Shown here: positions 1 to 64,000 of the stretch, piece after piece
Layout: each line of letters begins with the position of its first letter
How positions within the stretch are numbered: the stretch's first letter is position 1
Origin: Acidobacteriota bacterium
GTDB taxonomy: Bacteria; Acidobacteriota; Aminicenantia; Aminicenantales; Saccharicenantaceae
Assembly: GCA_039683095.1 (NCBI GenBank)
Contig: JBDKSB010000012.1
Span: 929,846 to 993,845 of the forward strand
Length of the DNA stretch: 64,000 nt
Reading direction: 5' to 3'
The notes under the pieces: model-generated
What the model saw: only the letters and a program-made list of their open reading frames with translations
The model's database searches: none
What the model was told of the DNA's origin: nothing
Made by a program: the position numbers and the translations under genes

Positions 1-740
1 GCCGGGCCCGTCCTCGTTGTATTGGCCGTCATGGTCGTTGTCGAGGCCTTCGGCATAGACCTTCCAGAGGCCCTTCTCTCCTTTGACGCCGTCCGCCTGC
101 TTCATCAGGCGCGGCTCGCCCGTGACGGCCGTCCACGTGCCCTCGGGGTCCTTGACCCGCATCTGGGTGATCAGGCCGTCGCCGTCGAGGTCGTCGGGGC
201 CGTCCTCGTCGGTCGCGTCGTCCTGGTCGTCGTTCATCGGGCGGCCGTTGCGGGCGTCGCGGAGCTGGGGCTTGGCGAAATAGCGGGCCGCCGCGTCGGG
301 GTTGCCGCAGGCCAGGATGTACCAGGTCCGGTCGGCGCGCAGGTCGGCTTTGGCGCAGACCGACTTGGCCAGCCAGAGCCCGGCCTCGGCGGCGATCGGC
401 ACCGTGCCGTCCATGTCGGCCGCGACGAAGACGGCCGGCAGGGCCTTGGCGGCTTTGGCCGTTTCAGGTCCGACCTCGAGCAGGACGAGGTCGCGTCCGC
501 CCGGGCTTTTGGCCAGGACATAGGCCTTGGCAAATGACGGGTTCGCCCGGGCCAGGTCCTGGAGGGCGGCGGCGATCTCCTCCGGCCGGTGGTAGCGGTC
601 GAAGGCCGGCGCGGGGGCCGGGGCCTGGGGGCTGTCCCCGGTGGGAACGGCCCCTCCCGGGCTCGCGGCCGAAAGAGGCGCCAGGGCGAAACAGACGAGG
701 GCCAGAACGGTTAGGGCGGGGAAGCGGCGAAGGCTCACGT
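1..740 (-). CDS. Secreted protein, 3'-truncated by the window edge. The N-terminus resembles a peptidase M14 N-domain and is followed by Asp-rich Ca-binding-like repeats.
   Basis: Not in the ORF track because it runs off the edge. GTG at 738-740 is preceded by GGAGG 9 nt upstream. Signal peptide VSLRRFPALTVLALVCFALAPLSAAS. Motif FDRYHRPEEIAAALQDLARANPSF...GGRDLVLLEV matches the N-terminal pattern of the M14 protein at 36451-39372. DxDGDG-type Asp-rich stretches. No HxxE zinc motif is seen in the visible part. The sigmaW-like promoter at 826-852 lies upstream. Confidence 0.45.
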
Positions 741-825
741 GATGGTACCTCCGTTGAAGAGGATCAGTCCGACATTCTCGCAAAACGTCCGGGTCAAATC
801 AACGCGGACGTCGACTTCTTATTTA

Positions 826-852
826 GATACGCGGATCAGGCGGCAATGGTTC
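826..852 (-). promoter_or_regulatory. ECF-type promoter TTGAACC-N16-CGTATC (minus strand) upstream of the 1-740 gene
   Basis: Minus strand reads GAACC (852-848), a 16 nt spacer, then CGTATC (831-826). The architecture is identical to the promoter at 3123-3149. It matches the B. subtilis sigmaW-type consensus TGAAAC-N16-CGTA. Confidence 0.55.
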
Positions 853-892
853 AAAAAATTGAAGAATTGCGGCAGATCCGGAGCGGGGGCCG

Positions 893-1465
893 CTAGAGGT
901 TCTGGCCCGGCACCTTGCGCTCGATCTTGACGTTCAGGCGGTTTCCCAGGTAGTCGGCGGCCGAAGCGACGAGTTGCTCCAGGGCCCGGCGTTCTTTATC
1001 GAGCGGCGACTCCGTCTCGTTCAGGACACGTCGGATATCCCTGGGGGCGGACGCCAGCTGCCGGAAGGCCGCCCGGGCAGCCTCGGGGTTCCGAGCGGGA
1101 CCCCCGGGCTCCCTGCGAGCCACTAGGAAGACGACGATCCCGGCCGCGACAAGGACCAGGGCGGCCGCCGCGGCCGGCAGCGGGCGAAGGAAGCGGAAGC
1201 GACGCGCCCGGTCCTCTCCCGATCCGCCGGCCCGGCGCCCCGGCCCGGCCGGTTCCAGGTCGAGGGCGCGGCCCGCGGGGAATTCCGGGGCTTCAGCCAG
1301 CCAGGCGGCCCGCTCCGTGCGGAGCCGCGAAGCAAGCGACGCGGACCGCCGGGCGAATTCGCCGCAGGCGGCGCAGCCGCGGACATGGCTCGCGACCCAG
1401 CGAGGCGGCTTTTTCCCGGTGTCCTCCGCCCTCGAGATCATCCAGCGGCTGAGCGCGCATACCAT
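893..1465 (-). CDS. Anti-sigma factor, zinc-finger type with one transmembrane helix
   Basis: Immediately downstream of the ECF sigma gene. Start at ATG 1465 (MVCALSRW; alternative 1441) overlaps or abuts the sigma stop. Has HVRGCAACGEF CxxC and a hydrophobic segment ALVLVAAGIVVFLV. The first ~67 codons of the ORF-track version (893-1666) are Arg/Gly-rich overlap with the sigma gene and were discarded. Confidence 0.6.
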   Translation of the reverse strand: MVCALSRWMISRAEDTGKKPPRWVASHVRGCAACGEFARRSASLASRLRTERAAWLAEAPEFPAGRALDLEPAGPGRRAGGSGEDRARRFRFLRPLPAAAAALVLVAAGIVVFLVARREPGGPARNPEAARAAFRQLASAPRDIRRVLNETESPLDKERRALEQLVASAADYLGNRLNVKIERKVPGQNL

Positions 1466-1482
1466 CGCCCTTCTCCTTTCCC

Positions 1483-2106
1483 TCAACTCCGGGCCGCCGC
1501 GCGCGGCGCCCCGGTCCTCGGCCGCGCGGCCGCGCCCGCTTCCGGTCCGAGACGGCCGGCCAGGGACGTCCGGGCCCGGTGCAGGAGCACACGGACGGCC
1601 AGCGGAGACCGGCCGATCACGGCCGCGATTTCGGCGATGCTCATGTCCTCGCCGTAGCGCAGCCACAGCGCCCGGAAGCGGTCCCCGCCGAGGGCCCGGG
1701 CCGCGTCCCAGGCGCCCGAGGCCCCCGCCGCGCCGCCCGCGTCTTCTGTCTTCGCGGCCTGGTCGGCGGCGTCCTCGATCCTCGCCCCGGCCAGCCGCCC
1801 GCGCGCCGCCGCTTTCTTACGATAGGCGTCGATGGCCAGCCGGCCGGCCGAGGTGTAGAGCCAGGTCGAGAACCGGAAGGCCGGGTCGTACGCGGCGATG
1901 TTCCGGTAGAGCTTGAGGAACGTGTCCTGGACCAGGTCCTCGGCGTCCTCGTCGCTCCCGGCCCGGGCGCGCACATAGACGAAGAGCCGGCGCCTGTAGC
2001 GGCAGGCCAGCTCCTCGAAAGACCGGCGCGAGCCAGCCCGCGCCTCGCGGCCCAGCTCTTCGTCGGTCTTCCCGCTTATCGGATCGTAATCGGCCATGCT
2101 CTCCAC
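1483..2106 (-). CDS. ECF RNA polymerase sigma-70 factor (sigma-24 family)
   Basis: Region 2 motif EDLVQDTFLKLYRNIAAYDP and region 4 SIAEIAAVIGRSPLAVRVLLHRAR, at ~200 aa. Confidence 0.9.
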   Translation of the reverse strand: MESMADYDPISGKTDEELGREARAGSRRSFEELACRYRRRLFVYVRARAGSDEDAEDLVQDTFLKLYRNIAAYDPAFRFSTWLYTSAGRLAIDAYRKKAAARGRLAGARIEDAADQAAKTEDAGGAAGASGAWDAARALGGDRFRALWLRYGEDMSIAEIAAVIGRSPLAVRVLLHRARTSLAGRLGPEAGAAARPRTGAPRAAARS

Positions 2107-2149
2107 GGGGCCCCGGCCGTCCGGGGCCCGCTCATCCCTCGTTCAGGGC

Positions 2150-3085
2150 TCAGTCGAGGAAGCCGTGGAGGCCGTGTCCCTTCGAAAGAAGGTCCGCGAT
2201 CTCCCGCGACGGCCGCTCGAACTCGATCTTGAAGACCTTGCCGTTCACGTCGAACCTGATCCCCTCGAGGAGCGAGGCGATCTTCGCCGCGCTCTCCTGA
2301 TCCTCGCTCAGCCTGGCCATGGCCATCAGTCCCTGGGCCACGTCGGCCATGTTCCTGGCGCTCTCGGGCGAGTCGGCCGTGACCTGGAGCCGGACCTGGA
2401 GGATGTCCTTCTTCTCCTGGGCCAGGAAGAACAGGCCCGTGGCCTTCTCCAGGACCTTGGACCGGCCGATCTCCCGGCCCAGCCCGCCGAGGTCCGGCAG
2501 CACGCCGCTGACGAAGGCCGTCGCGGGGACATCCTTGAGCGCCGCGCTCAAGGCGGTCCCGGCGTAATTCTTGGCCTTGCCGGAGGCCGCGTCGAGCGCC
2601 TTCTCGAGGCCCTCGGCGCTCTCGGAGAGCACGACGAGCCCGTCGTTGACGAAGGCGCCGAACCTGTCATGGCCGGCCGAGTAGATCGTGAAGGACCCGT
2701 AGGCGGTCTCCTTGTTATTCGTGTCCGCCGCGATCATGGCCAGGATCCTCTTTTTATCGAACTTCCCGGCGACCGCGACGACGGTGGCCCCGTTCTTCCC
2801 AGAGGCCTGGGGCAGCTCGATCCCGAAAAGGGTCACCCCGGTGACATCCTTGGTCAGGTCCATCTGGAGCCAGTCATTGACCTTCCGGCTCTTGACCTCG
2901 AAGGCGCCGCTCTTCTCGAGGCAGCCGTAGAGGCTGGTGGCGACGAACTTCTGCATGTCCAGGTGGACGACCCACTTGGCGCCCTCGGGGACGACCGACG
3001 CGGGGACGGTCCCGGGGAAGGCCGGGACAACAAAGAACAGGGCGATGGCAAGCAGGGCCGCGATCAGCGAAGCCATTTTCTTCAT
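2150..3085 (-). CDS. Secreted protein of unknown function, first gene of the ECF operon
   Basis: Start re-assigned to MKKMASLIAALLAIALFFVVPAFP (ATG 3085), a clean signal peptide. The ORF-track start at 3151 adds a junk leader. It is followed 44 bp later by the sigma gene. Confidence 0.6.
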   Translation of the reverse strand: MKKMASLIAALLAIALFFVVPAFPGTVPASVVPEGAKWVVHLDMQKFVATSLYGCLEKSGAFEVKSRKVNDWLQMDLTKDVTGVTLFGIELPQASGKNGATVVAVAGKFDKKRILAMIAADTNNKETAYGSFTIYSAGHDRFGAFVNDGLVVLSESAEGLEKALDAASGKAKNYAGTALSAALKDVPATAFVSGVLPDLGGLGREIGRSKVLEKATGLFFLAQEKKDILQVRLQVTADSPESARNMADVAQGLMAMARLSEDQESAAKIASLLEGIRFDVNGKVFKIEFERPSREIADLLSKGHGLHGFLD

Positions 3086-3122
3086 CGTTCTTGCTCCTCT
3101 CTGAATGATCTGTCCGCCCTGT

Positions 3123-3149
3123 GATACGCGCCGGGCGCCCGGTTGTTTC
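3123..3149 (-). promoter_or_regulatory. ECF-type autoregulatory promoter TGAAAC-N16-CGTATC (minus strand)
   Basis: Minus strand reads GTGAAAC (3149-3145), a 16 nt spacer, then CGTATC (3128-3123), 38 nt upstream of ATG 3085. This is an exact sigmaW-type consensus. Confidence 0.6.
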
Positions 3150-3192
3150 ACTTCCCGCCGCTAAAGATCGAAGCGGCGAGGATCATCGCCCG

Positions 3193-4671
3193 TCAAACCG
3201 CGCGGGCTTTGCGCACGGCGGCCTGCCAGCCCGCGTAGAGCTTATCGGCCTGGGCGCGGGTCATGGCCGGGATGAACTTGCGCTCGTCGACGGCCAGGCG
3301 CTCGATGGCCGCGGTCGAGTCCCATAGCCCGGCGCCCAGCCCCGCCAGCCAGGCGGCTCCGAGCGAGGTCGTTTCCACGGCCTTGGGCCGGACGACCGGG
3401 AGGCCGAGGACGTCGGCCTGGAACCGGCAGAGGAAGTCGTTGGCCGAGGCGCCGCCGTCCACCCGAAGCTCGCGCACCCGCAGCCCAGATTCCTTGCGCA
3501 TGGTCTCCAGGACATCCCGGGTCGAGTAAGCCATGGCTTCGAGGGCCGCCCGGACGAGATGATCGCGGTTGGCGCCGCGCGTCAGCCCGACGATCGTGCC
3601 CCGGGCCTCGGAGTCCCAGTAGGGCGCGCCGAGCCCGACGAAGGCCGGGACGAAGTAAACGCCCGCGCTGTCCGCGACCGACGCGGCGGCGGCCTCCGAC
3701 TCGGCCGCCGTGCCGATCAGGCCGAGCTGGTCGCGCAGCCACTGGACGGCCGCCCCGGCCACGAACACCGATCCCTCGAGGGCGTAGGCGGCCTTGCCGC
3801 CGGGGCCGCAGGCGACGGTCGTGATCAGGCCGTGCTTGGACTCGACGGCCTCCCGCCCGGTGTTGAGCAGGATGAAAGAGCCGGTGCCGTAGGTGTTCTT
3901 GATCGCGCCCGGCCGGAATCCGGCCTGGCCGAAAAGGGCCGCCTGCTGGTCGCCGGCGATGCCCATGACCGGGATGCCCGCCGGGAGACGGCCCAGGCGG
4001 ACCGTTCGTCCGAACTCGCCCGACGACGGAAGGACGCGCGGCAGGAGGGCGGCCGGGACGCCGAAGAGATCTAGCAGGTCCGCGTCCCAGTCGAGCCGGC
4101 GGATGTTGAAGAGCATGGTCCGCGAGGCGTTGGTCGGGTCGGTGGCGTGGCTGGCCCCGCCGGTCAGCTTCCACAGGGTCCAGGAGTCCGTGGTGCCGAA
4201 GGCCAGCCGTCCCCGCCGGGCCCGCTCGCGAAGGCCGCCGCGGTCGAGGATCCACTCCGCCTTGGTCGCCGAGAAGTAGGCGTCGATCGGCAGGCCGGTC
4301 CTTTTCCGGATGAGCCGGCTCATCCCCGGCCTGGCAGCCAGCTCGCGGCAGCGGCCGGCGGTCCGGCGGCACTGCCAGACGATGGCCTTGGCCACGGGCC
4401 GCCCCGACCGCCGGTCCCAGACGACGGTCGTCTCGCGCTGGTTGGTGACGCCCACCGCGGCGATCGAACGTCCGGGAACGCTTTCGAGAACCCTCTGGAC
4501 CGTCCGGAAGACGCTCCGCCAGATCTCCTCCGGGTCGTGCTCGACCCAGCCGGGCTTGGGAAAATACTGCGGGAACTCCTCGTAGGCCGAGGCGACGGCC
4601 CGGCCGCGCTTGTCGAAGACGATGGCCCGGCTGCCGGTCGTGCCCTGATCGATGGCCAGGACGTGGCTCAT
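3193..4671 (-). CDS. glpK: Glycerol kinase
   Basis: Full-length FGGY kinase. Starts MSHVLAIDQGTTGSRAIVFD and carries GTGSFILLNTG and other GlpK signatures, at 492 aa. Confidence 0.95.
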   Translation of the reverse strand: MSHVLAIDQGTTGSRAIVFDKRGRAVASAYEEFPQYFPKPGWVEHDPEEIWRSVFRTVQRVLESVPGRSIAAVGVTNQRETTVVWDRRSGRPVAKAIVWQCRRTAGRCRELAARPGMSRLIRKRTGLPIDAYFSATKAEWILDRGGLRERARRGRLAFGTTDSWTLWKLTGGASHATDPTNASRTMLFNIRRLDWDADLLDLFGVPAALLPRVLPSSGEFGRTVRLGRLPAGIPVMGIAGDQQAALFGQAGFRPGAIKNTYGTGSFILLNTGREAVESKHGLITTVACGPGGKAAYALEGSVFVAGAAVQWLRDQLGLIGTAAESEAAAASVADSAGVYFVPAFVGLGAPYWDSEARGTIVGLTRGANRDHLVRAALEAMAYSTRDVLETMRKESGLRVRELRVDGGASANDFLCRFQADVLGLPVVRPKAVETTSLGAAWLAGLGAGLWDSTAAIERLAVDERKFIPAMTRAQADKLYAGWQAAVRKARAV

Positions 4672-4672
4672 G

Positions 4673-5515
4673 TCAGGCCCTCGTCCCGGTCCAATCTAGG
4701 ATGTCGGCAAAGACCTTGTCGCGGCCGAGGTCGATGTAGAGCGCGTGGAACATGTCCGGATACTCGATGAGCGTCTTGTCGGCCGCGGCCAGCCGGGCGA
4801 AGATGCGGCGGGCGGCCCTCTCGTCGACGAGACGATCGACGCCGGGGACGAGGAAGAGCGCCGGCGCCGCGAACGTCCGGGCCAGGCGCCCCGCCCGGGC
4901 CTGGACTGGAAGGAAGCCGCGCATGAGCCCGAGGCTGGCGACCCGCAGCTCGTCCGGGCTTTCGTTCATGACCGCCGCATAATCCGGATCGCGCGTCGCC
5001 ATCTCCGAGGTGAACGGCAGATCGACCATGGATTTCGGATGGAACGGCGTGACCAGGGCGACCTTGACATAAGCGCCCGGGGGGAACTTCATCCCGTTCT
5101 TGAAGGCCGGCGCCATGAGGACCGCGCCGGCGAACAGGCCGGGCCGGCGGCCGGCCAGGTCGTAGGCGATGAGTCCGCCCATGCTCTCGCCGGCGAGGAA
5201 GACCTTTTTCCCCGGAAAGTCCCGCCCGATCGCCTCCCTCAGGGCCAGGAGGTCCCGGTGCCAGACCTCGAAGGAAGCGACGTGGCCGCGCGGCCGCTCG
5301 GGCGTCCGGCCGAAGCCGCGGAGTTCTATGGCGTACGAAGCATAGCCGCGCCCGGCCGCGGCGCGGGCGAAAAAATCCCAGCGGCCCGAGTGGGCGCCCA
5401 GCCCGTGGACAAGGAGAAAGACGGCCTTGGGCGGGACCGGGCCGGCAACTGCGGACGGCGATGGCTCGGCATCCCAGCGGCGGAACAGGAGATCGGTCCC
5501 TTGGAGGCCGCTCAT
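4673..5515 (-). CDS. Alpha/beta hydrolase (lysophospholipase or monoacylglycerol lipase-like)
   Basis: HGLGAHSGRW oxyanion region and GESMGG nucleophile elbow. It sits 1 nt from glpK, so the two are co-transcribed. Confidence 0.85.
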   Translation of the reverse strand: MSGLQGTDLLFRRWDAEPSPSAVAGPVPPKAVFLLVHGLGAHSGRWDFFARAAAGRGYASYAIELRGFGRTPERPRGHVASFEVWHRDLLALREAIGRDFPGKKVFLAGESMGGLIAYDLAGRRPGLFAGAVLMAPAFKNGMKFPPGAYVKVALVTPFHPKSMVDLPFTSEMATRDPDYAAVMNESPDELRVASLGLMRGFLPVQARAGRLARTFAAPALFLVPGVDRLVDERAARRIFARLAAADKTLIEYPDMFHALYIDLGRDKVFADILDWTGTRA

Positions 5516-5522
5516 GGCCGGA

Positions 5523-5531
5523 TTATAGCAA
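5523..5531 (-). promoter_or_regulatory. Extended -10 (TGCTATAAT) about 7 nt upstream of the hydrolase ATG; leaderless-type promoter
   Basis: Minus strand reads ggctTTGCTATAATccggccATG. There is no SD between the -10 and the ATG. Confidence 0.4.
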
Positions 5532-5609
5532 AGCCCCGCCCGGCGTGTCTTGCGCCGCCCGGTGCTTCTTTGTTATGATAAGGCCGTAAATCCGGAACAA
5601 GGAGGTCTG

Positions 5610-5810
5610 GTGGGTAGAGGAAACAGAGCTTTCAAGAGCGAAAAACGGTCCAAAGAGCTGAGAAGACTGAAGAAACAGGAAGAGAAGCGGTTGCGGCGCC
5701 TGGGCAAGATCGCCAATCCCGAGGGTGAGCCCGAGGTCTTTTCGCCCGACGAGGCGCCGGCCGCCCCGCCCAATCCGGACGCCCCCGAGCCCGAGCGGGA
5801 AGAGTCCTGA
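5610..5810 (+). CDS. Small hypothetical protein (~66 aa) with a basic Lys/Arg-rich N-half and an acidic Pro-rich C-half
   Basis: GTG 5610 is in frame with ORF 5550-5810 and is preceded by a perfect AAGGAGG at 5599-5605. The ORF-track TTG start at 5550 has no SD. Confidence 0.5.
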   Translation: MGRGNRAFKSEKRSKELRRLKKQEEKRLRRLGKIANPEGEPEVFSPDEAPAAPPNPDAPEPEREES

Positions 5811-5902
5811 GGCCGTCCGCGAACGGCATTTTCTCCTTTCATTCCGGCCGGGATCCCCGAGGGGGACGCCACCCGCGGCCGGATCGAACCCGGAAGGGTC
5901 CA

Positions 5903-7297
5903 ATGAAGCCCAACGCTCGTTCCGGCGGACGGGTCTGTCCGGCGATCGTGTCGATGCTCGCCGCCGCGGCGGCCGTCGCCGCGGCAGGGGGCGCGGCAGG
6001 CCGCGAACGGATCCTGTTCAAGGCCCTGCCTCCGGCCGACCCGGCCAGGCGGATCATCCAGGCCGTTCTCGACTCGAGGTTCTACTCCATGCGCGACGGT
6101 TTCCCCGCGGCGGCATGGAGGGACCTCGGCTTCGGCGGCGCGTGGGAGCGGGCCCGGCGCTATTTCCCGGCCAGCGCCTATCTCGTCCGGCCGGGCTCCT
6201 ACTTCATGACCCACGGCTTCGACGCTGATGGCCGGCTGTTCATGGAGATCCACGAATCGGCCTACCTGGCCCTCTGCGTCGAGAACTTGCGGACGTTCAC
6301 GCCGGCCGCGATCGTCGGGGATTACGGCCGCATGCTGGCCGCGGCGAACGGCCGCGAAGCCGCGGCCTTCCGGGAGAAGCTGGGCCGGCTCGAGGCCTTT
6401 TTCCGGGACGAACCGGCTCATCGAGCGCTCCGAAAGACCCTGGGCGAGGATCTCTATCTGCGGCTGCTCAGGGAGCTGCGCGAGGAGGATTACCACATGC
6501 TCGCCGGCGGACTGATGCATGAGGGCATGCACGCCGGGCTGGACGACGCCGTGGTCGGCCGGCTCCAGGCCGGGTTCAGCGCCGGCCGCGGAACCGTCGA
6601 GTGGGACGAGCTGAGAGCCTTCATGGCCGAGATCGCCTGCCACCGGCCCTTCTGCGCCTGGGCCGCGGGCGATATCGCCGGCGCGTGGCGGCGGATCGAA
6701 GACCGGCTCGGCGAGCTCGAAGGCCTGCGGAAGAGACGGGGCCTGCCGGCGGGAGCCGGGCTGGCCCGTTTCGAGAAGGCCAGGGCCGGCGCCTGGACCG
6801 GGGCCGCCCTGATCCGGCTCCGGATGCGCGAGATCTGGCAGTCCGCCGGGCGCGGCCGGGACCTGGCCGCCGCGTTCCAAAAGGACTACGTCCAGGGGGA
6901 CATTCCCGCCGATATCGGGAACCTCCTGGCCAAGCTCGACCGCGACGCGGCCGGCTTCGCGGCCTCGGCCGGCGAAGCCATCCGGGCGACCGAGGTCGCG
7001 GTCCGTTCGCTCGAGGAGGTCCTGGATGCCTGGGGAGCCTGGGCCTCCGGACGCCGCCCTTATCCTCCCCCGGTCACGGACTCCCAGGCCGTTCTCAAAC
7101 AGGTCAGCGAGATACGCTGGCCGGAACCCGATGCCGGCGCGGCGGCCGCCCTCATGAAACGGGCCGGAGAAGAGCTGTCTAGGGAGAAGGCGTCCTGGTC
7201 AGGAGGCCTTCGACTCCCCACTTTCTCTCCGCGGCCAGGAAGCGGACGGGCTTCTTCGGCGGCACGAACGACATGGCCCGCTCGGCGAAGGCCGTGA
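5903..7297 (+). CDS. Hypothetical secreted or membrane-anchored protein with an HExxH motif (putative metallopeptidase-like)
   Basis: N-terminal hydrophobic segment PAIVSMLAAAAAVAAAGG, then LMHEGMHAG. The last ~40 codons overlap the convergent GMC gene and are low complexity, so the true 3' end is uncertain. Confidence 0.5.
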   Translation: MKPNARSGGRVCPAIVSMLAAAAAVAAAGGAAGRERILFKALPPADPARRIIQAVLDSRFYSMRDGFPAAAWRDLGFGGAWERARRYFPASAYLVRPGSYFMTHGFDADGRLFMEIHESAYLALCVENLRTFTPAAIVGDYGRMLAAANGREAAAFREKLGRLEAFFRDEPAHRALRKTLGEDLYLRLLRELREEDYHMLAGGLMHEGMHAGLDDAVVGRLQAGFSAGRGTVEWDELRAFMAEIACHRPFCAWAAGDIAGAWRRIEDRLGELEGLRKRRGLPAGAGLARFEKARAGAWTGAALIRLRMREIWQSAGRGRDLAAAFQKDYVQGDIPADIGNLLAKLDRDAAGFAASAGEAIRATEVAVRSLEEVLDAWGAWASGRRPYPPPVTDSQAVLKQVSEIRWPEPDAGAAAALMKRAGEELSREKASWSGGLRLPTFSPRPGSGRASSAARTTWPARRRP

Positions 7298-8846
7298 TCG
7301 ACAGGGCCGGATTGACGCCCAGGTTCTCCGGGATCTGGGAGCCGTCACAGACGATCATCCCGGCATAGCCTTTGACCCGGTTGCGCTCGTCGATGACGCC
7401 CTCCTCCGGGGTCGGGCCGAACGAGCAGCCGCCCAGGATGTGGGCCGTGATGGGCGCGCCCACCGTGACCTCGGTGATGACGTTGGCCGGGACCGCGTCC
7501 ATCCGCCTGGCCATCCGCCGCCCGAAATCGTTGCCGGCCGGGAGCCAGGTCGGGTTCCGGCGGTCCGTGCCGGGTTCGGAGACGAGGACCGCTTCTAACG
7601 GGGCATACCAGCGCCGGCGCCGCTTCAAATGGAAATAATTGTCGACCGTCTGCATGCCCAGCAGGATGATCGTCTGCCGGGCCCAGCCGGGCGGCCGGCG
7701 CAGGCGCAGATGGCGCAGGGGATGACGCAGCTCGTTGGCCAGCCAGCGCAGGACCCGGGGCGTCCTTTTGCCGCCGTCCGTCAGGGCGGCGACAAGCGCG
7801 CACATGACGTCATGTCCTTTCCCGAAGCGCACCGGTTCGAGGTGCGTGTCGGCGTCCGGGTGGACGCTCGAGGTGATGGCCACGCCCCGGCTGAAGTCGG
7901 CGTCCCTGGCCAGCGAGCGCACGCCGAGCATGGTCTCGCTGTTCGTCCGGGCGTACTTGCCGAGAGGCGCCGGCAGGTTCGGCAGCCGGCCCTTGCGCTT
8001 CATGTCGAGCAGCAGCGTGTTCGTGCCCAGGGCGCCGGCGGCGACGACCAGCGATTTGACTCGGAAGGTCAGGCCGCGCCTTCCCCGCAACAGGCCGGTG
8101 GTCTTCCGCGTCCGGACACGATACCCGTCGCTCCCGTCGGCGGAGAGCGGCTCGATATCGACGACCTTGTTCTCGGAGAAGACCCGGGCCCCGAACTTCT
8201 CGGCGAAGTAGAGATAGTTCTTGTCCAGGCTGTTCTTGGCGTCCTTGCGGCAGCCGGTCATGCACTCGCCGCAGAGCTCGCAGCCGATGCGGTCGGGCCC
8301 TTCGCCCTCGAAATAGGGGTCCGCCGCCGGCTCCCCTTCATGGCCGAAATAAACGGCCACGTCGGTCAGCCGGTAGGTGGCCTCGCGGCCGATCTCGGCC
8401 GCCGTCTCCTTCATCAGGACGTCCTGGGCCGTCTCGACCGGGTTGCGGACGATACCGAGCATGCGGCCGGCCAGGTCGTAGTAAGGCAGGAGTCCGGCCT
8501 TGCCGCCGAGCCGGCGGACGCTGGGGCGCTCGAAGAAGACGTCGGGCGGGACGTAGAGCGTGTTGGCGTAGTTGAGGCTGCCGCCGCCGACGCCGGCCCC
8601 GGCCAGGATGAAGGCCCCGTTGAGGAGGCGCAGACGCCAGGTGCCGTAGAGGCCGAGGCCGGGCATCCAGAGGAACTTGCGCAGGTTCCAGTTGCGGCGC
8701 GGGAACTGGTCGGCGTGCCAGCGCCGGCCGGCTTCGACGACGCCGACCGAATAGCCCTTCTGGGCCAGGCGCATGGCCGCGACGGAGCCGCCGAATCCGG
8801 ACCCGACGACCAGGCAATCGAAAACGAGCTCTTCGCTCTTCTTCAT
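7179..8846 (-). CDS. GMC family FAD-dependent oxidoreductase (cholesterol oxidase-like)
   Basis: N-terminal [20 protein letters not shown] Rossmann motif and a GMC C-terminal region [29 protein letters not shown], at 555 aa. Confidence 0.85.
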   Translation of the reverse strand: [555 protein letters not shown]

Positions 8847-8864
8847 TTTCCCCGAATGCGCCCC

Positions 8865-8893
8865 ACTTTACAGAAGACGGCCGGAGAGGTCAA
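8865..8893 (-). promoter_or_regulatory. Sigma70-like promoter TTGACC-N17-TAAAGT for the GMC oxidoreductase
   Basis: Minus strand reads cTTGACCtctccggccgtcttctgTAAAGTggggcgcattcggggaaaATG. Confidence 0.45.
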
Positions 8894-9018
8894 GGACGCG
8901 CATTGGCGCTGAGCGCCTTCAGGGCTTCGCGTCTTTGGTCTCCGGCCGTCGGGCCCCGGCTCGATAGAGCGGGATCCTCTTGAACGGCGGTCCGGATCGC
9001 GGTTGAGCGATAAGCCTC

Positions 9019-9047
9019 TTGACAGCCCCGCGTCCGTATAATATATT
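9019..9047 (+). promoter_or_regulatory. Sigma70 promoter TTGACA-N17-TATATT (overlapping TATAAT) in the AT-rich island upstream of the MerR-rSAM operon
   Basis: TTGACA at 9019-9024, TATAAT at 9037-9042, TATATT at 9042-9047. The surrounding sequence is ~30% GC in a 70% GC genome. Confidence 0.6.
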
Positions 9048-9049
9048 CG

Positions 9050-9059
9050 TGTACGTACA
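9050..9059. promoter_or_regulatory. Perfect 10-bp palindrome TGTACGTACA immediately downstream of the -10 (operator-like)
   Basis: Self-complementary with a GT-N-AC core typical of GntR/FadR-type operators. It is followed by the inverted repeat TATGAA-N6-TTCATA at 9065-9082. Confidence 0.4.
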
Positions 9060-9102
9060 TGTTATATGAAAATCTATTCATAATTGAACGCAAAGGTATA
9101 GA

Positions 9103-9831
9103 ATGAACAGAGACCTTCTAACCGTCCAGGACCTGGCCGACAAGGCCGGGGCCCCGGCCGAGCGTGTCGCGGAATGGACCAAGGTCAAGCTCCTCAAGCC
9201 CGACGGCTACGGCGAGAAGAAGTCCCCCCTGTTCTCCGTCTCGAGTCTCGAGCAGGTCGCCGTGGTCCAGCGGCTGGCCGATCTCGGCTACGGCACCGAC
9301 GAGATCATCAAGATCGTCAAGAGGGTCGGCCTGCCCCGCGACCGGCGCGGCAAGAAAAGGGCCCGCGACAAGGGCTACTTGACCGTCGGCAACCTGGCCG
9401 AGCGCTCCGGCGTCAGCCCGCGGACGATCAAGCACTGGGAGGACAAGGGCATCATCGAGCCCGACATGCGGACCGAGGGCGGCTTCCGGCTCTACTCGGA
9501 ATCGTACGTCATCCTCTGCCAGCTCATCCGCGACCTCCAGCTCTTCGGCTACTCGCTCGAGGAGGTCAAGGCCATCTCGGACGATGTCCGGACGCTCCTG
9601 GCCATCGAGGCCGAACTCGAAGCCTACCCCCAGGCCGAGGTCGAGAAGCGGCTGGCCGCGATGCTCGAGGCCATCCGGGGCCTCTCCGACAAGATGAAGC
9701 TTCTGGAGGAGGGCATCGAGCGCTGGCGCGACCTTCTCAAGAAGAAGAAAAAGGACATCGTCGCCCTCCAGGGCCGGAACCAGAAGCGCGGGAAAGCCGC
9801 CAAAGAAAATAAGGAGAAGAGCCATGCATAA
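9103..9831 (+). CDS. MerR family transcriptional regulator with two tandem MerR HTH domains, a coiled coil and a Lys-rich tail
   Basis: HTH1 is LTVQDLADKAGAPAERVAEW...LGYGTDEI. HTH2 is LTVGNLAERSGVSPRTIKHWEDKGII...FGYSLEEVKAI. The C-terminus is LLKKKKKDIVALQGRNQKRGKAAKENKEK. SD aaagg lies upstream of ATG 9103. Confidence 0.8.
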   Translation: MNRDLLTVQDLADKAGAPAERVAEWTKVKLLKPDGYGEKKSPLFSVSSLEQVAVVQRLADLGYGTDEIIKIVKRVGLPRDRRGKKRARDKGYLTVGNLAERSGVSPRTIKHWEDKGIIEPDMRTEGGFRLYSESYVILCQLIRDLQLFGYSLEEVKAISDDVRTLLAIEAELEAYPQAEVEKRLAAMLEAIRGLSDKMKLLEEGIERWRDLLKKKKKDIVALQGRNQKRGKAAKENKEKSHA

Positions 9832-11263
9832 GATCGTCCTCATCGAGCCGAAGGCCCCGAACCTGCACATCTTCTCCCAGTTCCCCCTGCCGCGGCTGGG
9901 GACCCTCATCCTCGGGACGATGATGAAGAAGCTCGGCTGGGAGGTCGAGGTCTTCGTCGAGGACTTCCGCAAGGTCGATTACGACGTCATCGCCGAGGCC
10001 GACCTCGTCGGCATCTCGACCATCACGTCCACGGCGCCACGGGCCTACGCCATCGCCGACCGGGTCCGGATCATGCGCATCCCGGTCATCATGGGCGGGC
10101 CCCACGTCACCTACCTGCCCGACGAGGCGATGCAGCACGCCGATTTCGTCGTCCGCGGCGAGGGCGAGGCGGCCCTGGCCGCCTTCATCGACGCCCGCGA
10201 GAAAGGGAGGGGCTACGCCGACGTACCCAGCCTCTCCTACCGGGACGCCTCCGGCGCCGTCATCCACAACCCCCTGGCGCCCCGGGCTTCGGACCTCGAC
10301 CGCATCCCCTTCCCCGACTTCTCGCTCCTGCGGCCCGATGCGAAGGGCACGAAGCATATGTCCTCCATCCCGGTCATGACCTCGCGGGGCTGCCCTTTCG
10401 ATTGCTCCTTCTGCTCGGTGACCGGCATGTTCGGGCGCAAGTACCGCTTCCGCTCGACCGCGAACATCATCGAGGAGCTGCGCCGCTATTCGGGCCGCAA
10501 GACCATGGTCTTCTTCTACGACGACAACTTCGCCGCCGACCCGGAACGGACCCGCGAGCTGTGCCAGGCCATGATACGGGAGGAGATCCGGATCCGGTGG
10601 ACGACCCAGGTCCGGGCCGACGTCGCCCGCGACCCGGATCTCGTCCGCCTGATGAAGGAATCCGGCTGCCACACCGTCTACATCGGCTTCGAATCGGTCA
10701 ACCCGGACGCGCTCCAGGAAATGCACAAGAAGCAGACCGTCGCGGAGATCGCCCGGGCCGTCCGGGTGTTCCGGCAGAACGGCATTCACATCCACGGCAT
10801 GTTCGTCCTCGGCTTCGACCAGGACGACTGGAAGACAGTGCGCAAGACGGTCCGCTGGGCCAAGCGGGCCCGGCTGACCTCGACCCAGTTCCTCATCCTG
10901 ACGCCGCTGCCCGGCTCGGCCTTTTACGACCGGATCGCCGCCGAGCACCGCATCACCTTCCACGACTGGGCCCTCTACGACGCCCACCACGCCGTGTTCC
11001 AGCCGGCCCGCTTCTCGCTGCCCGACCTCCAGAAGGCCCAGAGCTTCGCCCACCGCAAGTTCTATTCGCTCAAGGGTTCGGTCCGCAAGGTCCTGTCCGG
11101 CCAGTGGCTGGCCCTCGGGATCGCCCACTACGCCAGGCATCTCGACAGGGCCTGGAAGAAGAAGAACCGGACCTTCCTCCGGGCCGCCGCCCTCCTCAAG
11201 CCCCGGCCGGGCTCCCGGGCGAAAGTGTCGGTGGATTACCGGGAGGACGTCAGCCTCGAATAA
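9824..11263 (+). CDS. B12-binding-domain radical SAM protein (class B rSAM)
   Basis: N-terminal B12-binding fold (VLIEPKAP...GISTITS...) and radical SAM motif SRGCPFDCSFCS (CxxxCxxC). The start overlaps the MerR stop by 8 nt. Confidence 0.9.
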   Translation: MHKIVLIEPKAPNLHIFSQFPLPRLGTLILGTMMKKLGWEVEVFVEDFRKVDYDVIAEADLVGISTITSTAPRAYAIADRVRIMRIPVIMGGPHVTYLPDEAMQHADFVVRGEGEAALAAFIDAREKGRGYADVPSLSYRDASGAVIHNPLAPRASDLDRIPFPDFSLLRPDAKGTKHMSSIPVMTSRGCPFDCSFCSVTGMFGRKYRFRSTANIIEELRRYSGRKTMVFFYDDNFAADPERTRELCQAMIREEIRIRWTTQVRADVARDPDLVRLMKESGCHTVYIGFESVNPDALQEMHKKQTVAEIARAVRVFRQNGIHIHGMFVLGFDQDDWKTVRKTVRWAKRARLTSTQFLILTPLPGSAFYDRIAAEHRITFHDWALYDAHHAVFQPARFSLPDLQKAQSFAHRKFYSLKGSVRKVLSGQWLALGIAHYARHLDRAWKKKNRTFLRAAALLKPRPGSRAKVSVDYREDVSLE

Positions 11264-11327
11264 GGGACGCTCCGAACCGTTTACATGCCCCTCCGTATCA
11301 ACTAGAATATTCTGGAATTTTATCCCT

Positions 11328-12062
11328 ATGGAGTCGCCCATGCCCAATGTCCTGACCGTCCGGGGACTGAAAAAGTCCTACGGCACCCAGCACGCCCTGG
11401 CCGGCATCGACTTCGATGTCCGCGTTGGCGAGGTCTTCGCCCTGATCGGCCCGAACGGGGCCGGCAAGACCACGACCCTCCGCATCGTCGCCACCCTGCT
11501 GACCTCGACCGCCGGCGAGATCTCCTTCCTCGATCACGACCTCGGCAAGGATCCCGATTTCGTCCGGGAGAAGATCAGCTACCTGCCGGAAGAAGCCGGC
11601 GCCTACAAGGACATGAAGGGCCTGGATTACCTTCATTTCATGGCCAACTTCTACGCCCGGACGCCGGAGGAGGAGAAGGAGTTCGTCCGCCGCGCCGTCG
11701 AGATCACCGAGCTCGGCGACCGCCTGTCGACCAAGGTCGGCACCTACAGCAAGGGCATGACCCGCAAGCTCCTCCTGGCCCGGGCCCTGATGACCAAGCC
11801 CGTGCTGGCCATCCTCGACGAGCCGACCTCGGGCCTCGACGTCCTCAACGCCCTGGAGGTCCGGGAGATCGTCCGCCGCTACGTCAAGGAGGGGACGTCG
11901 GTCCTGCTCTCTTCCCATAACATGCTCGAGATCGAGTTCCTGTCCGACCGGGTCGGGCTCATCAACAAGGGCCTGATCCTCGACACGGGCACGCCGGCCG
12001 AGCTCAAGGACAAGCACGCGGCCAAGAACCTCGAAGAGGTCTTCAGGAGTTCCCTCCGATGA
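11328..12062 (+). CDS. ABC transporter ATP-binding protein (ABC-2 type)
   Basis: Walker A GPNGAGKTTT, signature YSKGMTRKL and Walker B ILDEPTSGLD. The alternative start at 11340 (MPNVLTV) is also possible. Confidence 0.9.
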   Translation: MESPMPNVLTVRGLKKSYGTQHALAGIDFDVRVGEVFALIGPNGAGKTTTLRIVATLLTSTAGEISFLDHDLGKDPDFVREKISYLPEEAGAYKDMKGLDYLHFMANFYARTPEEEKEFVRRAVEITELGDRLSTKVGTYSKGMTRKLLLARALMTKPVLAILDEPTSGLDVLNALEVREIVRRYVKEGTSVLLSSHNMLEIEFLSDRVGLINKGLILDTGTPAELKDKHAAKNLEEVFRSSLR

Positions 12063-13354
12063 AAAGATTCACCAACCTTTTAAAGAAAGAGATCAAGGAG
12101 CTGGCGACCAAGCAGCTGGTCGTCTCGCTCGTCTTCACCGTCGTCCTGTTCAACTTCATCGGACAGGTCAGCAGGAAGGAGGTCCAGAAGGCCGTCGGCA
12201 TCCAGACCATCTCGGCCCTCGACCAGGACGGCACGCCCGCGTCGCAGGCCCTGATCAAGGGCCTCGAGTCGGCCCGCTTCAAGGTCCTTGACCAGTCGGG
12301 CAAGACCAAGGATCAGGCCCTCGAAACGGCCAGGGCCGGCGAGTCCAAGCTCCTCCTCGTCATCCCCAAGGGCTTCGGCGACTCCCTCCGGGAGCTCAAG
12401 CCCAGCGAGATCGAGACCTACTCCTTCATGCGCAGCTTCTCGCTCATCGGGGCCCGGGGCCAGGTCGTCGTCCAGGGCGTCATCGCCGCCCTCAACGAGG
12501 CCGTGTCCAACGAGTTCCTGGCCCAGCGGCTGCCCGGCCTCGACCCGGCCAGCCTCAAAAAGCCCATCCGGAGCCGGGACTTCGTCGTCGTCAGGGACCG
12601 CGTGGCCGAAGGCTCGGCCAACATGGTCGCCGGCCTGATCTCCCAGCAGTCCATGCTCATCCCCATCGTCCTGATGATGATCGTCATCTATTCCTCGCAG
12701 ATGGTCATCTCGGCCGTGGCCCTGGAGAAGCAGAACAAGACCCTGGAGACGCTCCTGACCGTGCCCATCAAGCGGACTTCGATCATCACCGCCAAGATGC
12801 TGGCGGCCGGGCTCGTCGGCCTCATTTCGGCCGGCGTCTACATGTTCGGCTTCCAGGGCTTCGTCGGCGGCATCGGTGAAGAAGCGGCCCGGGCGGGCGC
12901 CCAGGACGGCGGGGCGGCGCTGATGCAGAAGCTCGGCCTGACCTTCAGCACGGGCGGCTACGCCATCCTCGGCCTGTCCATCTTCCTGGCCATCCTGGTG
13001 GCCCTCGCGGCGGCCATGATCCTCGGCGTCCTGGCCGAGGACCTTCGCAGCGCCCAGAGCATGATGATGCCGCTCATGTTCATGGTCATGATCCCCTACT
13101 TCATCTCGCTGTTCGCCGACCTGAACACGATGTCGCTGCCGCTCAAGGTCTTCGTCCTGGCCATCCCGTTCACGCACCCCTTCCTGGTCTCGCAGAACCT
13201 CTACCTCGGCAACTACGGCCTGATCGCCGCCGGGCTCGGCTATATGCTCCTCGTGTTCGTGGTCCTGGTGATCTACGCGGCCAGGATCTTCTCGACGGAC
13301 AAGATCCTGACCATGAAGCTGCGCTTCGGCAAGAAGAAAGCGGCCGCCGCCTGA
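12059..13354 (+). CDS. ABC-2 family transporter permease
   Basis: ATGA overlap with the ATPase gene. N-terminal TM, a large extracytoplasmic loop, then five C-terminal TM helices. Confidence 0.8.
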   Translation: MKRFTNLLKKEIKELATKQLVVSLVFTVVLFNFIGQVSRKEVQKAVGIQTISALDQDGTPASQALIKGLESARFKVLDQSGKTKDQALETARAGESKLLLVIPKGFGDSLRELKPSEIETYSFMRSFSLIGARGQVVVQGVIAALNEAVSNEFLAQRLPGLDPASLKKPIRSRDFVVVRDRVAEGSANMVAGLISQQSMLIPIVLMMIVIYSSQMVISAVALEKQNKTLETLLTVPIKRTSIITAKMLAAGLVGLISAGVYMFGFQGFVGGIGEEAARAGAQDGGAALMQKLGLTFSTGGYAILGLSIFLAILVALAAAMILGVLAEDLRSAQSMMMPLMFMVMIPYFISLFADLNTMSLPLKVFVLAIPFTHPFLVSQNLYLGNYGLIAAGLGYMLLVFVVLVIYAARIFSTDKILTMKLRFGKKKAAAA

Positions 13355-13359
13355 GGGCC

Positions 13360-14535
13360 GTGACGACCGATCCGGCCAGGCAGGTCCGGTCACCGATCGC
13401 CTTCGCGGTCGGGGCCCGGACCCTGTCCAATACCGCCTACCGGATGGTCTACCCGTTCCTGCCGGTCTTTGCCCGCGCCTTCGGGGTCGACCTGGCGACC
13501 ATGTCGATCGCCCTGTCGGCCCGCTCCGCCTCGGGCGCGCTGGGCCCCCTCCTCGCCCCATTCACGGACCGGCACGGGCGGCGGTTCGGCCTGACCCTCG
13601 GGCTGGGCCTGTTCGCGGCCGGGGCGTTCCTGGGCGCCGTCGGCCCGGGCCTTCCGGGCTTCGCCGCCGCCCTCGTCCTGATGACCGTCGGCAAGTACGT
13701 CATCGACCCGGCCATCCTGGCCCACCTGAGCGACCTCGTGCCCTACGGTCGGCGCGGCCGGGCCCTGGCCCTGACCGAGCTCAGCTGGTCCCTGGCCTTC
13801 ATCGCCGGCGTGCCGGCCGCCGGCTTCCTCATCGGCCGCTTCGGCTGGCGGTCGCCCTTTCTTGCCCTGGCCGTCCTGGGCCTGGCCGGGCTCGTCGTCG
13901 TCCGGATCGGCGCGGGGATGCCGGCAGCGGGGGCGGCCGGCGCCGCGGGCCATCGCGAAAGCTTCAGGTCCGTGTTCCGGTCGGGCCCGGCCCTCGCGGG
14001 GATCGCCGCCATACTGGCCGTCAGCGTCTCGAACGAGCTGGTCAACTTCGTCTTCGGCGCCTGGCTCGAGGACTCCTTCGGGCTCAAGCTGGCCGGCCTC
14101 GGGGCCGCGGCGGCGGCCATCGGCCTGGCCGAGTTCGGCGGCGAAAGCCTGGTCGCGGCCTCGATCGACCGGATCGGCAAGATGAAGGCCCTGATGACCG
14201 GCCTGGCCGCCAACGCCGTCGCGGCCGCCGTCTTGCCCCTGGCCGGCCGCACGGCCGCCCTGGCGCTCATCGGCCTGGCCCTCTTCTACCTGACCTTCGA
14301 GTACACGGTCGTCAGCATGCTTCCGGTCATGAGCGAGATCCTGCCCCAGGCTCGGGCGACGCTTCTGGCCTTCTACGCCGCGTCGTTCTCGGTCGGCCGG
14401 GCCATCGGGTCGCTGGCCTCCCCCCGGCTCTACGGCCTGGGGTTCCCGGCCGTGGCCCTGGCCGCGGCCGGCCTCAACGCCGTCGCCTTCCTGTTCCTGG
14501 TCCGCCTGCGCCGCCTGACCGTCGGCAGGCATTGA
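13360..14535 (+). CDS. MFS transporter
   Basis: 391 aa with 12 predicted TM helices and a typical MFS N-terminus (YRMVYPFLPVFARAFGV). Confidence 0.85.
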   Translation: MTTDPARQVRSPIAFAVGARTLSNTAYRMVYPFLPVFARAFGVDLATMSIALSARSASGALGPLLAPFTDRHGRRFGLTLGLGLFAAGAFLGAVGPGLPGFAAALVLMTVGKYVIDPAILAHLSDLVPYGRRGRALALTELSWSLAFIAGVPAAGFLIGRFGWRSPFLALAVLGLAGLVVVRIGAGMPAAGAAGAAGHRESFRSVFRSGPALAGIAAILAVSVSNELVNFVFGAWLEDSFGLKLAGLGAAAAAIGLAEFGGESLVAASIDRIGKMKALMTGLAANAVAAAVLPLAGRTAALALIGLALFYLTFEYTVVSMLPVMSEILPQARATLLAFYAASFSVGRAIGSLASPRLYGLGFPAVALAAAGLNAVAFLFLVRLRRLTVGRH

Positions 14536-14581
14536 CAAGGGCTCTCCGTTCCTGCCAAGATAGGCCCGAAAGGGAGGGGTC

Positions 14582-14830
14582 ATGCACATCCTGTGGACCA
14601 TTGTTCTGGGGTTGCTGGCCGGCATCATCGCCAAGCTCATCTATCCCGGCAAGGAGAACATGAGCTGGCTCTGGACGATCGTCCTGGGCATCGCCGGTTC
14701 GTTCGTCGCCACCTATCTCGGCAAGCTCGTCGGCATCTACAAGCCCGGCGAGACGGCCGGCTTCATCGGCGCCATCGTCGGCGCGCTGATCCTGCTCTTC
14801 ATCTACGGCCTGATCAAGAAAAAGGCCTGA
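14582..14830 (+). CDS. GlsB/YeaQ/YmgE family stress-response membrane protein
   Basis: 82 aa with two TM segments and the WTIVLG...GIIAKLI / GAIVGALILLFIY pattern typical of transglycosylase-associated proteins. SD gggagggg lies upstream. Confidence 0.85.
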   Translation: MHILWTIVLGLLAGIIAKLIYPGKENMSWLWTIVLGIAGSFVATYLGKLVGIYKPGETAGFIGAIVGALILLFIYGLIKKKA

Positions 14831-15086
14831 GGGCCGCTCCACCAAAGGCAAGGCTGGAGCCAATGGGGAAACGAAGTCGGTTGTAGCGCCGCAAGAGCAT
14901 TTCCCGGCTATCAAGGCGGAGATTTGGAAGCTAAAAAACAACTAAGCCTTCTTGAAAAGCAATCGCGTTTTGTTATCAGGCATTAATCGCCCCGCCCTTG
15001 GGATCGCCGGGCCATGGATAGCTTATGTGCCCCGTCTCCTATGCGTGCGGCTATTGCGGACAACCGGCGCATTCGAACTCTGAGCT

Positions 15087-15635
15087 CTAGGCCCGCGTCG
15101 ACCTGCCGCCATGCCGGCGGATGAGGAGCCAAACGGCCAGCAGAAGCAGCAGCCCGAGGACGATGGGCGCCACGACCGCGACGACGGCCGTCACGCCGGA
15201 GACGGCATCCTCGGCCAGGCTGACGACGGGGTTCCCCATTCCCGCGGTATGCGCCGTCACGACCGGACGGGCCGCCGCCTTGGCCGTGTGGATGCCTCCC
15301 GCGATGAGCAGGCCGCAGATCATGGCCAGCACCGGGCTGACGTTGCTGATGACGTTGCCGCTCGCGGCGAAGAGGATAGCCCCGGCCGCCGGCCGGAAGA
15401 TCGTCTGTATCACGTCGTTGACCGTGTCGACGGCCGGGATCTTGTCGACGGTGATCTCGATCGCGAGCAGGACGCCGATGACGACGAGCACGACGGGATG
15501 CGTCAGCGCGCTCCACGGCGGCCGGAGGGCGATGAGATGGGTGTAGCGGGCCAGCAGGCCGACGATGAGCAGCGGCAGATAGGCGTTCAGGCCGGTCGCC
15601 GCGGCCAGCCCGAAGGCGCCGAGCAATCCCAGCAT
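15087..15635 (-). CDS. DUF4126-like integral membrane protein
   Basis: 182 aa and highly hydrophobic. Its promoter TTGACA-N18-TAGAAT (minus, 15655-15684) and SD ggggagga sit inside the 3' end of the upstream glycoside hydrolase gene. Confidence 0.65.
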   Translation of the reverse strand: MLGLLGAFGLAAATGLNAYLPLLIVGLLARYTHLIALRPPWSALTHPVVLVVIGVLLAIEITVDKIPAVDTVNDVIQTIFRPAAGAILFAASGNVISNVSPVLAMICGLLIAGGIHTAKAAARPVVTAHTAGMGNPVVSLAEDAVSGVTAVVAVVAPIVLGLLLLLAVWLLIRRHGGRSTRA

Positions 15636-15680
15636 GCCGATCCTCCCCGACCGGATTCTAGTTCCGGCCGTGAACGCCTG

Positions 15681-18600
15681 TCAATCTCGCGACGGGAGGC
15701 TCCGGAGCACGCCGACGGGGCCCAGGAGGCCCGAGGGCAGGAGCGGCGAATCCTTCGCATAATGTTTCCAGGTCGAGAAGGCGAGGCGGCCGGAGGACGG
15801 GCGCCGTTCGCCATTGAGGATCCAATCCGGCCAGCGGACGAGGTTTCCGTCCGGGCCATACTCGGCGTCGGCCGGTTCGCGCTCGTCCCCGATGAGCCGG
15901 TTGGGCCAGAGGTTGGCGACCCGGACCTCCAGGCGGTTGCCTTTCGGCCTAACCGCGGCCGTGATCTCGACGCGCCAGGGATCGCACCAGACGACGCCGA
16001 GGTCGCGGCCGTTGAGCCGGACCGAGGCGATGTTCCTGACCGTGCCGAGATCGAGCCAGAGCCGGGCTCCCTCGCCCGAAGAGTCCGTCGCGGCCGCCGC
16101 GAGATCGAACGTCCTGGCGTAGACTGCCTGCCCCGAATAGTACTTGATGCCGTCCTCCGGCCTCCGGCTCCAGTCGGCGAGCTGGTCGAAAACGACGCGG
16201 GACGGCCCGCCCCGGGTCGGATCGAAAGCGACGTCCCAGGGGCCATCGAGCGAGACGAGTTTCTCGAGCGCGGGGAAGTTCTCCGGCGCCGCCGGGCCAG
16301 CTGCGGAAGCGGCGGGCGGATCCGCCAAGACGCCCGGGACCGACGCCGCCCGATCGCGGAACACGATGAAGAAGGATTGGCGCGGCTCGAACCTCAAGGG
16401 GACGGATGTCGATCCGCCAGCAGCCTCGTACCGGGCCAGATCGCGGGTCGTCCCGTCGATGGGGTCCAAGAGATCGGGCCGCTTGCCGCTCGTCCGGAAC
16501 CGGGCCGTCGTTTCGACCGGCGCGGCATCGGGATTGGCCACGAAATAGATGTCCGTGCCGCCGTCCCGGCGGTGGATCCAGCGCAGGGGGATGTCCGAGG
16601 CGAAGTCCGGCGCGACACGCATCCTCTCGAGCGCCGACATAACGACCGCGAAATCGCCGTACTGGGCGGGTTCGTCGAGGGGCGGCCGGCCGACGTTCCA
16701 GGTTGTCCCGGGCGAAGAAAGGGGTTCAGCCGGGCATGTTCCCGCCTGGCCCCTGACCCAGACGACGCGGCCCCGGCCGAAGGCATGCTCCGTGACTTTC
16801 TCCCCGTCGCAATCGCCCCAGACCTCGACGGCCAGACGCTCGACCTCGGCGTCGCAGGCCGGGTATCCGGCCAGCGACGGCGACCTCCGCGGCGGCGGCC
16901 CGATGACCGTGGCGCCGGCGGCGACCAGGCCGCGGACCTTCCGGAGCAGGACGGGCGTCATCGTCTCGCGCTCGGGCAGCACGAGGACGCGATAGCTCAT
17001 GCCGTCCGGGAAAACGATCCGTCCGTCCTTGACGGAGGCGGAGGTCATGAACGTATCCGGCGGGCAGCCGTCGAAGGCCGGCCCGGCCGGTCCCGGAGGA
17101 TCGCCCCGGAGCGCCGAGGCCGGCGGCCGGAAAGCGTGCGGCGCGCCCTCGGCGACGAGGAAGCAGACGTCGGCGACCGGCAGTCCCCGCCGCAGCATGA
17201 ACTGGCAGCGGGCCAGGTAGCGGTGATAGGCCGGGACCATGTCCCACCAGGTCTGGGTCCGCTCCCAATGGACCCCGTATGGGCCCATGGTCAGGCCCGG
17301 CTTCGTCGCCAGCCCGGCCTGGTGCTGCGAGCGATGGAAGACGATCCGGTTGACGCCCGACGCGAAGGCCCAATCTCCCAGGGCCTTGATCGACGCCGGA
17401 TGGGCCTGCCAGGCCTCCCGGTCGTCCGAGGTGAAGGACTCGGCGGCGACGATCGGCCGGCCGTTGGTGTAGGCGATGCCGGCGGCCTCGATGATGCTGT
17501 GGGCCGTGTGGAAGCCGGACAGCCAGAACTCGCCCATGGGCACGTCGGCGACGGCGCCCAGGGACATGTCGGAGCACGGCGTCATGTCATAGGGCTCGAT
17601 CGACACGCTGAAGCCGTCCCGGCGGCCGAGGTCCTTGAGACGCCGGGCGTGGTTCTCGAGGACGAGCTCGTTGGCCGTCTGCCTCAGGTCCCAGAGGAAG
17701 CGCTCGGAGGTTTCCATGTCCTTGACCGGACGGCCGGTGACCGCCGGCAGGAAGGGCAGGAGATCGTAGCCGCGGCGCGCCAGGAATTCCTCGCGGAAGG
17801 CGGCGGTCCAGTTCTGCGCGCCCATCTCCCAGCTGTCGATGTGAAGCATCGTCCATCCGGCCCGGCCGTCCGTCCGGCGCGGTCCGACCTCGCGAAGCAG
17901 GGCCCCGACGAAGGCATCGTAATGGGCGTCGAAGGCGGCCGCGTCGAGCTTGTCGCACTCGAGGCCGAGGCCGGGCACGGGCGCGGGCCGGGTGTTGGCG
18001 CCCGTCGTCACCCGTCCGAAGCGCAGGATGGTCCAGCGGCCGGCCGGGACGTCCCAGACGATCCGGCCGTCGGCCGCGAGCTTGCCGGTCAGGTCCACGA
18101 TCCGCGCCGGGTCGACGGCCGCGCCCGCCGGCAGGGCGGGGAACACGGCGGGCATGGGCAGGAAGGGTTTGACCCCCGGCTTCGAGGAATATGGTTCCCG
18201 GACGTAGAGGGCTTTCTCGTCGATGTCGGCGATGGCCGGCCCGGCCGACGGCGTGGGGAAGGCCAGGAGGGCGACGTCGCGGTAGAACCCGTCCATCGTT
18301 TTCTTCAGCTCCGCGGGCAGGGAGTCCTCGCCGAAGTAGGCCGGACGCCGCGACGGGCGGGGCAGGACCGCGTCGAAGCGGGACGGGCCGGAGGTCTCGA
18401 CAGCGGCGGCGACGATGTGCTGCATGGACTGCTCGGGCTTGACCCAGGGCCCGCCGGAGCCCGTCCAGCCCGGACCGGCGTTGAGCGTCACCTCGAGGCC
18501 GAGCCGCTCGGCCTCCCTGACGACGTGCTTGAACAGGCCGCGCCAGGCCGGGCCCATGAACTCGACCGGGCCGCGCGGCACCCCGACGTTGACCTCGCAG

Positions 18601-18830
18601 ATGACGACGCCGCCGAGGCCGGCGTCGCGCAGGGATTCGAGGTCGGCGGTGATGCCCTCCCGGCTCAGGTTGCCGTCCATCCACATCCAGTAGGCCCAGG
18701 GCCGGGCGGAATCTGGCGGCCGGGCGAAGCCGGCCGCGAGCGGATCGGACGAAGGCCGTTTCGACACCCTGGCTGCGGCCGGCTCGCGGACGCAGGCGGC
18801 GGCGAGGAGGAGGAAGACCAGCCCGGCCAT
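15681..18830 (-). CDS. Large secreted glycoside-hydrolase-like protein (lipoprotein-type signal); family uncertain
   Basis: Start re-assigned to MAGLVFLLLAAAC (ATG 18830); the ORF-track start is 18875. Carries an N-terminal PWAYWMWMDGN motif and GITADLESLRDAGLGGV, with a beta-sandwich-like C-terminus, at ~1050 aa. Confidence 0.55.
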   Translation of the reverse strand: MAGLVFLLLAAACVREPAAARVSKRPSSDPLAAGFARPPDSARPWAYWMWMDGNLSREGITADLESLRDAGLGGVVICEVNVGVPRGPVEFMGPAWRGLFKHVVREAERLGLEVTLNAGPGWTGSGGPWVKPEQSMQHIVAAAVETSGPSRFDAVLPRPSRRPAYFGEDSLPAELKKTMDGFYRDVALLAFPTPSAGPAIADIDEKALYVREPYSSKPGVKPFLPMPAVFPALPAGAAVDPARIVDLTGKLAADGRIVWDVPAGRWTILRFGRVTTGANTRPAPVPGLGLECDKLDAAAFDAHYDAFVGALLREVGPRRTDGRAGWTMLHIDSWEMGAQNWTAAFREEFLARRGYDLLPFLPAVTGRPVKDMETSERFLWDLRQTANELVLENHARRLKDLGRRDGFSVSIEPYDMTPCSDMSLGAVADVPMGEFWLSGFHTAHSIIEAAGIAYTNGRPIVAAESFTSDDREAWQAHPASIKALGDWAFASGVNRIVFHRSQHQAGLATKPGLTMGPYGVHWERTQTWWDMVPAYHRYLARCQFMLRRGLPVADVCFLVAEGAPHAFRPPASALRGDPPGPAGPAFDGCPPDTFMTSASVKDGRIVFPDGMSYRVLVLPERETMTPVLLRKVRGLVAAGATVIGPPPRRSPSLAGYPACDAEVERLAVEVWGDCDGEKVTEHAFGRGRVVWVRGQAGTCPAEPLSSPGTTWNVGRPPLDEPAQYGDFAVVMSALERMRVAPDFASDIPLRWIHRRDGGTDIYFVANPDAAPVETTARFRTSGKRPDLLDPIDGTTRDLARYEAAGGSTSVPLRFEPRQSFFIVFRDRAASVPGVLADPPAASAAGPAAPENFPALEKLVSLDGPWDVAFDPTRGGPSRVVFDQLADWSRRPEDGIKYYSGQAVYARTFDLAAAATDSSGEGARLWLDLGTVRNIASVRLNGRDLGVVWCDPWRVEITAAVRPKGNRLEVRVANLWPNRLIGDEREPADAEYGPDGNLVRWPDWILNGERRPSSGRLAFSTWKHYAKDSPLLPSGLLGPVGVLRSLPSRD

Positions 18831-19091
18831 GATCGGAATTCGGGGCGGAAGGCGGAACGGGCATCGGCGCGACATGGCACTCTCCTCTCGCCCCCCTTAT
18901 ATCACTCGCGCGCCGGTCGTCAAGGATGAAGGCCGGCCGGCCGTGAAGGCGGGATCGACCGCCTCCTCGGGGACGCCGGCGGACTTGACAACGCCCCCTT
19001 TTAAACTGAATATAGGGACAACTCTGAAGGAGGCCATCATGGGGAATCATCGAGGTCTCGTTCTGCGTTTCCATCCCGCCCGGAGGGTCTC

Positions 19092-20696
19092 ATGAAACCC
19101 GCTCAGCTGAAGATCGCCGGGGGCGTCCTGGTCGCCCTGGGCCTCGTGCTGGGCGTCCTGGCGTTCCTGCTGGGATCCGGCTCCCCGAAGGGAGAGCTGT
19201 CGCTGGACCTCAAGTTCAAGGACCGGGTCGTCAGCGGGGCCTACAAGGCCTACGGGGCCCGCGAATGCCCCGTGCCTATGTGGCTGGCCAAGTCGGTCTT
19301 CCGCAACGAGACCGGCCGGCGCCTGACGAACCTCCGGGTCCGCTACCGCGTCTCCGAGTACGCCGAATCCGACTGGAACAACTGGCACAAGTACGCGGCC
19401 GTGGACCCGGGGCAGACGGTCGTCGACCTCTACTATCCCATCTTCACCGCCCAGACGGCCCGCCTGACCAGCCGGGCCCCGGCCGACCTGTCCGTCGAGT
19501 ACGAGTACACGGACGGCGGCGGCCGGAAGAAGGAATTCTCCGATACGCGCCGCCTGACGATCATGAGCCGCTACGAGTTCTTCTTCTCGGACATGACCGC
19601 CGAGGAGCGGACGGGCGCCTTCCAGGATTCCGACACCAATTATCCGCTGATGGCGGCCTGGGTCTCGCGCAGCGACGACGCCGTGGTCGGCCGCCTGGCC
19701 TCGCTGGCCAACAAGAAGGCCGGCGGGCTGGGCGCCTCGGAGAGCGACGAGGCCTGCATCGAGGTCCTGGGCCAGCTCTACGAGCTGATGCGGGCCATCC
19801 ACGTCAGCTACCAGCACCCGCCGAACCTCCAGGACCCTAACATGTCCTACGACATCAAGTCGGTCCAGAGCCTGCAGTTCCCCCGCGACACGATCGAGAA
19901 GCGCAGCGGGACCTGCATCGACCTGGCCATCCTGATGGCGGCCATGATGAACTCGGTCAACATCGAGCCCATCCTGGTCAGCATGGACGGCCACTGCTTC
20001 CCCATGGCCCGCCTGCCGCAGAGCCGCAAGTTCGTCCCGGTCGAGGCCACGGGGGTCGGCGACGGCTACACCAAGAGCATGAGCTTCGCCGAGGCCAACA
20101 AGAGCGCCCTGGAGACCTGGAACAAGATCAACCGGACCGGACGCTATAACCTCATCGACGTCCGGGCCTTCTGGACGCAGGGCATCGGCAACCCCGAGCT
20201 CGACCCGCTGCCGCCCGACATCCTGGAGAAATGGGGCATCATGGACCTGGCCGAGCGGGGCGGCGGAGGTGGCGGAGGCGGCGGCCGGCAGCCCGCGCGG
20301 AGCGGCGGCGGGCCGGCGCCCCAGCCGGTCCGGGGCGGCCTGTCCGGCAACTGGGGCTGCCAGCTGACCATGCCGACGGGCCAGGGCGTGACCGGGGCCT
20401 GCCAGATCATCCAGCAGGGCAGCCAGGTCCAGCTCGTCTTCCGCTTCGCCTACCAGCAGATGGGCCAGGACGGAATGATGCACCAGGTCCAGGAGGTGAA
20501 CGCCTTCCAGGGCACCTTCGACGGCGCCGCCATCCAGGCCGTCTGCAACCAGTCCCAGGTCGCCATCGACGGCGCGGCCGTGCCGGGCCAGGGACTGCCC
20601 TATCGCATCGTCCTCCAGGTCGTCCAAGGCGGCCTGCAGGGCCAGTTCGCCAACGCCACGGGCGTCACGGCCAGCCTCGTCCTGGTGCGCCAATGA
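19092..20696 (+). CDS. Membrane-anchored transglutaminase-like (cysteine protease fold) protein with a poly-Gly linker and a Gln-rich C-terminal domain
   Basis: N-terminal TM IAGGVLVALGLVLGVLAFLL. Transglutaminase-like core RSGTCIDLAILMAAMMNSVNIEPILVSMDGHCFP (Cys...His). Then G9 (ERGGGGGGGGGRQ) and a Q/V-rich C-terminus. Promoter TTGACA-N17-GAATAT is at ~18977. Confidence 0.6.
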   Translation: MKPAQLKIAGGVLVALGLVLGVLAFLLGSGSPKGELSLDLKFKDRVVSGAYKAYGARECPVPMWLAKSVFRNETGRRLTNLRVRYRVSEYAESDWNNWHKYAAVDPGQTVVDLYYPIFTAQTARLTSRAPADLSVEYEYTDGGGRKKEFSDTRRLTIMSRYEFFFSDMTAEERTGAFQDSDTNYPLMAAWVSRSDDAVVGRLASLANKKAGGLGASESDEACIEVLGQLYELMRAIHVSYQHPPNLQDPNMSYDIKSVQSLQFPRDTIEKRSGTCIDLAILMAAMMNSVNIEPILVSMDGHCFPMARLPQSRKFVPVEATGVGDGYTKSMSFAEANKSALETWNKINRTGRYNLIDVRAFWTQGIGNPELDPLPPDILEKWGIMDLAERGGGGGGGGGRQPARSGGGPAPQPVRGGLSGNWGCQLTMPTGQGVTGACQIIQQGSQVQLVFRFAYQQMGQDGMMHQVQEVNAFQGTFDGAAIQAVCNQSQVAIDGAAVPGQGLPYRIVLQVVQGGLQGQFANATGVTASLVLVRQ

Positions 20697-20716
20697 GCGG
20701 CGCGGGGAGACACGCC

Positions 20717-21382
20717 ATGAAGAACCAGACGCTTTTACGAAAGGCCTTCCTCGCGGCCCTCGCCGTGGCCCTGGCCGGCTTCGTTCTTCCGGCCCGGGCC
20801 CAGGACGTCGGTTACGACGGCAACTTCACGCTGTCGCCGGTCGGCGACCTGGACATGGTCCTCAAGATGACCCTGCCCATGGAGCGCTACCAGGGCCTGC
20901 GCGACAGCGTCAGCAACCTCTACCTGTTCATGCGCGACCTGGCCTCCAACCGGGCCGACGCGGAGGTGACCCGGAAGAAGGCCGAGTGGGACGACGCCTC
21001 GCGCACCGTGACCTTCACCATCCACATGCTCGGGGCGGCCCGGAACATGGGCAACCACTGGGAGTTCGACGTCGGACCCGGCGCCGTCTACAGCAATCTC
21101 GACGAGGACAAGAAGACCATCTACTTCAACGAGACGGTCGGCGACGGATCGGTCCGGGGCAACAGCCGCCTGGTGCTGCCGGCAGCGGCCCGGCAAGCCA
21201 GGTACGACGCCGCGCGGAAGATGGTGACCTACGCCCTGCCCGAGCCGCCGGGCAGGCCGGCCAGCAAGGCCCTGCTCATCCCGGCGATCGCGCTGATCGT
21301 GCTCGGGCTGGGCGCGTTCGGGGCCTCGTTCGCGGGCGGCCGCAAGGCGCCGGCCCGCCCCGCGGGAATGCCGCCCCCCTGA
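20717..21382 (+). CDS. Secreted protein with a C-terminal TM anchor, unknown function
   Basis: Signal peptide MKNQTLLRKAFLAALAVALAGFVLPARAQD and C-terminal TM ALLIPAIALIVLGLGAFGASF. The alternative start ATG 20693 overlaps the upstream stop as ATGA. Confidence 0.55.
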   Translation: MKNQTLLRKAFLAALAVALAGFVLPARAQDVGYDGNFTLSPVGDLDMVLKMTLPMERYQGLRDSVSNLYLFMRDLASNRADAEVTRKKAEWDDASRTVTFTIHMLGAARNMGNHWEFDVGPGAVYSNLDEDKKTIYFNETVGDGSVRGNSRLVLPAAARQARYDAARKMVTYALPEPPGRPASKALLIPAIALIVLGLGAFGASFAGGRKAPARPAGMPPP

Positions 21383-21412
21383 GGGCCGCGGCCCCCGGGC
21401 CGGAGGAGAGCG

Positions 21413-22003
21413 TCAGGTCTTCTTGACCCAGGCGCCGTTCTCCTGCTGGATCCACCAGCCGGAAGCGGCGCTCTTGGCCCATTCCGCGGCGAAGATCTTC
21501 TGGATCCGCTCGACCTGGCCGGCCTCGATGTTCAGGGCCTTGGCCACCTCGGCGTAGAGCTTGGTCCGGTCGCCGTTCTCGTCCTTGACCAGGTTCCGCA
21601 GGGCGGCCTTGGCCTGGAGGTTGAGGCCGGCCTCGTCGCGGACGTCCAGCAGGCCCTTGTTCGACTCGCCGATGTTGCCCGCGGCGAAGTAGGGCTGGAG
21701 CGAGACGAAGCGGTTCTTCATCGACTCCTTGAGGGCCCGGATGGCCGGCGTCGAGACGGAGGTGGCTTCCTGGGCATAGGCCGCGGGAACGAGCGAGAAG
21801 GCCGCGGAGCCCCGCGGGCCCGTCAGCTCGGCCACCGGCTCGGCGGCCTTCTTCTCCGCGTCCGTCTTGCGGATCTCGTCGACGATCTCGGCCGCGGCCT
21901 GCTTGACCGTGGCCTCGGGGAAGTAGATGTTGACCGTGATGCAGGCCAGGACGAAGACGAGGCCGGCGGCCAGGGCCGTCGCCAGGGCGTATCGTTTCTT
22001 CAT
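21413..22003 (-). CDS. YdbL-like DUF1318 periplasmic protein
   Basis: Start at MKKRYALATALAAGLVFVLAC (signal peptide), ~196 aa. It lies 2 nt downstream of the YdbH-like gene, the arrangement seen in the ydbH-ynbE-ydbL neighbourhood. Confidence 0.65.
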   Translation of the reverse strand: MKKRYALATALAAGLVFVLACITVNIYFPEATVKQAAAEIVDEIRKTDAEKKAAEPVAELTGPRGSAAFSLVPAAYAQEATSVSTPAIRALKESMKNRFVSLQPYFAAGNIGESNKGLLDVRDEAGLNLQAKAALRNLVKDENGDRTKLYAEVAKALNIEAGQVERIQKIFAAEWAKSAASGWWIQQENGAWVKKT

Positions 22004-22029
22004 GGTTCCATCCTCCTTGCGTCGCATCG

Positions 22030-25000
22030 TCAGTTCCCGGACTGGCCGATCCGCCTGAGCCGGCCGGTCATGTCCTTGAAGCTGATCTTCTTGCCGGGTT
22101 CGCGGTTCACCACATTTATACCAAAAAGCGGCGGCTTCTTCACCAGGTACTCGACCCCTCCCTCGTGGATGGTGCCGTTGAGGGTGAAGGTGTCGTTGCG
22201 CAGGGTGCTGACGATGCCGAGCTTCTGGTAGCGGAAGCCGCGGATGAACCTCATCCAGAAGCCGCCCGTCCCGCCCGAGGCCTTCTCGCCCGAGCTGAGG
22301 ACGGTCAGGTTGTCGACGGCCTTGAGGCTGAAGGTCTGCGGCACGCCCTTGCGGGGCACCGACTCGATCTGGAAGAAGAACCGCTCGGGCTGGCCGTAAC
22401 TGAGGACGAGATCGCGGACCTCGCCGCGGACGACGCCGGTCACCTCGCCGAAGGGCACTTCGTCGGTGAGCTTCTTCAGATCGAGGTCGACGAGATCGAC
22501 GTTGAGCGAGATCGAGCGCCCCGGGGCGAACGGGTCGGAGACGGCCAGGTCGCGCAGGACGACCTGGCCGCCGAAGATGCTGGCTTCGCCCCGGCCGGAG
22601 ATGGCGATCTTCCTGGAGCTGATGTCGAGGCGGGGGAATTCCGCCTGGACCTTGCCGGTCAGCTTGAATTGGGGCGAGGCGATGGGGAAGCGCGAGATGT
22701 CGATATCGCGAAGGGCCAGCGAGCCGACTCCCCGGAGGGATCCGGACGCCGGGTCGAGACGGAAGGTCGTCCGGCCGAGCTCGAGGCGGCCGCCGAAGAG
22801 GTCCAGGGCGAGCGGCTCGAGGCCCAGGGCGTTCGGGCCGGCGCGGAGGGCGATGTCCACGTTTTCCAGGGACACGAACGGGGTCCGGAGGCCGCCGACG
22901 CGGAAGAAGCCGGCCTCGGGGAGCGGGGCGCCGGAAGAGAGCGCCGGCGGGTTCGCGGCGGCGGGGCCTGACTCATAAAGAACGGGCACGTCGGCGGCGA
23001 CGCCAGCGAGGAACTCCTGCCCCGTCGCGCGGGCGATGCTCGCGTCCGCAAGCTTGATCCGGCCGCCGACGGACAGGGCCCCGCCGCTCTTGCGGATATC
23101 GAAGGCGGCGGCCAGCCGGCCGCCGAGCTTCATCCGCGCCCCTTCCGCGACCCCTGCTTGCGCGTAAAGGGAATAGAACGGGCCGAGGCTTAGGTCGGCC
23201 GCGGCCTTCAGCTCGAGCGAGAGGGCGGGGCCGAGCTTAGCCGAGCCGGAGACGTCGATCGAGCCGATCTCGGGCAGGCGGGCGCGGACCGCCAGGCCGT
23301 CGATCTCGCCCGTCGCGGGAACGCAGCGCCCGGCGGCCGTCAACCGGAGCGGGTGTTTGCCCCAGTCGAGGTAAACCGATTTGAAAAGGGACTCGCCCCG
23401 GCCGATGTCCAGGCTGCCGCTGAACGAAAGCCCCTTGGCGGGCGAGCCCGCGCCTTCGAACTCGAGAACGGGGTCGAGGCCGTCGCCGGCGATCGTGAAC
23501 GAGGAATCGTTGAACTTGGCGCCGGCCAGGGCGGCCGTGCCGGAGAAGGTCCAGTCGCCGCCGGACGCCGCGGGCCGGCGCGCGGCCAGCGCAAGGTCGA
23601 GCGCGCCGCCGAGGTCCCAGCCGGCGAGCGCGGCCGGAAGGAAGGGGGCGGCGGCCGTACGCAGGGCCGGCAGGTCAAGGCCCCGGCTCCCGAGCCTGAA
23701 TTCGGCGGCCTGGCGCGGCCCCACGCCATAGCGGCCGGAGAGCCGGATAGGCGCGAGCCCGGGCAGCCGGGCCTCGAACGATGACAGGATGCCAGCCCGG
23801 CTAACGAGGTCGATCGTCCCCTTGGCCGCGAGATAGGCCTTGGCGAAAGCGACATGCTTGCCTTCAGCGGCCTGATAGTCGAGCCCGGCCAGACCGATAT
23901 CAAGACGCGTGATATTGGCGGCCGAGGTCGACCCGGTGCCGACGACACGGAGATCGGCGCCAGTCACGGTCAGGCCGGAAACGGCCACCCGGCCCAGGGA
24001 GGAGCGGAGGTCGACCGAGAACCCGGGATCGGCCGACGGCCCGGCGGCTTCGATCCGGCCGGAGGCCTTGACGCGGACGGGACGCCCCCCGACCGGGGCG
24101 GAGAACTCGACGTTCTCGAGCGAGAGGGACGCGGCCAGGTGGTCCCTGGAGCTCCGCTCGGAGCGATGGAGGACGTACTTGCCCGAGATCCGGGCCCGGC
24201 CCCGCGGGCCGGCGTCCCGCAGCGCGGCCGGGAGCCGCGGGCCGATGAGCTTGGCCGCCGCGGCCAGGTCGTCGAGCCGGGCTTCGCCGCTGGCCTCGAG
24301 GAAGATGCCATAGACCGATTTCCCCACGAACCGGCACTGCAGATCGAGAAGTCCGGGGATGACGGCTTTCAGGCTGGAGACGGTCAGCTCCTGGTTGGGC
24401 CGGTCCAGGCGGGCGGTCAGGGCCAGGTTCAGGCTCTCGAGATCGACCCCGGGCCCGGCCGCGGGGAAGCGCGCCGCGCTCAGGTCGAACGTGCTCTCGA
24501 CCAGGTAAGGCGAGGCCAGTCCGAGACGCCCGGAGGAAACGAGGCCGGTCGAAAGCGTCAGCGCGCCGGTCCTGTCCGTCATGGAGATGCGGCCGCGGCC
24601 GATCGCGTAGGTCACGACGTCCCGTTCTGGTCCGGGCGTCAGGGTGAGGTCGAGGCCCTCGATCTCGGTCCGGCCGGCCAGGAGCCCGAACGAAAGCCGG
24701 GTGCCGCTGACGGAGATCCGCCTGGCCCAGCCCAGCGTATCGGAGACCCGGAGCAGGACCTTCGGGATGTCCACCGGCGCTTCGGAAGCCGCGCGCTGAT
24801 CCAGGCGGACGGTCAGGCCGTCGGCCTCGATCGAGTCCAGGGCCGGCTTGACGCCGCGAACGAGCTTCCAGAACTCGCCCCGGGCCTCGAGCCGGGCCAG
24901 GCCGACGGTGAGCTTCTGGAAACCGTCCTCGCGGCTGATCTCGACCGCCTCGGCGCTGATCCGGAAGGGGAAGAGCGAGTAATCGAGCCGGCCGAACGCG

Positions 25001-25158
25001 GCCGTGGACCCGGCTCCCTTCGACAGCTGCTTTTCGACGATGTTCCTGACCAGCGGCTTGTCGAGGACGGCTAGAAGGACCGCGGCGGCGAAAAGGAGGA
25101 CGATGGCCCCGACGACGAGCGCCGAGATCCGGAGCGTCTTCCTAAGCGCCTTCTTCAT
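22030..25158 (-). CDS. YdbH-like AsmA-family large membrane protein
   Basis: N-terminal TM LRISALVVGAIVLLFAAAVLLAV and ~1040 aa of repetitive beta-rich sequence. The ORF-track start at 25173 is TTG; ATG 25158 (MKKALRK) is preferred. Confidence 0.65.
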   Translation of the reverse strand: MKKALRKTLRISALVVGAIVLLFAAAVLLAVLDKPLVRNIVEKQLSKGAGSTAAFGRLDYSLFPFRISAEAVEISREDGFQKLTVGLARLEARGEFWKLVRGVKPALDSIEADGLTVRLDQRAASEAPVDIPKVLLRVSDTLGWARRISVSGTRLSFGLLAGRTEIEGLDLTLTPGPERDVVTYAIGRGRISMTDRTGALTLSTGLVSSGRLGLASPYLVESTFDLSAARFPAAGPGVDLESLNLALTARLDRPNQELTVSSLKAVIPGLLDLQCRFVGKSVYGIFLEASGEARLDDLAAAAKLIGPRLPAALRDAGPRGRARISGKYVLHRSERSSRDHLAASLSLENVEFSAPVGGRPVRVKASGRIEAAGPSADPGFSVDLRSSLGRVAVSGLTVTGADLRVVGTGSTSAANITRLDIGLAGLDYQAAEGKHVAFAKAYLAAKGTIDLVSRAGILSSFEARLPGLAPIRLSGRYGVGPRQAAEFRLGSRGLDLPALRTAAAPFLPAALAGWDLGGALDLALAARRPAASGGDWTFSGTAALAGAKFNDSSFTIAGDGLDPVLEFEGAGSPAKGLSFSGSLDIGRGESLFKSVYLDWGKHPLRLTAAGRCVPATGEIDGLAVRARLPEIGSIDVSGSAKLGPALSLELKAAADLSLGPFYSLYAQAGVAEGARMKLGGRLAAAFDIRKSGGALSVGGRIKLADASIARATGQEFLAGVAADVPVLYESGPAAANPPALSSGAPLPEAGFFRVGGLRTPFVSLENVDIALRAGPNALGLEPLALDLFGGRLELGRTTFRLDPASGSLRGVGSLALRDIDISRFPIASPQFKLTGKVQAEFPRLDISSRKIAISGRGEASIFGGQVVLRDLAVSDPFAPGRSISLNVDLVDLDLKKLTDEVPFGEVTGVVRGEVRDLVLSYGQPERFFFQIESVPRKGVPQTFSLKAVDNLTVLSSGEKASGGTGGFWMRFIRGFRYQKLGIVSTLRNDTFTLNGTIHEGGVEYLVKKPPLFGINVVNREPGKKISFKDMTGRLRRIGQSGN

Positions 25159-25240
25159 GGTCCGGTGCGTCAATTATAACACCCTTCAGCCGCACCGGTC
25201 CGACGAGGGGGGCAAATGAAAAGGAAATGAGAAAGAAGGA

Positions 25241-25288
25241 GTTCAAACCTACTTTTTACTCATTTTTGCGCAAAAAGCAGGTTTGAAC
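25241..25288 (-). terminator. Intrinsic terminator-like hairpin spanning the stop codon of 25249-27246
   Basis: Arms GTTCAAACCT / AGGTTTGAAC enclose a nested palindrome TTTTTGCGCAAAAA. It is followed on the minus strand by the pyrimidine/T-rich tract TCCTTCTTTCTCATTTCCTTTTCATTT. Confidence 0.45.
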
Positions 25289-27246
25289 CCCTCTTTTCCA
25301 TCTTCGACGAGGGTGACGTGGCCGTCGAAATCGGTGACGACCACCTCTCGGCCGCTGAGGGGGGTTAGCGTGTTGAGAAGGGCGACGCCGACCCGGTGCT
25401 TCCACTTGATCGCCCCGGTCGCCCCGTCGAGGGCCAGCAGCAGCCCGTTCTTCGTTCCGTAGAAGACGACTCCGTCCTTCTCGACCAGCATGGCCGAGTT
25501 GATGTCTTGGCCGAACCCGCCGTCGGTCTCCCAGACGGCCTTGGCGTCGTCCTCGGCCGTGGAGACGGCCGCGATGAGGTTCTCGGTGGTCCGGACATAG
25601 ACCCGGGCGCCGTCGGCCGAGATGCCGATGGACTCGCGCACGGCCCAGTTGTCGGTGCCCCAGAGCTCCCGGCCCGTGCCCAGCTCGATGGCCGTCATCC
25701 AGGGGTCGGGGGCGACGATGAAGACGCGGCCGTTGGCCGCCACGGGCCAGCAGGCGGCCGGCGAGTAGAACCAGCTCGGCTTCTCCCCTTTCCACGTCCA
25801 GACGGCCTTGCCGGTCCGGGCGTCGAGGGCGTAGAGAAGCCCGTCCCAGGCGCCGAAGACGACCAGACCGCCCGCGACGAGCGGCTTGGCCTCCACGAAG
25901 CCGTCGATCCCGTCCTGGCTCCAGACGGGCCGGCCGGTGGCCAGGTCGATGGCCCGGAAAACGTGGTCGCCGGAGCCGATATAGACGACCTTGCCCTCGA
26001 TCCGCGGCGAGGCCACGACCGGGCCGCCGGTCACGGTCTTCCAGACGAGCGTCCCGAGCCGGGCATCCAGGGCGTAGATCGCCCCGTCCGTTCCGCCGAA
26101 AACGACCAGGCCGCCGCCGGCCGCGGGCGCGGAGTAGATCGGATCGTCCGTTTTGAACTCCCAGGCGATGCTGCCGTCGCTCGTCCGCAGGGCCCGCACG
26201 GAACCCGAGGCGTCGGCGAAGATGATCGTCTCGCCGTTGGCCGCGGCCGGCGAGGCGATGGTCCACCCGGCGTTGAAGCGCCAGCGCTCCTTGACCTGCG
26301 GGTAGAGGGCGTTGACGCCGAAGTCGGGCCGGGCCGGCGTTCCCGGCCTGGCCCCGGCCTTCGCGCTAGCGCCGCCGGCGGGCCGCCCGGCCGCCACGAT
26401 CGGCAGGCCGCCCTTTTCGAGCTCGATCCGGCACCAGGGCGCGCCGGTCCGCCGCTCCGTCCGCCCGGCGAAGGTCATCGCCTTGGCCGCGATCTCGACG
26501 ATGTTGTAGCCCGGCCCGACGTTGCCGGCGCCGATGTTGGCCCGGCCCATGACCCCCCGCAGGCCCTCGAAGTCCAGCAGCTGGTCCTTGTGGCCGTGGC
26601 CGACCAGCACCGCGACCGTCGGAACGGTCTTCAGCTTGTCGAGGACGACGTACCAGTTGGCGATGCTTTCGTCGAGCGGGTAGTGACTGACGAAGATGGT
26701 CGGCTTGGCCGCCGAGGCCTTGTCCTCCAGCAGGCCCAGCAGCCAGCGGACGTCCTGCGGGGCCCAGTGCCCGTCGCCCATCCGCAGGACCGGTCCCTGG
26801 GACAGGCCGATGAACCGGAAGCCGCCGCTCTCGAAGGCGAAGCGGTCAGCGCCCCAGACCCGGACGAAATCCGAGCCCCCCGACTCCGACCATTTCGTGT
26901 CGTGGTTGCCGGGGATGATGTGGTACGGGATGCGGAGGCCGTCGAGGATGTCCTTGGCCAGGCGGAAGTTCTCGTACGACCCCTTGTCGGTGACGTCCCC
27001 CGTGACCAGGGCGAACGACAGGCCCGGGATCGAGTTGATGTCCGCGACCGAGGCCCTGAGGTCGTCGGCTCCGCGGGCCGCGCCGACGTGGGTGTCGCTC
27101 AGCCAGGCGAACCGCAGGGCGGCCTTGCCGGTGCCGGCCGGGCCGGTCTCCCCCGGGGCGCCGCCGGCCGCCGCGGCCGCGAGAAGGCCGCAGGCGATCA
27201 GGGCCGCGATCAGGAGCGGCGCCGCGCGAAAGGCGAATTTCTTCAT
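25249..27246 (-). CDS. Calcineurin-like metallophosphoesterase fused to a PQQ-repeat beta-propeller (secreted)
   Basis: Start re-assigned to MKKFAFRAAPLLIAALIACGLLAAAAA (ATG 27246). Metallophosphoesterase motifs LSDTHVG, GDVTDKG, GNHD and GHGH. The C-terminus has multiple PQQ-like repeats (AIYALDARLGTLVWK, LLYALDARTGKAVWTW). Confidence 0.8.
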   Translation of the reverse strand: MKKFAFRAAPLLIAALIACGLLAAAAAGGAPGETGPAGTGKAALRFAWLSDTHVGAARGADDLRASVADINSIPGLSFALVTGDVTDKGSYENFRLAKDILDGLRIPYHIIPGNHDTKWSESGGSDFVRVWGADRFAFESGGFRFIGLSQGPVLRMGDGHWAPQDVRWLLGLLEDKASAAKPTIFVSHYPLDESIANWYVVLDKLKTVPTVAVLVGHGHKDQLLDFEGLRGVMGRANIGAGNVGPGYNIVEIAAKAMTFAGRTERRTGAPWCRIELEKGGLPIVAAGRPAGGASAKAGARPGTPARPDFGVNALYPQVKERWRFNAGWTIASPAAANGETIIFADASGSVRALRTSDGSIAWEFKTDDPIYSAPAAGGGLVVFGGTDGAIYALDARLGTLVWKTVTGGPVVASPRIEGKVVYIGSGDHVFRAIDLATGRPVWSQDGIDGFVEAKPLVAGGLVVFGAWDGLLYALDARTGKAVWTWKGEKPSWFYSPAACWPVAANGRVFIVAPDPWMTAIELGTGRELWGTDNWAVRESIGISADGARVYVRTTENLIAAVSTAEDDAKAVWETDGGFGQDINSAMLVEKDGVVFYGTKNGLLLALDGATGAIKWKHRVGVALLNTLTPLSGREVVVTDFDGHVTLVEDGKEGFKPAFCAKMSKK

Positions 27247-27406
27247 CAGAACGATCCCAACGACAGATCGGCTATTGCGTATCCGCCTCAATCCTAAGGG
27301 GATGCCGGCTCCTTGTCAATCGGCCGCCCCGGACGTCATTGACGGCCCCGCGCCCGGGGCGTACACTCAGGACATACACCAGCCCCGGCAAGATGGAGGC
27401 CCGTCC

Positions 27407-29089
27407 ATGTCGCCAAACCCCTGGGAAAGACGTGATTTCCTGAAGACCCTGCTGGCCGGCCTGCCCCTGGCCGCCTGGGATTGGAGCGCCTTCCCGCGCG
27501 GCGACGCCGGCCAGGCCGCGGCCCGGCCGGCGACATACGACGCGGTCGTCATCGGCGCCGGCCTCGGCGGCCTGAGCGCGGCGGCGGCCTTCGCCCGCAA
27601 GGGCTTCAAGGTCGTCGTCCTCGAACAGAAGGGCGTGCCGGGCGGCTACGCCTCGTCCTTCGCCCGTCCCGGCGGCTTCACCTTCGACGTCTCGCTCCAT
27701 TCGACGACGGTCGGGACCCGCGACGGCGTGGCCAACCTCATCGCCGGCTTCCCCGAGATCAGGGACGTCGTCTTCTCGCCGCACCAGCCACTTTACAGGG
27801 CCATCTACCCCGACTGCGACATCCGGGTGCCGCATCGGGATCCCGCCGGCTATATCGAGCTGCTGAAGGCGAGCTTCCCCGGCGACGCCGAGGCCATCGA
27901 CGGCATCTTCGCCGACATGAAGGGCCTGAGCGACGAGGTCGGCCGCCTCTCCGCCGCGGGCGGCACGGCCGGCCTGGCCGACTTCCCGGCCAGGTTCCCG
28001 TTGCTGTTCAAGAACTTCAACCGCACCTGGGGGGCCATGCTCGACGACCGGGTCAAGAACTCCAAGCTCAAGGGCGTTCTCTCCGGCCTGTGGGGCTACT
28101 TCGGCCTGCCGCCTTCCAAGCTCTCGCCGTTCTACTACGCCCTGCCGCTCCTGGGCTACCTCCAGTTCGGCGGGTACTATCCGGCCGGCACGTCGCAGCG
28201 GATCAGCAACGCCTTCGTCGGGATCATCGAGAAGAACGGCGGCCTGGTCCGGCTCAACACGAGGGTCGAGAAGATCCTGACCAGCGACCACGCCGCCGTC
28301 GGCGTCCGGGCCGCGGACGGCAGCGAGTATCGCGGCCGGGCAGTCATCTCCAACGCCAACGCCATCGACACCTTCACCCGGATGATGGACGGCGAGCGGG
28401 AGTTCCTCAAGGACACGCTGGCCCGCATGGACAAGCTCCAGGTCAGCTACTCGTCGCTCAGCGTCTGGCTCGGCCTCAAGACCGATCTCGTCCGCAGGGC
28501 CGGGCTGAAGGAAAGCGAGATCTTCTATTACACCGGCTACGACGTCGAGGCCGATTACGCCGCCATCATGGCGGGCGGGCTCCCGGCCGACCCGGGCTTC
28601 GGGCTGACCGTCTATGACAACGTCTGCCCGGGCTGCTCGCCCAGGGGCAAGAACACGATCAACATCCTTGTCGCCCAGGGCTGGGACTACTGGAAGAAGT
28701 ACGAGGCCGATTACTTCCGCGGCGACAAGGACGCCTACACCAGGGAGAAGCTGCGGCTGGCCGGCATCCTGATCGACCAGGTCGAGAGGAAGCTCCTGCC
28801 CGGGCTCCGGAAGGCCATCGAGGTCGAGGAGGTGGCGACGCCGCTGACCAATCTCCGCTTCACCTCGAACCCGCGCGGCGCGGTCTACGGCTGGGACCAG
28901 ACGATCGACAACTCCGGCCAGCGCCGCTTCCCGCAGCGGACGCCGATCAAGAACCTCTATCTCGCAGGCGCCTGGACCTTCCCCGGCCACGGCTACGGCG
29001 CCTGCATCCCCAGCGGCCTGGCCTGCTTCGCCGAGGTCATGAGGGACTGGAAGGGCCGGGGGGAGAGCCCGAAGGCCCCGCCGCGCTGA
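27407..29089 (+). CDS. Tat-secreted FAD/NAD(P)-dependent oxidoreductase (phytoene desaturase / amine oxidase superfamily)
   Basis: Start re-assigned to ATG 27407 with GGAGG 7 nt upstream. Twin-arginine motif RRDFLK. Dinucleotide-binding motif YDAVVIGAGLGGLSAAAAFARKGFKVVVLE. Confidence 0.8.
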   Translation: MSPNPWERRDFLKTLLAGLPLAAWDWSAFPRGDAGQAAARPATYDAVVIGAGLGGLSAAAAFARKGFKVVVLEQKGVPGGYASSFARPGGFTFDVSLHSTTVGTRDGVANLIAGFPEIRDVVFSPHQPLYRAIYPDCDIRVPHRDPAGYIELLKASFPGDAEAIDGIFADMKGLSDEVGRLSAAGGTAGLADFPARFPLLFKNFNRTWGAMLDDRVKNSKLKGVLSGLWGYFGLPPSKLSPFYYALPLLGYLQFGGYYPAGTSQRISNAFVGIIEKNGGLVRLNTRVEKILTSDHAAVGVRAADGSEYRGRAVISNANAIDTFTRMMDGEREFLKDTLARMDKLQVSYSSLSVWLGLKTDLVRRAGLKESEIFYYTGYDVEADYAAIMAGGLPADPGFGLTVYDNVCPGCSPRGKNTINILVAQGWDYWKKYEADYFRGDKDAYTREKLRLAGILIDQVERKLLPGLRKAIEVEEVATPLTNLRFTSNPRGAVYGWDQTIDNSGQRRFPQRTPIKNLYLAGAWTFPGHGYGACIPSGLACFAEVMRDWKGRGESPKAPPR

Positions 29090-29098
29090 CCGCCGAGC

Positions 29099-32000
29099 TC
29101 AGTCCGTCTTGCGCCGGCCGGCGATCAGGCTGTAGATCGCCGGCGTGGCGATGAGCGACAGCAGGACGGAGATGGCCAGGGCCCCGATGACGGCGATGGC
29201 CAGCGGCCGGAGCATGTCGGCCCCCGAGCCGATGCCGTAAGCCAGGGGCAGCATCCCCAGCGCCGCGGCCAGCGAGGTCATCAGGACCGGCCGCAGGCGC
29301 CGCCGGCCCGAGCGGATGAGGGCCTCGGCCAGGTCCATGCCTTGGGCCCGGTGCTCCTTGACGAGATCGAGCATCAGGATGCCGTTCTTGGCCACGATGC
29401 CGACCCCGATGATGGCCCCCAGCAGCGAGACGACGTTGAGCGATGTGCCCGTGATCCAGAGGGCCAGGATGGAGCCGAACATGGCCAGCACGGCTCCGAG
29501 CACGATGGCCAAGGGCTCGGCGAACGACCCGAACTCGAGCAGGAGCACGGTGAAGACGAGGAAGACGGCCAGCAGCAGGACGATGACCAGGTTGCGGAAC
29601 GATTCCTGCTGCTGCTGGTAAAGGCCGGCGTACTCGACAGTCCCCGGCGGCAGCGTCTTATCCGCCCTGAGCACGCGCCGGATCTCGGCCATGGCGCTGC
29701 CCATGTCCCGGCCCTCGAGGCGGGCCGTCACGGCCACGTCCTGGCGGAAATCGTCGCGGCGCAGCTCGAGCTGGCCCGGCTCTTCGACGACGTCGACGAC
29801 CTGGTCGAGCTGGATGAGGGCCCCGTCGGCCGAGCGCAGGGGCAGGTGGCGGAGCTTCTCCAGCCGGTCGATCCGGCCCGGCTCCGCCTTGACCCGGATC
29901 TCGATGACCCGGTCGCCTTCGAGCACGGTCGAGGCCGTCTCGCCCAGCATGGCGCCGTTCACCGCGGCGGAAATGGCCTCGGCGCTCAGGCCGAAGCGCC
30001 CGGCGTCGACGGGCCGGACGCGGAAGCTGATCGTCGGTCCCGTGTAGACCAGGCCGTCGAAGACGTCGACGACGCCCGGCACCTTCTCCAGCGCCGCGGC
30101 GACATCGGGGGCCTTCGCCTTCAGGAAGGCCGTGTCGGTCGAATAGATCCGGGCCTCGATCGGCTGGGGCGAATACATCAGGTCGCCGATGAGGTCCCCG
30201 AGGATCCCCGGGAACTCCCAGATGATGCCGGGCAGGGCCGCGTTCAGGCGGTGCCGCAGCTCGGTCAGGACCTCTTCCGTGGACCGCTTGCGGCCGGGCT
30301 TCAGCTTGAGCAGGAAGTCGCCGTTGTTCGGCTCGGTAATGAACAGGCCCAGCTGGGCCCCGGTGCGGCGCGAGTAGCTTTCGAGCTCGGGCACCGAGCG
30401 GATGATGTCCTCGGCGTACCGGAGCTGGCGATGGGTCTCGGCCAGGCTCGTCCCCGGCGGGGTCAGGTAATCGATGACGAAGCCGCCCTCGTCCATCGGG
30501 GGCAGGAATTCGCTCCGGAGCCCGCGATAGAGGGCGAAGGCCAGGACGATGACGACGACGCAGAGGGCGATCGTGACCCAGCGCTTCCGGAGCGCCCACC
30601 GGACCGCCGTCTCGTAGATCCGGATGACCCGCCGCAGCAGCGGGCCCTCGTCCGGGCCGGCTTCCCCGGCTACCGCCCCCGGCGCGGGCAGCAGCCAGCC
30701 AGCCAGCGAAGGCGTCAGCGTCACGGCCAGGACGAGAGAGGTCAGGAGGGCGACGACCATGGTCAAGGCCAGGGCCCGGAAGAAAACGCCCGTGATCCCG
30801 CTCAGGAAGGCCAGGGGGATGAAGACGACGACCGGGGTCAGGGTCGAGCCGACAAGCGGCCGGACGAGATCACCCGAGGCCTCGCGGATGGCCGTCAGCC
30901 GGTCGAGGCCGGAGCGGCGCTTCGTATGGATGGCTTCCACGACCACGATGGCGTCGTCGATGACCAGGCCGATGGCGGCGGCGATCCCGCCCAGGGTCAT
31001 CAGGTTGAAGGAAAGCCCGGCGGCCTTGAGCGAGACGAGCGTGACCAGGACGGTGACCGGGATGACCAGGATGGCCACGAAGGTCGTCCGCCAATTCTTC
31101 AGGAAGAGGAAGAGGATCAGGACGGACAGGACGAGCCCGAAGATGATGGCCTCCCAGACGCTCCGGACGGAGGCCCGGACGAGCAGGGACTGATCATAGA
31201 AGAACGACAGCTTCAGGTCGGACTGAAGCTCGCCCTTGAGCGCCGCGAGGTCGGCGGTCAGGGCCTTGGCGATGTCCAGGGTGCTGCCGTCGGGCTGGCT
31301 GTAGATGTTGAGGAGGACGGCTTCCTGGCCGTCGGCGGTGACGTAGTTGAACACCGGCTCCGGCCCGCGCTCGACCCGGGCGAAGTCGCGGACGAGGACC
31401 GGGTGGCCGCCGGCGACCGTCACCGGGAAGCTCTCGATGTCCCGGATGGAGTGGACGCGGCCGTCGACGACGGCCAGGTAGAGCATCCGGTTCTCCTCGT
31501 GGAGCCCGGTCGAGGCGACGAGGTTGTTCTTGTTCAGGGCCTCCGTCACTTCGGCCAGCGTCAGCCCGGCGGCTTGGAGGCGCAGCGGGTCGACGACGAT
31601 GTGATATTCGGGCGCGCGGCCGCCGACCAGGGTCACCCGGGCGATCCCGGGGATCTGGAGGAAGCGCGGCTTGAGCTTGTAGCGGGCCGTCTCCCAGAGA
31701 TCGACGAGGCTCCGCCTGGGGCTGGTCAGGCTGACCCCGATGATGGGGAAGTTCGAGAAGGTGACCCGGTAGACCTCGGCCTCGGCCGTCGGCGGCAGGG
31801 AGGCGCGGATCTGGGACAGCCGTCCGAGCACGTAGAGCTCGGACTGGACCATGTCGACTTTCCAGCTGAAAAAGACGTTGACCTCGGCCGAGCCGCGGCC
31901 CGTGGCCGAGCGGATGGTCTTGACGCCGGGGATATCCTTCATCCCCTCTTCGATCGGCCGGGTGATGGCGGCCATCATCTCGTCGGCCGGCATGACGCCG

Positions 32001-32164
32001 TTGTCGATCAGGATGACGACGCGCGGGAAATCCGTCTGCGGAAAGACCGAGGACGGGATGGTCAGGGCGGCGTAAACGCCGGCCAGGCATAGGGCCAGGC
32101 AGACGAAGACGATGGGTCGGGAGTGGCGGATGGCGAACCGGCCCAGGGCGGAATCCTTGCTCAT
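29099..32164 (-). CDS. Efflux RND transporter permease (CusA/CzcA-like)
   Basis: 1021 aa with 12 TM helices and two large periplasmic loops. The AcrB/CzcA family N-terminus reads FAIRHSRPIVFVCLALCLAGVYAALTIPSSVFP. Confidence 0.9.
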   Translation of the reverse strand: MSKDSALGRFAIRHSRPIVFVCLALCLAGVYAALTIPSSVFPQTDFPRVVILIDNGVMPADEMMAAITRPIEEGMKDIPGVKTIRSATGRGSAEVNVFFSWKVDMVQSELYVLGRLSQIRASLPPTAEAEVYRVTFSNFPIIGVSLTSPRRSLVDLWETARYKLKPRFLQIPGIARVTLVGGRAPEYHIVVDPLRLQAAGLTLAEVTEALNKNNLVASTGLHEENRMLYLAVVDGRVHSIRDIESFPVTVAGGHPVLVRDFARVERGPEPVFNYVTADGQEAVLLNIYSQPDGSTLDIAKALTADLAALKGELQSDLKLSFFYDQSLLVRASVRSVWEAIIFGLVLSVLILFLFLKNWRTTFVAILVIPVTVLVTLVSLKAAGLSFNLMTLGGIAAAIGLVIDDAIVVVEAIHTKRRSGLDRLTAIREASGDLVRPLVGSTLTPVVVFIPLAFLSGITGVFFRALALTMVVALLTSLVLAVTLTPSLAGWLLPAPGAVAGEAGPDEGPLLRRVIRIYETAVRWALRKRWVTIALCVVVIVLAFALYRGLRSEFLPPMDEGGFVIDYLTPPGTSLAETHRQLRYAEDIIRSVPELESYSRRTGAQLGLFITEPNNGDFLLKLKPGRKRSTEEVLTELRHRLNAALPGIIWEFPGILGDLIGDLMYSPQPIEARIYSTDTAFLKAKAPDVAAALEKVPGVVDVFDGLVYTGPTISFRVRPVDAGRFGLSAEAISAAVNGAMLGETASTVLEGDRVIEIRVKAEPGRIDRLEKLRHLPLRSADGALIQLDQVVDVVEEPGQLELRRDDFRQDVAVTARLEGRDMGSAMAEIRRVLRADKTLPPGTVEYAGLYQQQQESFRNLVIVLLLAVFLVFTVLLLEFGSFAEPLAIVLGAVLAMFGSILALWITGTSLNVVSLLGAIIGVGIVAKNGILMLDLVKEHRAQGMDLAEALIRSGRRRLRPVLMTSLAAALGMLPLAYGIGSGADMLRPLAIAVIGALAISVLLSLIATPAIYSLIAGRRKTD

Positions 32165-32169
32165 GAGGG

Positions 32170-33243
32170 CTAGGGCTTCCCGATGATGTGGATCTTCGTC
32201 TCGCCGGCCAGGGTGCAGGCATCGGTCGTAACGATGACCAGGCCCTCGGCCAGGCCCTCTCCCTCGATCTCGGCCAGGCCGCCGTCGCGGAGACCGGCCT
32301 TGACCGGCTTGGGCACGGCTTTCTCGCCCTCGACGACCATGAGCTCGGCGCCGCCGTCCGGGCCCGGCACGATGCTCTCTTCAGGCACGGCCAGGACGTT
32401 CCTGCGCTCCTCGGCGACGATGCGGATGCTCAGGAACTGACCCGGAGAAAGACCCGCGCCGGCGGGGACCGAGGCCCGGACGAGGACCGTGTCCGTCTTC
32501 GGATCGATGTCCCGGCCGACGACCAGGACCCGGCCCGGGGCGGCGTCGCCGTCGCCCCAGAGGACAGCGCTCCCGGCGCGGAGGCGGGCCGCGTCAAGGC
32601 TCGGCACGCGCGCCGTCACGACCAGGCGGTCGAGGGCGATGACCTCGGCCAGGACCGCGTTCGTCTCGACCGATTGGCCGAGACGGGCGTCAATGCGGAC
32701 GACCGTGCCCGAAAGCGGCGCCCGGATCTCGAGAAGGGCCAGCTCCGTCCGGGCCGCGGCCAGGTCGCCCCGGGCGGCGTTGAGCGCCGCCTCGGCCTCC
32801 TGGAAATTCTTCGCGGACGTCCCGTCGGCCGCCAGGAGTTTCTTCTGGCGCTCATAGGTCAGCTCGGCCGCCTCGACGGCCCGGGCCGCCTTGGCCGCCG
32901 CGACCTCGGCCAGCCTGGTATCGAGCCGGAAGAGCAGCGCGCCGCGCTCGACGGCCCGGCCCTCGGAGCAGGCGACCTCGGCCAGGATGCCGCCGACGGG
33001 CGCGGAGATCAGGGCCCCGGCCGCGGCCCGGCCCGCGCCCGGCGGTTCGGGCTCGACCGTGCCGTAGGCCGTGACATAGCCGCGGAGCGTGGCCCGGACG
33101 ATCTTGCCGACGTGGACGCCGACATCGGCGGCGATCGCCTCTTCCTCCCCGCCGCCCTTGGGGCCCAGGACCTTGACGAGCAGGATGGCCGCCGCGGCGA
33201 CGGCCGCAACGATGAGCCCGGTCGCGACCTGGCGTTTAGTCAT
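32170..33243 (-). CDS. Efflux RND periplasmic adaptor (membrane fusion protein)
   Basis: Start at MTKRQVATGLIVAAVAAAAILLV (ATG 33243). The ORF-track start at 33408 adds 55 junk codons. Lipoyl / beta-barrel MFP pattern. Confidence 0.85.
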   Translation of the reverse strand: MTKRQVATGLIVAAVAAAAILLVKVLGPKGGGEEEAIAADVGVHVGKIVRATLRGYVTAYGTVEPEPPGAGRAAAGALISAPVGGILAEVACSEGRAVERGALLFRLDTRLAEVAAAKAARAVEAAELTYERQKKLLAADGTSAKNFQEAEAALNAARGDLAAARTELALLEIRAPLSGTVVRIDARLGQSVETNAVLAEVIALDRLVVTARVPSLDAARLRAGSAVLWGDGDAAPGRVLVVGRDIDPKTDTVLVRASVPAGAGLSPGQFLSIRIVAEERRNVLAVPEESIVPGPDGGAELMVVEGEKAVPKPVKAGLRDGGLAEIEGEGLAEGLVIVTTDACTLAGETKIHIIGKP

Positions 33244-34666
33244 CTTGGCGCTCCTTGGCCGGGCCCGCGGCCGGCCGGGACAGGGTGGTGATCCAGTCCT
33301 TGACGTCGAGCGGGCTCTGGGCCGCGTTCTCGAGCCGGCCGACCGCGGCCTGGGCCTGGACCAGGGACTCGAGCCAGGCCTGCGCCCCGGCGTTGAGCTC
33401 GAGCTCAATCCCGATGAGCTCGAGCTTGGAGATCTCGCCGAGATCGCGCTCGGTCCGGGCCCGCCGCGCTTGCTCCGTGAGGTGGATCAGCAGGTCCTCG
33501 GCGGCGCCGGACTTTTTGACGGCGGCCCGGCAGTCTTGGACGGCCGCATCGAGCTCGCCGATGACCTCGGCCTGGAGGGCCAGGAACTGCGCCGCGCTCG
33601 CTTCGCGGGCGGCCAGGGCCTCGGCGATCGGGCCCCGGTTGCGGCTGAAGAGGGGCAGAGAGAGGGCCACGCCGAGCGTCCATTTGCTGTCGGTCTGGTC
33701 GAGCTGATAGTCCGGGCCGAGGACGAGATCGGGATACTGCTTGGCGACCTCGAGCCTCAGGGCCATCTGGCTGGCCTCGTAGGCGGCCAGCGCCGCCAGG
33801 ATATCCGACCGGTTGAGAACGGCGTGGCGCCGGACCTCCCCGGCCGGTAGGTCGGACGGAGGCGCCTGGCGGAACTCCTCGAACGAAAGGCTCACTCCCT
33901 CGAGCGCCCCGCGGGCCAGGCCGAGAGCGGCCGCCAGGCCGGCCTGGGCCTCCTCTTTGAGGCGCGCGGCCTCGATGGCCTCCAGCCGGGCCGTGTCGAG
34001 AGCCAGGCGGGCCTGGGTCAGGTCGTAGACCGAGATCTCGCCCGCGTTCTTTTGGAGTTCGAGAAGGCGGACGAGCTCGGCCTGGAGCTTCTCCTGCTCC
34101 CCGAGAAGGTCCGCCCGCTCGCCGGCCGCAAAGAGCTCGAGCATCGCGGCGCGCAGGCGGCTGCGGACGCTCCACGCGGCGGTATAGATCTGCCAGCGCG
34201 CCGAGGCGGCCAGGTCACGGGCTTGAGCGATCCGGATGCCGCGCTTGCCGGCCGTTTCGATGGTCAGCTCGAGAGCGACCTCCGGGATCCAGGGTGTGAC
34301 CTCGCTCCGGGGCGACGTGCTGTTGTAACCCATCAGGGGGTTGAGGGCCGGGTTGATGCGCTCGCCGGCGGTAATCCGGCCTCCCTGGGCGACGCCCCAC
34401 TGGGCCCGGGCGACGTCCATGTCCGGGTGATAGTAAAGGGCGACGAGGGTCAGGGCTTTGAGGCCCCAGACGGCGGGAGGCCAGCTCTCGGCCTCTTTGT
34501 TGGCCACGAGAAAGGCCTCCAGATCGGGCGAATCGAGCCGGCGGGCCTCGAAGGCCTCCAAGGTCCGGCCGGGTATGACCGGCTTGGGGTGATAGCGGAC
34601 GCAGGCGCCGGCCAGGCTGAGAGCGAAGACGGCGCCGATGGCCCCAAACGGCCGGCCTGCCTTCAC
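33236..34666 (-). CDS. TolC-family outer membrane efflux lipoprotein
   Basis: Lipobox LSLAGAC and two TolC repeat halves. Its stop overlaps the MFP start by 8 nt (ATGACTAA). Confidence 0.85.
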   Translation of the reverse strand: MKAGRPFGAIGAVFALSLAGACVRYHPKPVIPGRTLEAFEARRLDSPDLEAFLVANKEAESWPPAVWGLKALTLVALYYHPDMDVARAQWGVAQGGRITAGERINPALNPLMGYNSTSPRSEVTPWIPEVALELTIETAGKRGIRIAQARDLAASARWQIYTAAWSVRSRLRAAMLELFAAGERADLLGEQEKLQAELVRLLELQKNAGEISVYDLTQARLALDTARLEAIEAARLKEEAQAGLAAALGLARGALEGVSLSFEEFRQAPPSDLPAGEVRRHAVLNRSDILAALAAYEASQMALRLEVAKQYPDLVLGPDYQLDQTDSKWTLGVALSLPLFSRNRGPIAEALAAREASAAQFLALQAEVIGELDAAVQDCRAAVKKSGAAEDLLIHLTEQARRARTERDLGEISKLELIGIELELNAGAQAWLESLVQAQAAVGRLENAAQSPLDVKDWITTLSRPAAGPAKERQDD

Positions 34667-34842
34667 GGAGCCTCCTTGGCGGACGATATCCGCCCTTGAG
34701 ACGGTTCGGCGAGTATTTTCTTCCAGCTCCGTCGATTATGCAACTGGCGTCTTCTTCATCCCTTGACCAGTCCCCTGCGGGACGCCGGGCCGCCATCCGC
34801 GGGAAGCGCAGAAGATCAAGTAGTTCGAACGGTCCCAGACGG

Positions 34843-35760
34843 TCATTCCGGGCGCAGGGCGTCCGGAGGCGGCGACGCCACTTCGACGTCCTCGCCCCGC
34901 GAAGGGTGCGGGAACCGGATCTTCCAGGAGTGCAGGAGATAGCCGGTCGCGCCGGGCGTCGTTCCTCCCTCGTCGTCCACGCCGTCGGCCCGGGGGACGC
35001 CCCCGGGCCCGTAAAGCGGGTCGCCGACGAGAGGGTGGCCGGCGTAGGCGAGATGGATGCGGATCTGATGGGGACGGCCCGTCGGGATGACGACCTCGAC
35101 AAGCGCGGCGTTCTTTTCGGGAAAGCGGCGGAGGACCCGGACGTGGCTCGTGGACGGCCGGCCGCCCGGGCGATAGGCGTTGACGGTCGCCGGAAGGCGG
35201 TGGGACACGGGACCGATGGGCGCGTCGACGGTGAAGGCGCCGGGCATCGACGTTCCCGAGGCCAGGGCCAGGTAAACCTTGAGGATGCGCCGCTCGAACA
35301 TGGCCTTGGCCAGCGAGCGCCCGGCCCGATGGTTCCGGGTAAAGAGGATGGCGCCCGAGGTGCCGCGGCCGAGGCGGTGGAGCGGCGAAACGGCCGGGCC
35401 GAAGCGGCGCCGGGCCTGATAGAGCAGGGTGTTCTCCAGGAAGAAGCCGCCGGGGAGGACGGGCAGGCCGGAGGGCTTGGCCAGGGCGAGGATGTCGTCG
35501 TCCTCGAGGAGGACGCCGAAGTCCGTCGGGGCCTCCGGCTCGTCCCAGGGCGGGCGATGGTAGACGAGGAGGTCGCCGGCGGACAGCGGGTCGTGGGGCG
35601 AAGCGGGACGGCCGTTGAGCGTCACTTCGCCGCGTTCGATCTTCTCCCGCCATTCGGCTTCGGTCGAATGACGATAGCGCCGGGAATAAAAGCTCAGAAT
35701 GGACGAGCCCTCGTCCGGACGGGAGATCCGGTCGGGATAATCGTAGCCGTGGTTTCTCAT
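34843..35760 (-). CDS. RluA-family pseudouridine synthase
   Basis: Start at MRNHGYDYP (ATG 35760); the ORF-track N-extension is Arg/Pro junk. S4-like region, catalytic motif HRLGRGTSG and a TRPHQIR-like motif. Confidence 0.85.
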   Translation of the reverse strand: MRNHGYDYPDRISRPDEGSSILSFYSRRYRHSTEAEWREKIERGEVTLNGRPASPHDPLSAGDLLVYHRPPWDEPEAPTDFGVLLEDDDILALAKPSGLPVLPGGFFLENTLLYQARRRFGPAVSPLHRLGRGTSGAILFTRNHRAGRSLAKAMFERRILKVYLALASGTSMPGAFTVDAPIGPVSHRLPATVNAYRPGGRPSTSHVRVLRRFPEKNAALVEVVIPTGRPHQIRIHLAYAGHPLVGDPLYGPGGVPRADGVDDEGGTTPGATGYLLHSWKIRFPHPSRGEDVEVASPPPDALRPE

Positions 35761-35795
35761 CGTCCGGGATCCGCCCGGCGTCCGGCTGATCTTCC

Positions 35796-36362
35796 CTAGG
35801 CCTTGGAGGCGTATTCGCCGGTCCGGGTATCGACGCGGATGATCTCGCCGACGGCCATGTATTCGGGGACCTGGACGACGAGCCCGGTCGAGAGCGTGGC
35901 CGGCTTCGTCCGGGCGGTGACCGAGCCGCCCTTGACCGAGGGCCGGGTCTCGACGATCTCGAGGTTGATGAAGGTCGGGATCTCCAAGCCGAGGACGCGG
36001 CCCTCGGACGAGATGGAGATGAGCCCCTCGACGCCCTCCGTGAGGTAAGGCCACTCCTCCTCGATCTCCTCCTTCGTCAGGCTGAACTGGCTGTAGTCCT
36101 GGAGGTCCATGAAGGTGATGCTCGAGGCGTCGCCGAAGAGGTACTGGACCGGCCGCCGCTCGAAATCGGCTTCCTCGAACATGTCGTCGCCGTGGAGCGA
36201 CTGGTCGATCTTCCTCCTGGTCTTGAGGTTGCGGAAGCGGATCTTGTAGAGCGTCACGGCGCCGCGCGCCGACGGCGTCTGGACCTTGATGGTCTCGACG
36301 ATATGCGGGTCGCCGTCGATCCTGACGACATCGCCCTTCTTCAGATCGGATGTGCTGAACAC
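35796..36362 (-). CDS. efp: Elongation factor P
   Basis: Start re-assigned to GTG 36362 (M/VFSTSDLKKGDVV) with GAGGAG 6 nt upstream, giving the canonical ~188 aa. Motif KGxxxIxxDGxP is present. Confidence 0.9.
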   Translation of the reverse strand: MFSTSDLKKGDVVRIDGDPHIVETIKVQTPSARGAVTLYKIRFRNLKTRRKIDQSLHGDDMFEEADFERRPVQYLFGDASSITFMDLQDYSQFSLTKEEIEEEWPYLTEGVEGLISISSEGRVLGLEIPTFINLEIVETRPSVKGGSVTARTKPATLSTGLVVQVPEYMAVGEIIRVDTRTGEYASKA

Positions 36363-36450
36363 GAAGACTCCTCTGTCCTGCTCTTCCACCCGCCCCGGCC
36401 GGAAAAAGAATATAGTCTTCCGGCCGGTCCGCGTCAAGGACGCGGCCTGA

Positions 36451-39372
36451 TCACTTGGGCCTGGCGTCCAGGGCCTTCCAATTAAGCAACGCGTTGAATA
36501 TAAAGAAATAAGAGCCGCTGGTCTGGCTCCGCCAGGCGGGGTTGAAGCTGAACAGGACGACGTGGCCCTTGCCGATCGTGACGTCGGCCAGGGCCGGCGA
36601 GCCGGCCAGCTCCTCGCCCCCGGCCAGCCCGCCGCTGATCAGAAGGTCGGCGGCGCTCGCGGCGAAGCTCAGAACGATCCGCGGCCGGACGGACGAAACC
36701 TGCGGCCGGGGCAGCTCGTCCTCGGCCTCAGTCCCGGCCGCGCCCTTCTCGGCCTTGCGGAACTCCTCGACGGCCTTCTGGCCGAGGTCGCGGGGCCGGC
36801 CCTGGATGATGTCCGGGTCGGAGACGCCGCCGCGCCCGGATACCCGGCCCGCCGGCCCGCCCGCCGGGGCCGCCAGGCTCCGGCTCCGGCCGCTCATGCC
36901 GCCCAGGGTGAAGACGGGCGACTGGCTGAAGTAGATGCCGACCTGGTCGTCATAGCCGTAGGCGAGCGGGCTGGTCCGGTCGCCGACGGACGCCAGGAAC
37001 ACGCCGCCGCGGGCCCAGAGCTTGGTCGTGTCGCGGACGGCCAGCCCCCGGGCCAGGCCGTAGTGGATAGGCAGGCCGGAGCTGTTGCCGATGGTGACGA
37101 AGACGCCGCCGTCCCGGACGAAATCGCGCAGGTGCACGACGCCGTCGAGCTCGAGGCCGCCGCGCATGTCGTCGGTCGAGTCCTCGGCGCCGATGTTCGG
37201 GGTCAGGTCGGTCTTCTTCCAGGGCAGGGGCCTGTCGCCCTCGAGGCCGTTGACGATGCTGAACGGGTCCGGCGACGAGGGCCCGAAGATGATGACATCG
37301 TACTTGTCGCGGAGCCTGGCGTTGTCTCGGACGGCGTGGACATCGATATAGTCGTAGGGGATGCCGCAATCGTCCAGGGCGATCCGCAGCCAGCCCTCGT
37401 TCTGGGTGTTCTGCCAGGTGTGCATGACGGCCAGCCGCGGCGCGTCCGCCTCGTGCGCCGGCACGTCGGGGACGGCGGGCACGGCGGCGACGGCGAAACC
37501 GAGCCTCCGGCCGGCCTCGTCGAGGATCCCTTCCAGGTCCCTGGGGTTATCCCCCGGCTTGAGGATGAACGACCCGGCCCGGAACTTCCGGCCCTGGGCT
37601 TCGAAGTCCTTCTCGGCCGCCCGGATCTTCAGGTCCCTGCGGGCGTAGCGGAACGTGGCCAGGACGGTGTCGGCGTTGTGATTGACCAGGTAGGCCTGGA
37701 CGGCCCCCTTGCCGAGCCGGGTGACGCCGCCGGGAGCGGCCACCTCGCCCTTGACCGGGGTCATCGCCGCGTCCAGGACCGCGACGTCCTCGACCCGCAC
37801 GGACTTGGCGTTGTAGAGCGGGCCGAGCGTCCAGCCGACGTCGTCGTACGGGGCGGGATCGTTGACGTTGAAGTACTGGCGGTCGAGCATCATGTCGGCC
37901 AGCCGCGAATAGGGCTGGTCCATGCGGACGACATAGCTCCCGGCGGGGTATTCCGCGTCCTTGACCTTGAAGGGCTTGTCGGCCCGCTGGACCTCGATGC
38001 CCTGGGTCTGGAGCTGGCGGAGCAGCCTGGCCTGCTGGCCGGGCCGCGGGTCGTCGCCGGGGAAAACGTAGGCGGCCGGGCCCTCGGCCCGGGCCTTGGC
38101 GATCGAGCGCTTGCCCTTGAGATAGAAGCTCTCCAGGAACTTGTCCTTGAGCGCGGCCACATGGTTGAGGGCGACGAGGACGCCGCTCTGCTGGAGGTTG
38201 ACGTTGTCGCGCAGCGACCAGAGGACCGAGCGCAGCGGCGGATTGGGCCGGAACCAGGCCCGGTCGGGGGAGGCCGAGACGACCCGGGTCGAGCCGTCGC
38301 CCGCGGTCTGGGTCTCGTAGAAGCGGCCGATGGCGTTGTGGCCGTTGGCCGCGTAGAAGGCGTAGTTCGGCGTCCAGCCGTCGTAGAAGCCCTGGGTCCA
38401 GACGCCGGGAACGCCCGCCTTGGTCAGCTCGTCGACCTCGCGGTAGGCCAGCAGGTTCCATTCGTCGATGGTGATGGGGTCGAGCCAGGCGTTGTAGGGC
38501 CCCGTGCCGGTCGAGATGTAGAGGTAGGACATCGACTCGTGGAGGTCGTGCATGACCAGGGGATGGAAGTCGAGGAAGGTCTTGGTGATGTTCTGGCTGA
38601 GCTTCAGGGCCAGGCCGAGGTTGTCGCGGTTGTTGTCGTGGGACACGTACTTGCCCCAGTAGACGAGCCGCGTCGGGACGTTGGCCTTGGGGTCCTTGCG
38701 CTTGGCCATGGCCAGGTCGACCTGCTTGTCGCGGCCGTCGGGCTCGAGCACGGGCGTGATCAGGGTGATGACATTCTCGCGGATGGCCTTGACGAAGGGC
38801 GAGTCGTCGACCGCGATGCGGTAGGCCAGCTCCATGAGCATCTCTACCGAGCCCGTCTCGGACGAGTGCAGGCCGCCCGTGGCCCAGTACATGGGCTTGG
38901 CCTGGGCCAGGAGAGTCCTGGCCTCGGCCTCGGAGAGCCGGCGCGGATCGGCCAGCCTGGCCATGATCCCCTTGTACCGGTCGAGGTCCCTGATGGTCCC
39001 CTCGTCGGCCACGGCGACGACGATCCAGTCGCGCCCCTCCTCGGTCTTGCCGACGTCGAAGACCTTGACCCGGGGCGTGGCCGCCGCCAGGGCCCGCATG
39101 TACGTGGTGACGTCGGCGGTATAGGAAAGGACGTCCCGCGCCCCGGCGATGTGGCCGAGGACCTCGAACGGCGTCGGGATGCCCGGGGCGGACGGCAGGT
39201 AGTTGACGTACTGGGTGAGGAAGCAGGGATCGGTCGTGAACTCGAGGATCTTCTTGGTGTATTCCGCGTCGACCTTCTGCTGGGCCGGAAGCGGGCGCGT
39301 TGCCGCCCCGGCGATGAAGACCAACGCCAGGATCAGGATCAGGTGTCTGCCAGCTCGACCGTTCTTTTGCAC
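36451..39372 (-). CDS. Large secreted M14-family zinc carboxypeptidase-like protein
   Basis: Signal peptide LILILALVFIAGAATRPLPA. M14 motifs WATGGLHSSETGSVEMLMELAYRI (HxxE region). 973 aa with C-terminal extension domains. Confidence 0.8.
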   Translation of the reverse strand: MQKNGRAGRHLILILALVFIAGAATRPLPAQQKVDAEYTKKILEFTTDPCFLTQYVNYLPSAPGIPTPFEVLGHIAGARDVLSYTADVTTYMRALAAATPRVKVFDVGKTEEGRDWIVVAVADEGTIRDLDRYKGIMARLADPRRLSEAEARTLLAQAKPMYWATGGLHSSETGSVEMLMELAYRIAVDDSPFVKAIRENVITLITPVLEPDGRDKQVDLAMAKRKDPKANVPTRLVYWGKYVSHDNNRDNLGLALKLSQNITKTFLDFHPLVMHDLHESMSYLYISTGTGPYNAWLDPITIDEWNLLAYREVDELTKAGVPGVWTQGFYDGWTPNYAFYAANGHNAIGRFYETQTAGDGSTRVVSASPDRAWFRPNPPLRSVLWSLRDNVNLQQSGVLVALNHVAALKDKFLESFYLKGKRSIAKARAEGPAAYVFPGDDPRPGQQARLLRQLQTQGIEVQRADKPFKVKDAEYPAGSYVVRMDQPYSRLADMMLDRQYFNVNDPAPYDDVGWTLGPLYNAKSVRVEDVAVLDAAMTPVKGEVAAPGGVTRLGKGAVQAYLVNHNADTVLATFRYARRDLKIRAAEKDFEAQGRKFRAGSFILKPGDNPRDLEGILDEAGRRLGFAVAAVPAVPDVPAHEADAPRLAVMHTWQNTQNEGWLRIALDDCGIPYDYIDVHAVRDNARLRDKYDVIIFGPSSPDPFSIVNGLEGDRPLPWKKTDLTPNIGAEDSTDDMRGGLELDGVVHLRDFVRDGGVFVTIGNSSGLPIHYGLARGLAVRDTTKLWARGGVFLASVGDRTSPLAYGYDDQVGIYFSQSPVFTLGGMSGRSRSLAAPAGGPAGRVSGRGGVSDPDIIQGRPRDLGQKAVEEFRKAEKGAAGTEAEDELPRPQVSSVRPRIVLSFAASAADLLISGGLAGGEELAGSPALADVTIGKGHVVLFSFNPAWRSQTSGSYFFIFNALLNWKALDARPK

Positions 39373-39447
39373 GCTCGACCTCCTTGTAATGCTTGCGGAT
39401 CGGATGCGGCCCGGCCGGATCGGAGCCCGGGTCCGCTCAATGCCCCG

Positions 39448-41871
39448 TCATTTCGCTCCGGGGATCTCGATCTCATAAAGGGAAACGCTGATCGGCGGGA
39501 CCGTAAGCTTCTTGCCGAACGGGGCGGCCGCGGTCTCGCGAACGACGACCTGGGGCTCCTTCCCGGGCACGTTGCAGGCCCTCGGGTCGGGCCCGTCGAC
39601 GAGGAAGAGCCGGGCCGCCTTCGGCAGCTTCAGCCGTCCGGCGTCGAGCCGGAGCTCCATCGGCCGCCTGGTCGGATTGACGATCGAAAGCGTCAGGACC
39701 GTCTTCGCGTCGTCCTTCCAGCAGGCCATGACGTCGAGCGGTTCCGGCGCGCCTCCGACCGCGACGGGGATCCTCCCGAAGTGGCGCCGGTAGAGGGCCA
39801 GGATGACGCCCGTCGAGTCGAGGACGGCCGCCGTCTTCGAGGTCTTGATGGCCCCGATGACGTTGACCGTCTGGGCATAATTGGCCATGAAGTAGACGTC
39901 GGTCTGGCGGGCGAATTCGTTGAAGGCCGCGGCCACGCCGAGGGCGTCCTCGAGGAAATACTGCGTCCCGATCTCGCCGTAGATGTCCGGGCCGTACCAG
40001 TAGTTCCACTCGTCCAGGGCGACCGGGACCGGATGGGCCTTGAGCGTCGGGATCTCGGCCCGGTACTTCCGGTGGGCTTCGGCGATGCGGCGGATCGCGG
40101 CCGGCATCTGGCTGACGTGGCTGAGAAGGCCCGGCTTGTGCTGGACGTAGAAGTGCTCGCTGATGAGGTCCATGTGGTTCGAGGCCTCGGCCAGCATGGT
40201 CTCGCTCCAGGGGCCGACGGCGCCCACGGCCGCGACCTGGACCGAGGGGTCCATGGCCTTCATGGCCACGGCGAACTGGGTGTGCTTCTTGACGTAGTCG
40301 GAGAGCGGCATATGGCCGAGCTGCCAGTCGCCGTACATCTCGTTGCCGATGGCCCAGAACTTGACGCCCCAGGGCTCGGGATGGCCGTTGGCCGCCCGGA
40401 GCCGGCCCATCTTGGTGCCGGGCCCGCCGTTGGCGTACTCGAGCTCCTCGAGGGCCATGGCCGCGTCGCCCAGGCCGCTGTTGACCGTGACGTAGGGCTC
40501 GGCCCCGATGAGCCGCATCAGGTCCATATACTCGTGGATGCCGACGTCATTGTGCTCGACGCCGGTCCAGGCCGGGTTCTTGCGGGGCGGCCGCCGGTCG
40601 CGGTCGCCGATGCCGTCGCGCCAGTCGTAGCCGCTGACGAAGTTGCCGCCGGGCCAGCGGTAAACGGGCGCGTCGAGCTCCCTGAGCAGGGCCAGGACCT
40701 GGGGCCGGAAGCCGTCGACGTTGTCCGCGGGCATGATCGAGACCGTGCCGATCCCGAACGCGCCGCGGCCGGACGAGACGATCTCGAGCCGGGCCTTCCC
40801 GGTCGAGGCCCCGGCCTTGAAGGCGAAGGGGAAGGTCTTGTAGCCGCGGCCGAGTTCCCTGACCGCGAGCGTCTGGCGCGCCCCGGGGCCGTCGCCCCAG
40901 ACGAGGCTGACCTCGACCGGGGCCGCGGACGCGTCGCCGCAGAGGACGGCCCGGCCGGAGTATTCCTTCCCGGCGACCAGGGCCAGATCATTCTGGACGA
41001 TGCCGCCGGGGCCCTTGCCGGTCAGGGTCACGCGCGGCGCGTGCGCGCCGGTGAAGGGCTTGGCCGCGTCCATCTTGACGAGGGCCTTGTCACCGACGGC
41101 CTGCCAGGGCGATTCCCCCTCGCCGACCGGCCAGAAGAATTTCCTGTCCTCGAGCATCTCCGCCCAGACGCCCTGGTAGATCGAGCGGCCCAGGTGCTCG
41201 ATGAACTGGCCGTAGATGTACCTGGACATGGGCGCGGCCGTCTTGCCGCCGTCGATCCTGACGGCGGGCCGGCCGAGGTCCTTGCCGGAGAGGCGGACCA
41301 GCTCGACGTCGTCGAACCAGGCCTTGCCGGTGGACCGGCCCCAGCCGCCGAAGAGGCAGGAAACCGGCAGGGCGTCGTTGGCCCCGGCCTCGAACTCGAC
41401 CTCGACCCGCGTCCAGTCCCGCGTGCCCGTGAGCGCCGGCGTCCGCCACTCCTCCTGGCCGTCGACGTTGATCTGAGCCCCGCGGCCCGAGCCCGCCAGC
41501 AGGTTCTCGGTCCTGATCCAGCCGCTCAGGCGGTAGCGCGAGTAGGGCCGGATCGGGACGGTCGCGACCCACGAGGCGTCGGCGCCCTTCCCGGACGAGA
41601 TGGCGACGCTGCGGGCGCCCGCGTGGCCGGCGGGCTCGACGGAGAAGGAGGCGTCGCTCCGGTCCTGCCAGCTCCGGGAGGTCCAGCCTTTCGGGCTCTC
41701 GCCCTGCATCTCCTCGAACGAGCCGTTGGCGACGAACTGGGTCACCCCGGCAAGCTCGTCCCGGGCCTCGGGCCTTCCGGGACCGGGCCGGCAGGCCGCG
41801 CAGGCCAGGGCCAGCTCGCACGCGGCGATCGCGATCAGGGCGGGATACGGGCGGCGGCGGTGGGCGGTCAT
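39448..41871 (-). CDS. GH51 alpha-L-arabinofuranosidase with an N-terminal CBM4/9-like domain (lipoprotein signal)
   Basis: Start MTAHRRRPYPALIAIAACELALACAAC (ATG 41871, GGAGG upstream). GH51 motifs RWPGGNFVSGYDWRDGIG and WAIGNEMYG (catalytic Glu in NEM). Confidence 0.85.
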   Translation of the reverse strand: MTAHRRRPYPALIAIAACELALACAACRPGPGRPEARDELAGVTQFVANGSFEEMQGESPKGWTSRSWQDRSDASFSVEPAGHAGARSVAISSGKGADASWVATVPIRPYSRYRLSGWIRTENLLAGSGRGAQINVDGQEEWRTPALTGTRDWTRVEVEFEAGANDALPVSCLFGGWGRSTGKAWFDDVELVRLSGKDLGRPAVRIDGGKTAAPMSRYIYGQFIEHLGRSIYQGVWAEMLEDRKFFWPVGEGESPWQAVGDKALVKMDAAKPFTGAHAPRVTLTGKGPGGIVQNDLALVAGKEYSGRAVLCGDASAAPVEVSLVWGDGPGARQTLAVRELGRGYKTFPFAFKAGASTGKARLEIVSSGRGAFGIGTVSIMPADNVDGFRPQVLALLRELDAPVYRWPGGNFVSGYDWRDGIGDRDRRPPRKNPAWTGVEHNDVGIHEYMDLMRLIGAEPYVTVNSGLGDAAMALEELEYANGGPGTKMGRLRAANGHPEPWGVKFWAIGNEMYGDWQLGHMPLSDYVKKHTQFAVAMKAMDPSVQVAAVGAVGPWSETMLAEASNHMDLISEHFYVQHKPGLLSHVSQMPAAIRRIAEAHRKYRAEIPTLKAHPVPVALDEWNYWYGPDIYGEIGTQYFLEDALGVAAAFNEFARQTDVYFMANYAQTVNVIGAIKTSKTAAVLDSTGVILALYRRHFGRIPVAVGGAPEPLDVMACWKDDAKTVLTLSIVNPTRRPMELRLDAGRLKLPKAARLFLVDGPDPRACNVPGKEPQVVVRETAAAPFGKKLTVPPISVSLYEIEIPGAK

Positions 41872-41905
41872 CGTTCCTCCTTCGGGATTGGGACGGCCGC
41901 CGGCA

Positions 41906-41944
41906 ACTTTACCTCGCCCCTGTCCCCCTGTCAACGCCTTGACA
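41906..41944. promoter_or_regulatory. Palindromic -35 pair TGTCAA-CGCC-TTGACA, plus -10 TAAAGT (minus strand), in the divergent GH51 / exonuclease region
   Basis: The perfect inverted repeat at 41929-41944 supplies a TTGACA to both strands. On the minus strand it reads TTGACA-N17-TAAAGT ahead of GH51. The spacer contains GGGGGACAGGGG, the core of the window's repeat family. Confidence 0.4.
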
Positions 41945-41988
41945 TCCGACCGCGATCTGGGTAACCCTTATCGCCGGAAGACGATATC

Positions 41989-42588
41989 ATGACACCGCGA
42001 CGTCCGAAGCTCTTGTTCTTCGACTGCGAGACGACCGGCCTGCCCCGGGTCCGCTATTTTGCGCCGGAAGTCGCGGAGGAATGGCCCCGCCTCGTCCAGA
42101 TCGCCTGGGCCCGCTACGATCCCGGGGGCGATCCCGAGGATGCCCGCTGCCATATCGTCAAGCCGGAGGGGTTCCGCATCCCGGAGGACGCAACGGCCAT
42201 CCACGGCATCTCCGACGCCCAGGCCAGGCGGGAGGGCCGGGCCCTCGGGGAGGTCCTCGACGATTTTCTGGCCGAGGCCGAGCGGCCGGCGACGACGCTC
42301 GTGGCCCACAATTTCGACTACGACCGCGGCGTCATCGGAGGCGAGCTGGTCCGGGCGCGCAAGTCCCTGCGCTTCCTGGAGCTGCCGTCGATCTGCACGA
42401 TGAAGGGGACGACAGAGCTCTGCGGCCTGCGCCGGCCGGGCGGGGGCCTCAAGTGGCCGACGCTCGACGAACTCCACTGCTACTGCTTCGGCTACTCCTA
42501 CGAAGGGGCCCACGACGCGGCCAACGACATCGGCGCCTGCGCCCGGGCCTTCTTCAAGCTCCTCGAAGCCGGCCACTTCCGGATCTGA
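41989..42588 (+). CDS. DnaQ-like 3'-5' exonuclease (DEDDh)
   Basis: Exo I FFDCETTGL, Exo II LVAHNFDYDRGVI and Exo III YSYEGAHDAANDIGACARAF. Confidence 0.8.
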   Translation: MTPRRPKLLFFDCETTGLPRVRYFAPEVAEEWPRLVQIAWARYDPGGDPEDARCHIVKPEGFRIPEDATAIHGISDAQARREGRALGEVLDDFLAEAERPATTLVAHNFDYDRGVIGGELVRARKSLRFLELPSICTMKGTTELCGLRRPGGGLKWPTLDELHCYCFGYSYEGAHDAANDIGACARAFFKLLEAGHFRI

Positions 42589-42634
42589 AGGCCTGCGGCA
42601 TCCCGGCCGCCGAACAAAAGATCCCTGTCCCGGG

Positions 42635-45073
42635 CTATTTGATCTTCCACTCGTGGACGCCGGCCGACCAGTCCGGCTGGAGCCGGACCTCGAGGCGCAG
42701 GGCCCTGGTCCGCACCGGCGCGAACTTGACCGTGTTCCAGGCGTCCTTGGCCGTGCCGTAGGCGCCGGCCGGGCTGACCGGGAGCCAGTCCTCGCCGGCT
42801 TTGTAGAGGATGCGCCAGGAGGCGGGCACGCGGCAGCCGCCGGCGCCCGAGTCGTCGAACCAGTAGACGGACGCTTCGGAGACGCGCACGGGCGCCTCGA
42901 AAGCGTAATCGATCCATTCGGACGTGCCCTTCTTCGGCCACCAGTGCATGTAGCCCGCGGCGTCGTCCGAGCTCTCGGGCTCGAACTGGTCGTTGATCCG
43001 TTTCGGGCTGACCGCGCCCTCCGAGGCCGTGACCGCCGCCTTGGCCGCGAGGCCCGGCTCGCGGGCGACGCGCGCCCTGGACGGGTCGCGGGCCAGCCAG
43101 ACGGCCATCTCGCTCCGGCCCCGGTTGGCCCAGGCGTAATACGGGATGAGGGTCAGGGGCTTCTTCTCGGTCACGATCTTGCCGGCCTTTTCGCTGACGG
43201 CCTCGGCCGCGCCGGTGATGACGACGACGCCGTTGAGGAGTTCCGGCCTCATCTCGGCGCTGAGCGCGGCGCCGTCGGGCAGGACGAGGTTCGCGACCCG
43301 GCCCTCGTTGTCAGGCCCCTCGGCGCAGTAGACGAGCGGGCCGCGCTCGACGGCGACCAGGCCGCGGTCGGCCTCGACGGCCTCGTTGGCCGCGACCCGG
43401 CGGACCGGCATTGGCAGCGACAACTCGACGACGTCGCCGGCCTTCCAGGTCCGGTTGACGAGGGCGTAGCCCTTGTCGAGCGCCAAGGCCGCCGGCGCGC
43501 CGTTGACCTTGAGCGCCGGCTGGCCGGCGGGCGGCTCCGGATAGGAATAGAGGCCGGTCGGCACCGGACGGTTCAGGGCCCAGCCGGGGATGCGCACGGC
43601 CAGGGTGAATGCGGCGTCTTTCGCGGGCCGGACCTCGATGCGGATGTCGCCCTTCCAGGGATACTCGGTCGTCTGGACGAGCTCTAGGTCCGTGCCGCCG
43701 GCCTTCATCCGGCCCGTCCCCTGGGCATAGAGATTGACGTAGACCCGGTCGCTCGCGGCCGCGTAGAAATACCCCGGCACCGAGGTCAGGATGCGGGCCA
43801 CGTTCGGCGGGCAGCAGGCGCAGCTGAACCACGGCACCCGCTCGTGCTGGCCGAACGAGGCCAGGGGGTTGGGGTAGAAGAACCGGTCGCCCGAAAGCGA
43901 GATGCCCGAGAGGACGCCGTTGTAGAGGATGCGCTCCATGACGTCGGCGTACTTGGCGTCGAGCTCCAGGCGCTGCATCCGCGAGTTCCACAGGAACGTG
44001 GCGATGTTGGCGCACGTCTCGGCGTAGGCGCTGGCGTTCGGCAGGCGGTAGGGCGGGCCGTAGCCCTCCCAGCCGCCGGCGGCGCCGATGCCGCCGGTGA
44101 TGTAGAGCTTGGTCCCGGCCATGTCGGCCCAGATCTTGTCCAGGGCGGCGATGTAGGCGGCCTCCCCGGTCAGGGCGGCGACGTCGGCGGCCCCGGCGTA
44201 GAGATAGCCGGCCCGGACGGCGTGGCCGACGGCCTCCGTCTGCTCGACGAAGGGCTTGTGGTCCTGGGCGTACTCGCCGTAGAGGAGCTCGGTCCGGCCC
44301 TCGTTCTCGTAGGGGATCCGGCCTTCGGCCCGGCCGCGGGCGTCTATGAAGAACTTGGCCAGGTCGAGATACTTGCGCGCGCCGGTGACCCTGTAGAGCT
44401 TGACCAGGCCGATCTCGATCTCCTCGTGGCCGGGGGGATTGGCGCGCTTGCCGGGTCCGAACTCGCGGGCAACGAGGTTGGCGCTCTTGACCGCGACATC
44501 GAGCAGGTTCTTCCGCCCGGTGGCCTGGTAGTGAGCGGCCGCGGCCTCGTAAAGATGTCCGAGGTCGTAGAGCTCGTGGCTCATGTAGAGGTAGGACCAG
44601 CGCTCCCGGCCGACCCAGGGCTGGGGCGGCGGGCCGCCGATAGTGCGGGCGGCGTAGAGATAGCCGTCCGGCTCCTGGGCCGCGGCGATCTTGGCGACGA
44701 GGCCGTCGACGTACTTGGCCAGCGCCGGGTCGGCGTGCGTCGCCAGGGCGTAGGAGGCCGCCTCGATGATCTTGTAGACGTCGGAATCGTCGAACGGGAA
44801 GCTGGAGCGGTACTGGCCGCCCTTGGCCCCGGCCAGGGCGGCCGCGGCCAGTTCGAAGTTCCTGACCCGGCCCGTCTCTTCGCACATCTTGAAGATATGG
44901 GGGATGGTCACGGTGCGGTTGATCTCCAGGCGCGGCGCCCAGAAGGCGTCCGTCAGGTGCACGTCGGTGAACGGCACGGGCGCGGCCGGGTAGTCGGCCT
45001 GGGGCGCCTGGTCGCAGGCCGCGGCGAGGGCAAGGATGATCGCCAGGGCCGCTGTCGCTCGGACTCTCGTCAT
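42635..45073 (-). CDS. GH127 beta-L-arabinofuranosidase (HypBA1 / DUF1680 family) lipoprotein
   Basis: Start MTRVRATAALAIILALAAAC (ATG 45073, AGGAGG 7 nt upstream). The ORF-track start at 45436 adds 121 junk codons. Cys-rich Zn site FSCACCPPNVARI and a large (alpha/alpha)6 region. Confidence 0.85.
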   Translation of the reverse strand: MTRVRATAALAIILALAAACDQAPQADYPAAPVPFTDVHLTDAFWAPRLEINRTVTIPHIFKMCEETGRVRNFELAAAALAGAKGGQYRSSFPFDDSDVYKIIEAASYALATHADPALAKYVDGLVAKIAAAQEPDGYLYAARTIGGPPPQPWVGRERWSYLYMSHELYDLGHLYEAAAAHYQATGRKNLLDVAVKSANLVAREFGPGKRANPPGHEEIEIGLVKLYRVTGARKYLDLAKFFIDARGRAEGRIPYENEGRTELLYGEYAQDHKPFVEQTEAVGHAVRAGYLYAGAADVAALTGEAAYIAALDKIWADMAGTKLYITGGIGAAGGWEGYGPPYRLPNASAYAETCANIATFLWNSRMQRLELDAKYADVMERILYNGVLSGISLSGDRFFYPNPLASFGQHERVPWFSCACCPPNVARILTSVPGYFYAAASDRVYVNLYAQGTGRMKAGGTDLELVQTTEYPWKGDIRIEVRPAKDAAFTLAVRIPGWALNRPVPTGLYSYPEPPAGQPALKVNGAPAALALDKGYALVNRTWKAGDVVELSLPMPVRRVAANEAVEADRGLVAVERGPLVYCAEGPDNEGRVANLVLPDGAALSAEMRPELLNGVVVITGAAEAVSEKAGKIVTEKKPLTLIPYYAWANRGRSEMAVWLARDPSRARVAREPGLAAKAAVTASEGAVSPKRINDQFEPESSDDAAGYMHWWPKKGTSEWIDYAFEAPVRVSEASVYWFDDSGAGGCRVPASWRILYKAGEDWLPVSPAGAYGTAKDAWNTVKFAPVRTRALRLEVRLQPDWSAGVHEWKIK

Positions 45074-45085
45074 CTTCGGCCTCCT

Positions 45086-45181
45086 AAAATGGGGGACATG
45101 ATACCCGTTTCCTGTTTTCTCGCCTGTCGAAAAGGCGGGATATGACGCCGATTCCTGATCCTCCCGGAATGATATCATAGC
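45086..45181 (-). repeat. Composite repeat element, copy A (~95 bp): full unit, degenerate unit, partial unit. Lies in the GH127 5' region and includes that gene's SD-proximal sequence.
   Basis: 45086-45119 aaaatgggggacatgatacccgtttcctgttttc. 45130-45155 aaaaggcgggatatgacgccgattcc. 45161-45181 ctcccggaatgatatcatagc. The reverse complement aligns with the composites at 52144-52216 and 55312-55380. Confidence 0.7.
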
Positions 45182-45243
45182 ATTTTCCGGCCGGTTTTCC
45201 CGGCTTTCGGCGTTCAGGCCCGATCCGGGTCGGGGGAAGACCG

Positions 45244-45275
45244 GGGAACGGGCGTCATGTCCCCCATCCTTTCGG
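45244..45275 (+). repeat. Inverted partial copy of the repeat unit (GGGGAACGGGCGTCATGTCCCCCATCC), 45-75 bp upstream of the araB -35
   Basis: Its reverse complement matches ATGGGGGACATGAYRCCCGTTCC of copy A with 2 mismatches. Confidence 0.65.
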
Positions 45276-45319
45276 GCCGGCCCCCAGGGGAATCCTGCGT
45301 GGACGTTCCCGCAGACGGG

Positions 45320-45347
45320 TTGCTCCCGGAGCCGGCCTGAGTATAAT
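45320..45347 (+). promoter_or_regulatory. Sigma70-like promoter TTGCTC-N16-TATAAT for araB
   Basis: TTGCTC at 45320-45325 and TATAAT at 45342-45347, ~40 nt upstream of ATG 45388. Confidence 0.5.
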
Positions 45348-45387
45348 AGAAGCCGGCAGTAGCCGGTCCAAGTTCGAGCGGAGGTCC

Positions 45388-47088
45388 ATGCCCATGAAAG
45401 CCGCGAAGTACGCCCTCGGCCTCGACTTCGGCACAAACTCGGTCCGGGCCCTTGTCGTCAACATCGGCAACGGCGACGAGGTCGGCACGGCGATCTTCGA
45501 CTACCCCGGCGGCTCCGCCGGCATCCTGCTCGATCCGAAAGACGCCAACCTGGCCCGGCAGAACCCGGCCGACTGGATCCTGGGCATCGAGAAGACCGTC
45601 CCGGCCGCCCTGGCCGCGGCGAAAAAGAAGGTCAAGGGCTTCGACCCTGCGGCCGTCGTCGGCGTCGGCGTCGACACGACCGGCTCGACGCCTCTGCCGC
45701 TCGATCGGGCCGGCAAGCCCCTCGCTCTCTATAAGGAATTCCGAAAGAACCTCAACGCCCAGGCCTGGCTGTGGAAGGACCATACCGCCCACGCCGAGGC
45801 GGCCGAGATCACCGCCCTGGCCGCGGCCGAACACCCCGAGTACCTGGCCAAGTGCGGCGGCACCTATTCCTCCGAGTGGTTCTGGAGCAAGATCCTCCAC
45901 TGCCTGCGGACGGATCCCAAGGTGGCCGCGGCCGCCTACTCCTGGGCCGAATGCGCCGACTACATCCCGGCCCTCATGACGGGCTCGACCGATCCTCTCC
46001 GGATGAAGCGCAGCCGTTGCGCCGCCGGCCACAAGGCCATGTTCAACGACGCCTGGGGCGGCCTGCCGGCCAAGGCCTTCCTGGCCAAGCTCGATCCGCG
46101 TCTGGGCGAGCTCCGCGACCGCCTCTACCAAAAGACCTTCACGTCCGACGTCCCGGCCGGCGGCCTGACCAAGGACTGGGCCAGGAAGCTGGGCCTCCGC
46201 CCCGGCATCGCCGTGGCCGTCGGCGCCTTCGACGCCCACCTCGGCGGCATCAGCTCCGGCGTCGAGACCGGCCGCTTCGTCAAGATCATCGGCACCAGCA
46301 CCTGCGACATCTGCGTCTGGCCCGCTTCCAAGAAGCTGCCCGATATCCCGGGCCTGTGCGGCATCGTCGACGGCTCGGTCCTGCCCGGCTACCTCGGGCT
46401 CGAGGCCGGCCAGTCCGCCGTCGGCGACATCTTCAACTGGTTCGTCAACGTCATCGAGCCCGGCGGTCCGAAGAAGGGCTCGCACGCCGTCCTGACCCGG
46501 GGCGCGGCGGCCCTCAAGCCCGGCGAATCGGGCCTCCTGGCCCTCGACTGGCTCAACGGCAACCGGACCGTCCTCGTCGACCAGCGCCTGACGGGCCTCA
46601 TCGTCGGCCTGACCCTGCACACCACGCCGGCCGAGATCTACCGGGCCCTCATCGAGGCCACGGCCTTCGGCGCCCTGACCATAATCCGGCGCTTCGAGGA
46701 GTACGGCGTCCAGATCCGCGACGTCGTCAACTGCGGCGGCATCGCCGAGAAGAACCCGCTGGTCATGCAGATCTACGCCGACGTCACCGGCCTGGAGATG
46801 AAGATCGCCCGCTCGAGCCAGACTTGCGCCCTGGGCGCGGCCATGGCCGGGGCCGTCGCGGCCGGACGCCCGGGCGGCGGCCACGCGACCTTCGCCGAGG
46901 CCCAGGCCGCCATGGGCGGGATCAAGCGCACGGTCTACAAACCCGACGGCGCCCGCCACAAGGTCTACCTCGAGCTCTTCGCCCTCTATCGCGAGCTCCA
47001 CGACGCCTTCGGCACGAAGGCCTGGAGCGGCAGCCTCTATAACGTGATGAAGGACCTGCTGGCCCTCAAGGACCTCCAGAGGAGGTAG
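45388..47088 (+). CDS. araB: Ribulokinase
   Basis: FGGY kinase with AraB-specific length (~565 aa). N-terminus YALGLDFGTNSVRALVV, C-terminus ...GAAMAGAVAAG. GGAGG is upstream; the second ATG at 45394 is the more likely true start. Confidence 0.9.
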   Translation: MPMKAAKYALGLDFGTNSVRALVVNIGNGDEVGTAIFDYPGGSAGILLDPKDANLARQNPADWILGIEKTVPAALAAAKKKVKGFDPAAVVGVGVDTTGSTPLPLDRAGKPLALYKEFRKNLNAQAWLWKDHTAHAEAAEITALAAAEHPEYLAKCGGTYSSEWFWSKILHCLRTDPKVAAAAYSWAECADYIPALMTGSTDPLRMKRSRCAAGHKAMFNDAWGGLPAKAFLAKLDPRLGELRDRLYQKTFTSDVPAGGLTKDWARKLGLRPGIAVAVGAFDAHLGGISSGVETGRFVKIIGTSTCDICVWPASKKLPDIPGLCGIVDGSVLPGYLGLEAGQSAVGDIFNWFVNVIEPGGPKKGSHAVLTRGAAALKPGESGLLALDWLNGNRTVLVDQRLTGLIVGLTLHTTPAEIYRALIEATAFGALTIIRRFEEYGVQIRDVVNCGGIAEKNPLVMQIYADVTGLEMKIARSSQTCALGAAMAGAVAAGRPGGGHATFAEAQAAMGGIKRTVYKPDGARHKVYLELFALYRELHDAFGTKAWSGSLYNVMKDLLALKDLQRR

Positions 47089-47091
47089 CCG

Positions 47092-47790
47092 ATGCTGGCC
47101 GAGCTCAAGGAATCCGTCTGGAAGGCCAATCTGGACCTGGCCAGGTCCGGCCTGGTCATCCTGACCTTCGGCAACGTCAGCGGCATCGACCGGCGCCGGG
47201 GCATCGTGGCCATCAAGCCGAGCGGCGTCCCCTACGACGCCATCAAGGCCGACGACATAGTGCTCGTCGACCTCGAAGGCGGCGTCGTCGAGGGCTGGCT
47301 CAGCCCCTCGTCGGACACGCCGACGCATGTCGAGCTCTACAGGGCCTTCCCGGGGATCGGGGGCATCACCCACGCCCACAGCCCCTACGCGACCATGTTC
47401 GCCCAGGCGAAGCGGGAGATCCCCTGTTATGGGACGACCCACGCCGACCAGTTCCACGGCCCCGTGCCCCTCACCAGGCCGCTCGGCGAGCCCGAGATCG
47501 CCGGGGCCTACGAGCGGAACACGGGCCAGGTCATCGTCGAGCGCTTCGCCGGGCTCGAGGCGCTCGAGTGTCCGGCCGTCCTCGTGGCCGGCCACGGGCC
47601 CTTCACCTGGGGCCGGACCCCGGCCGAGGCCGTCGAGACGGCCATCGTTCTCGAGCAGGTCGCCCACACGGCCTTCGGCTCGGTCATCATCGAGCCCCGG
47701 CTCGACCCCCTGGACGCGTGCCTCCAGGAAAAGCATTTCCGCAGGAAGCACGGGCCCGACGCCTATTACGGACAAAAGAAGGAGGAATGA
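47092..47790 (+). CDS. araD: L-ribulose-5-phosphate 4-epimerase (class II aldolase fold)
   Basis: 232 aa with motifs GNVSGIDR and THAHSPYATMFAQA. It sits 3 nt after araB. Confidence 0.9.
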   Translation: MLAELKESVWKANLDLARSGLVILTFGNVSGIDRRRGIVAIKPSGVPYDAIKADDIVLVDLEGGVVEGWLSPSSDTPTHVELYRAFPGIGGITHAHSPYATMFAQAKREIPCYGTTHADQFHGPVPLTRPLGEPEIAGAYERNTGQVIVERFAGLEALECPAVLVAGHGPFTWGRTPAEAVETAIVLEQVAHTAFGSVIIEPRLDPLDACLQEKHFRRKHGPDAYYGQKKEE

Positions 47791-47792
47791 TC

Positions 47793-49271
47793 ATGACCAA
47801 CATCCCGAAGGTCCGCCTCGGCCTGGTCGCCGTCAGCCGCGACTGCTTCCCCATCGAGCTTTCCCGCAAGCGCTCCCTCCGCGTGGCGGAGGAATGCCGC
47901 AAGCTCGGCGTGTCCGTCACGCGCATCCCGACCGTCGTCGAGAACGAGAAGGACGCCCTCCAGGCGCTCGAGGAGCTGCGGGACAAGAAGATCAACGCCC
48001 TGGTCATCTATCTGGGCAACTTCGGCCCGGAGACGCCGACGACCATCCTGGCCCAGAAGTTCGACGGCCCGGTCATGGTCGTCGCCGCCGCCGAGGAGTC
48101 GGGCAAGGACCTCGTCGACGGGCGCGGCGACGCCTACTGCGGCATGCTCAACAACTCCTACAGCATGGGCCTGCGCCGGCTCCGGCCCTACGTGCCGGAA
48201 TACCCGGTCGGCCTGCCCGAGGAAGCGGCCGGGATGATCGCCGATTTCGTGCCTGTCGCCCGGATCCTGCTCGGCCTGGCCAAGCTCAAGGTCTTCTCTT
48301 TCGGGCCGCGGCCGCAGGATTTCCTGGCCTGCAACGCCCCGATCAAGCCGCTCTACGACCTCGGCGTCGAGATCATGGAGAACAGCGAGCTCGACCTCTA
48401 CGACATCTTCCGCAAGTCCGAGGGCGATCCGAAGGTCAAGGCGGTCGCGGCGGACATAGCCAGGGAGCTGGGTGCCGGGAACGCCTATCCCGGCATCCTG
48501 AACAAGCTGGCCCAGTTCGAAGTCGCGCTGCTCAAGTTCATGGAAGGGAACCTCGGCGCCTCGGAGTTCGGCATCTTCGCCGACAAGTGCTGGCCGGCCT
48601 TCGAGAGCTTCTTCGGCTTCGTCCCCTGCTACGTCAACTCGCGGCTGGCGGCCCGGGGCATCCCGGTCGCCTGCGAGGTCGACATCTACGGCGCGCTGAG
48701 CGAGTACATCGCCACCTGCGCCACGGAGTTGCCGGCCACGATCCTCGACATCAACAACACCGTCCCCTACGACATGATCGCCGGGGCCAGGAAGGCGATC
48801 AAGGGCTACAAGCCCTCCGACCTGTTCATGGGCTTCCACTGCGGCAATACGCCGGCCGGGTGCCTGGTCAACCCGGCCATGGGCTACCAGCTGATCATGC
48901 ACCGGCTCCAGGAGCCGGGCAAGGAGCCCGACATCACCCGGGGGACGGTCGAGGGGCGGATCAAGGCGGGCGGCGTGACCATTTTCCGCCTCCAGTCGAC
49001 CGCCGACACTGTCCTGCGGTCCTACATGGCCGAGGGCGAGGTCCTGGACGTCGATCCGAAGTCGTTCGGCGGGATCGGGGTCATCGCCGTCAAGGAGATG
49101 GGCCGGTTCTACCGCCACGTCCTCGTCGAGAAGCGCTTCCCCCACCACACGGCGGTGGCCTTCGCCCCGGCCGGCAAGACCCTGTGGGCGGCCATGCGCA
49201 TGCTCGGGGTCGAGGACATCGGCTTCAACCGCCCGGCCGGGATGCTCTACCCGACGGAGAATCCGTTCTAA
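47793..49271 (+). CDS. L-fucose-isomerase-family sugar isomerase occupying the araA position (putative L-arabinose isomerase analogue)
   Basis: Start ATG 47793 with AAGGAGG 9 nt upstream; the ORF-track start at 47568 adds an Arg/Gly leader. The N-terminus PKVRLGLVAVSRDCFPIELS is FucI-like and lacks the canonical AraA FWFVTGSQHLYG N-terminus. It immediately follows araD. Confidence 0.65.
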   Translation: MTNIPKVRLGLVAVSRDCFPIELSRKRSLRVAEECRKLGVSVTRIPTVVENEKDALQALEELRDKKINALVIYLGNFGPETPTTILAQKFDGPVMVVAAAEESGKDLVDGRGDAYCGMLNNSYSMGLRRLRPYVPEYPVGLPEEAAGMIADFVPVARILLGLAKLKVFSFGPRPQDFLACNAPIKPLYDLGVEIMENSELDLYDIFRKSEGDPKVKAVAADIARELGAGNAYPGILNKLAQFEVALLKFMEGNLGASEFGIFADKCWPAFESFFGFVPCYVNSRLAARGIPVACEVDIYGALSEYIATCATELPATILDINNTVPYDMIAGARKAIKGYKPSDLFMGFHCGNTPAGCLVNPAMGYQLIMHRLQEPGKEPDITRGTVEGRIKAGGVTIFRLQSTADTVLRSYMAEGEVLDVDPKSFGGIGVIAVKEMGRFYRHVLVEKRFPHHTAVAFAPAGKTLWAAMRMLGVEDIGFNRPAGMLYPTENPF

Positions 49272-49346
49272 AAAATGGGGGACACGATACCTATTTCCTA
49301 TTTTCGCCGGCACCGATAATTAGGAAATAGGTATCGTGTCCCCCTA
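49271..49346. terminator. Bidirectional intrinsic terminator with a perfect 24-bp stem (two inverted repeat units) between convergent araA and the M28 peptidase
   Basis: 49277-49300 GGGGGACACGATACCTATTTCCTA pairs with 49321-49344 TAGGAAATAGGTATCGTGTCCCCC across a 20-nt loop. An A6 tract lies upstream. The T-rich tract TAATTTTCTTAATTTTC lies downstream on the plus strand, and TTTTTT on the minus strand. Confidence 0.7.
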
Positions 49347-49360
49347 ATTTTCTTAATTTT

Positions 49361-50935
49361 CTAGCTGCGGCCGCGCTGCGGCGCCGGCGCGTTGGCGTCG
49401 AAGTATTTCCGCGGCAGCTTCTGGTCGCGCATGGCGGCATTGTAGACGAACCAGGCCATGACCGTGGCCGCCTGCATCAGGTCGGGGCGGGACAGGTGGT
49501 CGTAGACGTCCATGGTCGAGTGGTGCGTCAGAGTGTCGTACTCGAGATCGTCCTGGATGAACTGGAAGCCGGGCAGCCCGACGCCGTCGAACGGCAGGTG
49601 GTCCGTGCCGCCCGTGTTCCGCAGGACCACGGTCCCGGCGCCGAGATCGCGCACGGGCCTGAGCCATTCCTCGAAGATGGGCACGACGGCGCTGTTGCCC
49701 TGGGCGTAGATGCCGCGGATCTTGCCGCTGCCATTGTCGAAATTGAAGTAGGCCGAGAGCTTGTCGTATTCCGGCTTCTTCTCCTTCTTCGCCCGGTCGA
49801 AGAAATGGTTCGCGACATAGCCGCGCGAGCCGACGAAGCCCTGTTCCTCCGCGTCCCAGAAAGCCATGCGGATGGTGCGCCGGGGCTGGACGCCGAGCGC
49901 CTTCAGGATGCGCATGGCCTCGAAGGCGACGGCGCAGCCGGCCCCGTCGTCCGTGGCCCCCGTGCCGCCGTGCCAGGTGTCGAAGTGGCCGCCGAGCATG
50001 ACCAGCTCGGCCTTGAGCTTGGGGTCGGCGCCGGGGATCTCGGCGACGACGTTCGTGCCCGGCAGATCGTCGGCCGTGAACCGGGCCTGGACCTCGACCT
50101 CGAGCGTGACCGGGACGTTCTTCTGGATAATGCGGACGATGCGGTTGTACTGCTCCGTGGCGACGGCGATCGCGGGAACGGGCGTCTCCGCGCCCTTGGT
50201 CCGCGAGCCGCCGGCGGCGACAAAGACCGTGCCGAACTTGCCCCGGCCGGGATCGAGGATGACGCCCACGCCCTCGGCCTTGAGCATCTTCTGGATGGCC
50301 TGCTGGACCTGCGCCCGGGCCATCATGTCCTGCATCTGCGGGGCCTGGGGCCGCCGGGCGTACGGATCGGGTGCCAGCATGAGCTTCTCGAGATCGGGCC
50401 CGGCCAGGCGCGAGGCCATCGGGTCGAACGAGATCGGCAGGTCCTGCTCGCCCTGCAGCAGGACGATGGCGTCCTTGAGCTTGCCCTTGTACTGGTCGAG
50501 GTCGGCCACGGTCTTGGCCTGGATCAGGACGGCCTGCCCCTTGAGGAGGCCGTTCGTCCCGGGCGTCCAGGCCTTGGGATAGCCGACGATGGGCATGTAC
50601 TGAGGCTCGGTCATGGCGGCGTAGAACTTCAGGAGCTCCCAGCTGCGGCCGAACGTGCCGTAGGGCTCCATGGCCGCGTTGGCCAGGCCGATCTCCCTGG
50701 CTTTGCCGACAACCCACTCGCCGGCCTTGACGTACTGGGGCGAGTCGGGCAGCCGCGGCCCGTAGACGTCGCAGAGATAGACCAGGAAATCGCTGATCTT
50801 GGAGTTGTTCAGGCCCTCGGCGCGGATGCGGTCGAGCATCTGCAGGTCGAGCTTCTCCTGGGCGAAGGCCCCGAGCGAGAACAGGACGACCAGGAGAGCG
50901 AGGACCAGCGAACGGAAGGCCAGGTGTTTTTTCAT
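49361..50935 (-). CDS. M28-family peptidase with a PA domain (secreted aminopeptidase)
   Basis: Signal peptide MKKHLAFRSLVLALLVVLFSLGAFAQ. M28 motifs LGGHFDTWHGGTGATDDGAGCAV, WDAEEQGFVGS and GTDHLPF. Confidence 0.85.
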   Translation of the reverse strand: MKKHLAFRSLVLALLVVLFSLGAFAQEKLDLQMLDRIRAEGLNNSKISDFLVYLCDVYGPRLPDSPQYVKAGEWVVGKAREIGLANAAMEPYGTFGRSWELLKFYAAMTEPQYMPIVGYPKAWTPGTNGLLKGQAVLIQAKTVADLDQYKGKLKDAIVLLQGEQDLPISFDPMASRLAGPDLEKLMLAPDPYARRPQAPQMQDMMARAQVQQAIQKMLKAEGVGVILDPGRGKFGTVFVAAGGSRTKGAETPVPAIAVATEQYNRIVRIIQKNVPVTLEVEVQARFTADDLPGTNVVAEIPGADPKLKAELVMLGGHFDTWHGGTGATDDGAGCAVAFEAMRILKALGVQPRRTIRMAFWDAEEQGFVGSRGYVANHFFDRAKKEKKPEYDKLSAYFNFDNGSGKIRGIYAQGNSAVVPIFEEWLRPVRDLGAGTVVLRNTGGTDHLPFDGVGLPGFQFIQDDLEYDTLTHHSTMDVYDHLSRPDLMQAATVMAWFVYNAAMRDQKLPRKYFDANAPAPQRGRS

Positions 50936-51065
50936 GGGACGCTCCTTTGTACCGGTCTCGGGGACTATACGCCCGCGGCCGCGGCCTTGTCAAAACACGG
51001 CCGGGACGGACGGCCGCCCGGGACGCTTCCCGGCGGGCCCCGACCTGCTTTATAATGAAGGGACC

Positions 51066-52103
51066 ATGAAAGCGGCTTTCCTGACAGGCGTCCGGACGAT
51101 CGAGATCCGCGACATCCCGGCGCCCCGGCTCGTCCGCGACGACGACGTCATCGTCCGGAGCCGGGCCGTCGGCGTCTGCGGCAGCGACCTCCACTACTAC
51201 CTCTCCAACAAGGTCGGCGGCGACCAGGTCAAGTACCCCTTCATCCCGGGCCACGAGTGCGCCGGCGTCGTCGAGGAGGTCGGTCGGTCCGTGACCAGGG
51301 TCAGGCCGGGCGACCAGGTCGTGGTCGAGCCGGCCGTCTCGTGCGGTACGTGCGACCAGTGCCGGACCGGACGGCCCCACACCTGCCGCAAGCTCCTCTT
51401 CCTCGGCCACTACGGCGAGCTCACCGGCGGCATGGCCGAGCTCGTCCTGGCCCCGGAACGCAACTGCGTGCCGCTGCCGGCGAAAATGACCGCCGTCCAG
51501 GGCGCGCTGGCCGAGCCCCTGTCGATCGGGCTTTACGCGGCCGGGTTAGCCGGCTCGGTAAGGGGGAAGACGGCGGCGGTGCTCGGGACCGGGCCGATCG
51601 GGCTGTGCGTCATCATGGCCCTGAAGGCGGACGGCGCGGGCGCGGTCTACGCCACGGAGAAGGTCGAGGCCCGGCGGACGGCGGCCGCCGAGAAGGCGGG
51701 AGCCGATTGGACGGGGGATCCGGGCGCCGAGGACGTCGTGGCCGAGACCGCGGCCCGCGAGTCCCTCGGCCTCGACCTCGTCTTCGAGTGCTGCGGCGAG
51801 CAGCCGGCCCTCGACCAGGCGGTCGCCCTGCTCAAGCCCGGCGGGACGCTCGTCGTCGTGGGCATCCCCCTCGAGCCGCGCGTCTCCTTCGACAGCTCCA
51901 GGGTCCGCCGGCGCGAGATCCGGATCCAGAACGTCCGGCGCCAGAACAGGTGCCTGGAGCGGGCCGTGGGCATGATCCACGCGGGCCGGATCCCGGTGGA
52001 TTTCCTGGCCACGCATTCCTTCGGCCTCGGCCAGGCCGGAGAAGCCTACGAAACGGCGGCGGCCCGCCGCGACGGCGTGATCAAGGCCATCGTCAGGCCG
52101 TAG
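51066..52103 (+). CDS. Zn-dependent medium-chain alcohol/polyol dehydrogenase (sorbitol or threonine dehydrogenase-like)
   Basis: Start re-assigned to ATG 51066. Motifs GVCGSDLHYY, GHECAGVVEEVG and GxGxxG LGTGPIGL. Confidence 0.85.
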   Translation: MKAAFLTGVRTIEIRDIPAPRLVRDDDVIVRSRAVGVCGSDLHYYLSNKVGGDQVKYPFIPGHECAGVVEEVGRSVTRVRPGDQVVVEPAVSCGTCDQCRTGRPHTCRKLLFLGHYGELTGGMAELVLAPERNCVPLPAKMTAVQGALAEPLSIGLYAAGLAGSVRGKTAAVLGTGPIGLCVIMALKADGAGAVYATEKVEARRTAAAEKAGADWTGDPGAEDVVAETAARESLGLDLVFECCGEQPALDQAVALLKPGGTLVVVGIPLEPRVSFDSSRVRRREIRIQNVRRQNRCLERAVGMIHAGRIPVDFLATHSFGLGQAGEAYETAAARRDGVIKAIVRP

Positions 52104-52143
52104 CCGGGTCCGGCCTTGTACCTCGGCGTCCTATCCGCACGAC

Positions 52144-52216
52144 AAAAAAGGTAACATGTCCCGGCTTTTTCCCGGGCGGGAAAATGGGGAACAGGTATCA
52201 TGTCCCGCATTTTGTC
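52144..52216 (+). repeat. Composite repeat element, copy B (~73 bp), between convergent ADH and DUF2075 3' ends; terminator-like
   Basis: Reads aaaaaaGGTAACATGTCCCGGCtttttcccgggcGGGAAAATGGGGAACAGGTATCATGTCCCGCATTTTgtc. The second hairpin AUGGGGAACA / UGUCCCGCAU pairs 8 of 10 positions, is flanked by A4 and U4, and has GACAAAA / TTTTGTC termini. Confidence 0.7.
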
Positions 52217-52232
52217 GAAAACCGCCGGCCGA

Positions 52233-54209
52233 TCAGATCTCTCTGAAGCCGATCCCTCTGAGATATTCGAACGTCGGGTCGTAGAAGGACGGCTGGCGCG
52301 TCGGATCGTCCCGGTCCCCCGGCGGCACGACGATGACCATGCCCTGGCGCGCCCGCGTCAGGAGAACGCGGTAGGCGTTCTTCTGGTACTTCTGCCTCTC
52401 GGAATCCCTGATGTTCCGCCAGGCGTCTCCCAGGAACGACTTGTGCGTCCACCCCGTTCGCGAATATCGAAAATCCGCGTCCCAGGTGACGCAGGCCCAA
52501 TCGAGCTCCAGGCCCTGGACATCGAATTCCGTGGCCACGTCCTCCAGGTAGTAGGACGACCGCACATCCTGCTTGCCGTCGAGGAACCAATGGACCGGAT
52601 CCATCGGTGCCTTGACATGGATGGCGTGAGGCCGGAGACGCTCCGCTTGCGAGGAGACCACGATGCCGTATCGCTCGGTCCCCCGCGCCTGGGCCTTGAG
52701 CCACGATTTGGCCTGGCCGAGGTCGCGGGTGATGGCGATCGGATATCTGTCCCGCAGCTCGGCCAGGGTCCGGCGCGCCCCCGCGTCGTCCAGGTCCAGG
52801 ACCTGCTTGACCAGAAGGGACACGTTCTCGGCCCGGAAGGAGCGCATGGATACGGCCAGGTGAAGCGAGGGGACGAAGCTGACGTGCCGTCGGGGCTCCA
52901 GCTGCTCGAGAACCCTCCCGGCGCCGTATTCGCTGTCCGTCAGCTGGGGAGAGATGAAGACGCGCCAGTCGGGAAAAGACCGCGTCAGGGAATCGATCCA
53001 TTCGGAGATCCCGGCCTCGCCCCGGTTGATCTCCTGCCCTCCTCCGACGAGGCAGATAACGACGGCCCAATCCGGGTGCCGATCGAGGCAGGAGATCAGG
53101 AACTCGGGCTCCGAAAATCGGAAGCCCGGCCTTTTCTTCTTGCGCTTCATGAAATCCGCGGTCATGCCGCTGTTCCAGGCCCGTTGGGCTTCGTCGAACA
53201 GGGCCACATGATCGACCGGGGGGCGCTTCTCGTCGACAAGACACTCGTCCCGGAAATGATGGACGTTCTGGATGAAGGCCTTGACCCGGCTCTTGGCTTC
53301 GCCTTTCTTGATCCTTTTGCCATGGGCCTTCGTCCGGACGACCATATCACGGGCCAGGGCCTCCTGGAGGATCTTGACCAGCGGGCCGTTCCCGGACAGG
53401 AAGACGCTGTGGTGCGCGTCGGCCTGATCCATATGCTCCGTCGCGACGTTGAGACCGACCAGGGTCTTGCCCGCCCCGGGCACGCCGGTGACGAAGCAGA
53501 TGGATTTGTGCGCCCGCGCCTTGGCGTCTTGAATGACCTTCGAGATCGCGTTCGTCGTCTGGCTGAGATTGACGGCCCCGGCGTCGCTGCGGGATATTTC
53601 GGCGACCGAGTGGCTTCGGTAAAGCGCCAGGGCCGCTTCCATGATGGTGGGCGTCGGGCTGTATCGGCCGGTCTTCCATGTTCGCCAATCGATCTTTTCT
53701 CCGTCGGCGAAGTCCAGCACGCCCTGGATGACTTCGCCAAGCGCCTCCCCGTCGGTTTTCAGGGGAAGCAGGACGTTGTCGTTCCGGGGAGTCAGGGCGA
53801 TGCCCGGCGGAACGCGCCCGGCGCCGGTCGCGATCAGAACGGGCGCGACGAGATGATCGTGGCTGGTTTCATGGAAATTCTTCAGGTCCAGGGCATAATC
53901 CATAACCTGGTCGAGGGCATAGGACGCGAATTCCCTGGCTCCGACCTTGAATTCCAGGACGAAGATGACCGGCCCGATGACGAGCAGGACGTCAATCCGC
54001 TCCCCCATGCGGGGGATGGAGTACTCGAAGTGGATGCCCCCCGAACGGGACCCCAGCGCCGCGCGGAGGATCCCGATCTCCGCGACCCAGGCGGCGCGTT
54101 GCTCGAGCGTGTCGGGGAAGTCGCTGGCCAGCGCCAGCTTCCCGACGATCTCCTCGGTCGAGGACCGGAGGAAGGCGGCGATCGTATCGGAGTAGTATTC
54201 GCGCTTCAC
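52233..54209 (-). CDS. DUF2075-type protein: N-terminal PD-(D/E)xK nuclease-like domain plus a P-loop (SF1 helicase-like) ATPase; Nhi-like architecture
   Basis: 658 aa. N-terminal [22 protein letters not shown] (D...E.K). Walker [16 protein letters not shown]-terminal helicase-like region ending [16 protein letters not shown]. The start overlaps the upstream gene stop as ATGA. Confidence 0.75.
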
Positions 54210-54652
54210 TTCATCCGCTCGCGCATCTTGGCCTCGTTCGCGGCGGGCCAGTAGCCGCAGTCGAGCTCGAGGAAGACCGTGGTGTAGGGAACGGCCACGG
54301 TCGTCTTGACCATGATGATCTTGAAGGTCCGGCCGGCCTGATCCAGCTTGGCGATGAGGTCCTCGCGGAGGATAGGCTGGGCGCCGCGGCCGTCCAGCAT
54401 CCTGTCGAGCCGGCGCTTCGTCTCGTCCGCGCCGGGGGCCAGGTCCTCCGTGACATACGCCGGCTCCTTATCCAGCCAGATCTTCTGGCGGACGTGCCGG
54501 GCCCCGTCGACGGCCTTGAGCACCTTGTCGAGGACGGCAAAGTGGTCATCGCCGGTGACGATGGTTTCGATGCCCGGGCTGATCTGGAGCGGGAAGGCCG
54601 AGTCGGCGACGAGGAGCATGACGATCCCGCTAATGGCCAGGGCGTTGCGCAC
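54206..54652 (-). CDS. Hypothetical protein (148 aa) co-transcribed with the DUF2075 gene
   Basis: Reasonable composition and an N-terminal hydrophobic segment [17 protein letters not shown]. It is translationally coupled to DUF2075 by an ATGA overlap. The alternative frame 54211-54678 is low complexity and was rejected. Confidence 0.45.
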
Positions 54653-54674
54653 GGGTCCTTCTCTTCCTTTCGTC

Positions 54675-55103
54675 TCATCCGGCCAGGAGCCGGTAGGCCG
54701 CCTTGATCGGGGTGCCGCCCTTGAGCATGGCCCAGACGGGGCAGAATCGCTCTTCCGACAGGGCCAGGGCCTTCTCTACCGAGGCGCCGTCGAGCTTCCC
54801 GCCCCGGAACTCGAACTCGAGCTCGATCGACGCGAGGACCTTCGGGTGGATCTCTTTCTTGGCCCCGCGGGCGCGGACGGTCAGGTCCTTGACCTCCTGT
54901 CCCATCCGCTTGAGGAGGCCGACGACGACCTGGCCGCTGCAGCCGGCCAGGCTGGCGAGCAGGAGCTCGAGCGGCGAGAAGCCGTCGATGAGCTGGTCGT
55001 CGGCCGCGAAGTCGAGGGCCACCGTCCGGCCGGCCCGGCCGGAGACCCCGTCGAACCTCATCCCGCCCCTGAAGACGACATCGGACCGGATCTCTTCGGC
55101 CAT
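54675..55103 (-). CDS. OsmC/Ohr-family peroxiredoxin-like protein
   Basis: 142 aa with paired Cys motifs LAGCSGQ and FCPVWAM typical of OsmC. Confidence 0.85.
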   Translation of the reverse strand: MAEEIRSDVVFRGGMRFDGVSGRAGRTVALDFAADDQLIDGFSPLELLLASLAGCSGQVVVGLLKRMGQEVKDLTVRARGAKKEIHPKVLASIELEFEFRGGKLDGASVEKALALSEERFCPVWAMLKGGTPIKAAYRLLAG

Positions 55104-55311
55104 GGGCTCGCTCCTGTTGTCGCCGTCCGCGGGACGGCCGTTCGCCCGGCAGTATCCAACGAGTGGAGGCGCTCTGTCAACCCGGGCCGGCGGGGAGAAT
55201 AGTGGGGCGCCCGGGATCGGGATAAGCGCCGGGGAAGCCGGACCGGCGGAACGGGCCGGCGGCCGCGGTCAGGCCTTGGGCGGGCCGGGAGCGGACGACG
55301 GGCGAATAATT

Positions 55312-55393
55312 AAAAAAGTATCATTCCCGGCTTGTTATCAGGCGGGAAAATGGGAAACGGGTATCGTGTCCCCCATTTTAATCCCCCATTTTA
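55312..55393 (+). repeat. Composite repeat element, copy C (~80 bp), between the hybrid-kinase 3' end and the OsmC operon 5' end
   Basis: Reads aaaaaaGTATCATTCCCGGCttgttatcaggcGGGAAAATGGGAAACGGGTATCGTGTCCCCCATTTTAatCCCCCATTTTAgg. It aligns position by position with copy B and with the reverse complement of copy A. Confidence 0.7.
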
Positions 55394-56473
55394 GGCGGCG
55401 GGGGCCTCGCCGCCCGCGACCGGCAGGGCGACGAAGAATTCGACCCACTTGCCGGGCTGGCCCTCGACCCAGATGCGGCCCTTGTGCTTGTCGACGACCG
55501 TCTTGCAGATGTAAAGGCCAAGGCCCGAGCCTTTGACGCCCTCGGTGCCCTTCTGCTTCAGGCGCTCGAACCGCTTGAAGAGCCGGCCCTTGTCCTCCTC
55601 GGGGATGCCGACGCCTTCGTTGCGGACCGAGAAGACGATCTCGCCGCCCTTCCGCGCCAGGCGGAGCCGGACCGGCGTCCCTTCGGCGCCGTACTTGACG
55701 GCGTTGTTGACCAGGTTGTTGACCAGGATCTTCAGCAGGGCCGGGTCGCCGTCCACGACGGGATCGCCCTCGAACTCGGTCACGATCGGCATCTTCTTGA
55801 GGTTGTCCCGGAAGCCGGGCGTCTTCAGGGCCTCGGCGACGACCGCCGAGGCGAACGGGACGCGCTCCTTGAACGTCGCCAGCCCCTCGAGGTCCATCTT
55901 GGACAGGTCGATGTAGGTGCGGATGATGTCCTCGAGGTAGAGGCAGTTGCGGAGGATCGTCCCGACCATCTTCTCCTGTTCGGGCTCGAGCTTGCCGAAG
56001 TAGCCCCGGTAGAGGGTCTCGGCCGTCGTCTGGAGGGCCGCCAGCGGGCTCTTGAGCTCGTGGGAGACGATGGCCATCAGGTCGAGCATCTTGGCCCCGG
56101 CCGCGCTCTTCCGGGCCTCGAGGGCGTTGGCCACGACGTTGCGCATCTCCTCCGGCGTGAACGGCTTGGGGACGTAGTCGAACGCGCCGGCCTTGAGGGC
56201 CTCGCGGGCGGTGTCCACGCTGGAGTATCCGGTGAAGATGATGACCGTCGTGCCGGGCCGGTCCCGGCGCAGGGCCTTGAGGACCTCCATGCCGCCGAGA
56301 CCGGGCATCTTCAGGTCCGTGACGACGATGTCGTAGTCCTTGGCCATGGCCATGGCCAGCCCCTGATCCCCGGACGAAGCGGTGTCGATCTCGAAGCCGC
56401 TCCCGGCGAAGATCCGCCGCGAGCTCTTGAGGACGATGTCCTCGTCGTCTATGAACAGCAGTTTGGGTGCCAT
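55391..56473 (-). CDS. Hybrid response-regulator receiver / histidine kinase (REC-HisKA-HATPase)
   Basis: Start at MAPKLLFIDDEDIV (ATG 56473); the ORF-track N-extension is junk. REC domain with DIVVTDLKMPG, H-box VSHELKSPL and ATP-binding GSGLGLYICK. Confidence 0.85.
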   Translation of the reverse strand: MAPKLLFIDDEDIVLKSSRRIFAGSGFEIDTASSGDQGLAMAMAKDYDIVVTDLKMPGLGGMEVLKALRRDRPGTTVIIFTGYSSVDTAREALKAGAFDYVPKPFTPEEMRNVVANALEARKSAAGAKMLDLMAIVSHELKSPLAALQTTAETLYRGYFGKLEPEQEKMVGTILRNCLYLEDIIRTYIDLSKMDLEGLATFKERVPFASAVVAEALKTPGFRDNLKKMPIVTEFEGDPVVDGDPALLKILVNNLVNNAVKYGAEGTPVRLRLARKGGEIVFSVRNEGVGIPEEDKGRLFKRFERLKQKGTEGVKGSGLGLYICKTVVDKHKGRIWVEGQPGKWVEFFVALPVAGGEAPAA

Positions 56474-56499
56474 GGTGCCTTCTTCCCCCCGCCTCGGCG

Positions 56500-58422
56500 T
56501 TAGCGCGTCGGCAGCTTGATGATGAATTCCGTGCCCGCGCCGACCTTGCTGCGGACGTCGATCTGCCCGCCGTGCCGCTGAACGGCCCCGTAGACCATGG
56601 GCAGCCCCAGCCCCGTCCCCTGGCCCCGGTCCTTGGTCGTGAAGAACGGCTCGAAGATCTTGTTCAGGTTCTCCTCGCTGATGCCGGCGCCGGTGTCGGC
56701 CACCCGGATGACGGCCATGCCGGTCTCCGGCTCGAGCGACGTCGCGATGGTCAGCTGCCCGCCGTGGGGCATGGCGTCCGCGGCGTTGACGGCCAGGTTG
56801 TTGATGACGGCCCGGATCTCGGCGGGGTCGACGCTGACCCGGGGCAGGCTCGGGTCCAGCTCCTTGACGATCCGGATGTTCTGGAAGGTGACGTGCTTCT
56901 CCAGGATGCGCAGGCTGTCCACGATGAGGGCGTTGAGGTCGGACAGCGTCCGCTCGGACTTGCTGTCCCGGGCGAAATCGAGGATGCCCCGGACGATGCC
57001 CCGGCAGCGCAGGGTCTCGTCCCGGATGACCTTGAGGTCCTCCTCGTACGGCGTGCCCTTCATGTCCTCGAGGAGCAGGCTGCTGTAGGTCAGGACGCCG
57101 GTCAGGGGATTGTTGATCTCGTGGGCGATGCCCGAGGCCAGGCGTCCGATCGAGGCCAGCTTTTCGGACTTGAGGATGGTCCGGTCGGCCAGCTCGGTCA
57201 GCTGCCGGTCCCTCTCTTCGATGGCGTCGACCATGCCGTTGAAGGCCTGGGCCAGGGCCCGGGCATCCTCGTCGTCGTGCGGATCTGTCTCGATGCGGTG
57301 GTAGAAGCCCAGGGCCATCTCGGTCGAGGCGTCGATGATGCGCTTGACCGGCTTGGTGTAGAGGTTGATCAGGTAGCCGGCCAGGGCCAGGGCCAGGAGC
57401 GTCGAGACGAGCAGGACCAGGAGGTAGGCCATGGTCGTGTTCCGGACGACGACGTCGAACTTCTTCTTGAGGACGCCGACGTAGAGCATGCCCTGGGCCT
57501 TCTGGTCGAAGTCGAAGAGGGGCGTGTAGCCGGAGATGTACCAGTCGTTGACGACGAAGGCCTTGCCGACCCAGGCCGTCCTGTCCTCGAAGACCTTGCG
57601 GTAGACCTCCTCCGAGGCCTGCGTGCCGATGGCCCGCTTGCCGGCCGCGTCGACGACGTTGGTGGCCACCCGGATGTCGCCGAGGAAGATCGTGGTCGTC
57701 CCGGCGTCCTTGCCGTCGATCCGCTCGTCCTTGAACAGGAGGCGCTTGAAGCGGTCGACGAAGGCGGCGTTGTTGTTGAGCAGGACTGCCCCGTAGAGGA
57801 TGCCGGTCATGCGCGAGCCGTCCCGGATGGGCGCGGCGATCTTGATGACCAGGGCCCGGTTCTCGACGGTCGACGGCCGCGGCCGGCCGTGCGACGTCGG
57901 CACGACGGGGATGATGGTCCGGCGGGCCAGGTCCTCGCCCTCCCGGGCGATGGTCTCGTACTCGAGGACGCCCGTCCCGGCCACCAGGGTCCCGGTCCGG
58001 CGGACCTCCTGGATGGTCCGGTAGCCGCTCATGCTGTCGCCGAAGGATTCGAAGGCGTTGGCCCGGACGAGGATGGTCCCGTCCGCGTCGACGACGTTGA
58101 CGATGTCGAAGCCGAACTCCCGCTTGATCTGGACCAGCTTCTCGAACAGGAAGGCCCGGTCCCCGGCGGCCGAGGCCCGGATGAGCTCGGGCGTCTTGGC
58201 CATGGACTGGATGATCCGCGACCGGTTGTCGATCTCCTCGCGGTAGAGCTCGCTGGCCGAGGTCAGGCTGGCCCGCACGGTCGCGTAGGCGTCGCGGACG
58301 ACGTTGGTGTTGATGACATTCAGGCCGATGATGATCGACAGGACGCCGCTCAAGAGGACGATGCCGAGCAGGCTGAAGACCAGCTTGAACCGGATGTTCG
58401 AGCGGGCCAGCTGTTTGATCAT
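56500..58422 (-). CDS. Sensor histidine kinase with a periplasmic double-Cache-like domain, HAMP, HisKA and HATPase
   Basis: Two TM helices ([21 protein letters not shown] and [21 protein letters not shown]) flank a ~280-aa periplasmic domain. H-box IAHEINNPL and G-box GTGLGLPMV. The start overlaps the response-regulator stop as ATGA. Confidence 0.85.
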
Positions 58423-58823
58423 CGCAGGGCGCGGCCGACCTTGGCCAGCAGCTCGTCAAGGTCGACCGGCTTGGTCAGGAACTCGTTGGTCCCGGGGAGG
58501 AACGAGTCCGCCTGGTCCATCGAGAAGCGCGAGTTGGTGACCTGGTCGATGGCCGTCAGGATGATGATCGGGATGTCGCGGAACTCCCGGTACTTCGACG
58601 CCTCGCGGCGGCTGCGGATGACGTCGGCCGCCTCGAAGCCGGCCGTGTCCGTCTCCATCATGACATCGAGGATGACCAGGTCGGGCCGCTCGGCCAGAAG
58701 GGCCTTGAGGCCGTCCGCGCCGCTGTAGGCCGCCGCCACGTCGTAGCCGTGGGCCCGCAGGACCTGGGCTAGGCTGGCCACGAGGTCCCGGTCGTCGTCG
58801 ACGACGAGGATCTTCTTGCTCAT
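58419..58823 (-). CDS. Single-domain response regulator (CheY-like receiver)
   Basis: Starts MSKKILVVDDDRDL, 134 aa, with phospho-acceptor Asp in LVILDVMME. Its ATG overlaps the hydrogenase small-subunit stop as ATGA. Confidence 0.85.
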   Translation of the reverse strand: MSKKILVVDDDRDLVASLAQVLRAHGYDVAAAYSGADGLKALLAERPDLVILDVMMETDTAGFEAADVIRSRREASKYREFRDIPIIILTAIDQVTNSRFSMDQADSFLPGTNEFLTKPVDLDELLAKVGRALR

Positions 58824-59350
58824 GTGTTCAAGACCTTGTAGATGACGTTCCGCTCTTCCCAGGCCTTGTTCCTCTCGTATATGTCGATCGGGAACTCGAC
58901 CTGCTTCATCTCCACGGGCGCGGCCTTCTTGTCGACCAGGCCGAGGGCCAGGGCGACGCCGTAGATGATGGCCTCCGGCCGCGGCGGGCAGCCGGGGATG
59001 TAATAGTTGACCGGGACGGCCTTGGCCCCGCCGCCGGCGACGTTGTAGGTGTCGAACCAGCAGCCGCCGCCCGTGGCGCAGGAGCCGATGCCGAAGACGA
59101 GCTTGGGCCCGGGCATGGCCGCGTAGGCCTTCTTGACCAGCGGCAGGGTTGGCCGGGTGACGGCGCCGGAGAGGAGCATGACGTCGGCGTGGCGGGGCGA
59201 CCCGACCAGCTTGATGCCGAACCGCTCGACGTCGTAGTACGGCGTCAGGACGTTCAGGATCTCGATGTCGCAGCCGTTGCAGGCGCCGCTGTTGCAGTGG
59301 TAGACCCAGAGGGAGCGGGGGAAGCACTTTTGGGCGATCTTGGCCAGCAT
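58820..59350 (-). CDS. [NiFe] hydrogenase small subunit, NuoB/HycG-like (group 4)
   Basis: Cluster ligands CNGC, GSCATGGG and GCPPRPE. 176 aa. Confidence 0.85.
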   Translation of the reverse strand: MLAKIAQKCFPRSLWVYHCNSGACNGCDIEILNVLTPYYDVERFGIKLVGSPRHADVMLLSGAVTRPTLPLVKKAYAAMPGPKLVFGIGSCATGGGCWFDTYNVAGGGAKAVPVNYYIPGCPPRPEAIIYGVALALGLVDKKAAPVEMKQVEFPIDIYERNKAWEERNVIYKVLNT

Positions 59351-59351
59351 G

Positions 59352-59897
59352 TCAGTCTCCTGTCGTCTCCGGCCGCTCGTAGCGCTCGGTCTTCTCGAGC
59401 TCCTTCGGCTGGAAGGTGTCGGTGGCCCGGCGCAGGACGGTCCGGGCCTCCAGGCTGTCGTAGCGGTAGCCCGTCAAGCCGAGCTTGTCGATGGCGTTGG
59501 CCGTTTCCATGTCGAAGCAGCGGCCGCAGCGCTGGCAGGTCAGCATGAACAGCTCCAGGCTCTCGGTGATGTCGCCGCGGTCGTTCGTCGCCTGCTCGAA
59601 GCGCGGGGTCATGGTGATGGCCTTCTCCGGGCAGACCTCGGCGCAGCGGCCGCAGTAGGTGCAGCGGGAGCCGTCGTAGAGAAGGACGCGGATCTCCTGG
59701 CAGAGGTCGCGGACCATGATCGTCCGGGCCGGGCAGTGGTTGGCGCAGCCGGCGCAGCCGACGCACTTGGCGTGGTCCCAGTGGGGGGCGCCGCGGAAGT
59801 TCTCCGGGGCCGGGCGGGGCGTGAAGGGGTACTTCAGCGTGACCACCCCCGGCTTGGCCACCATCAGGACCTGTTTGATCTTGCTTGCGAGCCACAT
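59352..59897 (-). CDS. 2x[4Fe-4S] ferredoxin subunit, HycF/NuoI-like
   Basis: Start at MWLASK (ATG 59897). Two CxxCxxCxxxCP motifs: CVGCAGCANHCP and CTYCGRCAEVCP. Confidence 0.85.
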   Translation of the reverse strand: MWLASKIKQVLMVAKPGVVTLKYPFTPRPAPENFRGAPHWDHAKCVGCAGCANHCPARTIMVRDLCQEIRVLLYDGSRCTYCGRCAEVCPEKAITMTPRFEQATNDRGDITESLELFMLTCQRCGRCFDMETANAIDKLGLTGYRYDSLEARTVLRRATDTFQPKELEKTERYERPETTGD

Positions 59898-59917
59898 GGC
59901 GTTTCTCCCCTGATCCC

Positions 59918-60820
59918 TCAGATTCCGGCCACCGCCAGCCCGACCGCGCCGAGCGAGACCAGGATCAGGAGGGCGTAGATCTTGACGGCCTGGTCGATCC
60001 GCAGGCGCGGGTTGGTCGAGCCGACCACGGCGATGAGGACGAAAACGGCGAGCGTGCCCAGCAGCTGGGTCAGGATGTCGCCGGCATAGGTGCCCGTCCG
60101 CAGGAAAGGCAGGAAGACGGCGACGAAGAGCCAGGCGTAGAACATCTGCTTCATCATCATGGCGTAGCGGAACAGGCCGTAGTCCGGCCCGCTGTACTCG
60201 ATGTACGGCCCCTCGAGGATCTCGATCTCGGCCTCTGGGATGTCGAACGGCTGCTTGGCCACGAAGGCCTGCAGGGCCGCCAGGTAGGCGGCCAGCATGA
60301 CCGCCGTGGCCACGCTGTAGCCCAGCCCGGCCGTGCCGAAGACGGCCGTCCCCAGGCCCAGGCTGTGGGTCCGGACCGCGCCGAGGATGAGGGTCATGGC
60401 CAGGACGGGCTCGATCATGACCATGGTCACCATCTCCCGGCTGGCGCCGATGGCCGCGAAAGTGTTGCGGCTGGCCAGGGCGCCGACGAGGACGGACACG
60501 CCGCCGAGCGTCAGGAGGTAGATGATCGTGATGGCGTCGACGCGGCCGCCCAGGGCGTTGACCTTCCCCCCGAAGGGGATGAGGGCGACGACGGCCAGGA
60601 TCGAGGCGAAGGCGGCCGGCGGGGCCAGCTTGAAGGCCCAGTTCCGGGCCGAGTTGATCCGCTCCTTGCCGAGGAGCTTGAACAGGTCGTAGTAGGGCTG
60701 GACGAGCGGCGGGCCCTGGCGGGACTGGACCCTGGCCGTGATCCTCCGCGTCACCCCTTCGAAGAGCGGGGCCAGCAGGAGGAACAGGAGGACGTTGATG
60801 AAGATGGCGATGATGCTCAT
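59918..60820 (-). CDS. Membrane subunit, NuoH/HycD/EchB-like
   Basis: Start at MSIIAIFINVLLFLLLAPLFEG (ATG 60820), 300 aa with 8 TM helices. The ORF-track 755-aa version is a frame fusion. Confidence 0.8.
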   Translation of the reverse strand: MSIIAIFINVLLFLLLAPLFEGVTRRITARVQSRQGPPLVQPYYDLFKLLGKERINSARNWAFKLAPPAAFASILAVVALIPFGGKVNALGGRVDAITIIYLLTLGGVSVLVGALASRNTFAAIGASREMVTMVMIEPVLAMTLILGAVRTHSLGLGTAVFGTAGLGYSVATAVMLAAYLAALQAFVAKQPFDIPEAEIEILEGPYIEYSGPDYGLFRYAMMMKQMFYAWLFVAVFLPFLRTGTYAGDILTQLLGTLAVFVLIAVVGSTNPRLRIDQAVKIYALLILVSLGAVGLAVAGI

Positions 60821-60822
60821 GG

Positions 60823-62505
60823 TCAGCTCCTCCCGGCCTCGGGCCCGCGCGACAGGGCCTCGAGCTCCGTCCGTCCGACGACGCGGCGGCGGCCCGACCC
60901 GGCGTCGATGACCGCGACCCGGTCCGTGCAGGAGAAGCAGGGATCGATCTGGCCCAGGATGATGGGGAAATCGGCGAACTGGTTGTTGAGGAGCATGGCC
61001 GGCACGGCCTGGAGGTTGGCGTACGTGGGGGCCCGGACGCGCCAGCGCTCGGGCCGGTTCTCCTCGCCGGTGATGACGTAATGGACCGCCTCGCCACGGG
61101 GCGCCTCGACCATGGACAGGCCGTGGCGGAGCGGCGGCAGGGCCTCGGGCGCCTCGGTCAGGAGCCTTCCCTCGGGCATCCCGGCCAGGGCCTGGCGCAG
61201 GATGGCGATGGACTCGAAGATCTCCAGGACGCGGACGAGGAGCGTGCCCCAGACGTCGCCCGAATCCGTGACCGGGACGTTGAAGGCCAGGTCGTCGTAG
61301 GCCGCGTAGGGATGGTCCCGGCGGACGTCGATGTCGAGGCCGCGGGCCCGGGCCACGGGCCCGACCAGGCTCCAGCGGGCGGCCTCGTCCTTCGACAGAT
61401 AGCCGACGCCCTTGGCCCGGCGGTGGATGGCGCTGTCGCCGATGATCGAGTTCTTGAGAACGAGGACCTCCTTCTCGAGCGCGGCCAGGACGCCCTCGAT
61501 CTCGGTCCGCATCTCCGGGGTGATGTCGCGGCGGACGCCGCCGACGACGATCATGCCGTAGGTCTTGCGGTTGCCCGTGATCCGCTCCGCGAGCCACATG
61601 ACCTTCTCCCGGACGCGCCAGGCCTGCATGAAGACCGTGTCGAAGCCGATGAGGTGGCCGGCGACGCCGAGCCAGAGGAGGTGGGAGTGGAGGCGCTCGA
61701 TCTCGAGCATGATCGTCCGGATGTACTCGGCCCGCCGCGAGATCTTGAGCCCGGCGGCCGCCTCGACGGCCTGGCTGTAGCAGCAGGCGTGGACGGAGCC
61801 GCAGATGCCGCAGATGCGCTCGGCGACGAAGGGGACCTCGTTGTAGCTGACCTGCGTCTGGCAGAGCTTCTCGATGCCGCGGTGGGTCATGAAGCCGCGG
61901 TAGTCGCAGCCCTTGATCGTCTCGCCGTCGACGTAGACCGCGAAGTGGGCCGGCTCGTGGAGGCTGACGTGGAACGGGCCTACGGGGACGACCGTCGTCC
62001 CCGGCGGCGCCTCGTCGAGCTGGTAGGCCGCGTCCTCGGCCGACGGCGGCTCGAGGTTGTACGGCACCTCCTTGCGGAGGGGATAGACTCCGGCCGGCCA
62101 GTCGTCGGCCAGGATGAGCTTCTTCGGCTTGGGATGGCCGGTGAACTTCAGGCCCAGCAGGTCCTGGTATTCGCGCTCGGTCCAACCGGCGCTGGGGATG
62201 TCGGGCGTGATGGATTCGAAGACCGGGTCGACGGCCGGGGCGGCGGTCCGCAGGACGACGGCGAAGCGGCCGGCGTCGAAGGCGAACAGGTGGATGAGCC
62301 CGAGCGTGCCGTTCCGGGCGATCTCGTCCCAGCCGACGCCGACCATGTAGCGGCCGCCGAGGTCGATGATGGCCCTGGCCGCGGGCCGCACGGCCCGGCG
62401 GTCGATGTCGACGAACAGGCGGCCCGGGGCCGGCGAGGCCAGGCCCTTGAGGTCCGGCCCGAGGCGGCTCCTGAGCTCTGTCTCGATCCTGGCGATGGCG
62501 TCCAT
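60823..62505 (-). CDS. [NiFe] hydrogenase large subunit fused to a NuoC-like N-domain (HycE/EchE-like)
   Basis: Start at MDAIARIETEL (ATG 62505, AGGAGAG upstream). N-terminal 30-kDa NuoC-like domain. Ni-binding RICGICGSVH and C-terminal DPCFSCTDR motifs. Confidence 0.85.
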   Translation of the reverse strand: MDAIARIETELRSRLGPDLKGLASPAPGRLFVDIDRRAVRPAARAIIDLGGRYMVGVGWDEIARNGTLGLIHLFAFDAGRFAVVLRTAAPAVDPVFESITPDIPSAGWTEREYQDLLGLKFTGHPKPKKLILADDWPAGVYPLRKEVPYNLEPPSAEDAAYQLDEAPPGTTVVPVGPFHVSLHEPAHFAVYVDGETIKGCDYRGFMTHRGIEKLCQTQVSYNEVPFVAERICGICGSVHACCYSQAVEAAAGLKISRRAEYIRTIMLEIERLHSHLLWLGVAGHLIGFDTVFMQAWRVREKVMWLAERITGNRKTYGMIVVGGVRRDITPEMRTEIEGVLAALEKEVLVLKNSIIGDSAIHRRAKGVGYLSKDEAARWSLVGPVARARGLDIDVRRDHPYAAYDDLAFNVPVTDSGDVWGTLLVRVLEIFESIAILRQALAGMPEGRLLTEAPEALPPLRHGLSMVEAPRGEAVHYVITGEENRPERWRVRAPTYANLQAVPAMLLNNQFADFPIILGQIDPCFSCTDRVAVIDAGSGRRRVVGRTELEALSRGPEAGRS

Positions 62506-62524
62506 ACGAATCTCTCCTGACTTG

Positions 62525-64000
62525 CTACTTGCCGCTCTTTCCGCCGGCGAACTTGAACAGGCCGCGCAGGCCCGCGAACATGCCCCGATCCGTGTACCGG
62601 TTGGCGTTGCCCAGGTCCTGGTAGCCGCAGAGCCAGGTCGGCGCCTCGACCTCCTTCGAGCCGCCCGCCCGCCGCAGCAGGACACCGAGGCCGAATCCCA
62701 GCCCGAGGACGAGCAGGACGGCGAGCGGCGCCGCGGCCGCGCCGAAGGGCAGGTCGCTGACCCCGGTCAGGCGGAGGCCCAGGGCCGAGGCCGACATCGG
62801 GCCGGCCGGCCGGGCGACGGCGTCGGCCAGGAAGAAGCCCTCGGACCGCCCCAGGGCGGCGAGGACGAGCTTGACCGACAGGACCGGAAAGAGCCCCTGG
62901 ACGAGGGCCACGGCCGCGAGGACGATCTTGGGCGCCAGCATCGAGGCCGGGACCTCGCGGATGGTCTTGCCGACGTTCCATTCCGAGCCGGCCGAGGTGA
63001 AGGCCATGCCGAAGAACTTGACATAGCAGGCCAGGGTGACGGCGCTCGTGAACAGGGCGATGATGCCGAAGAGGACCAGGGCGAAGGTCCCGTCGCCGGC
63101 CAGGAGCGTGCTCGAGATGATAGTCCACTTGCTGGAGAAGCCGCTGAAGGGCGGCATGCCGGAGATGGACAGCGAGGCGATCCCGGCGATGACGGCGCTC
63201 GCCGGCATGAGCGTGATGAGGCCGCCGAGCTTGTTGAGGTCCTTGGTCCCGGTGGCGTAAAGGATGCTGCCGCTCGTGAGGAACAGCAGTCCCTTGAAGA
63301 TGGCGTGGTTGAGGACGTGGAACAGGGCCCCGATGACCGCGGCCACGGCCAGGGCCCGCAGGACCGGGGTCCCTGTCGTCCCGAGGTAGAGGACGGCGCC
63401 GGCGGCCAGGACGATGTAGCCGATCTGGCCGATCGAGCTGTAGGCCAGGAGGCGCTTGGCGTCGCTCTGCTTCATCGACTGGATGGTGCCGATGAGGAGC
63501 GTCACGGCGCCGGTCGCGGCCACGATCAGGCCCCAGGTCCGGCCGTCGAAGGCAGCGTTGTCCTTCGGCGTCATGAACAGGAACGTCCGCATCAGCCCGT
63601 AGATCCCGGTCTTGAGCATGACGCCGCTCAGCAGGGCGCTGACGGGCGACGGGGCGATCGAGTGGGCGTCGGGAAGCCAGAGCTGGCCGAGGGGCCAGAC
63701 GCCGGCCTTCAGGCCGAAGCCGACGAGGAGGAAGGCGAAGAAGCCGAGGAGCGGCAGGCCGCCGGTCGCGCCGAGCTTGGCCGTGATCCCGGCCAGGGGC
63801 TCGCCGAACGAATGGCCGCGGGCGAAGAACGCCCCGGCGACGACGAGGAGCCAGGCCAGCTCCATGAGGGCCAGGTACTTCGCGGCGCTGCGCCGGTTCT
63901 CCGCCTTCCGGCGCTCGAAGCGGACCAGGAAGAACGAGGCGACGGTCATGATCTGCCAGGCCAGGGTGAAGCCCAGGCCCAGGTCGTCGACGGTGACCAG
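62525..64000 (-). CDS. Antiporter-like membrane subunit (NuoL/MnhA/HyfB family), 5'-truncated by the window edge
   Basis: The reading frame stays open beyond 63950. Multiple TM helices and the conserved WLPDAHSIAPSPVSALLSGVMLKTGIYG motif. Confidence 0.8.
   Translation of the reverse strand: MVTVDDLGLGFTLAWQIMTVASFFLVRFERRKAENRRSAAKYLALMELAWLLVVAGAFFARGHSFGEPLAGITAKLGATGGLPLLGFFAFLLVGFGLKAGVWPLGQLWLPDAHSIAPSPVSALLSGVMLKTGIYGLMRTFLFMTPKDNAAFDGRTWGLIVAATGAVTLLIGTIQSMKQSDAKRLLAYSSIGQIGYIVLAAGAVLYLGTTGTPVLRALAVAAVIGALFHVLNHAIFKGLLFLTSGSILYATGTKDLNKLGGLITLMPASAVIAGIASLSISGMPPFSGFSSKWTIISSTLLAGDGTFALVLFGIIALFTSAVTLACYVKFFGMAFTSAGSEWNVGKTIREVPASMLAPKIVLAAVALVQGLFPVLSVKLVLAALGRSEGFFLADAVARPAGPMSASALGLRLTGVSDLPFGAAAAPLAVLLVLGLGFGLGVLLRRAGGSKEVEAPTWLCGYQDLGNANRYTDRGMFAGLRGLFKFAGGKSGK

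Follow-up and report, generated by a model that had tools for sequence, protein, structure and literature searches.

The window analysed here, a 64,000-nucleotide stretch of an Acidobacteriota genome, contains three minus-strand genes between two copies of an intergenic repeat, and the last of these encodes a protein with nuclease and helicase motifs. This arrangement raises the question of whether the three genes form one small defence or stress operon, or whether the nuclease-helicase gene is an independent addition to a resident locus. We favour the latter, with a probability of roughly 0.75: the 658-aa gene would be a stand-alone, horizontally acquired anti-phage nuclease-helicase of the Nhi-like/PDC-S41 family, inserted immediately behind the stop codon that ends a resident RbsD/FucU-like gene, in a housekeeping block conserved among Aminicenantes.

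All three open reading frames described in the initial annotation were recovered (Table 1), but of the set claimed to be translationally coupled, only the last two frames overlap. The 148-aa and 658-aa frames overlap by 4 nt, and the overlap reads GTGA, with the GTG start at 54209-54207 and the TGA stop at 54208-54206, instead of the ATGA reported previously. The OsmC and 148-aa frames do not overlap and are separated by a 22-nt spacer that contains an AGGAAG Shine-Dalgarno-like sequence. The sole ATGA at the OsmC stop is part of an alternative-frame ORF (54211-54678), the translation of which resembles GC-rich sequence read in the wrong frame; this ORF was rejected as the true middle gene since homologues back the GTG-start frame. 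The promoter-like site upstream of OsmC matches 10 of 12 consensus positions and is one of four such sites in the region, compared with 0.5 expected. Co-transcription of the three frames in this genome is plausible.

Table 1. Features of the nuclease-helicase locus (positions within the window).
Feature	Position	Strand	Description
OsmC/YhfA-family gene	54675-55103	minus	142 aa; resident; Pfam OsmC match
RbsD/FucU-like lipoprotein gene	54206-54652	minus	148 aa; resident; 144-nt in-frame internal deletion
Nhi-like/PDC-S41 nuclease-helicase gene	52233-54209	minus	658 aa; GTG start; single-gene defence candidate
N-terminal nuclease domain	53670-54209	minus	about aa 1-180; E62, D73, E86-x-K88, Q101-xxx-Y105
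SF1 helicase-like NTPase domain	52323-53507	minus	aa 235-629; Walker A GVPGAGKT 242-249, Walker B DEAQ 339-342, motif-VI-like 613-623
Sigma-70-like promoter match TTGACA-18-GATACT	55151-55180	minus	about 50 nt upstream of OsmC ATG; consensus match only
Dispersed intergenic repeat, copy B	52155-52213	minus	directly 3' of helicase stop, between convergent helicase and ADH genes
Dispersed intergenic repeat, copy C	55325-55380	minus	directly 3' of upstream response-regulator/histidine-kinase gene; upstream of OsmC promoter-like site

The evidence supports an architecture for the 658-aa protein in which a PD-(D/E)xK nuclease is followed by a DUF2075/Schlafen-type SF1 helicase-like NTPase. The DUF2075 assignment was borne out by a match of aa 235-629 to positions 1-353 of the 354 in PF09848 (the former DUF2075, now SLFN-g3_helicase), which with 278.2 bits (E = 1.5e-82) lies above the 24-bit gathering threshold over the whole domain. 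The protein has the Walker A, Walker B (DExx) and arginine-finger motif VI of SF1 helicases along with two RecA-like domains, while its N-terminal part has the alpha-beta-beta-beta-alpha-beta core of the PD-(D/E)xK superfamily with acidic residues and a lysine in the order D...(D/E)xK. The motifs quoted earlier are present and conserved among 50 homologues: RIDV (D73) and LEFK (E86 and K88) are invariant, and within GVPGAGKT the one variable position is A246, retained by at least 90% of the homologues. The AF2 model of the helicase part is of moderate confidence only (mean pLDDT 70.7, with aa 520-567 below 50), and the fold matches are generic SF1/SF2 helicases. In PDB, Foldseek found nothing beyond weak similarity to generic helicases (TM < 0.3), a family-profile sequence search yielded only P-loop-level chance matches (Zeta toxin, SK channel), and NCBIfam has no model for the 658-aa or the 148-aa protein.

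The closest family description is the PADLOC profile PDC-S41 (PDLC05014), which is listed as a phage defence candidate and matches the protein end to end (aa 1-658 to profile positions 1-653 of 657, 931 bits, E = 8.6e-281), with no difference from it at the sequence level. The name PDC-S41 was not found in a literature search; PDC systems were derived from guilt-by-embedding in BREX, DISARM and RM systems (Payne et al. 2024 preprint, 10.1101/2024.01.29.577857). Nhi-like is an experimentally verified one-gene anti-phage defence (Millman 2022, 10.1101/2022.05.11.491447), and the 399-aa fragment of the verified protein given in the supplement of that study is 27% identical to the window protein (E = 1e-38) and matches the PDC-S41 HMM at 8.8e-76. 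As a full-length proxy we used a B. cereus plasmid protein that is 95% identical to the verified one; it matches PDC-S41 at 1.6e-116 and aligns to aa 37-637 of the window protein with 28% identity (E = 1e-60), with FEY, RPDILL, IECK, GEPGAGKT and FDEAQRAW conserved between the two. Since the verified Nhi-like protein is likewise recognised by this HMM, PDC-S41 and Nhi-like seem to be two names for one family, which is of use for annotation. Judged from these alignments, the 658-aa protein and the verified protein of B. cereus FSL H8-0482 are homologous over their full length, in a family with one verified anti-phage member, so the label "Nhi-like" was literally correct.

The resemblance to the B. 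cereus prototype (system SG141, 611 aa) extends to the one-gene organization, the order of nuclease and DUF2075 helicase, the nearly full-length alignment and the retained nuclease and Walker A/B motifs. In addition, the homologue table of the Nhi-like authors includes Salinimicrobium species, and a Salinimicrobium homologue found here shares 59% identity with the window protein. However, the window protein exceeds the prototype by 47 aa, has insertions in the helicase domain (e.g. aa 290-312) and belongs to a separate, unusually conserved clade (57-81% identity), which comes mostly from uncultured lineages, spans many phyla and reaches into the CPR. With no more than 27-28% identity to the verified protein, it may not share that protein's activity and, above all, its trigger (modification dependence). 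It is doubtful, if conceivable, that this clade is functionally distinct within the Nhi-like family, with expression in Aminicenantes apparently obligatorily coupled to translation of a short upstream ORF remnant and with a trigger or substrate that could differ from the prototype, such as another DNA modification or a replication intermediate.

Identity with Nhi proper (SERP2475 of S. epidermidis) was rejected, since the PADLOC Nhi HMM (PDLC02372) matches only about 45 residues at the P-loop (aa 217-261, E = 7.7e-4); Nhi and Nhi-like are also reported to share no sequence identity (Millman 2022, 10.1101/2022.05.11.491447). Nhi likewise combines an N-terminal PD-(D/E)xK nuclease and an SF1 helicase that overlaps DUF2075 in one polypeptide, and as a protein that degrades phage DNA (Bari et al. 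2022) it is a plausible functional analogue. The protein is unlike the Schlafen group III proteins (SLFN5/11/13), the N-terminal nuclease of which has a different fold, unlike Upx and Hna, which have other helicase types and sizes, and unlike McrBC, which is a two-protein GTPase system.

The OsmC assignment was confirmed by the Pfam profile (60.7 bits against a cut-off of 27.5, E = 1.9e-16); the conserved cysteines Cys55 (AGCSG) and Cys121 (FCPV) are present, and NCBIfam PRK10738 matches at E = 2e-16, under its equivalog cut-off. The 148-aa partner, previously regarded as uncharacterized, has more than 1,100 homologues in a family of RbsD/FucU-like lipoproteins, almost all of which are about 196 aa long. 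The window copy has lost 48 internal residues, equivalent to AAAAC...LGHRNWIVV and including the lipobox cysteine. Intact 196-aa homologues score 23.4-26.7 bits with PF05025 (cut-off 25), whereas the window copy, in which the LGHRNWIVV segment is missing, has no match.

Comparisons within Aminicenantes placed these genes in a block of conserved order, consisting of a two-component system, OsmC, the FucU-like gene, ADH, an M28 peptidase and fucose genes. The helicase gene is present at this site in the window and in the relatives L070 and L090-L095, and absent from L084-L089, in which OsmC and the FucU-like gene occupy the same place. The MAG contigs L088 and L090, one empty and one filled, are identical over 7,591 nt and diverge exactly after the TGA of the FucU-like gene. 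The indel is about 2.06 kb in size and, in the window and its relatives, contains a single gene and no integrase, transposase or other mobile-element genes; it provides a clean natural case in which empty and filled sites can be matched for a one-gene defence insertion. The stretch between OsmC and ADH is variable in other respects as well: relatives carry either a VapBC pair (L092) or an opposite-strand ORF of 144-154 aa between OsmC and the FucU-like gene, and a ParE/RHH pair is located directly downstream of the helicase in L070, so that toxin-antitoxin pairs occur inside this stretch in two relatives. Three helicase carriers (the window, L094 and L070) have a deleted or decayed FucU-like gene. 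Its last 10 or so codons and the GTGA overlap nevertheless persist in all Aminicenantes carriers, including those in which the remainder of the gene has decayed, as in L070 and L094, where the helicase junction is retained with remnants of 13 codons and 40 aa, respectively. On synteny, OsmC and the FucU-like gene are bystanders resident in a conserved Aminicenantes locus.

Outside this group, the distribution of the helicase is patchy and incongruent with phylogeny. A collection with one genome per species yielded at least 596 loci, and identities within the clade were 57-81% across Omnitrophota, Bacteroidota, Planctomycetota, Chloroflexota, Proteobacteria, CPR and others. GC3 of the gene is 0.84 versus 0.93-0.98 in its neighbours, which together with the high identity over many phyla fits horizontal transfer. 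Within Aminicenantes, the gene is found at one fixed locus with a divergence similar to that of the flanks. Long vertical residence with occasional loss would also fit this pattern. Relatives are furthermore found on 47 plasmids, in 20 IMG/VR contigs, often close to the contig ends, and in one phage-collection record. None of the 79 loci from other phyla had an OsmC or FucU-like gene within 10 kb of the helicase, and no recurrent neighbour family was observed at a fixed position in 80 helicase loci. Like the one-gene Nhi-like system, it has no conserved partner gene in these 80 loci. Some plasmid copies adjoin Shedu, or McrBC and a methyltransferase. In other phyla, the genes directly beside it are for the most part unrelated or housekeeping genes, with defence or toxin-antitoxin-like genes in a minority, and no recognised defence genes adjoin the 658-aa gene in the window. 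The neighbourhood HMM survey gives family counts over all loci together, not enrichment per locus.

The claim that copies B and C of the repeat bracket the genes is correct as to position, but the repeat is neither operon-specific nor an insertion boundary. The two copies have the same orientation and are 85% identical over 55 nt, a match not equalled in any of 100 shuffles. Within the window, the repeat occurs five times, spread over four intergenic sites from 45 to 55.4 kb; it is also present in at least 120 metagenome stretches, and no copies were detected around the helicase locus in the relatives scanned, L070 and L084-L091. As ends of a mobile cassette, the copies were rejected since the breakpoint of the indel is at the FucU-like stop codon and the family is dispersed and widespread.

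With these data the competing explanations can be weighed. That the OsmC, 148-aa and DUF2075 proteins work together as a defence or stress module of three genes that moves as a repeat-bounded cassette is suggested by the tight packing on one strand (22-nt spacer, 4-nt overlap), the single promoter-like site upstream and the repeats at both ends. However, the two neighbours stay in place where the helicase is missing, are split by VapBC or an opposite-strand gene in relatives, accompany the helicase in none of the 79 other loci, and one of them is deleted or decayed in three carriers; moreover, the presence/absence breakpoint does not coincide with the repeats, which form a high-copy dispersed family absent from around the gene in L070 and L084-L091. 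We consider this explanation highly improbable. Because the helicase is a single-gene insertion beside two unrelated resident genes, there is no three-gene operon of this kind, and the OsmC-linked module can be removed as a false lead.

Nor do we find it likely that the protein is a housekeeping nuclease-helicase of DNA repair or recombination, comparable to AddAB, RecD or Dna2, and not an immune protein. Its best structural matches are the repair helicases and nucleases AdnB, Rep, RecD and NucS, its position in Aminicenantes is fixed, its conservation is very high for a defence gene and many of its neighbours elsewhere are housekeeping genes. Yet it varies in presence at the strain level on otherwise identical DNA, several Aminicenantes lineages have empty sites, and its patchy distribution, atypical GC3, plasmid copies adjoining Shedu or McrBC, relatives on viral contigs and one experimentally anti-phage family member all argue against such a role. 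The viral and plasmid relatives, and the toxin-antitoxin genes near the locus in other Aminicenantes, could alternatively indicate a gene that serves mobile elements, for instance in competition between prophages or plasmids, in superinfection exclusion or in replication, the chromosomal copies being remnants of such elements. The lack of any mobile-element gene in the single-gene indel makes this improbable, and it overlaps with, and does not exclude, a defence gene carried by mobile elements.

For a stand-alone Nhi-like defence gene, a mechanism may be proposed in which the SF1 DUF2075 motor uses ATP to bind foreign DNA and to translocate on it or unwind it (Walker A K248, DEAQ 339-342), and so brings the N-terminal NucS/NERD-like PD-(D/E)xK nuclease (E62, D73, E86, K88) to that DNA for cutting. 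Phages evade Nhi-like through loss of a phage methylase (10.1101/2022.08.27.505566), and by analogy with this B. cereus homologue, recognition may depend on modification of the phage DNA, as in Type IV restriction. The helicase is probably expressed via translational coupling to the upstream ORF, as suggested by the junction kept in every Aminicenantes carrier. Phage resistance is the candidate function, and a likely immune function can be assigned to a gene of an uncultured Aminicenantes genome. The family itself was already known, and the mechanistic questions are the same as those posed for Nhi-like proteins, with none added.

We also examined the repeat copies for structure. Neither a simple terminator scan nor an Rfam scan of 44-56.5 kb called the repeats as terminators or as members of a credible family, respectively. 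Copy B forms two small hairpins followed by a T-run, which was not scored as a canonical terminator. For copies A, B and C, RNA folding gave unremarkable z-scores, and only the palindromic copy at 49.3 kb was strongly structured (z = -9).

The 658-aa protein matched Pfam PF09848, the former DUF2075 and now the "Schlafen group 3 DNA/RNA helicase domain", over residues 235-629 (E = 1.5e-82). In PADLOC-DB it matched the PDC-S41 model (PDLC05014) end to end, with residues 1-658 aligned to profile positions 1-653 of 657 (E = 8.6e-281), whereas the models for S. epidermidis-type Nhi and for AbiO matched only about 45 residues around the helicase P-loop. Alignments of 19 and of 50 homologues identified E62, D73 (RIDV), E86-x-K88 (LEFK) and Q101-xxx-Y105 as invariant, including the predicted nuclease catalytic residues E62, D73, E86 and K88, while Walker A (G242-T249), Walker B (D339-E-A-Q342) and a motif-VI-like segment (residues 613-623) were also conserved. 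The mean pLDDT of an AlphaFold2 model was 70.7, with values of about 85 for the N-terminal 180 residues and poor values for residues 520-567, and the modelled N-terminal domain had an alpha-beta-beta-beta-alpha-beta topology. Foldseek gave weak agreement with RecD and Upf1, and the N-terminal domains of 3 of 5 homologues yielded sub-threshold matches to Pfam NERD. Since the Pfam and PADLOC matches, the conserved residues and the predicted fold agree, the initial annotation was correct in reading the protein as an N-terminal nuclease joined to a Walker A-containing DUF2075 helicase. In NCBI, the source protein goes by the name ABFD52_12030-adjacent.

PDC systems, for "phage defence candidates", go back to genes found inside BREX, DISARM or type I RM loci (10.1101/2024.01.29.577857). 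The "Nhi-like" system of Millman et al. consists of one gene, with an N-terminal nuclease and a DUF2075 domain, and has according to these authors no sequence identity to Nhi of S. epidermidis (10.1101/2022.05.11.491447), for which nuclease and bipolar helicase activities have been demonstrated biochemically (10.1101/776245). The verified Nhi-like protein is SG141 from Bacillus cereus FSL H8-0482, of 611 aa (supplement to 10.1101/2022.05.11.491447). A 399-residue fragment of it matched PDC-S41 with E = 8.8e-76 versus only 6e-7 for the PADLOC Nhi model, and was 27% identical to the window protein (E = 1e-38). As a full-length proxy we used WP_173602619.1 from B. cereus HD2.4, 95% identical to SG141 over that fragment, which matched PDC-S41 over its full length (E = 1.6e-116) and was 28% identical to residues 37-637 of the window protein (E = 1e-60), in an alignment that pairs the motifs of both the nuclease and the NTPase. 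A tblastn search of plasmids with the window protein yielded 43 homologues on Bacillus megaplasmids, WP_173602619.1 among them, which cover about 91% of the length and are about 27% identical. Because SG141, its proxy and the window protein share PDC-S41 and align with each other, the window protein is, judged by sequence, a member of the Nhi-like family, as first proposed, and not of Nhi proper. A single family seems to go under both names, "PDC-S41" and "Nhi-like", and the window protein is a new member of it from an uncultured Aminicenantes/Acidobacteriota genome. This redundancy in PADLOC deserves flagging; its "Nhi" model barely catches the verified Nhi-like protein (about 1e-6).

The helicase gene lies downstream of two other minus-strand ORFs, the first of which encodes an OsmC protein (Pfam, E = 1.9e-16), while a Pfam search with the 148-aa product of the middle ORF gave no match. 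All three had been described as translationally coupled, with an ATGA overlap between the last two. The middle ORF and the helicase ORF do overlap by 4 bases, but the sequence is GTGA, and the OsmC ORF is separated from the middle ORF by a 22-nt gap with an AGGAAG Shine-Dalgarno-like motif. The sole ATGA at the OsmC stop codon belongs to an alternative-frame ORF that may be the source of the earlier remark; we rejected this ORF, the R/S/P/A-rich translation of which resembles a GC-rich wrong frame.

Coordinates of features in the window and in related loci
Feature	Position	Strand	Remark
Repeat copy	45085-45144	+	intergenic
Fucose-utilisation cluster	45388-49271	+	
Fucose-utilisation cluster	49361-52103		
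Repeat inverted pair	49270-49351	both	intergenic, between convergent genes
Repeat copy B	52155-52213	-	just 3' of helicase
Helicase ORF	52233-54209	-	658 aa, GTG start
Middle ORF	54206-54652	-	148 aa, GTG start; 144-nt in-frame deletion
Retained codons and GTGA junction	54206-54240		end of middle ORF
Alternative-frame ORF	54211-54678	-	155 aa; ATGA overlap with OsmC stop codon; rejected
OsmC ORF	54675-55103	-	142 aa, ATG start
Repeat copy C	55325-55380	-	just 3' of RR-HK gene upstream
Middle-gene remnant	L094:4882-5004		40 aa
Middle-gene remnant	L070:9960-10003		13 codons
Nhi-like (SG141) comparison locus	L096:5881-7713		PDC-S41 (PDLC05014) against SG141
Hotspot example	L092:3748-4361		
Hotspot example	L070:11997-12512		
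Hotspot example	L088:7608-8471		

The three genes do not form the defence or stress module that had been suggested. A tblastn search of 80 helicase loci, including 10 kb on each side, for OsmC and the 148-aa protein gave hits confined to one other Aminicenantes locus, and even there to OsmC alone. Clustering of four neighbours per side at these loci revealed no recurrent partner gene, the largest cluster comprising 7 loci at scattered positions. The Aminicenantes genomes share a block of hydrogenase/complex-I genes, a response regulator, a 640-aa histidine kinase, RR-HK, OsmC and the RbsD/FucU-like middle gene, followed after a variable site by ADH, M28 peptidase, fucose isomerase, class II aldolase and FGGY kinase. 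The helicase is present in this block in the window and seven other loci (L090-L095 and L070), and missing from six (L084-L089) that keep the block, including OsmC and the FucU-like gene. Two loci from different MAGs, L088 and L090, encode an identical FucU-like protein and have 0 mismatches over 7,591 nt, up to a split right after the FucU-like TGA, beyond which L090 continues into a helicase (78% identity over 116 aa up to the contig end) and L088 into the end of a gene for a 287-aa membrane protein. The indel is about 2.06 kb in size, corresponding to the helicase ORF and about 100 nt (L088 versus L091). In the window, GC3 was 0.84 for the helicase versus 0.93-0.98 for the seven neighbours read in frame; the value for an eighth gene, RR-HK, came from a wrong frame and is uninformative. 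The empty and filled sites, the indel boundary, the GC3 values and the absence of partners elsewhere thus identify the helicase gene as an accessory gene inserted singly next to two resident genes, and the initial annotation combined a correct domain call with an incorrect operon model. The OsmC-ADH stretch in Aminicenantes is a small variable hotspot that, besides the helicase, contains VapBC, ParE/RHH, a membrane protein of the DUF1761 type, ORFs of 80 aa or the 287-aa membrane protein, depending on the genome. Between OsmC and the FucU-like gene, L092 contains a VapBC pair and six loci (L088-L091, L093 and L094) an opposite-strand ORF of 144-154 aa.

Two further explanations, a housekeeping repair enzyme and a function serving mobile elements, are less well supported than defence. 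The 149 immediate neighbours of the helicase loci were heterogeneous: a minority were defence/TA-like genes (GajB, cytosine methylases, PsyrT, DRT, MazE, YhcG, NERD, HNH), and many were housekeeping genes (tRNA synthetase, MurJ, MutS, SAM synthetase), as a repair enzyme might have. Relatives of the helicase were also found in 20 IMG/VR contigs, in one phage-collection record and on plasmids, where they adjoined Shedu in B. cereus and McrBC with a DNA methyltransferase in Exiguobacterium. In the probable defence role, an ATP-driven SF1 motor would load on foreign DNA, which the N-terminal PD-(D/E)xK domain would then cut; whether DNA is recognised may hinge on its modification in the phage, a dependence proposed for the B. 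cereus homologue.

A word-indexed search with the helicase returned at least 8,000 homologues, the best 120 of which were full-length, 67-96% identical and named from Aminicenantes, Omnitrophota, Bacteroidales, Chitinivibrionales and Acidobacteriota. A scan of a one-genome-per-species collection gave at least 596 loci, and the best 80 of these (57-79% identity to the window protein) came from Omnitrophota, Blastocatellia, Kiritimatiellota, Bacteroidota, Planctomycetota, Chloroflexota, Ignavibacteriota, Nitrospirota, Proteobacteria, Verrucomicrobiota, Rokubacteria and three CPR lineages (Paceibacterota, Moraniibacteriota and Kaiserbacteria), covering more than 15 phyla. The N-terminal domain alone retrieved 2,329 cluster representatives (243 at E <= 1e-30), and complete relatives, about 650-700 aa long, carry it N-terminally. 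The broad range at high identity indicates that horizontal transfer of the family has been frequent; such conservation, unusually strong for an immune gene, implies recent wide horizontal spread under purifying selection.

Homologues of the middle gene number more than 1,100 and are nearly all about 196 aa long; the intact ones show a lipoprotein signal (…LVAAAAC…) and match RbsD/FucU weakly, at 23-27 bits for a cut-off of 25. From the window copy 48 internal residues are missing, among them the lipobox cysteine and a conserved LGHRNWIVV segment, and the same 148-aa form was present in an independent Logan assembly. Since TCGTCGCC stands at both edges of the deleted segment in intact homologues, recombination between the two short repeats would fit this loss. 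Although its frame is open, the gene is probably inactivated. In L094 it is down to 40 aa and in L070 only the remnant MRQAEARMRERMK is left. The last ~10 codons (…EA(K/R)MRE(K/R)MK*) and the GTGA junction are kept in every Aminicenantes helicase carrier, and their persistence even where the rest of the gene is gone suggests that helicase translation is coupled, perhaps obligatorily, to the upstream frame. The neighbouring FGGY kinase, class II aldolase, fucose isomerase, M28 peptidase and Zn-ADH genes constitute a fucose-utilisation cluster, which makes a mutarotase-like native role, unrelated to defence, plausible for the FucU-like gene.

The repeat element (about 55-75 nt; AAAATGGGGGACAYGATACCYGTTYCCYATTTTCYCGCC…GGCGGGA) is AT-rich with two small hairpins, and five copies, all intergenic, lie within 10 kb, with essentially none in the remaining 54 kb of the window. 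Copies B and C flank the three ORFs on both sides, as reported initially, but they do not delimit the insertion: the flanking is real but generic, and the breakpoints of the indel are not at the repeats. A search against Rfam gave no match, and copies around OsmC or the helicase were not found in the related genomes checked, where copies occur instead at the M28/fucose-isomerase junction. The inverted pair at 49.3 kb forms a predicted hairpin of -50 kcal/mol (z = -9), the other copies fold unremarkably, and the position of this pair is conserved in related genomes. At least 120 metagenome stretches contain the repeat core, which often forms inverted pairs there.

Follow-up and report, generated by a model that had tools for sequence, protein, structure and literature searches.

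The minus strand between positions 55391 and 64000 of the window (the whole 64,000-nucleotide stretch of Acidobacteriota DNA that was analyzed) carries eight open reading frames, in which genes for subunits of a hydrogenase are followed by three signaling genes. All eight are found where an earlier sequence-only reading had placed them, its gene order stands, and Pfam and NCBIfam agree with every one of its domain assignments. In the direction of transcription, the features are as follows:

62525..64000, minus strand: antiporter-type membrane subunit, HyfB/HycC-like; 5' end cut by the window edge
60823..62505, minus strand: HycE-type [NiFe] large subunit, 560 aa; Pfam Complex1_30kDa, NiFeSe_Hases and Complex1_49kDa
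59918..60820, minus strand: HycD/NuoH-like membrane subunit, 300 aa; Pfam NADHdh, E 1e-56
59352..59897, minus strand: HycF/HyfH-like 2x[4Fe-4S] subunit, 181 aa; Pfam Fer4 families
58820..59350, minus strand: HycG/NuoB-like small subunit, 176 aa; Pfam Oxidored_q6, E 2.5e-27
58419..58823, minus strand: stand-alone receiver (RR), 134 aa; Pfam Response_reg only
56500..58422, minus strand: Cache sensor histidine kinase (HK), 640 aa; Pfam sCache_3_3, Cache_3-Cache_2, dCache_3, HisKA and HATPase_c
57442..57783, minus strand: sCache_3_3-like module of HK, residues 214-327; Pfam sCache_3_3, E 4.7e-29
55391..56473, minus strand: receiver-first kinase (REC-HisKA-HATPase_c), 360 aa; Pfam Response_reg, HisKA and HATPase_c
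55348..55378, minus strand: 11-bp hairpin, AAAUGGGGGAC ... GUUUCCCAUUU, in an AT-rich spacer, from sequence and fold

The antiporter-type subunit matches Pfam Proton_antipo_M (E 4.8e-51) and, as the best NCBIfam model, hydrogenase 4 subunit B (E 2e-91); its full length, 619 aa, was read on contig L001, positions 819-4252 of which are 100% identical to window positions 64000-60567 and which extends upstream into the gene for the HycI protease. The 2x[4Fe-4S] subunit matches the NCBIfam models of the formate hydrogenlyase complex iron-sulfur subunit (E 9e-32) and of hydrogenase 4 subunit H (E 2e-28), and the small subunit carries the cluster ligands CxxC...C...CP. In the large subunit, a NuoC-like Complex1_30kDa domain (residues 33-149) is fused to the NuoD/hydrogenase domain and the nickel ligands are intact, as had been claimed: C232/C235 lie in RICGICGSVH and C523/C526 in DPCFSC, and all four cysteines are invariant in 19 homologues. 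The 31-aa C-terminal extension that follows TDR aligns with that of HycE and is expected to be the substrate of HycI cleavage. The best match among solved structures is Escherichia coli HycE (7z0s_E; 411 bits, E 7e-122), with an alignment that runs through the extension. With the nickel motifs, the NuoC fusion, the extension, HycI (whose gene is also present in the clusters of relatives) and the small, 2x[4Fe-4S], NuoH-like and antiporter subunits all in place, the region makes up, by its sequence features, the 3' half of a conserved, approximately 10-gene operon for a group-4 membrane-bound [NiFe] hydrogenase of the HycE (formate-hydrogenlyase-like) type. The group-4 assignment is upheld, whereas the previous label 'Ech/Hyc-like' holds in its Hyc part, given the HycE match, the extension and the hycI gene just upstream, but not in its Ech part.

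The conserved cluster consists of ten genes, namely MopB, HydB-like, HydG-like, HycI, antiporter, large, NuoH, FeS and small subunits, and RR; those ahead of HycI were read in relatives, the window ending before them. The three genes located 5' of hycI in relatives encode HydB/ShyB-like and HydG/ShyC-like proteins and a MopB protein similar to the formate dehydrogenase alpha subunit. In this MopB protein, Gly or Trp stands in for the catalytic Sec/Cys, and Arg333 is replaced by Thr, Ala, Pro or Val; only the adjacent His is kept, the Sec/Cys and Arg being lost in every relative. HycB was not found in the relatives' clusters, which contain HydB/HydG-like subunits in its place; the combination that characterizes formate hydrogenlyase, a catalytic formate dehydrogenase with a HycB-type ferredoxin, is accordingly absent from the clusters as read in relatives. 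Because MopB lacks the catalytic Sec/Cys and Arg, a link from formate to the substrate of the enzyme is left unestablished. The earlier remark that no hyp or formate dehydrogenase genes are visible holds for the open reading frames of the window that were checked, but reflects in part an edge effect, with HycI encoded just beyond the edge. A second group of hydrogenases, with 38-47% identical large subunits, shows a different gene order and has no RR (L066-L081).

The hydrogenase genes are physically coupled to the signaling genes through overlapping junctions, as originally described. The TGA stop of the small-subunit gene overlaps the RR start by 4 nt (ATGA, 58820-58823), the RR stop overlaps the HK start by another 4 nt (ATGA, 58419-58422), and the 26-nt gap between HK and the receiver-first kinase (hereafter REC-kinase) holds the Shine-Dalgarno sequence GGGGGGAAGAAGG; these junctions, like the start of the NuoH-like gene 2 nt past the large-subunit stop, were read directly in the sequence. 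At the sequence level, the large, NuoH, FeS, small and REC-kinase genes each have a well-spaced Shine-Dalgarno sequence ahead of them, and the RR and HK genes have no usable one; because it is missing only at these two genes, the pattern fits termination-reinitiation coupling. A consensus scan predicted no minus-strand promoter or terminator within 55391-64000, the boundary between the small subunit and the receiver included. The hairpin at 55348..55378, which begins 12 nt past the REC-kinase stop, is a candidate for the end of the transcription unit, although it is not a canonical terminator. The same scan placed a promoter-like site at 55180-55151 (minus strand), ahead of an OsmC gene. Overlaps of the ATGA type are frequent in operons, also between unrelated adjoining genes, and therefore the overlap by itself is not beyond chance; the linkage of the small-subunit and RR genes is.

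Among relatives with a large-subunit identity of at least 65%, an RR orthologue of approximately 133 aa directly follows the small-subunit gene in all 61 loci in which the region 3' of the small subunit is readable. The carriers belong to Aminicenantes/Acidobacteriota, Vicinamibacterales, Spirochaetota, Chromatiaceae (Lamprocystis, Thiodictyon), the Chitinibacter/Chitinilyticum/Deefgea group, Rhodocyclales, Thermodesulfobacteriota and Oligoflexia, so that the adjacency spans at least five phyla. It survives in two loci (L045 and L051) whose antiporter and NuoH genes are relocated within the cluster, and it was recovered from the opposite direction as well: in all three loci picked by RR similarity alone, RR adjoins the small-subunit gene. 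The RR and large-subunit identities are correlated (r = 0.89) as tightly as those of the small and large subunits (r = 0.84), and the RR family is conserved strongly enough to fall into essentially one 50%-identity cluster among 1.8 billion representatives. No fusion of the small-subunit and RR genes was found among the relatives; an apparent one in L017 was rejected, its joint being a run of N. The source records name these proteins only generically, as "response regulator" or "CheY-like chemotaxis protein". The ATGA overlap between the small-subunit and RR genes is confined to the closest Aminicenantes-type relatives, the other relatives having a gap of 6-240 nt. Translational coupling, as previously put forward, is thus apparent in the overlaps at this locus but is not conserved; the conserved feature is the adjacency itself.

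The distribution of the signaling genes is nested, RR being more widespread than the REC-kinase and the REC-kinase more widespread than the Cache kinase: both kinases are present in 32 loci, the REC-kinase only in 11, and neither in about 16, a number that includes some contigs ending early. The kinases are optional, lineage-specific additions and RR is a fixed member of the cluster. Stoichiometric co-production of the complex with its signaling proteins, another suggestion of the sequence-only reading, remains plausible for RR in this clade. Since most RR-only loci keep Asp53, unlinked kinases must exist in them. Some relatives encode a second, paralogous stand-alone RR, located at 2666-3043 in L082 and after the REC-kinase in L017, L020, L021 and L057. 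The cluster is present in the cultured Chitinibacter tainanensis DSM 15459, Chitinilyticum aquatile DSM 21506, Deefgea chitinilytica and Lamprocystis purpurea DSM 4197, which makes the question of RR function open to direct test.

The hallmarks of two-component proteins are all present, namely the H-box His and HATPase_c domain of the kinases and the acidic pocket, Asp, Thr and Lys of RR (D9, D10, D11, D53 with its codon at 58665-58667, T90 and K118). Pfam detects no DNA-binding or HPt domain in RR, HK or the REC-kinase, and hence neither control of expression nor a true phosphorelay can be read from these proteins. Two earlier proposals lack support on this point. The 'three-protein phosphorelay' is one receiver with two kinases, there being neither an HPt domain nor a hybrid kinase with a C-terminal receiver (that of the second kinase is N-terminal); and a hard-wired link from sensing to hydrogenase expression finds no DNA-binding or other output domain in RR or either kinase.

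Alignment of 62 RR orthologues revealed three family motifs, M(M)ETDTAGFE (55-64), LTAIxQVTNSRFS (89-101) and SFLP (107-110). Even the nearest receivers of solved structure share only 25-35% identity with RR, and the AlphaFold2 (AF2) model shows a REC fold with a pLDDT of 81, falling below 50 in segment 93-107. This segment is the most conserved stretch of the protein and takes the place of alpha4 on the face that REC domains usually employ for output; conservation combined with low modeled confidence is typical of a partner-binding element. The phospho-acceptor pocket is intact in 58 of the 62 sequences. The four others, from betaproteobacterial loci without adjacent kinases, carry D53E, D10N/K and D13A and are unchanged at the 35 remaining positions that the family conserves, those of ETDTAGFE, QVTxxRFS and SFLP among them. 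Because these Glu-type RRs cannot be phosphorylated and are nevertheless motif-complete, they suggest that all carriers share a partner, the hydrogenase being the simplest candidate.

HK begins with TM1, which is followed by an extracytoplasmic Cache-type domain of two modules (about residues 38-338); after TM2 and a linker come HisKA (H434) and HATPase_c. The AF2 model, with pLDDT >90 over residues 50-330, places the sensor between the two TM helices. The sCache_3_3 match covers profile positions 2-105 of 107, and the only significant PDB matches of this module, albeit of modest similarity (about 30 bits), are the formate-bound ligand-binding domains 8py0_A (E 4.8e-6) and 8py1_A (E 2.7e-3). 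HK residues R251, T254, T267 and Y299, which are invariant in 41 homologues and match the residues that contact formate in PacF, R3 and R6, align with R103/T106/T119/Y152 of 8py0 and R106/T109/T122/Y155 of 8py1, sCache domains with bound formate for which the roles of the ligand residues have been described (PMC11804620); in PacF, formate is bound by R142, Thr145, Thr158 and a hydrogen-bonding Tyr, and is held in the membrane-distal module (PMC11804620). In HK, the formate-type module (residues 216-318 in the AF2 model) directly precedes TM2 and is therefore membrane-proximal in that model, the other module (residues 76-215) being distal, so that this sensor departs from the single or membrane-distal ligand module of the formate-Cache family. 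The distal module also has polar residues invariant in the 41 homologues, and a second or different ligand is possible. From these similarities we infer that the signal read by HK is a small carboxylate outside the cytoplasm, with formate as the likeliest candidate. With an extracytoplasmic sensor that resembles formate-binding Cache domains, the sensing of H2 or energy state proposed previously is unlikely for HK. The two-component residues of the REC-kinase are D53, T81, K103 and H138.

Our preferred interpretation, to which we assign a probability of roughly 50%, is that RR is a dedicated component of the hydrogenase system that acts by protein contact, with kinase input added in particular lineages. 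RR would contact a partner, most simply the hydrogenase complex itself, and affect its activity, assembly or coupling, the active form being the phosphorylated or the Glu-mimic state. The two kinases would have been added as RR input in the present lineage: the transmembrane Cache kinase would read the extracytoplasmic carboxylate, the receiver-first kinase would probably be placed between the sensor kinase and RR, and the ATGA overlaps in this clade would link the synthesis of RR and the kinase to translation of the structural genes. More tentatively, RR could be a regulatory subunit docked on the peripheral arm that gates the activity or coupling of the enzyme according to its own phosphorylation state, with a two-kinase cascade reading extracellular formate in this lineage; the enzyme family, whose 'formate dehydrogenase' subunit is without the catalytic residues, may instead be NAD(P)H-linked. 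The conserved adjacency of the small-subunit and RR genes would also fit a dedicated regulator of something else.

It seems doubtful that RR belongs to a conventional transcriptional cascade, as a phosphate shuttle or sink, with an unlinked DNA-binding response regulator setting operon expression. Such an arrangement, which comes near to what the sequence-only reading proposed, would recall the formate-responsive, FhlA-dependent transcription of the E. coli formate hydrogenlyase; two kinases with output-less receivers do look like a branched pathway whose flux is tuned by single-domain RRs, and the paralogous second RR of some relatives is in line with this. However, no DNA-binding regulator is conserved in or beside the cluster in any lineage, RR is kept where no kinase adjoins, its conservation follows the enzyme and not the kinases, and in the four lineages with D53E and D10N/K the signature surface is kept although RR can no longer accept phosphate, which would be senseless in a shuttle or sink.

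The operon slot of RR suggests another role, that of a hydrogenase maturation or assembly factor that replaces HycH/HyfJ and acts during processing of the large subunit, not on the finished enzyme. HycH has 136 aa, and the E. coli gene orders are hycG-hycH-hycI and hyfI-hyfJ; thus, RR has the position and a similar size, nothing resembling HycH turned up among the conserved genes of the cluster, the cluster has the HycI protease and the large subunit the HycE-type extension, and RR is translationally coupled to the small subunit. We nevertheless consider this role improbable: RR is a true REC domain with a mostly intact pocket and, in Pfam, no similarity to HycH, and the dedicated kinases of many lineages favor a signal-responsive switch over a constitutive chaperone, even if both roles can coexist. 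That the signaling genes are unrelated neighbors, their tight junctions reflecting a gene-dense genome, is scarcely credible. The commonness of ATGA overlaps between unrelated genes and the lack of both kinases in many relatives would agree with it, but the adjacency of RR in every one of the 61 loci, which span at least five phyla, its persistence through rearrangements and its recovery from the RR side lead us to regard it as effectively refuted for RR.

Respiratory complex I has its closest living relatives in the group-4 hydrogenases, which are also major sources of H2 in anoxic habitats (sediments, digesters and aquifers) rich in Aminicenantes and Spirochaetota; to our knowledge, the regulation of these hydrogenases is known almost solely from enterobacterial FhlA/HycA. 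New here are an RR fixed in a conserved cluster, the Glu-type RRs and a formate-type Cache module on a kinase, findings that suggest an enzyme switched directly by a signaling protein and not via gene expression alone. If so, a subunit-like conserved receiver, phosphomimetic where kinases are absent, would represent a new post-translational control of group-4 hydrogenase, in which a two-component system acts directly on a respiratory-type membrane complex instead of on transcription, and would add hydrogenase as a target class of single-domain response regulators. With the predicted formate-sensing kinase, the formate-Cache family, defined only recently, would reach beyond chemotaxis into kinase signaling.

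Compared with known systems, the locus combines familiar modules in an unfamiliar manner. With E. coli FHL-1 (hyc; HycB-I + FdhH; 7Z0S/7Z0T) and FHL-2 (hyf), it shares the HycE-type large subunit with the NuoC fusion, the nickel-ligand motifs and the extension, the HycI protease, and the HycC/HyfB-, HycD-, HycF- and HycG-like subunits; it differs in gene order (I-C-E-D-F-G), in the lack of HycB, FhlA, HyfR and HycA, in the stand-alone receiver that fills the hycH/hyfJ slot and in the pairing, in relatives, of MopB without catalytic Sec/Cys and Arg with HydB/HydG (AsrA/AsrB-like) sulfhydrogenase subunits. The three genes 5' of hycI in relatives resemble the beta and gamma subunits of group 3b NADP-coupled (sulf)hydrogenases together with a NuoG-type cofactor-less MopB, but here they are attached to a membrane-bound Hyc-type module. 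HK resembles the formate sensors PacF, Atu0526, R3 and R6 in its sCache_3_3 match and in the Arg, Thr(+3), Thr(+16), Tyr(+48) pattern (PMC11804620), whereas its output is a histidine kinase and not a chemoreceptor, and, of the two modules of its sensor, the formate-type one lies next to the membrane, unlike that of PacF (distal) or of monomodular sCache forms.

As in HoxBC-HoxJ-HoxA and HupUV-HupT-HupR, the hydrogenase locus is genetically tied to a two-component system. In those systems, a soluble group-2b hydrogenase serves as the sensor and is bound to a PAS kinase in the cytoplasm, and the RR is a DNA-binding activator of the NtrC type, in contrast to the group-4 membrane enzyme, extracytoplasmic Cache kinase and output-less RR found here, which together do not make a regulatory hydrogenase system of that kind. 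Like CheY with FliM, DivK, and CpdR with ClpXP, RR consists of REC only, with an intact pocket, and presumably binds a partner; unlike these, it has its own invariant motifs (ETDTAGFE, QVTNSRFS and SFLP) and a longer, probably flexible alpha4 region. We know of no single-domain response regulator that targets a hydrogenase or a complex-I-like enzyme, as RR would under the reading that we favor.

The part of the operon that lies in the window consists of eight co-directional genes on the minus strand, delineated by ORF listing, direct reading of the strand and translation; Pfam and NCBIfam agree on all eight assignments.

Genes of the hydrogenase operon, in order of transcription (ORF, Pfam and NCBIfam)
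62525-64000, minus strand, antiporter-like subunit, extending past the window edge
60823-62505, minus strand, large subunit
59918-60820, minus strand, NuoH-like subunit
59352-59897, minus strand, 2x[4Fe-4S] subunit
58820-59350, minus strand, small subunit
58419-58823, minus strand, stand-alone receiver
56500-58422, minus strand, Cache histidine kinase
55391-56473, minus strand, REC-HisKA-HATPase kinase (REC-kinase)

The intergenic distances, from the antiporter gene to the REC-kinase gene, are 19, 2, 20, 1, -4 (ATGA), -4 (ATGA) and 26 nt. The gene order, the two ATGA junctions and the 26-nt junction proposed in the sequence-only reading are borne out by ORFs and direct reading, and the gene assignments by both domain databases. 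Well-spaced Shine-Dalgarno sequences precede the large subunit, NuoH, FeS, small subunit and REC-kinase genes, and direct reading of the junctions found none ahead of the receiver or Cache kinase genes, the pattern that would be expected for termination-reinitiation at ATGA. Between 64000 and 55391, neither a promoter nor a terminator was detected on the minus strand by a consensus scan, a negative that carries little weight at a genomic G+C content of approximately 68%. An 11-bp hairpin, identified by sequence and folding, lies in an AT-rich spacer just past the REC-kinase stop, and the consensus scan places a promoter-like site upstream of the next gene, OsmC. The spacer (55300-55391, minus strand) also contains a direct repeat, AAAATGGGGGA, at 55381-55391 and 55369-55379, the second copy of which is the 5' arm of the hairpin.

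In addition to both CxxC Ni-ligand motifs, which are invariant in 19 homologues, the large subunit has a NuoC-like domain fused to it and a C-terminal extension of 31 residues. Among solved structures, Escherichia coli HycE (7z0s_E, E 7e-122) matches it best, with the alignment running through the extension; Pyrococcus furiosus MbhL and complex I NuoD/NuoCD are far weaker matches. The top-scoring models are HycF/HyfH for the FeS subunit and HyfB for the antiporter subunit. Together, the Ni-ligand motifs, the HycE match and these model scores identify the enzyme, at the sequence level, as a Hyc/Hyf-type group-4 hydrogenase and not as a non-hydrogenase NuoD, the assignment that would have overturned the earlier proposal. 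An exact match to the large subunit comes from an Acidobacteriota MAG, and its close homologues are from Aminicenantes; a look-up of the NuoH-like protein returned no record. The Logan contig L001, which is 100% identical to window positions 60567-64000 and extends 818 nt upstream, encodes the complete antiporter subunit of 619 aa, whose gene is overlapped by the 3' end of one for a HycI-type maturation protease. The earlier observation that maturation genes are missing thus holds for the window as such and is partly an edge effect, given that the L001 extension carries one.

The upstream part of the operon was read from this extension and from relatives at 84-89% identity. The scan of relatives covered one genome per species and retained 80 loci. 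In all readable loci with at least 65% large-subunit identity, the order is MopB (formate dehydrogenase alpha-like), HydB/AsrA-like, HydG/AsrB-like, HycI, antiporter, large subunit, NuoH, FeS, small subunit and receiver. A receiver gene (131-155 aa, mostly 133-134) directly follows the small-subunit gene in 61 of the 61 readable loci above this threshold; in two Thermodesulfobacteriota-type loci, the antiporter and NuoH genes are relocated upstream with this adjacency kept. The carriers include Aminicenantes, Vicinamibacterales, many Spirochaetota, Lamprocystis, Thiodictyon, Chitinibacter, Chitinilyticum, Deefgea, Rhodocyclales, Thermodesulfobacteriota and Oligoflexia. The same cluster is present in three of three loci picked by receiver similarity alone, which display the downstream variants receiver only, receiver with REC-kinase, and receiver with Cache kinase and REC-kinase. 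Only the closest Aminicenantes-type loci have the ATGA overlap between the small-subunit and receiver genes; in the other loci, the two are separated by 6-240 nt. An apparent fusion of the two genes in the related locus L017, which would have pointed to physical association of the products, was rejected as a masked run of N. A second group of HycE-like hydrogenases (loci L066-L081, 38-47% identity) lacks a receiver gene and has the order NuoH, small subunit, large subunit, antiporter(s), FeS and HycI, often with HydB/HydG-like genes upstream.

Receiver identity, measured against the protein in the window, correlates with large-subunit identity (r = 0.89), as does the identity of the small subunit (r = 0.84). 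In an alignment of 62 orthologues, D9, D11, T90 and K118 are invariant and D53 is present in 58. Three further invariant blocks characterize the family: M(M)ETDTAGFE, which directly follows the phospho-acceptor; LTAIxQVTNSRFS, at the beta4-alpha4 position; and SFLP, which precedes beta5. The family corresponds to essentially a single cluster among 1.84 billion 50%-identity representatives, and this cluster is neighboured by a wider range of stand-alone receivers in which the motifs are present only in part. The AF2 model is a normal REC fold (pLDDT 81) in which the most conserved stretch, 93-107, falls below pLDDT 50; a Foldseek search with this model yielded only generic receivers at 25-35% identity, with no pointer to a target.

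Four betaproteobacterial loci (a Rhodocyclales MAG, Chitinibacter, Chitinilyticum and Deefgea) have no adjacent kinase. Their receivers carry D53E and D10N/K in four of four cases and D13A in three of four; the other 35 family-conserved positions, the three signature blocks among them, are all kept. The retention of the family-specific surface after loss of the phosphorylation chemistry suggests an output partner that every carrier would have and that this surface would serve; the hydrogenase genes are the only ones that all carriers of the receiver have in common. The Glu-type receiver gene is followed in Deefgea (locus L065, 14144-14767) by a gene for a putative nickel transporter, a protein whose N-terminal sequence looks HupE/UreJ-like on inspection by eye, and in Chitinibacter (locus L055, 14225-15115, minus strand) by a divergent gene for a LysR-like regulator. 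Upstream of MopB, Aminicenantes relatives encode another stand-alone receiver, which has about 33% identity to that of the operon and shares MMME.D..G, and a 165-aa protein without a family match (2666-3043 and 3093-3590 in the close relative L082). A similar receiver follows the REC-kinase in some Spirochaetota (L017, 17257-17592; also L020, L021 and L057).

The kinases show a nested distribution: the receiver is always present, the REC-kinase in approximately 43 loci and the Cache kinase in approximately 35, nearly always with the REC-kinase or a REC-only remnant. Such a remnant is found in the Spirochaetota locus L036 (16252-16650; also L037, L038 and L041), where the 132-aa receiver part of the REC-kinase follows the Cache kinase and the kinase half is missing. 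Because of this nesting, the receiver would be the core of the pathway, the REC-kinase its proximal kinase and the Cache kinase an upstream sensor. Neither an HPt nor a DNA-binding domain was detected by Pfam in the receiver or in either kinase.

The Cache kinase is modelled by AF2 with pLDDT above 90 over residues 50-330, comprising a long N-terminal helix, an alpha/beta module at 76-215 and a second module at 216-318 that runs into the TM2 helix. The second module matches Pfam sCache_3_3 nearly end to end (E 4.7e-29), and a comparison of the sensor region with all PDB sequences gave two significant matches only, 8py0_A and 8py1_A, of modest similarity. Both are formate-bound sCache domains (Monteagudo-Cascales et al., PMC11804620); the same paper gives an Arg (R142 of PacF), T145, T158 and a Tyr as the conserved contacts to formate and puts them forward as a marker. 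In the window kinase, R251, T254 (+3), T267 (+16) and Y299 (+48) are in register with both structures, and 41 homologues (48-95% identity) have all four without exception. Some caution is called for: in PacF, formate is bound in the distal module, whereas the AF2 model of the window kinase puts the formate-type module next to the membrane, and the distal module has invariant polar residues of its own.

The upstream MopB gene (3769-5727 in L082, with an equivalent in L002-L086, outside the window) was considered as FdhF and rejected: in every relative, Gly or Trp replaces the Sec/Cys, and Thr, Ala, Pro or Val the catalytic Arg; the neighbouring His is conserved, as is an acidic residue two positions upstream. 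The protein would be a NuoG-like scaffold without a cofactor, or else an unusual MopB enzyme. Its two neighbours resemble the beta and gamma subunits of sulfhydrogenases, NAD(P)H-module proteins; given these and the missing catalytic residues, the complex is Hyc-like in its hydrogenase and membrane parts and not a canonical formate hydrogenlyase. The presence of HydB/HydG, AsrA/AsrB-like genes (5730-7636 in L082, outside the window) fused into a membrane-bound Hyc-type cluster suggests an NAD(P)H-linked energy-converting hydrogenase, and NAD(P)H is a reasonable guess for the electron donor. In Aminicenantes relatives, the hydrogenase region is immediately preceded by genes for a glycyl-radical enzyme and its activase (1-2576 in L082). 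The enzyme is easily confused with pyruvate formate-lyase; it is assigned by NCBIfam to trans-4-hydroxy-L-proline dehydratase (1286 bits, above cutoff), so a link of the operon to formate production was dropped.

Elsewhere in the window, a gene for a 658-aa Schlafen-group-3-type helicase (52233-54209, minus strand; PF09848, E 1.5e-82) occupies the 2-kb bin of lowest GC content (0.634) and looks like a local insertion, as L082 has different small genes in the corresponding place. Large glycoside hydrolase genes, all on the minus strand, encode a GH106 alpha-L-rhamnosidase (15681-18875), an alpha-L-arabinofuranosidase (39448-41934) and a GH127 beta-L-arabinofuranosidase (42635-45436), consistent with a plant-polysaccharide-degrading fermenter.

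The anatomy of the operon and its conservation are solid. The best-supported reading of its function, to which we assign a probability of about 0.5, is that the receiver controls the enzyme directly, with formate as the signal. Our literature search found no stand-alone receiver described as a fixed member of a group-4 (or group-4f) hydrogenase operon and no formate-type Cache kinase described as tied to one, and in the source records examined the receiver homologues have generic names only ("response regulator" and "CheY-like chemotaxis protein" are examples). Each part on its own belongs to a known kind, be it the Hyc-type hydrogenase, the REC domain, the histidine kinases or the formate-type Cache module.
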